Shown here: piece after piece, positions 1 through 26,084 of the stretch | Layout: every line of letters begins with the position of its first letter | Numbering within the stretch: position 1 is the first letter of the stretch | Source of the DNA: Promethearchaeota archaeon | GTDB taxonomy: Archaea; Asgardarchaeota; Lokiarchaeia; Sigyniarchaeales; SOKP01 | NCBI GenBank assembly: GCA_048941265.1 | Contig: JBHLNT010000050.1 | Coordinates: 1 to 26,084 of the forward strand | Direction: 5' to 3' | Length of the DNA: 26,084 bases | Translations under genes and position numbers: made by a program | The notes under the pieces: model-generated | What the model was told of the DNA's origin: nothing | The model's input: only the letters and a program-made list of their open reading frames with translations | Databases searched by the model: none

Positions 1-585
1 TCTTGTGGAATGACAATAGATAAAGTTCCCATGCTAGCGTGTAGAGTGCAAGTATCTAATTTTAAAACAACAAAAAAACCAATCAATTTGCCTGAGTTTG
101 AATTTGGGGATCACTCAGATTGGGATAAAGATAATGAAATTTTAATCGAACCATTACCCAACATGAAAGTTCTCAAAGATTTAGTTGTAGATATGGATCC
201 CTTTTGGAAATTCTATCGAGAAATTGAACCTTATTTAGTAAGAGATTGGAACGATACAGCACCAGAATCAAAACAATCTCCATCCCAAATGAAAGCAATT
301 GAGAGATTAGTATATTGTATTTTATGTGGCTTATGCTGGGCATGCCCCGTAAGTAATAAAAACGCAAATTATTTGGGACCCGCTCAGCTCGCAAAGGCAG
401 ATAGATTTATAAATGATTCACGAATAACTAAAGAAAAGCAACAGAAAGTAGTTTCGCAGATTATAAAACAAGATGGCGTACCTGCTTGTGAGAGATTTTT
501 TGTTTGCAATCGTGTGTGTCCTAAAGGTGTTATGCCCGGAACGGCTATAAAGGATTTAAGAGATAAATGGATCAAAAATGGATGA
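1..585 (+). CDS. sdhB: Succinate dehydrogenase/fumarate reductase Fe-S subunit, 5'-truncated by the window edge
   Basis: Frame is open from base 1 (S-C-G-M, end of the 2Fe-2S motif). Contains LAC, IEPL..MKVLKDLVVD, CILCGLCWACP and CxxxxxCxxxCP. The stop overlaps the fumC start. Confidence 0.93.
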   Translation, partial: SCGMTIDKVPMLACRVQVSNFKTTKKPINLPEFEFGDHSDWDKDNEILIEPLPNMKVLKDLVVDMDPFWKFYREIEPYLVRDWNDTAPESKQSPSQMKAIERLVYCILCGLCWACPVSNKNANYLGPAQLAKADRFINDSRITKEKQQKVVSQIIKQDGVPACERFFVCNRVCPKGVMPGTAIKDLRDKWIKNG

Positions 586-1969
586 GAATTTTCGTAAAGA
601 AAAGGATATATTAGGCGAATTAGATGTTCCTAGTAATGTTTACTGGGGTATAAATACGCAAAGAGCAATTCAAAACTTTCAAATTAGCAAAAAAAGATTT
701 CCGGAAATATTTATTCGCTCCCTTGCTGAGGTCAAGAAGGCATGTTTATTAGCTAATATAGAGTTAGATTTAATTGATATGGACATAGGAGATACGTTGC
801 TTAAAGCTATGAATGAAATTTTAGAAGAAAATAAATATTATGATCAATTTCCTATTGATTTATACCAAACTGGGTCAGGTACTCAGACGAATATGAATAT
901 GAATGAAGTTTTGGCCAATCGGGCAAACCAGATAATGGGTTTTCCTATGGGTAAAAAAGAGCCTGTTCACCCTAATGATCACGTAAATAAGGGACAATCT
1001 TCTAATGATGTAATCCCTACCACTATGCATTTATCAGTGCTACATTTATTGAAGAGAAATCTTTTTCCAGCGATTAAAAAATTAATTGAAAGTTTGAACC
1101 AAAAAATCAAAGAATTCAAGGATATAGTCAAAGTAGGAAGAACACATTTACAAGACGCAGTACCCATACCACTCTCATTGGAATTCGAAGTCTATAGAAG
1201 GCAGATTGAGATGAATGAAAAAAGACTTCAAAAAACATTCGATGAATCATGTTATATTCCGTTAGGAGGGACTGCATTAGGAACTGGAATCAATGCTCAT
1301 AAAGATTTTGCCGAAATAGTCGTTAAAAAGTTAGCTGAAATTACTAAATTCTCTATAAAGTTAAATCCCATAAAAGCTGAGGGGATAGCCTCTCATAACA
1401 CACTTGTAAATGTAAGTGCTGCATTAAGACAATTAGCACTTTCGTTAATAAAAATGGCAAATGATATCAGATGGATGGGTAGCGGCCCTCGGGCAGGGCT
1501 TTCTGAATTAATTTTACCTCAAAATGAACCCGGATCTTCTATTATGCCAGGAAAGATTAATCCTACTCAATCAGAAGCACTTATTCAAGTATGTATTCAA
1601 GTAATTGGAAATGATTCTATTATGTCTTATGGTGAGGCATATGGGAGTATATTAGATCTTAACGTCTGTAAACCTCTTATGATATATAATCTCCTTGATT
1701 CAATTCAGATTTTAAGTAATGGTATTCAATCATTCATAGATAATTGTCTATTAAATTTGAAGGCAAATCAGATTCAAATAAAATCTCAATTAGAAAGACT
1801 CATAATGATAGTAACAAATCTAAATCCTTATATTGGTTATGACAAATGTTCGGAAATCGCACAGAAAGCATATAAAGAGGGAAAAACAATAAAAGAAGTT
1901 ATAATAGAAATGGGTTTGGAATTTAAAGAGGATCTAGATAAATTATTAGATCCTAAAAGAATGGTTTAA
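578..1969 (+). CDS. fumC: Class II fumarate hydratase
   Basis: TGSGTQTNMN (FumC-type rather than AspA GGAGTS), HPNDHVN, GRTHLQDA and the GSSIMPGKINP signature. Confidence 0.93.
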   Translation: MDENFRKEKDILGELDVPSNVYWGINTQRAIQNFQISKKRFPEIFIRSLAEVKKACLLANIELDLIDMDIGDTLLKAMNEILEENKYYDQFPIDLYQTGSGTQTNMNMNEVLANRANQIMGFPMGKKEPVHPNDHVNKGQSSNDVIPTTMHLSVLHLLKRNLFPAIKKLIESLNQKIKEFKDIVKVGRTHLQDAVPIPLSLEFEVYRRQIEMNEKRLQKTFDESCYIPLGGTALGTGINAHKDFAEIVVKKLAEITKFSIKLNPIKAEGIASHNTLVNVSAALRQLALSLIKMANDIRWMGSGPRAGLSELILPQNEPGSSIMPGKINPTQSEALIQVCIQVIGNDSIMSYGEAYGSILDLNVCKPLMIYNLLDSIQILSNGIQSFIDNCLLNLKANQIQIKSQLERLIMIVTNLNPYIGYDKCSEIAQKAYKEGKTIKEVIIEMGLEFKEDLDKLLDPKRMV

Positions 1970-1977
1970 TTATTAGG

Positions 1978-3042
1978 GTGAAACGAAATTTGACAGAAGA
2001 TTTAACACTTTTAGATGTCCGAGAGAAGGCACGGGAAAAATTGAAAGGCATCTGTGGAGTTTATAGAAATTGCGACGGATTAGATACAAGATTATGTCAG
2101 GGGCATAGTTATGGAGAACCTCTGGGAATTGGAGGAGTAGGGAGCGGTTCAAGCTTTCATAATAATTTTCTTGCTTTAAAAAAACTTCTTCTTAAAATGA
2201 GGGTAATTGGACCTGATTTTGAAGCTGATACAAAATTTTTTTTTTTTGGCAAAGAACTATCAATGCCGATTATGGGAGCTAGTGTTGCTGGAGTAAATAG
2301 CTTTGGAGGTGAAAATGTAATTTCCGAAAAAGAATTTTGTAAGTCAGTTGTTTTAGGATGTAAAGAAGCAGGAACGGTAGGCTGGCGTGGAGATTCTTAT
2401 ACATATTCATTACAAAATACTTGGGGAATAGACGCCATAGCTGAAGCAAATGGATGGGGAGTTAAAATTATTAAACCTCGTGATCAAGAGATCATTATAA
2501 AGTTTTTTGAGAAATCAGAGGAAGCCGGAGCTATTGCTGTAGGAATAGATGTTGATGGGTGTGGATCATATGCAATGGCGAAATATGATAAACCTATTTA
2601 TCGCAAAAGTATGGAAGACCTTAAGGAATTAGTGAAATCAACTTCATTACCAGTTATTATTAAAGGAATTATGTCTATCGAAGATGCATTAGCTGCTGTT
2701 GAAGCAGGAGCATCCGCAATTGTAATCTCTAATCATGGAGGGAGAGTACTTGATCATACTCCTGGAACGGCAGATGTACTCCCTAATATTGTGGCTGAAT
2801 TAAAAGATAAAGTTATGATTTTAGCGGATGGAGGAATTAGAAATGGTTATGATGTATTAAAAATGCTAGCATTAGGTGCCAATGCAGTTTTGATTGGAAG
2901 AGATATAGTAAGAGCTGCTGTTGGTGCTGGAATATTAGGGGTAAGATTACAAATGGAATTTTTGCAACAAACATTAGCGAAAGCAATGAAAATGACAGGT
3001 GTTAAATCTTTGAAAGAAATAACATCAGATATTTTAGTTTAA
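1978..3042 (+). CDS. FMN-dependent alpha-hydroxy-acid dehydrogenase/oxidase (LldD/glycolate oxidase family)
   Basis: PVIIKGI, SNHGGRVLD, ADGGIR.G.DVLK.LALGA..V.IGR motifs; N-terminal Cys cluster; GTG start 8 nt after the fumC stop. Confidence 0.9.
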   Translation: MKRNLTEDLTLLDVREKAREKLKGICGVYRNCDGLDTRLCQGHSYGEPLGIGGVGSGSSFHNNFLALKKLLLKMRVIGPDFEADTKFFFFGKELSMPIMGASVAGVNSFGGENVISEKEFCKSVVLGCKEAGTVGWRGDSYTYSLQNTWGIDAIAEANGWGVKIIKPRDQEIIIKFFEKSEEAGAIAVGIDVDGCGSYAMAKYDKPIYRKSMEDLKELVKSTSLPVIIKGIMSIEDALAAVEAGASAIVISNHGGRVLDHTPGTADVLPNIVAELKDKVMILADGGIRNGYDVLKMLALGANAVLIGRDIVRAAVGAGILGVRLQMEFLQQTLAKAMKMTGVKSLKEITSDILV

Positions 3043-3057
3043 TTTTTTTTCTTTTTT
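3043..3057 (+). terminator. Putative archaeal oligo-T terminator
   Basis: TTTTTTTTCTTTTTT immediately after the stop codon. Confidence 0.5.
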
Positions 3058-3160
3058 ACCCATTATATGTATTAATTTTTTATAAAAATTAGAATTAAAT
3101 ATCAACTTAGGTAAATTAAAGGTAAGCTATCTTGAAAAATATACAAAAAGGTTATCAATT

Positions 3161-4432
3161 ATGAGTCAAAATCCAAGTAAATGTGAAACAACAGATTCAT
3201 TTGTGTGCGATGATTATAAAGAAGAAGAGCCCCAGCTTTGTGAACTGGATCGGTCTAAAACATACAAAGGATTAGTGGGAATATATGTTGATGAGAGTTT
3301 GATCACGTTCATTGACGGAATACATGGTAAATTATATTATAGAGGCTATGCCCTCGAGGATTTAGTAAAAAATTCAAACTTCGAAGAAGTAGCCTACCTT
3401 TTAATTTATGGCAGATTACCTTCTAAAAGTCAATTTAATTCCTTTAAAGATCAATTAGTAAGGGAGCGAAATATTCCAGATAATATTCTAACTATTTTAA
3501 AAAGTTATCCAAGAAACACAACTAGGATAGAATTGCTCCGTACATCTGTTTCCGCTTTATCATTATATGACCCCGATGATTATGATTTTTCTGAAGAGGC
3601 TAATATTAGAAAAGGAATTAGAATAATAGCAAAAATTCCTACAGTTTTAGCATTTTCACATAGAATCCAATCTAACTTACCTTTAGTAGAACCATCTGAA
3701 GAACTCTCTCATGCTGCAAATTATTACTATATGATGACTGGGAGAGAACCTAGTAAAGAATTTGAAAGTGCATTCGATAAAATTTTAATATGCCAAGCTG
3801 ATCATTCTATTAATTCATCAACATTTTCCTGTCGAGTAACAGTTTCTACATTATCAGATATTTATAGCGGGATAACAAGCGCAATCGGTACATTAAGAGG
3901 CCCCCTACATGGAGGTGCAAACGAGCGTGTAATGCGGATGATGGTAGAGGATATTAAGAAAAAAGAAAATATTATTCCTTTTGTCATGAGGAAGTTAGAA
4001 AACAAAGAAAAAATTATGGGATTTGGCCATCGCGTTTATAAGACATGGGATCCACGGGCTCGAATATTACGTGAATTATTAAGAAATTTTTGGGAAAAAT
4101 GGAAAAAAGGAGAAATCATTGATAAAATTCCAGATCCTTTACATGACATTGATCATGGAGAAATAGATAATATCTTTGAAATGACTGAAGTTCTTGTTGA
4201 TTATATGGTTAAAACAAAAAATCTTTATCCTAATGTAGATCTATATTCAGCAGGATTATTACATATTCTTGGAATTCCTACCCCATTGTTTACACCTTTA
4301 TTCGCGGCTTCGAGAAGCGCAGGATGGGTTGCCCATGCTATTGAACAACTTTCGGACAATAAACTCATTAGACCCAGACTTCGATATATTGGGGACCTTG
4401 ATAAGAATTATATAAAAATAGATAGGAGATAA
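3161..4432 (+). CDS. gltA: Citrate synthase
   Basis: G.LYYRGY, DHSINSST, GPLHGGAN, GFGHRVYK..DPR, PNVD and R..GW.AH catalytic motifs. Confidence 0.9.
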   Translation: MSQNPSKCETTDSFVCDDYKEEEPQLCELDRSKTYKGLVGIYVDESLITFIDGIHGKLYYRGYALEDLVKNSNFEEVAYLLIYGRLPSKSQFNSFKDQLVRERNIPDNILTILKSYPRNTTRIELLRTSVSALSLYDPDDYDFSEEANIRKGIRIIAKIPTVLAFSHRIQSNLPLVEPSEELSHAANYYYMMTGREPSKEFESAFDKILICQADHSINSSTFSCRVTVSTLSDIYSGITSAIGTLRGPLHGGANERVMRMMVEDIKKKENIIPFVMRKLENKEKIMGFGHRVYKTWDPRARILRELLRNFWEKWKKGEIIDKIPDPLHDIDHGEIDNIFEMTEVLVDYMVKTKNLYPNVDLYSAGLLHILGIPTPLFTPLFAASRSAGWVAHAIEQLSDNKLIRPRLRYIGDLDKNYIKIDRR

Positions 4433-4496
4433 CAGAATTAAAAATTAAATTTAATCTAATTTAAATTAATATATTTACAATTTTTAAGTGATATAA

Positions 4497-7178
4497 TTGG
4501 ATGGTATTGAATTAAAAAACAAATTAAAGGAGAAAATAACGAGTAAATTAGGAACTGCTGTAATTTATAACATTCAAAAGTTAAAGGATTTAAACTTAGG
4601 TGATATCACCAGATTACCTTATTCGCTACGAATTTTGCTAGAAAATATGGTTAGAAATTTAGATGATAAAATTATTACTTATGAACATGTGATTGCCCTC
4701 TCAAAATGGATTCCAAATAATAAAACTAAAATAGAAATTCCATACATTCCATCTAGAGTGCTGCTTCAAGATTTTACTGGTGTCCCAGCGATGGTTGATC
4801 TGGCGGCATTACGATCTGCTATGGAGCGAGCCGGAGGTGATCCTTCCAGAATAAATCCAATAGTACCTGCCGATTTAGTGATTGACCACTCAATACAAGT
4901 AGATTTTTATGGTACTAAACAAGCGGTTCAAAAAAATGAAGAAAAAGAAATGGAGCGTAACCGCGAGCGATATCTTTTTTTAAAATGGGCTCAAAGTGTT
5001 TTTGATAATTTTCGAGTAGTTCCCACTAGTAGAGGGATTTGCCATCAAGTTAATTTGGAATATTTAGCTTCTGTTGTACATTTGAGAGAAGTAAAAGGAG
5101 AAAAAATCGCTTTTCCAGATACTTTAGTGGGAACAGATTCTCATACTACAATGATTAATAGTTTAGGTGTTTTAGGGTGGGGAGTGGGTGGTATTGAAGC
5201 AGAGGCAGTTCTTTTAGGGCAACCTTATTACATGCCTTTACCTGAAGTTGTGGGAGTGAAATTAATTGGAGAGATAAAACCCGGTATCACGGCAACAGAT
5301 GTCGTGTTAACTATTACTCAAATATTAAGGAATCACGGCGTTGTCGGAAAATTCGTTGAATTTTATGGCCCAAGCTTAAAGGAATTAAGTTTGGAAGATA
5401 GAGCCACTATTGCCAATATGTCTCCTGAATATGGAGCAACTATGGGTTTTTTTCCCGTTGATGATAAAACAATTGCTTATTTGAGATCAAGTGGCAGAAA
5501 AGATGAAAATATTAATTTAGTAGAAAAATACCTAAAGAAAGTTGGCATATTTTATATGGATAATACACATATACCTGAATTTAGCGAGCATATAGAGGTT
5601 AATTTAAGTACTGTTAAACCAACTATAGCAGGTCCTAAGCGTCCACAGGACAGAATTTTACTTCCCGATATGAAAAATGTATTTATAGATCAGATGAAAA
5701 CAATATTCAATAAGCCAAACGAAATAGAAAATATATCAAAAGGAGACCAGCTAAACCATGGAGCAGTTATAATCGCTGCTATTACATCTTGCACTAATAC
5801 ATCTAATCCTACAGTAATGATAGGGGCAGGTCTATTAGCAAGGAACGCTTTAGAAAAAGGTTTAAAAGTACAAGATTTTGTAAAAACGAGTTTTGCACCA
5901 GGTTCGAGAGTAGTTACTGATTATATGGAAAACTCAGGTCTAATGTCCTACCTCGAACAATTGGGATTTAATTTAGTTGGATATGGATGCACAACTTGTA
6001 TTGGAAATAGTGGTCCTTTAAAGCAGGAATTTGTTAAAGAAATTAATGAAAAAGATCTTGTTGTCGCTTCAGTTTTAAGCGGTAATAGAAACTTTGAAGG
6101 TCGGATTAATCCTCATGTAAGAGCAAACTATCTCGCATCTCCTCCTCTCGTTGTTGCATTTGCATTAGCAGGCACAATTGCGATAAATATGAATGAGGAG
6201 CCATTAGGTGTAGATAAAAGCGGTAACTCCGTATATTTAAAAGATATTTGGCCGAGTACAGATGAAATCATGCAAATAACCGATAAACATGTTAGCCCGG
6301 AATTATTTCATAAGGAATATGGTGAAATCTTTAAAGGATGGGATTTATGGAATCAACTCAAACCTCCTGAAGAAGAAGTTTATAAATGGGATGAGTCTTC
6401 TACCTATATTCGTGAACCTCCATTTTTTGTCAATTTTCCTTTAGAAGAAACCCCCTTGGAGGATATCAAAAATTCCAGGGTATTAGCATTATTGGGTGGA
6501 AGTGTCACAACTGACCACATTTCTCCCGCAGGGACTATACCTAAAGATATGCCCGCAGCTCAATATCTAATTTCGAAAGGGATAGATGTCAAAGACTTCA
6601 ATTCATTTGGATCTAGAAGGGGAAACCATGAAGTTATGATGCGGGGGACTTTTGGAAATATTAGAATTAGAAACAAACTTGTGGATAAAGAGGGAGGATG
6701 GACTATTAATCATGTAACTGGGAATATTGTTCCAATTTATGATGCTGCAATGGATTATGAAAAGAATGGAATTCCGCTAATAGTATTAGCGGGAGATGAT
6801 TATGGAATGGGTAGTTCAAGGGATTGGGCAGCAAAAGGAACACAATTATTAGGTGTAAAAGCAGTTATAGCGGAGTCATTTGAGAGAATTCATAGGAGTA
6901 ATTTGGTAGGAATGGGAGTCTTACCACTTCAATTTAAAGAGGGTGAGAATGCACATTCATTAGGATTAACAGGTAAAGAGACTTATGAAATTTTAGGAAT
7001 AAAAGATATAGTCCCGCTAGGAGAACTAACTGTAATTGCTAAATCTGATGATGGACAAAAAAAAACCTTTAAAGTAATAGCAAGATTAGATACTCCCATT
7101 GATATAGAATACTTTCGCAATGGTGGGATCTTACACACAGTTTTAAAGAATATTTTAAAAGAAACTTTAGCTAAATAG
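4497..7178 (+). CDS. acnA: Aconitate hydratase A (probably also 2-methylisocitrate dehydratase)
   Basis: QDFTGVP, DHS.QVD, GTDSHT, ITSCTNTSNP, GYGCTTCIGNSG, TTDHISPAG, GSSRDWAAKG; TTG start preceded by AAGTGA. Confidence 0.96.
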   Translation: MDGIELKNKLKEKITSKLGTAVIYNIQKLKDLNLGDITRLPYSLRILLENMVRNLDDKIITYEHVIALSKWIPNNKTKIEIPYIPSRVLLQDFTGVPAMVDLAALRSAMERAGGDPSRINPIVPADLVIDHSIQVDFYGTKQAVQKNEEKEMERNRERYLFLKWAQSVFDNFRVVPTSRGICHQVNLEYLASVVHLREVKGEKIAFPDTLVGTDSHTTMINSLGVLGWGVGGIEAEAVLLGQPYYMPLPEVVGVKLIGEIKPGITATDVVLTITQILRNHGVVGKFVEFYGPSLKELSLEDRATIANMSPEYGATMGFFPVDDKTIAYLRSSGRKDENINLVEKYLKKVGIFYMDNTHIPEFSEHIEVNLSTVKPTIAGPKRPQDRILLPDMKNVFIDQMKTIFNKPNEIENISKGDQLNHGAVIIAAITSCTNTSNPTVMIGAGLLARNALEKGLKVQDFVKTSFAPGSRVVTDYMENSGLMSYLEQLGFNLVGYGCTTCIGNSGPLKQEFVKEINEKDLVVASVLSGNRNFEGRINPHVRANYLASPPLVVAFALAGTIAINMNEEPLGVDKSGNSVYLKDIWPSTDEIMQITDKHVSPELFHKEYGEIFKGWDLWNQLKPPEEEVYKWDESSTYIREPPFFVNFPLEETPLEDIKNSRVLALLGGSVTTDHISPAGTIPKDMPAAQYLISKGIDVKDFNSFGSRRGNHEVMMRGTFGNIRIRNKLVDKEGGWTINHVTGNIVPIYDAAMDYEKNGIPLIVLAGDDYGMGSSRDWAAKGTQLLGVKAVIAESFERIHRSNLVGMGVLPLQFKEGENAHSLGLTGKETYEILGIKDIVPLGELTVIAKSDDGQKKTFKVIARLDTPIDIEYFRNGGILHTVLKNILKETLAK

Positions 7179-7254
7179 AATTAGTTAAGATTTTTTTATT
7201 TTCTTTATGTATTTGAATAATAAAATTACTCATAATATTTTAATTCATAAAAAT

Positions 7255-7265
7255 AAACTTTAAAA
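7255..7265 (+). promoter_or_regulatory. Candidate BRE/TATA promoter for prpBCD
   Basis: AAACTTTAAAA in the AT-rich gap upstream of prpB; low specificity in an AT-rich genome. Confidence 0.3.
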
Positions 7266-7339
7266 TCAAAATCATCCTAATTTATGAGTAAATTAAAGCA
7301 GGCTTTTTATTTAATATAAAAAAATAATTGGTTTTAGTG

Positions 7340-8221
7340 ATGAGTGATCATAATAAAAGTCCGGGTAAAAGGTTTCGTGAAGCCTTAGAGTATAATAAGC
7401 CCTTACAACTCGTTGGAACTATTAATGCCCTTGCTGCAATGATGGCAAATAAAGTAGGTTATAAAGCCATATATTTATCTGGAGCTGGTGTAGCTAATGC
7501 TTCATTTGGTTTACCGGATCTAGGTATTACAACTTTAGATAATGTAGCAGAAGATGCGCGAAGAATAACTCAAGCAGTTGATATACCTTTGATTGTGGAC
7601 ATTGATACTGGTTTTGGAGGAATTGCCTTTACTATTGCTCGTACAATAAAAACCTTAGAGAGGATTGGCGTAGCAGGAATTCATATTGAAGATCAAAAAG
7701 TATTTAAAAGATGTGGACACCGCCCAAATAAAAAGATTGTGCCTGCTGAAGAAATGTGTGATCGATTAAAAGCTGCTATCGAAGCTCGCAAAGATCCTAA
7801 CTTTATGATAATTGCTAGGACAGATGCTTTCGCTATCGAAGGTATAGAAGGTGTTATAAGAAGAGCCCGTTTATATGAAGACGTCGGTGCTGATGCGATT
7901 TTTCCTGATGCATTAACTTCTTTAAATCAATATAAAGCATTAGTTAATAATTTATCTATTCCAATCTTGGCAAATATCACTGAATTTGGTAGAACACCTC
8001 TTTTTACATTAGAAGAATTGAGAAATATAAATGTTGGGATAGTTCTTTATCCTTTAACTGCATTTCGTGCTATGTATAAAGCTGCTGAAGAAGTATATAA
8101 GATTATAATAAAAAAGGGAACTCAAAAAAATTTGATCGAAAAAATGTATACCCGTTCTGAATTATATAAACTCCTTAATTATGAGTCTTATGAAGATTTT
8201 ATTGACCGTTTATACGGTTAA
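7340..8221 (+). CDS. prpB: 2-methylisocitrate lyase
   Basis: YLSGA, GLPDLG, VDIDTGFG, HIEDQ, KRCGH catalytic loop, ARTDA, ANITEFG.TP. ATG at 7340 preferred over TTG at 7328. Confidence 0.94.
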   Translation: MSDHNKSPGKRFREALEYNKPLQLVGTINALAAMMANKVGYKAIYLSGAGVANASFGLPDLGITTLDNVAEDARRITQAVDIPLIVDIDTGFGGIAFTIARTIKTLERIGVAGIHIEDQKVFKRCGHRPNKKIVPAEEMCDRLKAAIEARKDPNFMIIARTDAFAIEGIEGVIRRARLYEDVGADAIFPDALTSLNQYKALVNNLSIPILANITEFGRTPLFTLEELRNINVGIVLYPLTAFRAMYKAAEEVYKIIIKKGTQKNLIEKMYTRSELYKLLNYESYEDFIDRLYG

Positions 8222-8264
8222 GATAAAGAATATTAAAACTTATCTATAAAAAAGTGATTAAATA

Positions 8265-9383
8265 ATGAATGAAATAAAAAAAAGGGAAAGTGGTTTAAGA
8301 GGTTATGAGGTAACCAACTCTGCAATTTGTAGTATAACTGATGGGCTATTATATAGAGGTTATCCAATAGAACAACTCGCAAAATTAAGTACGTTTGAAG
8401 AAACATCATATTTGATTTTAAATGGCGAACTTCCTACAAAAAATAATTTATCTGACTGGAGTGAAAAATTAATTAAATATCGAAGAATTCCCGAATTAGT
8501 AAAAATGGTTATGGACCACATACCATCAAATGCTCATCCGATGGACGTTATCCGTACTGGTGTTTCTGTTTTGGGTATTGCTAAACCTGAAAGACCTACT
8601 GTTCCATTAAAATCTGTACTTCGCGTTCTAGGAGTTTTACCCTCAATAATGGGTTACTGGTACGCGAGAGCGAGAGGTAAAATCTTTAATATAAAGAATA
8701 TTGAAGAGGTAACTTATAGTGGTTATCTTTTAAAGATGATTAAAGAAGAATATATAGAAGTAGAAAGAAAAATGATAAATACCTCATTAATTTTATATGC
8801 GGAACATGAACTCAACGCATCCACCTTTTCAGCAAGAGTGTGCTCGTCTACCGCAGCTGACTATTATGCCTGTATAACCAATGCTATTTGTTCTTTGAGC
8901 GGACCTAAACACGGTGGAGCAAATGAAGCAGTATTAAATTTGATTTCAAAATTTAACTCTCCAGATGAGGCTGTAGAGGGGGTTAGGAACTTGCTGAACA
9001 CCAATCAAAAAGTTCCAGGATTTGGTCATCCAGTATATCTAAGCGAAGATCCAAGGAGCTCTATCATCAAGGAATGGGCATATCGAATATCAACTGAAAA
9101 AAAAGATACAAAGCTCTATGATATCGGTACTGCTATTGAAGGTATAATGCACAATGAATGTAAAGATCCCTGCACATTCCCAAATCTCGATTTTTATTCC
9201 GCTATCGCGTATTCAGGAGCAGAAATTGAGACTGTTTTATTTACACCTTTATTTGTTATAAGTAGAGCTTGTGGGTGGTCGGCTCATATCTTAGAACAGA
9301 GAATTATAAATGAATTATTACGACCCATAGCAAATTATATCGGAGTCGAAAAACGTAGATATTTACCTATTGCAGAGCGTTAA
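8265..9383 (+). CDS. prpC: 2-methylcitrate synthase
   Basis: Citrate synthase family motifs (LLYRGY, YAEHELNAST, GPKHGGANE, GFGHPVY, PNLDFY); HPMD; lies between prpB and prpD. Confidence 0.88.
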   Translation: MNEIKKRESGLRGYEVTNSAICSITDGLLYRGYPIEQLAKLSTFEETSYLILNGELPTKNNLSDWSEKLIKYRRIPELVKMVMDHIPSNAHPMDVIRTGVSVLGIAKPERPTVPLKSVLRVLGVLPSIMGYWYARARGKIFNIKNIEEVTYSGYLLKMIKEEYIEVERKMINTSLILYAEHELNASTFSARVCSSTAADYYACITNAICSLSGPKHGGANEAVLNLISKFNSPDEAVEGVRNLLNTNQKVPGFGHPVYLSEDPRSSIIKEWAYRISTEKKDTKLYDIGTAIEGIMHNECKDPCTFPNLDFYSAIAYSGAEIETVLFTPLFVISRACGWSAHILEQRIINELLRPIANYIGVEKRRYLPIAER

Positions 9384-9413
9384 TTAATACAATATTATTT
9401 AAGTGCATAAAAT

Positions 9414-10859
9414 ATGAGTGAAAAGATTTCCTCTAACGAAAATCTTCCAGATAAAGAAATTGTTGACATAGTAAATTATGTTTTAGATTATAAAGTAGAA
9501 TCTCAAGAAGCTTACGACACCGCCCGGCTCTGTTTAATGGATAGTATCGGGTGTGCAATCACAGCGCTTCAATTTTCCGAGTGTACTAAACTTTTGGGCC
9601 CTGTAATACAAGATATAAAAGTTCCAAATGGTTCAAGAGTTCCAGGTACTCTTTATGAATTAGATCCTATTACTGCTGCATTTAATATCGGTCTGTTAAT
9701 ACGATGGCTTGATTATAATGATACTTGGTTAGCAGCTGAATGGGGGCATCCATCAGATAATTTAGGTGCAATATTAGCAGTATCGGATTATATTTCCAGA
9801 AAAAATGTTGCAGAAGGTATGAAACCATTAAAAGTTCATGATGTACTCACTGCTATGATTAAAGCTCACGAGATACAAGGGATTATGGCTCTTGAAAATA
9901 GTTTTAATGAAAAAGGAATTGATCATGTAATATTAGTGAAACTAGCTAGCACAGCGGTAGCTTCTAGCCTATTAAACTGTACTAAAACACAAATGATTAA
10001 CGCAATATCAAACGTATGGATTGATTTAGGTCCCCTCAGGACTTATCGTCATTGGCCGAACACGGGTTCTCGAAAAAGTTGGGCCGCAGGGGATGCTACG
10101 AGTAGGGCAGTTTTTCTAGCCCTTTTAGCTAAAAAGGGTGAAATGGGATATCCTACTGCCTTAACAACTCCAAAATGGGGATTCTATGCCCGCATTTGGA
10201 ATGGTGAACAGTTTAAGTTTCAAAGACCATATGGAAGTTATGTCATGGAAAATGTGCTTTTCAAAGTATCTTTTCCTGCTGAATTTCACGGTCAAACAGC
10301 AGTAGAAGCAAGCATAAAATTGCATCCAAAAGTGAAAGATCAACTGGATCAAATAGAAAAAATACAAATTAATACGCAGCAAGCGGGAAACCAGATTATA
10401 AATAAAATAGGCCCTCTTAAAAATCCTGCTGATAGAGACCATTGTATCCAATATATGACAGCAATTGGACTAATATTCGGTAATCTTGAGGCTGAAGATT
10501 ATGAAGATAAGCGTGCCTTAAATCCAATGATCGATGAATTAAGAAGTAAAATGGAAGTTAGAGAAAATTTACAATATATTATAGATTATCACGATCCTAG
10601 TAAGAGATCGGTGGCAAATTCAGTCCAAGTTTTCTTTAAAGATGGTACTACTACGAAAAAAGAGACTGTAGAGTATCCAATTGGACACAAATTTAGAAGG
10701 AAAGAAGCTGTTCCATTATTGATAGAAAAATTTAAGAAGAACATGAAAATTAAATTCTCCCCGTTACAGATCTCTTATTTGGTTGATATTTTTAGAAATC
10801 AAAAAGACTTAGAGCTTATGCCTGTTAATGAATTTATGGAAAGATTTCAAATAAAATAA
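9414..10859 (+). CDS. prpD: 2-methylcitrate dehydratase
   Basis: RWLDYNDTWLAAEWGHPSDN, LRTYRH.PNTGSRKSWAAGDA, FPAEFH.QTAVE, ADRDHCIQY, EYPIGH. Confidence 0.96.
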   Translation: MSEKISSNENLPDKEIVDIVNYVLDYKVESQEAYDTARLCLMDSIGCAITALQFSECTKLLGPVIQDIKVPNGSRVPGTLYELDPITAAFNIGLLIRWLDYNDTWLAAEWGHPSDNLGAILAVSDYISRKNVAEGMKPLKVHDVLTAMIKAHEIQGIMALENSFNEKGIDHVILVKLASTAVASSLLNCTKTQMINAISNVWIDLGPLRTYRHWPNTGSRKSWAAGDATSRAVFLALLAKKGEMGYPTALTTPKWGFYARIWNGEQFKFQRPYGSYVMENVLFKVSFPAEFHGQTAVEASIKLHPKVKDQLDQIEKIQINTQQAGNQIINKIGPLKNPADRDHCIQYMTAIGLIFGNLEAEDYEDKRALNPMIDELRSKMEVRENLQYIIDYHDPSKRSVANSVQVFFKDGTTTKKETVEYPIGHKFRRKEAVPLLIEKFKKNMKIKFSPLQISYLVDIFRNQKDLELMPVNEFMERFQIK

Positions 10860-10871
10860 CTTTATTTATAG

Positions 10872-10890
10872 AAAAAGGTTTTATTATAAA
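10872..10890 (+). promoter_or_regulatory. Candidate BRE/TATA promoter
   Basis: AAAAAGGTTTTATTATAAA (purine-rich BRE followed by a TATA box) just after prpD. Confidence 0.4.
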
Positions 10891-11087
10891 AAATCCATAG
10901 ATGCATGAACACACAATATCCTGATAATGTGAAGATGTTAATTGATGTGTTCATATCAGAATGAATGAAAGTGCCATCAATAGAACGATATAAATCCTTG
11001 GTTTAATAAGCATTATATATTTAAACATAAGAAAATTATATAGTATACTTTGGTTTTTTGAACATCTGGATAAGATGATTAATAAAA

Positions 11088-12287
11088 ATGACAGAAAATA
11101 TTAAGAACATTGAGGAAAATATTGGAACGAAGCCAACTCGCCGTTATGATATAGATGCTTTAAGAGTATATTCCGTAATATTGCTAATAATATTTCATAC
11201 CGCGATGCTATTTGCTTATGGTACGCCATATTTTATTCAAAATGCAGAATTAAGTGTGGAGATGCTGATATTCGTATTTATTGTCAATATTTTTAATATG
11301 GCACTTTTTTTCTTGATAGCGGGAATGAGTACATCTTATGCTTTGAATTTTCGGACGGGTACAAAATATTTAAAGGAACGCGTAAAAAGGTTAATTATCC
11401 CTTTACTATTTGGAATATTAATTGTTATCCCACCTATTGTTTATTTCGAGCGAAGTGCGTGGTGGAGTACCACAAGATATAATTCAGAAAACTTTAATGG
11501 GACATTTATCGAATTTTACCCTCATTTTTTTGAGATCGGAAATTTTAATTATTATCATCTATGGTTTCTTGCGTATCTATTTATATTCTCGCTGGTTGCA
11601 TTACGACTATTTTTAAAATGGAAAAAAGATGAGGGAAAGAAGAAAATCTCTTCTATGGCAGAAAAATATGGGGAAGGAAAAAAGATTTTTCTATTTGCCT
11701 TACCGCTAATAATATTTAATGTTAGCCTTAGATGGATCTTTCCTGGAATCTCTAAATTATTCATTGATGATCTGGCAAATGTGCTTACCTATTTAACAAT
11801 CTTTATACTAGGTTTTTTAATTGTTAGTGATAGTCGCTTCGAGAACTCTATTGATCGTAATAAAAAGTTGGCTTTAATTCTTGCTATAATCACGTCTTTT
11901 ATCGTGATTATATTTCTTGGACCAGGATATGATCCTTTTGGCAATCCCGTAGGGTATGCAATATATTGGACAAGTTTTTCATTTAGTGGCTGGTGTTGGC
12001 TGATTGCTATTTATGGTTATGGAAAGAAATTGCTGACCAAACAAAACTCTTTAATAAACCACCTTAGTGAAATTGCATTACCTATGTATATCATACACTT
12101 GACAGTAATAATCATGATTGCTTTTTATGTACTTCAATGGGAAGTACATTGGGCGATTAAATTTTTAATTATAACAACATCATCGCTGATCATAACGATA
12201 TTATTATGCGAATTAATAAAAACCAACAACGTAACCCGATTTATTTTTGGGATGAGACTAAAAACCAAGAAGTCGGAAGTTAAATAA
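11088..12287 (+). CDS. Acyltransferase-3 family membrane protein (OpgC/MdoC-like)
   Basis: RRYDIDALR...IIFH, M.LFFLIAG, KERVKRLIIP, HLWFL, YIIH motifs; about 10 hydrophobic segments. Confidence 0.85.
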   Translation: MTENIKNIEENIGTKPTRRYDIDALRVYSVILLIIFHTAMLFAYGTPYFIQNAELSVEMLIFVFIVNIFNMALFFLIAGMSTSYALNFRTGTKYLKERVKRLIIPLLFGILIVIPPIVYFERSAWWSTTRYNSENFNGTFIEFYPHFFEIGNFNYYHLWFLAYLFIFSLVALRLFLKWKKDEGKKKISSMAEKYGEGKKIFLFALPLIIFNVSLRWIFPGISKLFIDDLANVLTYLTIFILGFLIVSDSRFENSIDRNKKLALILAIITSFIVIIFLGPGYDPFGNPVGYAIYWTSFSFSGWCWLIAIYGYGKKLLTKQNSLINHLSEIALPMYIIHLTVIIMIAFYVLQWEVHWAIKFLIITTSSLIITILLCELIKTNNVTRFIFGMRLKTKKSEVK

Positions 12288-12303
12288 AAAGATCATTCAA
12301 AGA

Positions 12304-12717
12304 GTGGAAAAAATGTATAATTATAAAAGATTAGTAGGCGAATTGTTAGGCGCAGCTATCGCAGTTGTTTGGATATTTTTTGCGTTTCTAGTTATATTGT
12401 TTGGGAATGTTTTGGTGTTTCTTGCTATCGCCATTTCCCTTACTATATTGTTGGGCGTATTATCAGGAGGATTTCTTAAGCTAAGCAAAAAAGATGAAGA
12501 AAACAAGGAAATTTTGTATAATTATAAAAGATTAGTTGGCGAACTGGTAGGCGCAGCAATAGCAGTTGTATGGATATGTTGGGCGTTAATCGTGCCGGGA
12601 AATCTGTTTTTACTTGCTATCGCCATTTCCCTTACTATATTGTTGGGTGTATTATCTGGAGGATTTCTTAAGCTAAGCAAAAAAGATGAAGAAAGCGCTA
12701 AAAATAAAGAAGGTTAA
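12304..12717 (+). CDS. Small membrane protein made of two tandem 2-TM repeats
   Basis: Two copies of YNYKRLVGEL.GAAIAVVWI...LAIAISLTILLGVLSGGFLKLSKKDEE. Confidence 0.8.
   Translation: MEKMYNYKRLVGELLGAAIAVVWIFFAFLVILFGNVLVFLAIAISLTILLGVLSGGFLKLSKKDEENKEILYNYKRLVGELVGAAIAVVWICWALIVPGNLFLLAIAISLTILLGVLSGGFLKLSKKDEESAKNKEG
12314..12694 (+). repeat. Intragenic tandem duplication (units 12314-12502 and 12515-12694)
   Basis: Both units start TGTATAATTATAAAAGATTAGT. Segments 12421-12502 and 12613-12694 differ at only 2 positions. Unit 2 is 9 nt shorter. Confidence 0.95.
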
Positions 12718-12896
12718 ATTTACTAATAACTTTATTTTAATCAAAAAAATGCTAACAAATGCTTATATCCTAAGTTAACATTTTTAAAATTTTTTTTTTA
12801 TTTTCTTGAAATATTATTTATAAATTATTTTAAAAGTTTTAAGCCTTTTTTTTATATATAATTTTTTTATTCAAAAAGTCTTATAAAATAGAGTAT

Positions 12897-12910
12897 AAAA
12901 AGTTTTAAAA
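12897..12910 (+). promoter_or_regulatory. Candidate BRE/TATA promoter for the PDO-PDO-trxB operon
   Basis: AAAAAGTTTTAAAA about 50 nt upstream of the start codon. Confidence 0.4.
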
Positions 12911-12960
12911 CTAAATTTCCTAACATATCTTAGGTTAAATCACTAATAATGGAGTTAAAA

Positions 12961-13653
12961 ATGTCCTACATTGTTCAAAATGAAAAACTTATACAAAATG
13001 AAATGACCAAATTGAAAAATAAAGTCACTTTAAAGCTCTTTACCGACTTTAAAACTGAAGAAAATGGGACTAAAATCAGAAATTGTATGGCATGTGATAG
13101 TACTTTCAATTTATTAAATACATTAAAAGAACACTCAGATGGAAAGTTAGAGGTAGAGGAATATTCTACCCAAGAAAATTCGGATATAGCTGATAAATAT
13201 GAGGTTGTCAGAATTCCAACAATTCTATTCATTGATGAAAAAGACCGAGAAGTCATTCGTTATACTGCTGAACCTTCAGGAGCAGAATTAGTTCCTTTTA
13301 TAAAAAGTATCCAGGATTTTTCCGGAGCTGTTTCTTTTTATAAGGATACTATAATGACAAATCTTAAGAAAATCGGGAAATCAGAAATAAAATTGTTTAT
13401 TACTCATACGTGTCCATATTGTCCCACAGTAGTACCTATTGCAAATCTATTTGCTACTTTATCAGATGGAAAAATTAAAGTTAATATTATTGATATTAAT
13501 GCCAATCAAGACATTGCTATGAAATATCAAATTCAGGGAGTGCCCCATACTATGATAAATGAAAAAGAACACATTTATGGCATGTTCTCACCTCAAGACT
13601 TATTAGAGAAACTTACAAAAGGAAAAAGAGATTTTGATGGAATGTATGCTTAA
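12961..13653 (+). CDS. Protein-disulfide oxidoreductase (two thioredoxin folds, PDO/AhpF-NTD-like), copy 1
   Basis: CMAC and CPYC motifs with the cis-Pro loops RIPT and GVP. GGAG at 12951 supports the ATG at 12961 over 12949. Confidence 0.88.
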   Translation: MSYIVQNEKLIQNEMTKLKNKVTLKLFTDFKTEENGTKIRNCMACDSTFNLLNTLKEHSDGKLEVEEYSTQENSDIADKYEVVRIPTILFIDEKDREVIRYTAEPSGAELVPFIKSIQDFSGAVSFYKDTIMTNLKKIGKSEIKLFITHTCPYCPTVVPIANLFATLSDGKIKVNIIDINANQDIAMKYQIQGVPHTMINEKEHIYGMFSPQDLLEKLTKGKRDFDGMYA

Positions 13654-13679
13654 TCTAAAATTAAAAAGTAAAGGAGGTT

Positions 13680-14372
13680 ATGAAAAAATTGTCTTCAGAT
13701 GAACATTATAAAGAAATAATTAGAAAGGAAATGGCCAAATTAAAAAAGCCAGTTAAATTAAAAGTTTTTACCTCACAAAAGGTTCAAGCAGATGGAACTA
13801 AAATAAGAGCATGTATGGATTGTGGTGAATTTATGACTTTATTACGAATATACGAGGAAAACTCAAATGGAATGCTCCAGATAGAAGAATTATCGATTGA
13901 TGACAATCCCGAGTATGCAAAACGCTATGATATTTCCCGTGTACCAACAATCCTTTTTGTTGATAACAATAATAAAGAAATAATTAGATATTTAGCAGCT
14001 CCCCAGGGTGCTGAAATCCAACCTTTCATCCAGTCCATATTTACATTTGCCGGAGCTCCGAATTATTATGAACCCACAATAAAGCAAAATTTGGATCGAA
14101 TAAAATCTACTACTATAAAAGTAATGATGACAGAAACTTGTCCTTATTGTCCCCAAGTTATTACAATAGCAAATATGTTCGCAATAGCATCTGGAGGAAA
14201 AATTCGAACAGTTATAATAGATATCAATGCCAATCCAGATATTGGGCAATATTATGATGCTGCTGGTGTACCATATACTATTTTTAATGATCAAAAAACC
14301 TTAACCGGTATGGTCGGACCGAACGAGATACTAAGGGCATTAATAGGAGGGAATATCCGTGTTTCCTACTGA
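13680..14372 (+). CDS. Protein-disulfide oxidoreductase, copy 2
   Basis: CMDC and CPYC motifs, RVPT and GVP; AGGAGG RBS; clear paralog of the upstream gene. Confidence 0.9.
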   Translation: MKKLSSDEHYKEIIRKEMAKLKKPVKLKVFTSQKVQADGTKIRACMDCGEFMTLLRIYEENSNGMLQIEELSIDDNPEYAKRYDISRVPTILFVDNNNKEIIRYLAAPQGAEIQPFIQSIFTFAGAPNYYEPTIKQNLDRIKSTTIKVMMTETCPYCPQVITIANMFAIASGGKIRTVIIDINANPDIGQYYDAAGVPYTIFNDQKTLTGMVGPNEILRALIGGNIRVSY

Positions 14373-15303
14373 TTCGCTTGGGTTCGATCCAGAAAAAATA
14401 TATGATATTATCGTATTAGGTGGTGGTCCAACAGCTATAGGGTGTGCGATCTATGCCGCAAGGTTCGCAATGGATGTACTTATTATTGGCAAGACATTTG
14501 GCGGATTAATAGCTACAACCCATATTGTTGAAAATTATCCGGGCATTACTTCCGTTAGCGGCCTGGGATTTACGGAAATGTTTAGGGAACATATGCAGTC
14601 CTTAAATATTTCCTACATTTCTGATGAGATTAACAGTATTGAGAAGCAAAATGATCATTTTATACTACATTCATTTTTTCAAAAGTTTAAAGCCTATTCT
14701 ATTTGTATCGCAACTGGATCAGTAAGAAGGAAATTAGGAATTCCAGGTGAAGAGGAATTTGCGGGGAAAGGAGTTTCTTATTGCGCTACGTGTGATGGAC
14801 CCTTTTTTAAAGATAAAGTTGTATGTGTAATAGGAGGAAGCGATTCTGCCGCTAAAGAAGCCTTATTCCTTGCGCAGAATGCTAAAAAAGTTTATATTAT
14901 TTATCGAGGCGAAGAAATACGAGCTGAACCTATAAATAAAAAACGTGTATATAAAAATGAGAAAATAGAAATCATATATAAAACAAATGTCGCAGAAATA
15001 AAAGGAGATAATTCAGTAAAATCAGTAATATTTGATAATGGTAAGGAGTTTAAAGTTGATGGGGTATTTATTGAAATTGGTTCTATACCAAATTCGGATT
15101 TAGCAAAAAGAATTGGAGTGAATACCAATGAAAAAGGTGAAATCATTATTAATCGGAAATCAGAAACGAATATCCCTGGTATTTTTGCTGCAGGAGATGT
15201 TGCGGATGCACCTTTTAAGCAAGCGATCACGGGAGTAGCAGAAGGAGTAATTGCTGCGTATTCCGCTTTTGATTATCTCAAAGAGATGACAATAGAATAT
15301 TAA
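14359..15303 (+). CDS. trxB: Thioredoxin reductase
   Basis: GGGP FAD motif, ENYPG, GVSYCATCDG, GGSDSA, FAAGDV; GTG start with GGAGG RBS, overlapping the upstream gene. Confidence 0.93.
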   Translation: MFPTDSLGFDPEKIYDIIVLGGGPTAIGCAIYAARFAMDVLIIGKTFGGLIATTHIVENYPGITSVSGLGFTEMFREHMQSLNISYISDEINSIEKQNDHFILHSFFQKFKAYSICIATGSVRRKLGIPGEEEFAGKGVSYCATCDGPFFKDKVVCVIGGSDSAAKEALFLAQNAKKVYIIYRGEEIRAEPINKKRVYKNEKIEIIYKTNVAEIKGDNSVKSVIFDNGKEFKVDGVFIEIGSIPNSDLAKRIGVNTNEKGEIIINRKSETNIPGIFAAGDVADAPFKQAITGVAEGVIAAYSAFDYLKEMTIEY

Positions 15304-15322
15304 ATTAAGTGATAATATAAAA

Positions 15323-16894
15323 TTAATACGCCCCATATTTTAAGGTAGTTTCTACCCATATCTTAAGGTTTTTAAAAGGAGTATCTGGAGCAACCTCGCA
15401 ACCTTCTGCCATCATATATCCACCTCCTTCTTTGCATCCCTCAATCAATTCCTTGGTTTTCTCTATTATTTGTTGTTCTGTTCCAAAACGTAGGAGTTTT
15501 GTTTGAATATTGCCCATTATACAAAATCGATTACCTAGCATTTCTTTAGCTTTAAAAATATCAGAGTCTTCTAAATGAAGAATATACTTCCCATTTTTAG
15601 GAAATTCGAGGAAATAATGAAAGAAGGGGGTCCAATCAGTATCCATATGAAATACAGTAATAAGGCCATTTCTAACATTCTCTTTAACAATTTGTTTTAA
15701 GTCCTCTAAAACTAATTCTTCGAAATTGTTAGGAGAAATAAACATTGGACTTACACGTTCCAAACAAATATAAGTCCTTTTTACTTGAGACAATGAATAC
15801 ATTACATAATCATTAGCCATGGTAGCATCGAGGAGTAATTCACAAAATTCTTTGAGTTCTTCCCTGTGTTTCTTAATTGCTTTAGACCAATTCTTTATAC
15901 CCATTAAATAACATAATCCTTCCAAGGGTGTTACTATTCCACTTGTTGCATAAATGGGTACTTTTTTTTTATTTTCCCAGTAATTAATAAATTTTCCAAT
16001 TTTTAAGAAATCAGCTTGAGTTTCAAGAATCTTTAAATTACTTACTGGTCTCCATATCGATCTTAATCCTAATCTTTTAATTTTTTCAAAATCTTTTGTT
16101 TTTATATATCCTTTTTCTATAAATTGAAGAGTACTTGGCACTTCATCAGAATAATCCAACTCATTATAGAATCCCGAAGGACCTAAGGGTAATATATTAT
16201 AAAAGGCGTATAGGCGACCCATGGGGAGATGAACCATATCAATCTTCCCTCCAAATTTTGCGTATGTATTTTTAACAGCAGTAAAGATATTTTCTATAGG
16301 ACCTAAAACAAATTCTTTGGATGACATATTATTATTGGCAGCATAAAAATAGTCCATCAATGGAGTAATAGGGATTCGATCTGGCTCTTTAAGCTGAATT
16401 GCTTTATTAAAGCGCTCATATGAGGTTGAATCCTCATCTATTTTGGGCTCTTTTAATGGGATGAGCTTCTTCTTTTTTCGATATTGGATAATAGCTTTTA
16501 ATTCTTCTTGATGATTATGATTTAAATTAATTCTCCTCATTTCATTACTTAATTTCATTTGATGTAAAGCTAATTTACCGATATTAATTACTCCGATGTT
16601 AGAAATACTTCTTATGAGATTCTTTACGATAAATGAACCATAACTGCCCTTAAAAAAAATCTTAATATTATTTAAAGCATGTCTTTCACCTCTTAATTCA
16701 TTAAACCAATGTTTTTCAACTTCTCCATATAACAATTTTTCAAGCCTATCAATCCTATAACGAAGTCCCTTTTTTCCATACAATAAGATTTCATATTCTT
16801 CAATTTCCTCTCGGAGTAATTCTTTTAGATCAAGCGATCTCTTTTTCATCTTATATCTAAAGTACTCAATTTTTTCGTGAATCTTTTTTTTCAA
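15323..16894 (-). CDS. Uroporphyrinogen decarboxylase / MtaA-CmuA methyltransferase superfamily protein with a long N-terminal extension
   Basis: ERF..AI..KEPDRIP, FISP..FEEL, FHMD, DIFKAKE.LG..FCIMGNI, GGGYMMAEGCE..PDTP..NL. Confidence 0.82.
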   Translation of the reverse strand: MKKKIHEKIEYFRYKMKKRSLDLKELLREEIEEYEILLYGKKGLRYRIDRLEKLLYGEVEKHWFNELRGERHALNNIKIFFKGSYGSFIVKNLIRSISNIGVINIGKLALHQMKLSNEMRRINLNHNHQEELKAIIQYRKKKKLIPLKEPKIDEDSTSYERFNKAIQLKEPDRIPITPLMDYFYAANNNMSSKEFVLGPIENIFTAVKNTYAKFGGKIDMVHLPMGRLYAFYNILPLGPSGFYNELDYSDEVPSTLQFIEKGYIKTKDFEKIKRLGLRSIWRPVSNLKILETQADFLKIGKFINYWENKKKVPIYATSGIVTPLEGLCYLMGIKNWSKAIKKHREELKEFCELLLDATMANDYVMYSLSQVKRTYICLERVSPMFISPNNFEELVLEDLKQIVKENVRNGLITVFHMDTDWTPFFHYFLEFPKNGKYILHLEDSDIFKAKEMLGNRFCIMGNIQTKLLRFGTEQQIIEKTKELIEGCKEGGGYMMAEGCEVAPDTPFKNLKIWVETTLKYGAY

Positions 16895-17109
16895 ACAAAA
16901 ACACCAAATTTCTATTTTTTCGATATTTTGGATATATTTTTCACAAAGATGGGATATTAAAAAAATTGCTTCTTACTTTGTTTTTAATCATTTTATATAA
17001 TATTTTTGCTTATTATCTATTTGATAAAAAGAGATGAACTCCAAAAAATAATTTGAAATTAAGGAAAAAATAAAAAATTATAGATTTTATCTTTAAAATT
17101 TTGTTGAAA

Positions 17110-17271
17110 ATGGTCGATAACTTTATTCTTGCCGGAATAATGTGGTATAAAATCTTGTCTGATAAAGACGTCAAAATTACTTTTAAATATTTTGCCAAAT
17201 ATGGATTCCTAATAATGCCAATAGTAATCTCATTTACTTGTTTAGTCCTTTATTTAGAACTATTATTTTAG
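17110..17271 (+). pseudogene. C-terminal remnant of an ArsB/NhaD (SLC13-like) permease
   Basis: 53-codon frame absent from the ORF track: MVDNFILAGIMWYKILSDKDVKITFKYFAKYGFLIMPIVISFTCLVLYLELLF. Resembles the last re-entrant segment and final TM helix of ArsB-type permeases. Confidence 0.6.
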
Positions 17272-17321
17272 TGCAATTAATCCAAAAAATGAAGAATAAA
17301 ATAGAAAAAAGTTTTTTGATT

Positions 17322-17627
17322 TTATTCAATAGCTACGTCTATGCTATGAAACTCTGGTTCTTTAAATGGGACATCTATTTTCAATAATCCATTTTTATAT
17401 ACTGCTTTAGCATTTTCAGGGTCAATCTCGCAGCAAACAGCATAAGATCCAATATATACAGTATCTCCTGTCTCTCCTTTAATAAAGAATGAATCTTCGT
17501 GCATTTTGAGTTTTATAGCATCCTTTTCTACTCCTGGGAGGGTAATTTCTATATGGTATGTATTATGTTCATCATTTGGCCACATACATACATCGGGAGA
17601 TATATAAATCTTTTCTTCTTCTGACAT
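17322..17627 (-). CDS. Small heat-shock protein (Hsp20/alpha-crystallin domain)
   Basis: LPGVEKD.IKL and A.YKNGLLKI.VP motifs; 101 aa. Confidence 0.9.
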   Translation of the reverse strand: MSEEEKIYISPDVCMWPNDEHNTYHIEITLPGVEKDAIKLKMHEDSFFIKGETGDTVYIGSYAVCCEIDPENAKAVYKNGLLKIDVPFKEPEFHSIDVAIE

Positions 17628-17902
17628 AATATTTCACTTTTCTATTATAATCAATGTATTTGACTTCTAATATCAAAATAAGGCAATTGGATTTTTAAAC
17701 GTTTTTTCTATGATTTATTAGAAATTAGATGATTTCGCAACTTTTAGAGCAACGACTACATGATGAATATTTTTAATTTATAAATTCACTCAAATGGACA
17801 ACTTTTAAGTTTTAGTCATCAATTTTTTAAATGATATTATTAGAATATAAAATGTAATGAATTAAAATCCAAAAAATATCAAATATAAATGGAGGTTAAA
17901 TA

Positions 17903-18190
17903 ATGACTTTAGCAAACATACCAGTTATTCTTGAAAAGATAAATAAGGAAGATATAAATAAACAGATATTAAGAACTGCCATGTTGGCTGAACTTGATGC
18001 TATCAATCTCTATGAACAGATGGCTGCTTTAACGGATGATAAAAATATCAAAGCTGTCTTAATGGATGTAGCCAAGGAAGAGAAGGAACATGTTGGAGAA
18101 TTCCAATATATGTTATTAAAACATGACAAACAACAAGAAAAAGAACTACAGGAAGGAATGGAAGAAGTTAAAGAATTACTTGGAGAGTAG
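17903..18190 (+). CDS. Ferritin-like protein (encapsulated-ferritin/Flp type)
   Basis: AELDAINLYEQ and EEKEHVGEF ferroxidase motifs; GGAGG RBS; T-tract at 18211-18220. Confidence 0.88.
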   Translation: MTLANIPVILEKINKEDINKQILRTAMLAELDAINLYEQMAALTDDKNIKAVLMDVAKEEKEHVGEFQYMLLKHDKQQEKELQEGMEEVKELLGE

Positions 18191-18364
18191 CTCTTATCGA
18201 TAATTTATTATTTTTTTTTTATCTTGAATAAAAGTTAAAAATTTAATCGTATTGTTTAAAATTATATTTTATTGAGTAGTCTTAGGATTTAGCGAGAATT
18301 GTTTAGTTCTATAGCCCATTTTCTTTTTAAAATATAACCCAAATTTATATGAAATTATTACACT

Positions 18365-18380
18365 AAAGTTTTAATATATA
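18365..18380 (+). promoter_or_regulatory. Candidate BRE/TATA promoter for cysE-cysK
   Basis: AAAGTTTTAATATATA about 45 nt upstream of cysE. Confidence 0.4.
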
Positions 18381-18422
18381 GAAATGTAAAATTTCCTAAA
18401 TTAGAGATAAAGATGTAATAAA

Positions 18423-19262
18423 ATGTCAATGAAAAAATTCTTGTACTGCTTAAATTGTGGTAGAGACTTAGCGTCAAAAGGGAGAGAAGGTCCTGCATTT
18501 TGCGCGGAATGCATTTTGGACTTGAACTACAAAACTTCAGATATAGATCACGAAGAAATTGATAAAGAATTACAAAAAATCTTAAATTTCTTTATTTCAG
18601 ATGTAAGTGCCGCCTTTAATAAGGACCCTGCTGCTAGTAGTCTTTTAGAAGTTCTTACCAGCTATCCTGGTATAAAAGCAGTACTTCTATATCGTATAAG
18701 TCATTTCTTCTGGAAATTAGGTATGCCATTTATCCCGAGATACATCTCAGATATGGCCCGTCAAATGACGGCAATTGAAATTCATCCTGGAGCAATAATT
18801 GGGAGTGATTTCTTTATTGACCATGGTGCTGGAGTTGTCATCGGAGAAACTGCTGAAATTGGAAATAATGTCACAATATATGCCGGAGTGGTTTTAGGAG
18901 GTACTTCTCTTGAGAAGAAGAAACGGCATCCAACTTTAGAAGATAACGTTGTTGTAGGTACGGGAGCAAAAATATTAGGGCCAGTAACAATAGGAAGTAA
19001 TGTAAGAATAGGAGCGAATTCCGTTGTAGTAAATGATATCCCTCCAAATTCTGTTGTAGTTGGGGTTCCTGGAAAAATTATTTCGAGAAAAGGTGACAAG
19101 ATTGAAAAAATAGACCTCAGACATGGAGATTTGCCAGATCCTTTATCGATTTCAATTTCAGCTTTGGAAAAAAGGATTAGAGAATTAGAAAAAGTTGTTA
19201 TTAAAGAGCAAAAAGAAGATGATATAAAGATTTACTATGGAGATTATGGTGATGGAATATAA
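18423..19262 (+). CDS. cysE: Serine O-acetyltransferase with an N-terminal Cys4 extension
   Basis: DPAA, YPG, EIHPGA.IG..FFIDHGAGVVIGET, KRHPT, hexapeptide repeats, VGVPG. Confidence 0.94.
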   Translation: MSMKKFLYCLNCGRDLASKGREGPAFCAECILDLNYKTSDIDHEEIDKELQKILNFFISDVSAAFNKDPAASSLLEVLTSYPGIKAVLLYRISHFFWKLGMPFIPRYISDMARQMTAIEIHPGAIIGSDFFIDHGAGVVIGETAEIGNNVTIYAGVVLGGTSLEKKKRHPTLEDNVVVGTGAKILGPVTIGSNVRIGANSVVVNDIPPNSVVVGVPGKIISRKGDKIEKIDLRHGDLPDPLSISISALEKRIRELEKVVIKEQKEDDIKIYYGDYGDGI

Positions 19263-19318
19263 TCGTTTTAGGAAATTATTTAAAAAATATTAAAAAAAAA
19301 TTATAGATATGAGTTAAA

Positions 19319-20251
19319 ATGGGAGCATATAATAATATTATTGAAACAATTGGAAAGACACCATTGGTAAGATTGAACCGAATAACAGAAGGGATAGAAC
19401 CTACGATATATGCGAAGCTGGAGTCATTTAATCCTGGTAGTAGTGTAAAAGATAGGATTGGTATGTCAATGATTGAAAAGGCTGAAGAAGAAGGATTAAT
19501 TAATAAAGATACGACTATTGTTGAGCCAACTTCTGGAAATACAGGCATTGGTTTAGCTCTTGTCTGTGCAGCAAAAGGGTATAAACTAGTTTTGACTATG
19601 CCTGATAGTATGTCAATTGAAAGGAGGAAAATTTTGAAGGCTTATGGAGCGAAATTAATTTTAACTCCTGCCTCTAAAGGAATGAAAGGTGCGATTGAAA
19701 AAGCACAAGAACTTTCAAAAGAAAAAGGAAAGGTCTTTATCCCTCAACAATTTAAAAACGAAGCAAATCCAGAAATTCATCGCAGAACTACTGCTAAGGA
19801 AATTTTTAATGATTTAGATGGAAGAATTGATGGTTTTGTTGCGGGTGTAGGGACTGGAGGGACTATTACAGGAGTAGGTGAAATTTTAAAGGATAGAATC
19901 GGGGCAAGACTAAAAGTATATGCCGTTGAACCTACAGGATCTCCAGTATTGTCAGGAGGAAACCCAGGACCTCACAAAATTCAAGGTATAGGCGCTGGTT
20001 TTATTCCAGAGGTGTTAAACACAAAAATCTATGATAAGGTAATTACAGTAAATTATGAGGATGCTGTTATTACTGCTCGAAAATTAGCTAGATTAGAAGG
20101 GATTTTTGTTGGAATATCTGCTGGTGCAAATGCATGGGCAGCAATTTTTGAAGCGTCCAAAGATTTTGAAAAAGGAGAGAATATTGTTGTAATTTTGCCC
20201 GATACTGGTGAGAGATACTTATCTACTCCCCTGTGGAGTGATATAGAATAG
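19319..20251 (+). CDS. cysK: Cysteine synthase A (O-acetylserine sulfhydrylase)
   Basis: NPGSSVKDR (PLP Lys), [35 protein letters not shown]. Confidence 0.96.
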
Positions 20252-20505
20252 TTGATTATAATAGAAATAAAATATATCATTTTAGGTTATAAAAAGACTT
20301 TTTGACTAAAAGTTGGGTTCTGTGATGTGAGTTGAATGCATTTCATAGCCATTGAGCTCTTTTTTTTATTTTTACCTATCTAGCTCTACTCTGGCTGTTT
20401 ATCGTCCCATTGGGATTTAAATTGCCTATTGTTCAAGAATTTATAGAACAGTACCTAAAAGCAATAAATCTTTATTAATATGAGGCACAGAGTATCTTTA
20501 ATAAT

Positions 20506-20518
20506 AAACCTTTTTATA
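20506..20518 (+). promoter_or_regulatory. Candidate BRE/TATA promoter
   Basis: AAACCTTTTTATA about 48 nt upstream of the ATG at 20566. Confidence 0.35.
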
Positions 20519-20565
20519 GTGAAAAATAACGAATTACAATTAATTCTTGAGGAATTAAATTATTT

Positions 20566-21372
20566 ATGCTATTTGATGGAATTTATATGATTCGCAATGG
20601 TACCATGGGCACAAATTATGAAACTAAACTTATAATCTCCATTGTCGCTCTTATAATTTGCTTATATGATTGGTTTGAATATAAAAGATATGATTATTTT
20701 TGGGTATTTTTATTTGGAACCATCATCTGGACTTCAGTAGAGTTTTCACTTCAAATAACAGGAATGCGTGATATCGTACAGGCAAGCCTTTTCGGTACTA
20801 ACATCTCACCTTTTGTCGCGAGCGTGTTAAGAGGGACTATGGAGGGTACATTTCCAGCGGTAGTGGGAATATTCTTTGCAGATCGCGTGTTAGATAAAGA
20901 GAAGCGTAAGATCTTTTTAATCATTGGAATGGCGGCTCTAACACTATTTTTTTTAGTAACTCTTTTACAAGGGAAACCTTATAAAGATATTGGAGGTGAT
21001 GTTGCTTCTGAAAGAGAGATATTTACCCCATTTTCCTTAATATTTCTTAATTCTATATTTATATTTAATGTAATTTGGCTTTGGAAAAAGGCAACACCTG
21101 AACAAAGGACGCGTGTTCTTTTAATGTTTGTAGTTATGTTTCTCATTACTGCAGTATTTAATGTGGGAGAATACATAGCCAATACAAGATGGATTCAAGT
21201 TGAATCTGATGGAAAATATTACGAAGCAGATCCGCTTTTGGAATTTTTTGCTCTTCATATTTATAATAATATAATCGAATTTGCCAGCATGTATGTAATT
21301 TTTATTATTATACCCTATGAGTTAAAATTAATAAAAACAGCTCAAATTAAAGTAGAAGAGCCAATTAATTAG
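20566..21372 (+). CDS. Hypothetical multi-pass membrane protein
   Basis: 268-aa ORF with about 7 hydrophobic segments; GAGG upstream; no family recognised. Confidence 0.75.
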   Translation: MLFDGIYMIRNGTMGTNYETKLIISIVALIICLYDWFEYKRYDYFWVFLFGTIIWTSVEFSLQITGMRDIVQASLFGTNISPFVASVLRGTMEGTFPAVVGIFFADRVLDKEKRKIFLIIGMAALTLFFLVTLLQGKPYKDIGGDVASEREIFTPFSLIFLNSIFIFNVIWLWKKATPEQRTRVLLMFVVMFLITAVFNVGEYIANTRWIQVESDGKYYEADPLLEFFALHIYNNIIEFASMYVIFIIIPYELKLIKTAQIKVEEPIN

Positions 21373-21619
21373 CAAATGTTCAGCAATATATTTAGAGAAA
21401 TGATAAAATATATAATTCTAAATTCTTCTCTTATGTTAGAAAAATTTTTAGAAAAAAGCATATTATTAATTTAACAACTATAGATGCAATTATCATAAAA
21501 AAAGTAAGTCAGTTTGGAAATATTTCTAAAACTTTATTAGAACTAAATATTTAAGTGATAAAGGCTTTTTGATATGATAAGGAAATATACTTTATTACCA
21601 ACTTATAAATTAAGCCAGC

Positions 21620-21723
21620 GCCAGCGTATAAAATTTATCATTTAAGATAAGTTTACGCAACCGAGTAGTTAAGGAGACGGCCTGCAGAGCCGTTATTCGT
21701 GGGTGCAATTCCCACCGCTGGCT
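21620..21723 (+). tRNA. tRNA-Cys(GCA) with a 31-nt intron (21630-21660); exons 21620-21629 and 21661-21723
   Basis: Spliced cloverleaf: acceptor GCCAGCG/CGCTGGC, U8 A9, D stem TCC(G)/(A)GGA, anticodon stem ACGGC/GCCGT with loop CT-GCA-GA (GCA at 21684-21686), T stem GTGGG/CCCAC, U73 discriminator, no CCA; directly upstream of cysS. Confidence 0.92.
21630..21660 (+). other. tRNA intron at position 10/11 with a bulge-helix-bulge/loop motif
   Basis: Central helix GCGT(21624-27)/ACGC(21655-58); bulges AT^A and AA^C; 9-bp intron stem AAATTTATC/GATAAGTTT. Cutting after the second base of each bulge restores the U10-A25 pair. Confidence 0.82.
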
Positions 21724-21779
21724 CTATTTATTGAATCTTAATGTGCTTTATTAATTAACCTTTCTAGTGATTTGATAGA

Positions 21780-23195
21780 ATGAAACTTTATAATAGCTTA
21801 ACGTTTAAAAAAGAAGAATTTAAACCTTTAAATCCAAATGAAATTTTGATGTATGTTTGTGGGCCGACCGTTTATGATAGTCCACATTTGGGACATGCGA
21901 AATCAGCAGTAGTGTTCGATTTAATACGACGTTATTTCAAATTTAAAGGATTTAAAGTAAAATTAGTAAAAAATTATACGGATATTGATGATAAAATTAT
22001 TAAGAGGGCAAATGAGCGCGGTATTGATTATAAAGCACTAAGTGAGCAATATATAAAAGAATACGAGAAAATTATGGGTATTTTAAACATTCAAAAAGAT
22101 TATAAAAATCCTCGCGCAACTGATGTTATCGATTTTATGATAGAAATAGTACAAGGCTTAATTTCAAAGGGTTATGCTTATGAAAGCAATGGGTCCGTAT
22201 ATTTTGATGTAAAATCATTTTCAAAATATAAAACTATCTTACAAAATATTTCAGAGGAGGATTTAGAGAGCGAAGAAGAGGAGGAAATCGAGTCTCATTA
22301 TCTAGAAGAGAAGAGAAATCCAAAAGATTTCGCACTCTGGAAAAAGTCAAAGGAAAATGAACCTTTTTGGGAAAGTCCCTGGGGAAAAGGGAGACCCGGA
22401 TGGCATATTGAATGCTCTGCAATGGCAATTAATTTCCTTGGTGAAACAATTGATATTCATGGAGGTGGTCAAGATTTAAAATTTCCACATCACCGTAATG
22501 AAATTTCTCAATCTGAAGCTTATACTGGCAAGCCATTTGCGAATTTTTTTATGCACAATGGTTTTGTAAATGTGGATAATGAAAAAATGTCGAAAAGTCT
22601 TGGAAACTTTTTTCTCGTATCAGACGTAATAAAAGAATATGATCCGATGGTAATACGATTTTTCTTAATTTCAAGTCATTATCGTAAATCAATTAATTAT
22701 AGCCTCGATACTATATCTCAAGCAGAAAAAAATTATAATAAAATTTTAACAACCATCAAAAAGATCAATGATGCTCCCACTCAAGAGACTGATTCAGACG
22801 AGATTAATAAGTTAATTTCAAAAATAGAACTCTCAAGACAAAATATTATTAATGCAATGGACGACGATTTCAATACACCAGTCGCAATAGCTGAAATAAT
22901 GACTTTAATTAGAGATTTAAACCAAGCAACTTTAGAAAGCAACACAGCATTAAATGAGCAATTTAAAGATAAATTTTTTAGCTATATTGAGGATATTGAC
23001 AATATTTTTGGATTATTTCCAAATTTGCAAGAACAACTCACCAAAAAATTTGATAAAAAGGACGAATTAATAAAAAATTTATTAGATCTCTTTAAAGATA
23101 CAAGAAGTAGTTTAAGAGAAAGAAAACTTTATGATATCAGTGATAAGATAAGAGAAAGATTACGAGCTCTCGGAATAAATGTTGAAGACAACTAA
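21780..23195 (+). CDS. cysS: Cysteine--tRNA ligase
   Basis: YVCGPTVY, HLGH (HIGH), DFALWK, GRPGWHIECSAM, HGGG.DL.FPHH, KMSKSLGN, DDFNTP. Confidence 0.97.
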   Translation: MKLYNSLTFKKEEFKPLNPNEILMYVCGPTVYDSPHLGHAKSAVVFDLIRRYFKFKGFKVKLVKNYTDIDDKIIKRANERGIDYKALSEQYIKEYEKIMGILNIQKDYKNPRATDVIDFMIEIVQGLISKGYAYESNGSVYFDVKSFSKYKTILQNISEEDLESEEEEEIESHYLEEKRNPKDFALWKKSKENEPFWESPWGKGRPGWHIECSAMAINFLGETIDIHGGGQDLKFPHHRNEISQSEAYTGKPFANFFMHNGFVNVDNEKMSKSLGNFFLVSDVIKEYDPMVIRFFLISSHYRKSINYSLDTISQAEKNYNKILTTIKKINDAPTQETDSDEINKLISKIELSRQNIINAMDDDFNTPVAIAEIMTLIRDLNQATLESNTALNEQFKDKFFSYIEDIDNIFGLFPNLQEQLTKKFDKKDELIKNLLDLFKDTRSSLRERKLYDISDKIRERLRALGINVEDN

Positions 23196-23864
23196 TTAAA
23201 ATTTAGCTAATTTTATTTCTCCATGATAATATAACATATTGCCATCAAAACTTATTTGAACCGGTATTATGGGAATACTTTTTTCTCTTGCTTCAGACAA
23301 TTTTTCAGAGAATTTCGGATCGGTGTCCCAATTAGGAGCAAATTGTTCAGCTTTCCGAAAAATTAAAAACAGAACTATTCCATGATGTTCAATAATTTCT
23401 CCCACATGCCTAGTACCCCGTTCTGTAGGAACGTCTGGAAACAATGCTAAACCATCTTTTACAAGTGAAACTCCTTTTACTTCTAAAGGTACTCCATCAA
23501 TCATAAAATCAATTCTACTCTTGCCTAGCTTTACTTCTTTTTTAATTTCATTCACATTTGAGAATTTTGGTAAATATGAAAATACTTTCATTGCAATTTT
23601 AGAATGCTGTGCTGAATCAATTAATACCCACTCATTTTCGCATTTTACTGCCTTTATGTAATATTTTAATTTACCTTTTGAGTTTGTAAAGAGAACTTTT
23701 GCCCCTTTGATAAGTAATTCCTTTAGTCTTCCTGGATCATGAACGTGAGCAATTTCTTTTTTTCCCTTATAATTGATCTCAGCTACAAATCGGTTAGGTC
23801 TTTTTTGAAAGATTCCTTGTTTTAAATTAGGTATTTCAAAAATAGGAAATTTAAGTTCTGTCAT
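23196..23864 (-). CDS. sfsA: SfsA-family DNA/RNA nuclease
   Basis: RPNRF, HVHDPGRLKEL, SRIDF, LEVKGVSL, FPD.PTERG..H; its stop directly abuts the cysS stop. Confidence 0.92.
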   Translation of the reverse strand: MTELKFPIFEIPNLKQGIFQKRPNRFVAEINYKGKKEIAHVHDPGRLKELLIKGAKVLFTNSKGKLKYYIKAVKCENEWVLIDSAQHSKIAMKVFSYLPKFSNVNEIKKEVKLGKSRIDFMIDGVPLEVKGVSLVKDGLALFPDVPTERGTRHVGEIIEHHGIVLFLIFRKAEQFAPNWDTDPKFSEKLSEAREKSIPIIPVQISFDGNMLYYHGEIKLAKF

Positions 23865-23983
23865 TTTTATATTTTAAACTATGAATTGTCTATTTAGAGT
23901 TATTTATTAATAGAAATTAAAAAATTGTTTTATATTGTATAAAGTAAAGAAATAAATGGATTTTTTAATTTCTTTAAAATGGG

Positions 23984-24223
23984 ATGAGTGAAGCTAACGA
24001 TAAAAAAACTATTGAGAGTTATAAATTTCATCATATTGATACGAGTAAATGTCTTCAATGCGAAAATTTCGCGTGTGAGGAGGTCTGTTTTAGAGGAATT
24101 TATGAAGTGATTAATAAAGATTCTACACCAAAATCTGTTGTTGTGGAGGATCGAGAAGATCGTTGCGTAAAATGCCATATGTGTACTACTGCTTGTAAAT
24201 TAGGTGCAATAATTATTGATTAG
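23984..24223 (+). CDS. 2x[4Fe-4S] ferredoxin-like protein
   Basis: CLQCENFACEEVC and CVKCHMCTTAC..GAI. Confidence 0.88.
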   Translation: MSEANDKKTIESYKFHHIDTSKCLQCENFACEEVCFRGIYEVINKDSTPKSVVVEDREDRCVKCHMCTTACKLGAIIID

Positions 24224-24244
24224 TCTTTAAAAATAAGCTTCATT

Positions 24245-24793
24245 TTAATCGGTAACAGTTTTGTCAAATAAACAATAAATACTTGTTTTAAATATTTGAT
24301 AAAAGAAACCAGTATTATCGATTATCTCTTTAATTTTTTCTTTTAAATCATCTATAATTTTATCAGTTATATCTGGTTTAAAGTTGCTTAAATCTGGATC
24401 ATATTTATGTAGGAAAATTGATACTTCAATATTACTAATATCATTTCTGTCTTTAAGTAGAATGATGATTTTTTCATAATAATCTAAGGCTAAATCATAT
24501 CTATTTACATCTTGAACATCAAACACATAAATGAGTTTATCTAATCCCTTAAAATAATTATCATAATTTGCCAAATATTCATCTCTATAAGCTTCTTGAC
24601 CACCAAGATCCCAAACAATAAATTCTGAATCATAGGCTTTAATTGATATTATATTTCTTCTAACTGTGGGTCTTGCTTTACAAAATGTGGGCAGATTTCT
24701 TGTCCCCCTTAAACTATATGCGATTGAAGTTTTGCCGCTATTATCTAATCCGGCTAATAATATAACCTTGCCAATTTTTGATGATTCCGTCAT
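24245..24793 (-). CDS. Small Ras-superfamily GTPase (Arf/Rag-like, Asgard type)
   Basis: G1 GLDNSGKT, G2 PT, G3 WDLGGQ, G4 HKYD, G5 TSIY; ATG at 24793 preferred. Confidence 0.9.
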   Translation of the reverse strand: MTESSKIGKVILLAGLDNSGKTSIAYSLRGTRNLPTFCKARPTVRRNIISIKAYDSEFIVWDLGGQEAYRDEYLANYDNYFKGLDKLIYVFDVQDVNRYDLALDYYEKIIILLKDRNDISNIEVSIFLHKYDPDLSNFKPDITDKIIDDLKEKIKEIIDNTGFFYQIFKTSIYCLFDKTVTD

Positions 24794-24851
24794 ATATTTA
24801 TGTTTTTTAATATAATTCAATTCTATTTAATAAAATATCAAGTTAATGTAT

Positions 24852-25196
24852 TTATCTTGATGTTTTTAAGGTATCTTGAATATTCAATTCCGCTAATGTT
24901 CGTAACTTTTCTCTCTGGAGAGTTATTACAAATGATTGGACAAATGTCAGAATCTTAAATATATATTGATATTTAATAGTATAGTAGTTTAGATTTTCTC
25001 TTTCTTCAATAGTTATGAGATCCTCATCATTCAATTTCTTTAAATGTTGAGAAATAGTAGATTGACTCTTTTTAAGGGTTTCTTGAATTTCCTTAGAAGT
25101 TTTTTCACCATTTTTCAATAATTCCAAAATTTCTAAACGTGTCTGATCTGATAATACCTTTAGAAAATCCGCGGTTTTTTCTGTTAATTCGCTCAT
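24852..25196 (-). CDS. ArsR/SmtB-family winged-HTH transcriptional regulator
   Basis: LKVLSD.TRLEIL.LL and SQSTISQHLKKL motifs; ATG at 25196 preferred. Confidence 0.9.
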   Translation of the reverse strand: MSELTEKTADFLKVLSDQTRLEILELLKNGEKTSKEIQETLKKSQSTISQHLKKLNDEDLITIEERENLNYYTIKYQYIFKILTFVQSFVITLQREKLRTLAELNIQDTLKTSR

Positions 25197-25381
25197 ATTT
25201 TTCAAAGTTTTGGACTGAAGTTATGAAATTAAGTTAACTACGATAACATTTAAAGATTTTACTAATGATTTATTAATTCAATATTTTATGATTCAATAAG
25301 TTTGGACTAAGGGGCAATTCTTAAGTAATCATTAATAAATATATATTTAAAAATGATCTTTATAGATTAAAGATATGGTTT

Positions 25382-25404
25382 GATAATGCTAAGATAATGC
25401 TAAG
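25382..25404. repeat. Perfect 11-bp tandem direct repeat
   Basis: GATAATGCTAA-GATAATGCTAA-G. Confidence 0.85.
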
Positions 25405-25456
25405 CTTATATTTAATTTAATATAATTTCCTAAATATTTTTATTATACCTAAATAA

Positions 25457-25930
25457 ATGATTTTTTCCTATCTGATGAAGCACCGAAAGTTTACATTACA
25501 AAAACTACTGGATGATTACATAGGAATCTTTGACGAGCAATATAAATTTCATGAACTTATTATAGAGCATGTCTGCGAAGTATAATATTTAGCTCAGGAA
25601 ATATTGGAAAGATATCTTGATGAGATAATAGAACTTATTGAGAATATGAGAGAGAATTTAGATCGTAAGACTGAATATGGCGATTTTATGCTTTTTGAGC
25701 ATGAGGTAGTGCGTTATTATTTCACCTTAGCAATTTTGATTTTTAAGACAGGTTCTGCGTTTCCAGATAAAGTAAAGGAAGCTGTACTTAAAACTAATGA
25801 AGATTGGGTTGAAAATCTTGGAGGAATAGAAGAATTTCGGCAAGAAGTATTAAATTATACTCCAGGAAGTCTTCTTCTTAAAAAAGTAGCCAAGAGTCAT
25901 GATATAGAACAAAAGAAGAGATCGAAATGA
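25457..25930 (+). pseudogene. Hypothetical protein interrupted by one in-frame TAA (25583-25585)
   Basis: The ATG at 25457 opens 42 sense codons in frame with the 25604-25930 ORF; only one stop separates them. Confidence 0.55.
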
Positions 25931-26042
25931 ATAATTATTCATTTGGCTACCGTTAGATTTAAATATCGGCATATCGTTATATACAATAATAAAATTTTTA
26001 TTATTAACAAACTAAAAAAATTTGACAAGGGGAAATTAGAAT

Positions 26043-26084
26043 ATGATGAGTGAAGTATTAAAGATGGATGATATTGACAAAAAA
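26043..26084 (+). CDS. Start of a probable Lrp/AsnC-family regulator, truncated by the window edge
   Basis: MMSEVLKMDDIDKK resembles the D.iD.kI start of Lrp/AsnC HTH domains; AGGGG upstream. Confidence 0.5.
   Translation, partial: MMSEVLKMDDIDKK

Follow-up and report, generated by a model that had tools for sequence, protein, structure and literature searches.

A citric-acid-cycle-linked clade of FMN-dependent alpha-hydroxy-acid dehydrogenases in Asgard archaea and other lineages: candidate NAD-independent malate dehydrogenases

Introduction

The FMN-dependent alpha-hydroxy-acid dehydrogenase superfamily includes the described enzymes closest to the archaeal protein analysed here, termed X. 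Glycolate oxidase/hydroxyacid oxidase 1, LCHAO and (4-hydroxy)mandelate oxidase have the same FMN barrel as X (TM 0.70–0.77, 24–30% identity), and their catalytic Lys, His and Arg are kept in its well-aligned C-terminal half; on the contrary, the N-terminal half of X is barely alignable with them (5–20 bits) and carries an insert of about 20 residues with three invariant cysteines. In yeast flavocytochrome b2 (L-lactate:cytochrome c oxidoreductase), matching X at approximately 103–124 bits, an N-terminal one-electron carrier, which accepts electrons from the flavin, precedes the FMN_dh barrel, as is predicted for X, although that carrier is haem b5 instead of a Cys motif and/or a rubredoxin, the substrate is lactate and the gene context is different. 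The membrane-associated FMN L-lactate dehydrogenase LldD of E. coli is another member of the family (aligned by hhalign over 291 columns, probability 99.9) and is NAD-independent but, unlike X, it has a long loop 4, the canonical Tyr and Arg and no Cys motif, and is encoded in the lactate operon lldPRD.

Oxidation of malate by NAD+ is a thermodynamic bottleneck of the citric acid cycle: textbook redox potentials make it strongly endergonic, whereas a flavin/Fe-S route is favourable. The known bypasses rely on the FAD enzyme Mqo and on quinones, and many strict anaerobes are without these. The Ldh_2 family includes archaeal malate dehydrogenases, and E. coli is known to have two malate dehydrogenases. 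In Desulfobacter species, which are acetate specialists, an NAD(P)-independent malate dehydrogenase activity was reportedly described decades ago. Passages of two papers (PMC2702500, PMC9768450) state that these species oxidise acetyl-CoA via a modified citric acid cycle. Mqo (FAD, PF06039), Ldh_1 and Ldh_2 proteins carry out the reaction proposed here for X, L-malate to oxaloacetate, and Mqo likewise needs no NAD and is exergonic when oxidising malate; X is non-homologous to them, its cofactors would be FMN and a metal centre, and nothing evident links it to the membrane or to quinones. A literature search found no paper on the clade of X and none describing a malate dehydrogenase that depends on FMN; the gene responsible for the malate step in Desulfobacter was likewise not found. 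The paper PMC12137691 (N47) was considered as a source on malate dehydrogenase and set aside, the available passages being irrelevant.

Results

Gene arrangement around X

The window, i.e., the whole stretch of DNA analysed, spans 26,084 nucleotides (positions 1–26,084, forward strand) of contig JBHLNT010000050.1 in the assembly GCA_048941265.1 of a Promethearchaeota archaeon (Asgard, Loki-like). The stretch, or part of it, is contained in 5 of the 7 DNA sequencing runs listed, which come from two studies; no RNA run containing it was among those listed. Pfam and NCBIfam profile searches gave the cluster order sdhB-fumC-X-CS-acnA-prpBCD, all on the plus strand, thus bearing out the order sdhB-fumC-X-gltA-acnA of the original prediction, with X recognised as an FMN_dh (PF01070) protein. 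The sdhB gene, coding for the Fe-S subunit of succinate dehydrogenase/fumarate reductase (Pfam Fer2_3/Fer4_8, NCBIfam dhsB), is truncated by the contig start, so that only its 3' part is present (nt 1–585). The remainder of the cluster was located by tblastn at the end of another contig of the same genome (C78, 13809 bases), with OFORa, OFORb (alpha and beta subunits of a 2-oxoacid:ferredoxin oxidoreductase) and sdhA at C78:9206–13548; the two contigs joined would read OFORab-sdhA-sdhB-fumC-X-CS-acnA-prpBCD.

The fumC gene (nt 578–1969), overlapping sdhB by 8 nt, codes for a class II fumarate hydratase of the fumarase/aspartase family (Lyase_1 and FumaraseC_C). Its product scored 565 bits with TIGR00979, under the cut-off. 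An aspartase identity was considered, since the product passes the cut-off of the aspartase subfamily model NF008909 (522 versus 510 bits); among solved relatives, fumarases score higher than aspartase (448 versus 399 bits), and the aspartase identity is kept as a caveat.

X itself (nt 1978–3042) begins with a GTG codon 8 nt after the fumC stop (nt 1967–1969), as originally predicted, and codes for 354 aa. Translation could also start from a TTG at nt 1990, giving 350 aa: in the databases the copy P0002 (350 aa), like the entry in the ESM Atlas, begins at residue 5, and a Shine-Dalgarno-like GGGTGA (nt 1976–1981) was seen on inspection 8 nt upstream of this TTG. The true start may thus be at nt 1990, in which case the gap to fumC would be 20 nt. 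The T-tract predicted after X is present (approximately nt 3043–3060), and between it and the citrate synthase gene lies an A+T-rich spacer containing a TATA-like run; the tract possibly marks the end of a predicted sdhAB-fumC-X transcription unit.

The citrate synthase gene (nt 3161–4432; PF00285, 407 bits; TIGR01800, 435 bits versus a cut-off of 421) and the gene of aconitate hydratase AcnA (nt 4497–7178; TIGR01341, 1359 bits versus 945) are followed at nt 7328–10859 by genes for methylisocitrate lyase (prpB), a 2-methylcitrate synthase-like citrate synthase (prpC) and 2-methylcitrate dehydratase (prpD). Two NCBIfam models were passed in the prpBCD segment (NF008455, 457 versus 353 bits; NF006943, 794 versus 575 bits), the prpC-like match (409 bits) staying under its equivalog cut-off. 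In this gene order X occupies the slot of the malate to oxaloacetate step. In agreement with the reported lack of Mdh and Mqo genes in the window, no ORF of at least 80 aa gave an Ldh_1, Ldh_2 or Mqo Pfam match.

Family, fold and active site

X matched PF01070 (FMN_dh) with 213.1 bits (cut-off 24.9) in two stretches, the best covering residues 211–353. Its AlphaFold model (pLDDT 80.5, pTM 0.85), poor at residues 28–56, 194–202 and 254–259, is a (beta/alpha)8 barrel like that of glycolate oxidase, and Foldseek retrieved mandelate oxidase, glycolate oxidase, LCHAO and flavocytochrome b2 (E about 1e-23, TM as given above). X stayed under every NCBIfam equivalog cut-off, scoring 143 and 128 bits with the LldD models (cut-offs 376 and 550), 106 with the L-lactate oxidase model (645) and 122 with that of the pre-mycofactocin synthase MftD (471). 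Among its eight Pfam matches at E ≤ 0.001 none was to Ldh_1 (PF00056/PF02866), Ldh_2 (PF02615) or Mqo (PF06039); X is therefore outside these malate dehydrogenase families and would be non-orthologous to them, if malate is what it oxidises. A glutamate-synthase-like function was discarded (PF01645, 27.7 bits against 213 for FMN_dh). Paralogues of X were looked for among the 18 PF01070 matches of the genome, and the two checked besides X were NMO-family proteins with weak PF01070 matches. Database names for X and its relatives are limited to "alpha-hydroxy-acid oxidizing protein", "L-lactate oxidase" and "4-hydroxymandelate oxidase", those of the ESM Atlas being likewise generic.

The conserved catalytic half of X is the C-terminal one, and FMN binding and 2-hydroxy-acid oxidation are predicted for the protein. 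The catalytic core, K229 and S251-N-H253-G-G-R256 (nt 2662–2745), is aligned with the Lys, His and Arg that are catalytic in solved oxidases and in E. coli LldD (K230, H254 and R257 of spinach glycolate oxidase); K229, H253 and R256 are invariant in 28/28 aligned orthologues. In the numbering of the spinach enzyme, Tyr129 is the substrate binder of strand 3, and Arg164 the carboxylate binder at the beginning of loop 4. Ile165 of X falls at the Tyr129 position with phmmer and hhalign alike, while the Arg164 stretch is deleted and loop 4, shorter by several dozen residues, is mostly gone. With the canonical binders missing, the substrate of X may be no classical 2-hydroxy acid. The invariant K166, K210, R15 and R312 are candidates for taking the place of Tyr129 and Arg164. 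An N-terminal Tyr24 binds the substrate carboxylate in the family; X has an invariant Y45, seven residues upstream of G52 where the alignments begin, within the unreliable 28–56 region of the model.

Cysteine motif and rubredoxin fusions

Ahead of the barrel, X carries the motif C26-x5-C32-D33-G34-x5-C40 (nt 2053–2097). The three N-terminal cysteines pointed out in the original prediction are indeed present, and C26, C32, D33, G34 and C40 are invariant in all 28 aligned orthologues. In a related group of proteins (clade B, see below) a four-cysteine, ferredoxin-like motif is found at the same place, and in two lineages (L087, L119) a rubredoxin alone replaces the Cys motif. C26, C32 and C40 are for these reasons probably an Fe-S or other metal site for electron transfer. 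In many other relatives of X, e.g., those of Desulfocicer vacuolatum DSM 3385 and a Methanobacterium, a rubredoxin domain is added, fused ahead of the Cys site, which argues for a dehydrogenase that passes electrons on rather than for an oxidase; given the anaerobic host, a protein acceptor would be expected in place of O2. Prediction of an SdhB + X complex from alignments (genome G165) scored 0.00 against a mark of 0.32, which counts neither for nor against such an interaction.

Distribution and gene linkage

Clade A, a previously uncharacterised clade of the superfamily, was delimited by the motif C-x5-C-[DN]-[GA]-x(4-7)-C before the barrel (typically C-x5-C-D-G-x5/6-C, with three invariant N-terminal cysteines) together with a position on the clade-A side of the A/B split (SH-aLRT 100). 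X has this motif and lies on this side, in a 24-row set made up solely of clade-A rows (SH-aLRT 98). Clade B, its sister in the same subfamily, from Clostridia, Fusobacteria, Desulfovibrionaceae and Nitrospirota, is approximately 42–48% identical to X and has the same short architecture (about 340 aa), but four cysteines (C-x2-C-x2-C-x4-C) instead of three; some of its members (L102, L120) have twin-arginine-like leaders. Fusions with ATP-grasp ligase or HAD domains occur in more distant relatives of X.

Core TCA genes were found in 28/39 clade-A loci and in 0/37 clade-B loci, in counts where genomes of one lineage are non-independent and most are incomplete MAGs, as also applies to the co-occurrence counts below. 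The TCA-linked members come from Asgard, Methanobacteria, Bathyarchaeia, Methanoperedens, Fibrobacterota, Treponemataceae, Desulfobacteraceae and Syntrophorhabdaceae. Conservation of the fumC-X synteny, proposed as a check on the original prediction, thus turned out strongly positive and wider than expected, TCA-cluster relatives of X occurring in at least seven Asgard families as well as in other archaeal and bacterial phyla. Among 29 related Asgard loci, fumC and X are adjacent in 11, and at least one of fumC, CS, acnA and sdhB lies within 1.5 kb of X in 14, so that the arrangement is not due to chance.

The Asgard arrangements include fumC-X with or without CS-acnA downstream, OFORab-sdhAB-fumC-X-acnA, X-CS-IDH, X-CS-acnA, IDH-X, X-OFORab-fumC-sdhAB and OFORab-X; in the Asgard family f5, X adjoins an S58 peptidase gene and a TCA neighbour is absent. 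Outside Asgard we found sdhA-sdhB-(fumC)-X in 8/9 Methanobacteria rows, sdhAB-X in Methanoperedens, X-sdhAB in Bathyarchaeia, acnA-sucA-sucB-CS-X in Fibrobacteria, CS-X in Chitinivibrionales, OFORab-X near CS in Desulfocicer and gdh-X-acnA in Syntrophorhabdaceae. The SdhAB of these clusters is without a membrane-anchor gene nearby, and their OFOR is of a broad 2-oxoacid type, with no assignment to 2-oxoglutarate.

Co-occurrence with FumC and malate dehydrogenase families

In 201 Asgard genomes, FumC was present in 35 of the 41 with X against 70/160 of the others. Within the family of the analysed organism, X was found in 12/24 FumC-positive and 0/16 FumC-negative genomes. Its distribution is patchy (12/40 genomes in the family, 0/2 other sampled genomes of the genus), and fumC clusters without X occur in these two same-genus genomes and in G071, fumC-CS clusters without X being among those known.

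An anticorrelation of X with mdh and mqo, which had been put forward as a further check, was obtained in part. It holds in full only in the isolates Desulfobacter latus and Desulfocicer vacuolatum, where X homologs are present and Ldh_1_N, Ldh_1_C, Ldh_2 and Mqo are all unmatched, and the genome of the window (91% complete) has no match to Ldh_1_N or Mqo. It fails for the Asgard genomes with X at large, 35/41 of which have Ldh_2 and 9/41 a strong Ldh_1. In the family of the analysed organism Ldh_2 occurs in 37/40 genomes, and it is equally frequent in genomes without FumC. The window's genome itself encodes an Ldh_2-family dehydrogenase (403 bits, contig C271), whose gene is flanked by those of a CDF transporter and a nitroreductase-like protein and is away from TCA genes; the protein is under all NCBIfam equivalog cut-offs, the best being L-sulfolactate dehydrogenase (254 versus 500 bits). 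A malic enzyme, as a possible bypass, is present in both Desulfobacteraceae genomes. The control genome of E. coli matched both the Ldh_1 and Mqo families.

Discussion

Judging from gene context, X may be an NAD-independent FMN/Fe-S L-malate dehydrogenase, a reading to which we give slightly less than an even chance. It draws on the malate to oxaloacetate slot that X fills, on the recurrence of this linkage within and outside Asgard, on the contrast between clades A and B in TCA loci and on the way X tracks FumC. The two Desulfobacteraceae without a match to known malate dehydrogenase families, the invariant K229, H253 and R256 and the rubredoxin fusions, which fit a dehydrogenase, point in the same direction. 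Counted against it are the Ldh_2 protein of the window's genome, the lack of a strict anticorrelation, the X-less fumC clusters in the genus, the loss of Tyr129 and Arg164, the f5 locus and the malic enzyme of both Desulfobacteraceae. The original proposal of an NAD-independent malate dehydrogenase is partly supported: the TCA context stood, while a strict anticorrelation and the canonical carboxylate binders were not found.

As for mechanism, the flavin TIM barrel with the catalytic Lys, His and Arg would turn a hydroxyl at C2 into a keto group, and the three-cysteine metal site, probably Fe-S, would be the electron outlet, replacing a cytochrome domain or O2. Electrons would pass from FMN to the Fe-S site (or rubredoxin) and on to a protein acceptor. 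X would act alongside citric-acid-cycle enzymes, its likeliest reaction being the conversion of L-malate to oxaloacetate without NAD.

An alternative, which we consider unlikely, is that X acts as a dehydrogenase of L-lactate (or glycolate) that needs no NAD and supplies pyruvate and electrons to the cluster; lactate oxidation could, e.g., be linked to pyruvate:ferredoxin oxidoreductase or to SdhAB working as an anchor-less fumarate reductase. Indeed, all characterised close structural relatives use lactate, glycolate, mandelate or long-chain 2-hydroxy acids, the OFORab-X adjacency also fits pyruvate formation, and the clade-B member L096 adjoins a fused LutB/LutA-like lactate-utilisation gene and a sigma-54 regulator. 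However, lactate use does not predict the adjacency to fumC, CS, IDH and acnA in many lineages, and clade B has no TCA neighbours. Moreover, X has not kept the Tyr and Arg with which lactate and glycolate enzymes bind the carboxylate, no lactate permease was seen in the annotated loci, and Desulfobacter species are specialists for acetate.

The loss of these two residues and the shortened loop 4 would instead suit a protein acting on no 2-hydroxy acid, e.g., by oxidising an amino or other group like MftD, or serving only as redox partner of SdhAB, for which the missing anchor gene would speak. The family does have members with other substrates, the MftD model matching X below its cut-off, and the ATP-grasp and HAD fusions of distant relatives indicate that the scaffold is used in other pathways. 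Such a role seems to us improbable, though, as the His-Gly-Gly-Arg and Lys set typical of 2-hydroxy-acid oxidation is invariant and the neighbours point to no alternative substrate.

The high frequency of Ldh_2, both in the family and among genomes with X, raises the question whether the C271 protein is the malate dehydrogenase of the organism, with X a dispensable accessory placed by gene mobility; the patchiness of X and the fumC-CS clusters without it would agree. Yet the C271 gene is outside any TCA context and resembles L-sulfolactate dehydrogenase best, Ldh_2 is as common where FumC is lacking, and repeated independent TCA linkage in distant phyla is hard to obtain by chance insertion, so that we hold this to be quite unlikely; two malate dehydrogenases also coexist in E. 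coli, with its Ldh_1 and Mqo matches. About as unlikely is oxidation of another 2-hydroxy-dicarboxylate, most plausibly L-2-hydroxyglutarate to 2-oxoglutarate in repair or amino-acid fermentation, which would be compatible with X beside Ldh_1 and Ldh_2 malate dehydrogenases and with its adjacency to OFOR (f22, f7, Hodarchaeota, Desulfobacteraceae), Iso_dh (f12, f16), glutamate dehydrogenase (Syntrophorhabdaceae), sucAB (Fibrobacteria) and glutamate synthase (Spirochaetia), but the OFOR is not assigned to 2-oxoglutarate, fumC is the tightest and commonest neighbour in Asgard loci and Methanobacteria, X tracks FumC, and approximately 70% identity across Asgard phyla inside a core operon is unexpected for a repair enzyme.

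If X is a malate dehydrogenase, enzymes of its type may represent an undescribed NAD-independent malate oxidation in many unrelated anaerobes. They would explain how the anchor-less SdhAB of quinone-free archaea exchanges electrons, and would offer a candidate gene, open to testing, for malate oxidation in the Desulfobacter cycle. A bolder proposal, which we regard as speculative and unlikely, is that clade A is a third, non-orthologous kind of malate dehydrogenase, FMN/Fe-S with or without rubredoxin, passing malate electrons directly to the adjacent anchor-less SdhAB, and the source of the old Desulfobacter activity. SdhA, SdhB, FumC and X would then form a soluble module, laterally spread among Asgard, Methanobacteria, Bathyarchaeia and Methanoperedens. 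Such a module would be a self-contained "malate dismutation" (2 malate to oxaloacetate + succinate + water) and, combined with an NAD-dependent Mdh, an NADH-to-fumarate electron route in quinone-free anaerobes.

Whatever the substrate, clade A is a well-defined, widespread and uncharacterised TCA-linked redox enzyme. The malate function, if true, would close a gap in the annotation behind metabolic reconstructions of Asgard archaea, methanogens, Bathyarchaeia and sulfate reducers that oxidise acetate, where the present labels of such proteins include "lactate dehydrogenase-like".

Gene order and extent of the cluster

The window is an entire contig (26 kb), one of 361 in a 5.0-Mb genome with an estimated completeness of 91%. 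The nearest relatives of its proteins carry the labels Promethearchaeota, Lokiarchaeota, Thor-, Heimdall- and Hermodarchaeota, which makes the organism an Asgard archaeon. ORF calling combined with Pfam and NCBIfam scans located, all on the forward strand, the 3' part of sdhB (nt 1–585), a class II fumarase gene, fumC (nt 578–1969), the FMN_dh-family ORF here called X (nt 1978–3042; PF01070, 213 bits), a citrate synthase gene (CS, nt 3161–4432) and acnA (nt 4497–7178). Directly downstream of these TCA genes this Asgard archaeon, presumably an anaerobe, carries a complete methylcitrate-cycle gene set on the same strand (nt 7328–10859), comprising prpB (nt 7328–8221) and prpD (nt 9414–10859), both above the equivalog cut-off, and a PrpC-like citrate synthase gene (nt 8265–9383). 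Among solved proteins, the fumC product matches fumarases (448 bits) better than aspartase (399 bits), and it also passes the cut-off of an aspartase subfamily model. The 8-nt gap between fumC and X, the T-tract downstream of X and the X cysteines C26, C32 and C40, on which the original prediction had drawn, are all present in the sequence. X may really start at nt 1990, since GGGTGA sits 8 nt before a TTG at this position and database gene calls for X begin at residue 5.

A tblastn search of the whole genome found the genes for the alpha and beta subunits of a 2-oxoacid:ferredoxin oxidoreductase (OFOR), followed by sdhA, at the end of another contig (C78, nt 9206–13548 of 13.8 kb). This end most likely joins the start of the window inside sdhB and, because C78 terminates in OFORab-sdhA, the complete cluster is most likely OFORab-sdhA-sdhB-fumC-X-CS-acnA-prpBCD. 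The order OFORab-sdhA-sdhB-fumC-X-acnA is unbroken in a related genome (locus L045). No sdhC/D membrane-anchor gene was seen beside sdhAB in the clusters read.

Fold and active site of X

Although X matches PF01070, its scores against the curated equivalog models (LldD, lactate oxidase, MftD) all fall short of the respective cut-offs, and good alignment to solved family members is limited to its C-terminal half (approximately residues 193–354). A structure model from 28 orthologues (pLDDT 80.5), unreliable across the cysteine-motif region, adopts the glycolate-oxidase fold (Foldseek TM 0.70–0.77). In the alignment of these orthologues (42–89% identity), K229 and S251-N-H253-G-G-R256 are invariant. 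A profile alignment to E. coli LldD and a phmmer alignment to human HAO1 concur in placing Ile165 at the strand-3 Tyr position and in showing the loop-4 Arg stretch, with most of loop 4, deleted; in canonical enzymes these residues are Tyr129 and Arg164. With both lost and the K229/H253/R256 set retained, X has the residues that define the chemistry but a remodelled substrate pocket.

Cysteine motif, rubredoxin domains and two clades

C26, C32, D33, G34 and C40 are likewise invariant among the 28 orthologues. Scanning GTDB genomes with the X alignment returned 80 loci, 75 of which entered a tree together with the window's own X (76 rows); two ATP-grasp fusions of more than 600 aa and three loci without a called X ORF were left out. 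By scripts and tree, the rows divide into two clades (SH-aLRT 100 at the split). Clade A, which holds X, has the motif C-x5-C-D-G-x5/6-C and members in Asgard, Spirochaetota, Fibrobacterota, Desulfobacteraceae, a Myxococcales MAG, Syntrophorhabdaceae, Methanobacteria and Bathyarchaeia. In its sister, clade B (Clostridia, Fusobacteria, Desulfovibrionaceae, Nitrospirota and others), a ferredoxin-like C-x2-C-x2-C-x4-C takes the place of this motif. Many clade A proteins carry an additional N-terminal rubredoxin domain, namely those of Desulfobacteraceae, Methanobacteria, Bathyarchaeia and more distant Asgard copies (L040–L044); it was confirmed by Pfam in cluster representatives P0122–P0124. One Methanosarcinales and one Methanoperedens protein have the rubredoxin and lack the three-cysteine motif. 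This pattern of motif and rubredoxin suggests that the X cysteines form an electron-transfer metal centre, probably of Fe-S type, which rubredoxin could supplement or replace.

Within clade B, twin-arginine-like N-terminal leaders (RRxFLKG...) on L102 and L120 (Desulfovibrionaceae, Nitrospiraceae) suggest export of these four-cysteine proteins to the periplasm, and the X relative at L096 adjoins a LutB/LutA-like fusion gene and the gene of a sigma-54 response regulator. More distant relatives (33–45% identity) include fusions to an ATP-grasp/L-amino-acid-ligase domain at the N terminus (P0132, P0146, P0148, P0152, P0158, P0162, P0175, P0185, P0197 and P0202; approximately 720–930 aa) and one to a HAD phosphatase (P0169), so the X scaffold is re-employed in other pathways.

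Database names for X-type proteins are only generic or refer to lactate/mandelate oxidases, and no description of clade A or of an FMN-dependent malate dehydrogenase was found in the main text of openly accessible papers. The fold and chemistry of X are already known; new are the changed pocket, the combination of cysteine motif and rubredoxin, and the link to TCA genes.

Gene neighbourhood across lineages

X was found in 41 of 201 sampled Asgard genomes, the window's own included (E ≤ 1e-40), at 62–100% identity in 36 (two being contig-edge fragments) and at 42–46% in five. The fumC-X synteny expected by the original prediction recurs: within 1.5-kb flanks, fumC adjoins X in 11 of 29 related Asgard loci, and the pair also occurs in Methanobacteria. 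At least one of fumC, CS, acnA and sdhB is present in 14 of the 29, with OFOR beta adjacent in three further loci. Longer Asgard stretches read sdhAB ... fumC-X-CS-acnA, X-CS-IDH, X-CS-acnA, IDH-X or X-OFORab-fumC-sdhAB; the exception is one family (f5), where an S58 peptidase gene adjoins X. Elsewhere the orders are sdhA-sdhB-(fumC)-X in Methanobacteria (8/9 rows), sdhAB-X in Methanoperedens, X-sdhAB in Bathyarchaeia, acnA-sucA-sucB-CS-X in Fibrobacteria, CS-X in Chitinivibrionales, OFORab-X with CS nearby in Desulfocicer and gdh-X-acnA in Syntrophorhabdaceae. Counting sdhA, sdhB, fumC, CS, acnA and IDH per fetched locus, a core TCA gene accompanies 28 of 39 clade A rows (the window and two rubredoxin-only rows included, same-lineage rows being non-independent) versus none of 37 in clade B. 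The linkage extends over about nine distinct lineages at class or phylum level.

In Methanobacterium-type genomes (L084, L088–L090, L095, L100, L103, L105), sdhA-sdhB-fumC is followed by a rubredoxin-fused X. Methanogen TfrB bears a CCG-type thiol-oxidising extension, for which the SdhB of these loci (approximately 250–265 aa) looks too short.

Co-occurrence with FumC and malate dehydrogenase candidates

Across the sampled Asgard genomes X tracks FumC, which is present in 105 of 201 genomes overall, in 35 of the 41 with X versus 70 of the 160 without. Within the family of the window's genome, X occurs in 12 of 24 FumC-positive and in none of 16 FumC-negative genomes, and Ldh_2 in 37 of 40, with or without FumC. 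The anticorrelation between X and malate dehydrogenase candidates that had been predicted was not found in Asgard, since strong Ldh_1 (E ≤ 1e-25; 35/201 genomes) occurs in 9 and Ldh_2 (105/201) in 35 of the 41 X genomes; the four lacking both are 69–87% complete. The window's own genome (91% complete) has no match to Ldh_1_N or Mqo and one Ldh_2-family gene (403 bits, below all equivalog cut-offs), flanked by a CDF transporter gene and a nitroreductase-like gene.

X is absent from the two further genomes sampled from the window's genus (G144, G138). There fumC has on one side an Iso_dh-family gene (approximately 40% identity to IDH) and on the other an aconitase-family gene of 650 aa (L138, L139), a set that could serve another short pathway involving fumarate and malate. 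A further Asgard genome (G071) has a fumC-CS cluster without X.

The isolate genomes of Desulfobacter latus and Desulfocicer vacuolatum encode a rubredoxin-fused X (50–54% identity) and malic enzyme, with no match to Ldh_1_N, Ldh_1_C, Ldh_2 or Mqo. Malate dehydrogenase activity in D. postgatei is reportedly NAD(P)-independent and membrane-associated. Desulfobacter species oxidise acetyl-CoA via a modified citric acid cycle (PMC2702500, PMC9768450).

Proposed function

The evidence best supports a reading of clade A as NAD-independent citric-acid-cycle dehydrogenases, in which electrons would pass from FMN through the Fe-S or rubredoxin module to a protein acceptor. X would catalyse the step from malate to oxaloacetate, which suits a gene that lies between fumC and CS, is transferred together with sdhAB and fumC and depends on FumC, and which agrees with the gap in Desulfobacteraceae. 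Redox potentials make a flavin route for malate oxidation attractive. Malate as the substrate nevertheless falls a little short of an even chance, because X occurs alongside Ldh_1 and Ldh_2 candidates, has a patchy distribution among close relatives and lacks the canonical carboxylate binders.

A lactate-type gene context occurs in the sister clade (PMC6491731), which also counts against certainty about malate; we consider action on lactate or glycolate unlikely. A non-hydroxy-acid or purely redox-partner role is to be regarded as similarly improbable. There is slightly less to be said for the Ldh_2 protein being the working malate dehydrogenase and X a dispensable accessory. Another 2-hydroxy-dicarboxylate is the least probable substrate, although the frequent 2-oxoglutarate-enzyme neighbours of X would fit L-2-hydroxyglutarate as well as malate.

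Other genes in the window and genome

A dozen or more paralogues of approximately 345 aa with weak PF01070 matches are scattered over the genome (contigs C91, C330, C24, C65, C227, C286 and others; L003–L009), an unusually large expansion; the two examined belong to the nitronate monooxygenase (NMO/FabK-like) family. Within the window, two tandem double-thioredoxin-fold proteins and a thioredoxin-reductase-like flavoprotein are encoded at nt 12949–15303 (forward strand), followed on the opposite strand (within nt 12949–16894) by the gene of a protein of 523 aa; its C-terminal 200 aa match URO-D, and Pfam gave no match to the N-terminal 300 aa. Divergent Hsp20 (reverse) and EncFtn-like (encapsulated ferritin; forward) genes occupy nt 17322–18190, and no encapsulin shell gene was seen within the window. 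On the reverse strand, an ArsR-type regulator gene (nt 24852–25205) adjoins that of a Gtr1/RagA/Arf-type small GTPase (nt 24245–24820), one of the eukaryote-like signature proteins that typify Asgard archaea.

Follow-up and report, generated by a model that had tools for sequence, protein, structure and literature searches.

The stretch of DNA analyzed here (26,084 nt, referred to as the window) carries the only tRNA-Cys(GCA) gene found in the 5.0-Mb, 91%-complete assembly of a Promethearchaeota archaeon. The gene spans 21620-21723, and cysS starts 56 nt downstream of it; this linkage of tRNA-Cys and cysS is kept in most relatives. The features of the region are as follows.

19319-20251: gene for a PALP-family enzyme (Pfam)
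20566-21372: open reading frame of 268 amino acids with no Pfam match
21614-21620, plus strand: leader copy (copy A) of the 5′ acceptor strand, GCCAGCG, recognized from the sequence, the minimum free energy (MFE) fold and relatives
21620-21629, plus strand: exon 1, tRNA positions 1 to 10, made of GCCAGCG (copy B, 21620-21626) and U8, A9 and U10
21624-21627, plus strand: helix H, the central helix of the splice motif: its 5′ strand, GCGU, at tRNA positions 5 to 8
21630-21660, plus strand: intron of 31 nt, between tRNA positions 10 and 11
21661-21723, plus strand: exon 2, tRNA positions 11 to 73, anticodon GCA (Rfam; ARAGORN after splicing)
21780-23195, plus strand: cysS, cysteinyl-tRNA synthetase (Pfam tRNA-synt_1e, E 9.8e-128)
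23196-23864, strand opposite to cysS: SfsA

Standard searches handle this gene poorly. ARAGORN reports no tRNA in the unaltered window, and the Rfam tRNA model matches 21651-21723 (32.6 bits) with a wrong, non-pairing 5′ strand. Once 21630-21660 is excised in silico, ARAGORN returns a tRNA-Cys(GCA) of 74 nt with its 5′ end at 21620 and a 7-bp acceptor stem. The 3′ acceptor strand, CGCTGGC, is at 21716-21722, and the T-loop of exon 2 is UGCAAUU. The discriminator T (U in the RNA) follows directly at 21723; we take U73 to be an identity element of tRNA-Cys, and the T fits this here and in the loci of relatives.

From 21613, the window reads A-GCCAGC-GCCAGCG-TAT. The 7-nt acceptor strand GCCAGCG is present at 21614-21620 and again at 21620-21626, with G21620 common to both. 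On both strands of the 26-kb window there are three matches to GCCAGCG, all at the tRNA-Cys locus, compared to 0.36 expected, and 0 of 100 shuffles of the window reach three. The segment just before the mature 5′ end, AGCCAGCG (21613-21620), is fully complementary to CGCTGGCT (21716-21723), A21613 being able to pair additionally with U73. The MFE fold of 21613-21723 has exactly these eight pairs; its energy, −41.4 kcal/mol (z −4.97), was matched by none of 200 shuffles. A preliminary description of this DNA had proposed both the doubling of the acceptor strand in the leader and the perfect 8-bp pairing, and the sequence, the match count and the fold bear it out on each.

Two other gene models were considered and rejected. 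A split or permuted tRNA gene is ruled out, given that both exons are contiguous, in order and on one strand. It is also ruled out that copy A is the true 5′ strand and copy B part of the intron, because no single excision would then give tRNA positions 8 to 10.

The splice motif overlaps the acceptor strand. In the fold, GCGU (21624-21627) pairs with ACGC (21655-21658) at the 3′ end of the intron, in agreement with the earlier placement of the splice helix on tRNA positions 5 to 8. A 5′ bulge, AUA (21628-21630), would be cut after 21629, and a 3′ bulge, AAC (21659-21661), after 21660; these predicted cut sites assume the bulge-helix-bulge rule as we understand it, with cleavage after the second nucleotide of each 3-nt bulge. 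The predicted cuts yield precisely the sequence of intronless relatives, GCCAGCG-UAU-CCGAG. Within the intron, a 9-bp inner helix joins 21631-21639 to 21646-21654 around the loop 21640-21645. In the hBHBh′ test, the motif shows two opposed 3-nt bulges, a 4-bp helix between them and symmetric splice sites. The outer flanking helix is not built from the two strands of the motif, and the next helix on the 3′ side is a partial D-stem; because the outer helix of the strict motif is missing, the motif is of the relaxed kind. Among seven loci with type I introns, standard pairs fill 97.8% of the pair cells, two pairs show compensatory changes, and neither any of 500 shuffles nor any slid control attained the covariation score of the splice structure, figures that are indicative because the seven loci are related sequences. 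In the same comparison, the 9-bp inner helix covaries. All four pairs of helix H are paired in 100% of the cells, with U-A changed to U-G in three of the seven loci. As an indication, the compensatory changes would back the splice structure.

How closely the leader copy follows the intron can be read from relatives. A search of 161 genomes of the family, order and class yielded the 111 tRNA-Cys loci compared here: 96 in the main set, the G032 locus and 14 further loci. An intron at 9/10-10/11 is present in 13 of the 111, and every one of these 13 repeats its 5′ acceptor strand, without a mismatch, in the leader; such a perfect repeat is found at none of the 97 loci without this intron (83 from the main set, two of them classed by eye for acceptor mismatches, and the 14 further loci). 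One more locus, L079, is cut by a contig end and was not counted. Eleven of the 97 (10 in the main set, and L146) have D-arm introns clear of the acceptor strand, and many are interrupted at 37/38, within the variable region or within the T-loop. The preliminary description had asked whether the duplicate co-occurs with the intron in aligned relatives and had named intron-bearing relatives without it as the case against; there are none among the 13.

The loci with both intron and copy are spread over four genera: g1 (G000, which is the assembly with the window, G001, G003, G004, G006, G008 and G009), g6 (G014, G032 and G064), g3 (G023) and g2 (G120 and G139). The G004 locus is split over two contigs, and its leader copy is on the second. 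Each copy matches at seven of seven positions, and the distance from copy to strand takes four values, 6, 10, 11 and 12 nt. Offset 6, with the one-base overlap, is found in nine genomes, including G004; offset 10, with the spacer TTC, in G023; offset 11, with AATT, in G032; and offset 12, with CCTTT or TCTTT, in G003 and G001. The introns of the offset-11 and offset-12 arrangements are unrelated in sequence to those of offset 6. G032 has GCCAGTG in both copies and CACTGGC as its 3′ strand, a change of all three strands together, where the other 12 positives have GCCAGCG twice and CGCTGGC. This three-way change, the sole covariation available among the 13, is of the kind that the preliminary description had proposed to look for between duplicate and acceptor sequence.

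For chance or an assembly error, nothing speaks beyond the small size of the repeat. Set against three matches where 0.36 are expected and the presence of the duplication in 13 assemblies, such an explanation is scarcely credible; the recurrence of the duplication in 12 further genomes, each assembled independently, excludes an assembly artefact.

In this family, tRNA-Cys has introns in at least five places (9/10-10/11, D-loop, 37/38, variable region and T-loop; L023-L118), with up to three introns in the single gene of L026.

The acceptor stem and helix H compete, because positions 5 to 7 cannot sit in both. The folding set consisted of 11 of the 13 intron loci, without L025 (which equals L024 here) and the split locus of G004. 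Folded from 21620, without the leader, the precursor forms a full acceptor stem and no splice helix; folded from 21613, it forms the splice helix together with a stem closed by the leader copy. All 11 loci showed this leader-dependent difference. Ensemble calculations place the 3′ strand on copy A (P 0.91-1.00) and copy B on the intron, again in all 11; in the window, the pairing of 21614-21620 with 21716-21722 has an ensemble P of 0.99. When copy A was randomized, using 50 random AT-rich replacements per locus, the 3′ strand shifted to copy B (P 0.90-0.99), with intron pairing at 0.00-0.09. In the seven offset-6 loci, imposing helix H on a precursor that lacks the copy carries a penalty of 3.1-5.6 kcal/mol. 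This folding outcome follows from base-pairing logic, and it shows the conflict to be real and moderate in size; a penalty of 3-6 kcal/mol is also moderate enough that the enzyme could pay it.

Set beside the duplication, its strict tie to the intron across relatives, the covariation and this thermodynamic competition, the explanation that we favor is that the leader copy is a selected, cis-encoded stand-in, or decoy, for the 5′ acceptor strand, and we consider it probable, with a good deal of reserve. We infer that the copy is transcribed, that the endonuclease depends on it and that events follow a set order. In the unspliced precursor, the intron would pair with nucleotides 5 to 8 of the real 5′ strand, giving the 4-bp helix between the bulges. 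The leader copy would offer the 3′ acceptor strand an alternative, perfect 7-bp partner, and the precursor could keep its acceptor/T-arm body closed and its splice motif intact simultaneously. In that state the two-subunit splicing endonuclease could cut; ligation would free the real 5′ strand, and an RNase P cut at the real +1 (21620) would irreversibly discard the copy.

What happens between ligation and the RNase P cut is less straightforward. After in-silico splicing, the 3′ strand still prefers copy A, with P(A) 0.69-0.98 versus P(B) 0.00-0.29. In spliced offset-6 forms, the leader register is equal to the mature one, the two lying 0.1-1.0 kcal/mol apart; in spliced forms with other offsets, the leader register is better by up to 5.4 kcal/mol. 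Because the leader register is still equal or favored after splicing, a spontaneous slide is not predicted by secondary structure alone, and a slide would have to be driven by tertiary contacts or by an irreversible RNase P cut. A pull on the register by the cut is plausible, since the mature register has P of 0.00-0.03 before splicing and 0.00-0.29 after it. On these modeled values, RNase P would seldom cut at the true +1 until the intron is out, and from then on its cut would be final.

These results divide the strand-exchange idea of the preliminary description. The part in which the copy goes with the intron and can close the stem, leaving the real strand to the splice helix, is supported; the part in which a slide of the register after ligation sets the order of splicing and 5′ maturation stays a hypothesis, which the secondary-structure model, with its leader register equal or favored after splicing, does not bear out. 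A fuller strand-exchange device, in which the decoy is required for splicing, shields the +1 from RNase P until the intron has left and is then removed, and in which the cassette of decoy and intron has been exchanged as a unit among Asgard lineages, is a possibility that we put forward tentatively and judge somewhat doubtful. If it is true, the order of splicing and 5′ maturation would be encoded in the RNA sequence itself.

The genome encodes enzymes that could act in this way. There are two EndA paralogs, open reading frames of 201 and 198 amino acids that are 31% identical, and both match tRNA_int_endo plus its N domain (Pfam). The catalytic stretch of the first contains Y and H, whereas that of the second has an F and lacks the H, the Tyr and His positions presumably being those of the EndA catalytic triad. 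Judged from sequence, such a pair has the make-up expected of a two-subunit (αβ)2 enzyme. According to PMC5829648, (αβ)2 and ε2 EndA are the types able to cut non-canonical introns. RNase P RNA was also found in the genome.

The presence of RNase P RNA suits a different use of the copy as well, in end processing. The copy might provide RNase P and the 3′ enzymes with a normal acceptor/T-arm helix before the intron is removed, a second RNase P cut then taking away the 6-12 nt of leader. In every fold, the helix formed by copy A stacks with the T-stem into a regular 12-bp unit, and Methanopyrus kandleri is described in PMC3695527 as trimming its termini before intron removal; a stand-in stem would let the same order hold here. 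As the whole purpose of the copy we find this improbable; it is compatible with the decoy explanation and shares with it the premise of a transcribed copy.

That premise leads to the question of where transcription starts. The decoy explanation requires a start at or before 21614. TATA-like stretches lie 17-25 nt before the copy; one of them, TTTATTA at 21591-21597, is a conserved feature of the offset-6 loci, at −23 to −17 relative to the copy. In archaea, the usual spacing from TATA box to start is about 26 nt. With the candidate TATA-like words, a start would be possible at any position between 21614 and 21621. It could be argued that the copy is untranscribed, the RNA starting at 21620 or inside the copy and the hexamer repeat being a promoter-proximal feature of the DNA; by the usual spacing, TTTATTA does point to about 21620. 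We consider this very improbable. We know of no GC-rich promoter element equal to an acceptor strand, the copy stands at differing distances (6-12 nt) from the real strand, and covariation with the 3′ strand is sensible only at the level of RNA. Intronless genes also have TATA-like words at similar distances, and a start placed in this way would truncate their tRNA. No position-specific promoter signal was seen in the AT-rich 70 nt that precede each of 24 other tRNA genes in G000.

Several tRNA genes of G000 (C34, C204, C343, C138 and C92) have a C-T(5-7)-A(4-6) word that ends 0-8 nt before the mature 5′ end, too near for a usual TATA box.

It remains to consider that the copy has no function, being a by-product of the origin or movement of the intron: either a small rearrangement created the tandem copy along with the intron, or promoter, copy, exon 1 and intron travel between lineages by recombination as one cassette. 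The copy would then accompany the intron through linkage alone. A target-site duplication is ruled out, since the intron does not lie between the copies. In g1, g2 and g6, the offset-6 cassettes with their upstream block share about 90% identity, and the linked CysRS proteins are 61-68% identical; the sister genomes G000 and G003 have different cassettes despite an exon 2 that is 98% identical, a sign of fast turnover. Gains of tRNA introns in Asgard archaea are recurrent, with the route of arrival not known, according to a preprint (10.64898/2026.10.13.758758).

We looked at this history on a quick maximum-likelihood tree of the linked CysRS (45 rows: 13 positive, 31 negative and 1 unknown), which covers the loci whose fetched sequence includes cysS with at least 340 amino acids of CysRS. 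The intron plus copy trait needs eight changes on the tree, with at least five forced by starred branches; intron and copy never separate and change jointly every time, which counts for the decoy explanation as a sign of independent events. The block of about 12 nt before the leader copy, like the whole offset-6 cassette, is nearly identical in three genera. This near-identity and the different cassettes of G000 and G003 suggest that the 5′ cassette has been exchanged or converted, and such exchange could inflate the count of independent events. Because the offset-6 cassette is near-identical despite the divergence of CysRS, part of the co-occurrence of intron and copy may be hitch-hiking on a cassette that was transferred or converted.

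The block directly 5′ of the leader copy reads TTATAAATT(T/A)A (window 21602-21613) in L023, L026, L063, L094 and L096.

Even so, a functionless copy seems unlikely to us. The copies are kept without one substitution over four offsets and beside unrelated introns, at loci where spacers, loops and upstream DNA vary, and in G032 both copies and the 3′ strand have changed jointly. The duplicated segment, as noted, is not placed around the intron. The copy also appears to decay where the intron is missing: four intronless genomes of genus g8 have a degenerate copy 7 nt upstream that matches the local GCCAGTG at 6/7, 5/7, 4/7 and 4/7 positions. To us these look like a relic, with the copy decaying after loss of the intron or cassette; they can equally be cited as a copy that is present without the intron. 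The intronless G026 keeps a 6/7 copy.

The degenerate words at the g8 loci (L044, L105, L037 and L038) are GCCAGTT, GTCAGTT and GACAGCA, and a TTTATAAAT-like block stands before them.

That leaves the relation of the leader copy to known systems. Good descriptions exist of non-canonical bulge-helix-bulge introns and of split and permuted tRNAs (PMC4090602, PMC4033280 and PMC3728597), and the accessible text of these three papers does not mention a leader copy of the acceptor strand. The intron of tRNA-Cys resembles the non-canonical (relaxed) introns of archaea in being short and outside the anticodon loop, with 3-nt bulges around a 4-bp helix and an inner hairpin; those introns are cut by (αβ)2 or ε2 EndA, and the genome here has the two EndA paralogs. 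It differs in that the central helix takes acceptor nucleotides 5 to 8, the D-stem stands at the place of the outer helix and the sequestered strand has a second copy in the leader. In the split and permuted tRNA genes of Nanoarchaeum, Caldivirga and Cyanidioschyzon, as described in PMC4090602 and PMC4033280, extra leader or trailer sequence also pairs within the precursor to give an endonuclease substrate. There, the extra sequence builds the bulge-helix-bulge motif and is removed by the endonuclease; in tRNA-Cys, the extra strand replaces the acceptor strand and would be removed by RNase P, and the gene is contiguous and in normal order. Attenuators and riboswitches, with their terminators and antiterminators, offer another likeness, and no more than a likeness: one strand has two partners, and an upstream event decides between them. 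Unlike these, the tRNA-Cys precursor would involve no ligand or ribosome; the covalent loss of the intron would decide, and the outcome would be RNA maturation, not control of transcription.

The preprint on Asgard tRNA introns cited above (10.64898/2026.10.13.758758) reports features also seen here, namely, many introns per gene, repeated gains and D-arm introns that standard callers miss. Its main text has no occurrence of "leader," "Cys" or "surrogate," and it places acceptor-stem and junction introns in a supplementary note. More generally, no description of a duplicated or surrogate acceptor strand was found in the literature outside subscription journals. The decoy is the best-supported explanation of the duplicated acceptor strand, and the ordering switch is offered as a hypothesis.

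Introns in or beside the acceptor stem pose a folding conflict, the same nucleotides being needed twice, and its solution is not addressed in the literature that we found. A spare strand encoded in the leader would be a simple, sequence-level answer. If the ordering switch is true, it would be a natural example of strand exchange setting the order of RNA processing. The duplication is found in Asgard archaea, which are the closest prokaryotic relatives of eukaryotes and whose tRNA genes are unusually interrupted. One can also envision a practical use: tRNA finders miss this gene or misplace its 5′ end, and a duplicated acceptor strand could be a search signature for such introns.

Further cases were sought by several scans. 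In the 5.0-Mb genome as a whole, 13 places have a GC-rich 7-mer that recurs within 6-22 nt and is followed, 50-330 nt further on, by its complement; the sole one at a tRNA is the tRNA-Cys locus. A T-arm-anchored scan of G000 (50 candidates, about 26 of them real tRNAs) found no acceptor repeat besides that of tRNA-Cys. Class-wide, over 161 genomes, a spaced-copy pattern had five matches, four of them tRNA-Cys; the fifth, G156:C5, was set aside as chance in GC-rich DNA. Phylum-wide, over 400 genomes, a pattern of exon 1, a 26-45 nt gap and the D-arm matched in seven genomes, all of family f1, with no case outside it; this pattern is narrow, fixing one form of the D-loop, and misses six known positives and perhaps others. 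A scan of metagenomes for the duplication pattern gave at least 120 stretches; of the 80 examined, six passed a loose tRNA filter, and these six, none of them a tRNA-Cys, were dismissed as GC-rich (0.53-0.66) chance matches. As judged by these pattern searches, the phenomenon would so far be limited to one tRNA species in one family.

A repeat on the other side of a tRNA was considered and dropped. In G000, contig C268 carries at about 21763-21872 (L021/L287) a tRNA-Ala(GGC) with a T-loop intron, and its 3′ acceptor strand with the discriminator (GACTCCA) recurs 5 nt further on, in the trailer. As a mirror case it does not stand, given that the splice motif is clear of the acceptor strand and that relatives are without the repeat: a perfect trailer repeat was found in 0 of 24 other aligned loci (25 fetched), G008 having a different trailer repeat.

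Lastly, the tRNA-Cys alignment shows a correlation between the D-loop and the T-loop. Among the 96 loci classified, an A in the D-loop in place of the usual G18 is found whenever the T-loop has UGC and not UUC (89 loci), and GG or CG in the D-loop goes with UUC in the T-loop (7 loci), with no mixed case; the corresponding window positions are 21664-21671 and 21705-21711. This correlation may reflect covariation of a tertiary pair (18:55).

Follow-up and report, generated by a model that had tools for sequence, protein, structure and literature searches.

A tRNA-Cys gene of a Promethearchaeota archaeon with an intron at position 10/11 and a second copy of its acceptor strand in the presumed leader

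Does the stretch from position 21620 to 21723 encode the tRNA-Cys of its genome and, if so, how could an intron be spliced out of a place where its recognition helix competes with the acceptor stem? The locus lies on the + strand of a 26,084-nucleotide stretch of DNA (positions 1 to 26,084 of contig JBHLNT010000050.1, hereafter called the window) from a Promethearchaeota (Lokiarchaeia) MAG, G000, with an assembly of 5.0 Mb in 361 contigs, 91% complete and of about 30% G+C. Without an intron reading this genome seems to have no tRNA-Cys, and its relatives likewise. Such misses harm completeness estimates and codon-usage inferences for Asgard MAGs. Non-canonical tRNA introns are well described in Thermoproteales (PMC4090602), introns are abundant in Asgard tRNAs (PMC11291895), and tRNAscan-SE is reported to overlook some 30% of the intervening sequences of Asgard tRNAs, chiefly those in the D-arm, and these sequences sit at BHB boundaries (10.64898/2026.10.13.758758).

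The interrupted gene and its detection

The stretch 21620-21723 reads as a tRNA-Cys(GCA) gene in two exons and one intron, all on the + strand. Exon 1 (21620-21629) supplies tRNA positions 1-10, comprising the 5′ acceptor strand, U8, A9 and U10, and is delimited by contiguous orthologues. The A+U-rich intron of 31 nt (21630-21660) is placed at position 10/11 by sequence reading, by its removal in silico and by orthologues. Exon 2 (21661-21723, 63 bases) runs from C11 to U73 as tRNA positions 11-73. It holds the anticodon GCA (21684-21686), located by ARAGORN on the spliced form and by an anticodon-arm scan, a T-arm with the unusual T-loop UGCAAUU, and the 3′ acceptor strand (21716-21722), whose partner in folding models is either exon 1 or the leader copy described below. 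It ends in the discriminator U73 (21723), and CCA is not encoded. When 21630-21660 was taken out by script, ARAGORN returned a 73-nt tRNA-Cys(GCA) cloverleaf. U73 is an identity element for Cys. The original prediction, a reading of this DNA from its letters alone, had described a tRNA-Cys interrupted by a 31-nt AU-rich hairpin, and it is borne out on both counts, by anticodon, discriminator and cloverleaf and by the insert at 21630-21660.

A tRNA-Cys BLAST search of G000 gave one match, this gene, and one candidate was found in the assembly when a GCA anticodon arm followed by a T-arm was looked for. A second intact tRNA-Cys, the prospect raised alongside the original prediction, was found in the 91%-complete assembly by neither BLAST, the anticodon-arm scan nor ARAGORN. 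The gene is thus apparently the functional and only tRNA-Cys(GCA) of the genome, as judged from its sequence. Downstream of it by 56 nt lies cysS (21780-23195, + strand; Pfam tRNA-synt_1e, 9.8e-128), encoding cysteinyl-tRNA synthetase, and the order tRNA-Cys to cysS is kept in relatives. An upstream ORF (20566-21372) was rejected as part of the unit, having no Pfam family and being absent beside the other loci compared. Nine sequencing runs are listed for 21400-22400, all of them DNA-type metagenome.

Standard tRNA finders overlook the gene, as had been foreseen. ARAGORN found no tRNA in the window, and on the G000 genome with introns allowed it made 27 tRNA calls, none of them Cys. The Rfam tRNA model matches only 21651-21723 with 32.6 bits (threshold 29) and in the wrong register, in which bases of the intron stand in for the acceptor strand, with several non-pairs, whereas an intronless orthologue scores 63.1 bits. 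With the same model the tRNA-Cys of the relative G001 gives no match at all.

The low score of 32.6 bits and the unusual T-loop would also be expected of a decaying pseudogene with a chance hairpin insertion. This reading is nevertheless highly improbable, as the gene is the sole tRNA-Cys candidate of the assembly and stands directly upstream of cysS as in relatives, its exons match those of the nearest relative at 98% identity, three genera retain the insert, with compensatory changes, and the T-loop UGCAAUU is common to nearly all orthologues, intronless ones included.

Splice motif, junction and splicing enzymes

The BHB definition, restated with the Marck-Grosjean classes in the methods of the preprint cited above, has four exon bases before the 5′ bulge pair with four intron bases before the 3′ bulge, and the 3-base bulges, which hold the cut sites, are flanked by helices (10.64898/2026.10.13.758758). 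Read in this way, and in agreement with the alignment of the related introns termed type A below, the central helix consists of GCGU, tRNA bases 5-8 (21624-21627, + strand), and ACGC inside the intron (21655-21658, + strand), with all four pairs Watson-Crick. By the same rule, the 5′ bulge (21628-21630, + strand) is made of A9, U10 and the first intron base and is predicted to be cut after U10, and the 3′ bulge (21659-21661, + strand) is made of two intron bases and C11 and is predicted to be cut before C11. With the cuts placed after the second base of each bulge, the exons meet exactly at U10|C11, and what is left is a contiguous standard tRNA identical to the orthologue sequence. The inner helix h′ (21631-21654, + strand) has 9 pairs, 21631-21639 with 21646-21654, around a 6-nt loop, at least 2 pairs being called for. 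Bases 1-4 are unable to pair with bases 12-15, which leaves no outer helix, and because of this the intron is not filed as strict hBHBh′. On its predicted pairing the motif is of class HBh′, an archaeal BHB tRNA intron without outer helix. The 4-bp helix, the 3-nt bulges, the cut at U10|C11 and the relaxed, outer-helix-less character had all been proposed beforehand and hold on this sequence.

The drawn structure was compared across eight type-A loci, where 97.8% of pair cells are paired as against 21-50% with the partners slid, an agreement far above chance in this alignment. The central helix (alignment columns 25-28 with 56-59) is 100% paired in 7 distinct sequences, with the U8 pair being U-A in 4 and U-G in 3 of them. 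The inner helix is paired in 96.8% of cells, and two of its pairs have changed on both sides in a compensatory manner. One type-A locus, L009, has a 5′ bulge that is not clean.

ARAGORN was dropped as a junction test; it alone does not fix the junction, because 17 of 49 shifted junctions were also accepted. Relatives were used instead. A whole-gene DNA search of 41 related genomes gave matches in 32, and most BLAST matches start at query base 52, which is window position 21661, where exon 2 begins. When exon 2 alone served as query across the family, 91 of 135 genomes gave matches, and with their flanks fetched 99 loci were classified. Ninety were scored and nine were left out for want of a usable 5′ strand: L113 and L145 (contig end), L030 (not tRNA-Cys), L026, L031, L032 and L173 (3′ end unmatched by the pattern), L010 (cut inside the intron) and L160 (no 5′ strand match). 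The 5′ strand is joined directly to exon 2, with no insert, in 68/90 loci; two more (L136 and L180) have the uninterrupted layout with an extra upstream match, nine have an intron inside the D-loop, and eleven have an intron at 9/10 or 10/11. In the 68 contiguous loci the 5′ strand lies directly (9-10 nt) before exon 2, running through the predicted junction, and the contiguous orthologue sequence is reproduced by no junction other than U10|C11. The junction is fixed because the BHB rule and the contiguous relatives agree, placing the intron exactly at 10/11 as originally predicted. The reading of this locus as an intron-bearing tRNA-Cys is held, from these comparisons, with high confidence.

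The eleven introns fall into three sequence types. Type A comprises eight loci in three genera (the window's gene, L004, L005, L006, L009, L126, L163 and L165), type B two loci (L007 and L019) and type C one (L024). In type B the drawn 9/10 BHB has 3/4 central pairs plus an A.A and a 5-bp inner helix; the modelled probability of its central helix is ~0, the exon pairing with another intron segment instead. Several alternative registers were tried for type B and rejected, as they give wrong products.

The enzymes for removal of such an intron appear to be encoded. Two EndA paralogues were found at two loci of the G000 genome (L001:1453-2058, − strand, and L002:1219-1815, + strand), both with Pfam N and C domains. 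The one of 201 aa has the catalytic subunit of Aeropyrum pernix, 3P1Z_B, as its best match (1.8e-37) and has the same residues at the positions aligned to Y, H and K of that subunit, which we take to be the catalytic residues. Its alignment to 3P1Z_B runs ungapped through the loop, with KPR conserved at the lysine numbered 44; in work on A. pernix EndA the RNA-binding loop lysine was reportedly important. The paralogue of 198 aa has the Methanocaldococcus (M. jannaschii) enzyme as best match and carries F and S at the positions aligned to Y and H of 1A79. With two distinct paralogues, one predicted to be catalytic and one structural, and a crenarchaeal-type (L1) loop with its lysine, the enzyme encoded is, by alignment, of (alpha-beta)2 type with a crenarchaeal-type loop. 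This fits the broad-specificity EndA that the original prediction deemed necessary at a relaxed site. An RtcB ligase is also encoded (match 8.8e-171). In Asgard archaea (alpha-beta)2 EndA with the L1 loop has been linked to relaxed motifs (PMC5829648).

A second copy of the acceptor strand in two tRNA families

A folding problem arises because bases 5-7, required for the central helix, end up in the G+C-rich acceptor stem of the finished tRNA. Directly before the gene, abutting G1, lies a spare copy of acceptor bases 1-6, GCCAGC (21614-21619, + strand), in what is presumed to be the leader, and it is proposed here as a decoy. Extended by G21620, it can pair with the 3′ acceptor strand over 7 bp. 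The copy changes the view of how a motif that lacks an outer helix and competes with a G+C-rich acceptor stem can form. It was noticed on comparing relatives and had not been mentioned in the original prediction.

Such a second copy is present in 11/11 loci with an intron at 9/10 or 10/11 as against 2/79 loci without such an intron (0/9 with a D-loop intron and 2/70 uninterrupted). The figure of 11/11 overstates independence, as it comes from three sequence types (A 8, B 2, C 1) that may share one origin. In the nine D-loop introns the splice motif uses no acceptor bases. The two uninterrupted loci with a copy are L136, where it is exact, and L180, where it is a near-copy recognised with G-U pairs tolerated. 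In genus g8, that of L136, which has no intron, one genome has GCCAGT at that place and three sister genomes have degraded versions, a pattern in these sequences that looks like decay of the copy after loss of the intron. The copy abuts the gene in type A and is followed by a 5-base spacer in type B; type C has a 9-base copy and one further base. It is invariant in 8/8 type-A loci from three genera, and 5/13 of the preceding leader columns are invariant.

Could the upstream copy be the true exon 1, and the second copy with the hairpin a longer intron at about 6/7 or 7/8? In L024 both copies hold all nine exon 1 bases and the product is identical either way, and the Rfam alignment takes the bases just before C11 as positions 8-10. 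On such a reading, however, U8-A9-U10 would become bases that vary between loci (CAA, CAC and others), while after the second copy the three bases are in every case those of the intronless orthologues, and the first copy allows no BHB to be drawn. It is scarcely credible on these grounds, and the strand at 21620-21629 is retained as exon 1.

Folding models are in keeping with a decoy. With the leader included, the copy is paired to the 3′ strand in the minimum-energy structure, and bases 5-9 are paired to the intron; with the leader removed, the normal acceptor stem forms and the central helix is absent. The modelled central-helix probability in the eight type-A loci was 0.95-1.0 with the native leader, 0.01 without it (0.33 in L009) and 0.05-0.46 with the copy shuffled, and the respective values for L024 were 0.98, 0.00 and 0.69. 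This outcome is nearly built in, since any duplicate of the strand gives the same, and the modelling is to be read as consistency and not as proof.

Other decoys were looked for in G000. A scan for a T-arm, a 3′ strand and two 5′-strand 7-mers gave 62 hits, mostly not tRNAs, and among the recognisable tRNA genes in it two copies occurred only at this gene. A hexamer triad scan of the same genome gave 55 hits, of which only two overlapping ones, at this gene, lie in a tRNA.

A second case was found in relatives by a blind scan of 30 weak or 5′-truncated Rfam tRNA hits from five of them, in which a repeated hexamer with its reverse complement downstream was scored. Three loci scored, one being the tRNA-Thr(GGU) of G001; the other two were rejected as chance matches on the wrong strand. 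In the G001 gene an 8-base exon 1 is followed by a 29-base intron at 8/9 and then by exon 2, and a 7-base repeat of the acceptor strand precedes exon 1 at a distance of 5 bases; acceptor bases 3-6 go into the central helix. When exon 2 of this gene was searched for in the family, 30 loci came up, among them L225 of G105, a tRNA-Thr with a 34-base intron at 8/9 that is unrelated to that of G001 and also accompanied by a leader copy. A copy is present in 2/2 tRNA-Thr loci with the 8/9 intron as against 0/23 uninterrupted ones, in which a stretch of 140 bases was covered, five loci with other interruptions or register shifts being left out of the count. The two copies differ (GCCTCAA and GCCTCTA), each being identical to the acceptor strand of its own genome; acceptor base 6 differs between G001 and G105, and the intron strand of the central helix changes accordingly. 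In folding models the tRNA-Thr folds behave as those of tRNA-Cys. These sequences suggest that the leader copy covaries with the acceptor in tRNA-Thr and that the arrangement is independent of the tRNA-Cys case.

Flanking DNA, a possible processing path and its meaning

Whether the copy could act in the precursor depends on its being transcribed. A conserved non-coding block (21526-21585, + strand) upstream of the gene carries two TGATAA-GG repeats and, at ~21543-21555, a TATA-like run of A/T. It aligns in 7/8 type-A loci from three genera, and DNA further upstream does not align. Rfam gave nothing for the block up to E = 5, and no consensus fold of it was convincing; the block is possibly a promoter or leader element of the intron-bearing allele. 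Further A/T runs lie near the gene at ~21584-21598 and ~21602-21612. Being TATA-like and so close, they could have transcription start at or after the copy, which would then be outside the RNA, a DNA element or a coincidence, with the endonuclease opening the acceptor stem unaided. Such an arrangement is improbable: in DNA of 30% G+C a promoter would hardly be expected to include a G+C-rich hexamer that repeats the acceptor strand exactly, an ACTAAAT-TTTAAAT-type block 50-75 nt upstream is kept across most tRNA-Cys loci of the family with a spacing that gives a leader including the copy, and the copy covaries with the acceptor in tRNA-Thr.

The main rival of a decoy in the leader accepts the intron as real and denies the copy a folding role; the copy would be a by-product of how the module arose or spread, such as a partial duplication of exon 1, and be kept by linkage. 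The 5′ module does not follow the cysS tree. Type-A modules (upstream block, copy, exon 1 and intron) are 74-83% identical over 105 bases between genomes that share only 61-74% identity in CysRS, a type B intron is found in the relative closest by CysRS (89% identity), and in genus g2 exon 2 and the trailer are common to alleles that have the module and alleles that lack it, their upstream DNA being unrelated. Sequence discordance of this kind points to exchange of the 5′ module between genomes by recombination, and it bears on how Asgard tRNA introns arrive, which has been stated as an open question (10.64898/2026.10.13.758758). It also suits the by-product reading, as does the finding that unrelated tRNA-Thr introns each come with a copy of their own acceptor, as a duplication at insertion would give. 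The copies do not, however, flank the insert as a target-site duplication would; a model of that kind was rejected, both copies being upstream of the intron and so to one side of the insert. In type A the copy does not vary where neighbouring leader bases do, it stays exact where the spacing varies between types (0, 1, 5, 9 nt), and in the intronless genus g8 its state, GCCAGT in one genome and degraded in three, is decay-like. A by-product origin without a role is regarded as possible, if rather unlikely. For a decoy function of the leader copy the sequence comparisons and folding models tip the scales slightly in favour.

Given a decoy, processing may be envisaged as follows. Transcription of the precursor would start upstream of 21614, so that the leader carries the copy (21614-21619). 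The copy would pair with the 3′ acceptor strand (21716-21722) with the tRNA-like body retained, and the real 5′ strand, thereby freed, could pair its bases 5-8 with the ACGC of the intron. EndA would cut in both bulges, RtcB would join U10 to C11, and the intron would be released, probably in circular form. Once splicing was complete, the real strand would displace the copy, RNase P would remove leader and copy, and RNase P and the CCA-adding enzyme would finish the ends of the tRNA. The explanation in its core, a functional tRNA-Cys with a 10/11 intron removed by EndA and RtcB, is considered very likely from the sequence, and the leader helper within it slightly more likely than not.

The intron shares with other non-canonical archaeal BHB introns what the sequence suggests is splicing by protein, a 4-bp helix between 3-nt bulges and a place outside 37/38. 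Its host resembles other Asgard intron hosts in having an (alpha-beta)2 EndA with the L1/crenarchaeal loop (PMC5829648), and the insertion resembles those in the D-arm of Asgard tRNAs that annotators overlook (10.64898/2026.10.13.758758; PMC11291895). What sets it apart is its position, 10/11, and a central helix built from acceptor bases 5-7 and U8. The positions given in one survey are 3/4, 20/21, 22/23, 25/26, 29/30, 30/31, 45/46, 53/54, 56/57, 59/60 'etc.' (PMC4090602), and 10/11 is not named in that list, the ending of which leaves room for others. The main text of the preprint contains no mention of Lokiarch-, Promethearch-, Cys or leader, and its supplementary tables may list such loci (10.64898/2026.10.13.758758).

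In split and permuted tRNAs (Nanoarchaeum equitans, Caldivirga, Cyanidioschyzon) pairing outside the mature tRNA likewise enables a BHB (PMC4090602). There, leader and trailer pair together and are themselves the removed 'intron' arms, whereas the leader of the window's gene mimics an exon strand, is proposed to hold the 3′ acceptor strand, lies outside the BHB and would be removed later by RNase P. Pairing of a 5′ leader with the 3′ strand of the tRNA likewise alters how RNase P views its precursor substrates; in the bacterial case described, the leader pairs with the 3′ RCCA and hinders RNase P, with neither an intron nor a duplicate of the acceptor (PMC9433436). A full-text literature search found no publication describing a leader or decoy role for such copies. 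The intron itself belongs to the already described D-arm introns of Asgard archaea, and what is added here is the leader copy in two tRNA families.

A leader-borne spare strand would be a simple answer to a recognition helix that competes with the acceptor stem, and none is described in the literature found. In its general form the proposal is that introns whose motif is based on the acceptor strand (about 7/8 to 10/11) persist in Asgard archaea only together with a decoy in a transcribed leader, and that decoy, exon 1 and intron make up one recombining module; the case for this is evenly balanced. If true, it would define an undescribed class of pre-tRNA processing element, an RNA chaperone for splicing built into the precursor, and would explain how introns have colonised the part of the tRNA nearest the acceptor stem.

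Leader copies of the acceptor strand

The second copy of the 5′ acceptor strand upstream of the gene, proposed to free acceptor bases for the splice helix, has a counterpart at tRNA-Thr(GGU) in two related genomes, G001 (L184:126-239) and G105 (L225), where the gene is interrupted by an intron at 8/9 and the leader holds a copy of the 7-base acceptor strand. In both genomes acceptor bases 3-6 take part in the central helix of the splice motif and each leader copy agrees with the acceptor variant of its own genome; the two intron sequences are unrelated. No leader copy was found in any of 23 uninterrupted tRNA-Thr(GGU) orthologues.

The tRNA-Cys loci of genus g8 (L136, L173, L015 and L122) lack the intron, and the copy of the acceptor strand 7 bases upstream of the tRNA is exact in L136 and degraded in the other three. 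These upstream copies look like a decoy decaying once the intron was lost.

Unusual loops and further interruptions

Most tRNA-Cys genes of the family have an unusual T-loop starting U-G-C, with G at position 55, combined with G-U in place of the usual G18-G19 in the D-loop (21704-21710 and from 21633 onward in the window). Genus g8 carries the standard U-U-C and G-G. It is possible that the D-loop/T-loop contact is altered in a coupled fashion.

Further interruptions occur at other places in the tRNA-Cys of relatives: introns in the T-loop, roughly 30 bases long (among others in L017, L019, L006 and L126), insertions at or within the loop and stem of the anticodon arm (L021, L022, L144, L172, L174, L180 and L181) and D-loop introns (nine loci). 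In many loci of genera g2 and g11 the variable region contains an inserted hairpin of 8-10 bases, a candidate intron or extra arm. L006 has three interruptions in a single tRNA.

The 5-Mb, 91%-complete genome of the window itself gave only 27 ARAGORN calls and 22 above-threshold Rfam matches. T-loop or D-loop introns are found in many of its tRNA genes, such as C343:16732-16794, C70:27324-27382 and C183:7380-7439, and standard tools severely under-call its tRNAs.

The upstream region and exchange of the 5′ module

An ORF of 268 residues with several hydrophobic stretches (20566-21372), for which no Pfam family was found, adjoins tRNA-Cys in the window and at none of the other tRNA-Cys loci compared. 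Some 60 bases of non-coding DNA (21526-21585) are kept as a block in seven of the eight loci with the window's intron type (type A), across three genera. Within this block lie a TATA-like stretch and a pair of TGATAA-GG repeats. The block gave no Rfam match and showed no clear fold; it may be a promoter, leader or regulator site of the tRNA-Cys/cysS pair.

The upstream block, spare strand, exon 1 and intron were compared as one 5′ module between locus L003 and L007, L004, L163 and L165, and cysS similarity was not mirrored by this module. In the closest genome the intron is of another type, and type A is common to distant genera. Within genus g2 the differences between two tRNA-Cys alleles are confined to the DNA upstream of exon 2. 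Together with the discordance between module and cysS, these alleles suggest that recombination exchanges the intron-bearing 5′ module.
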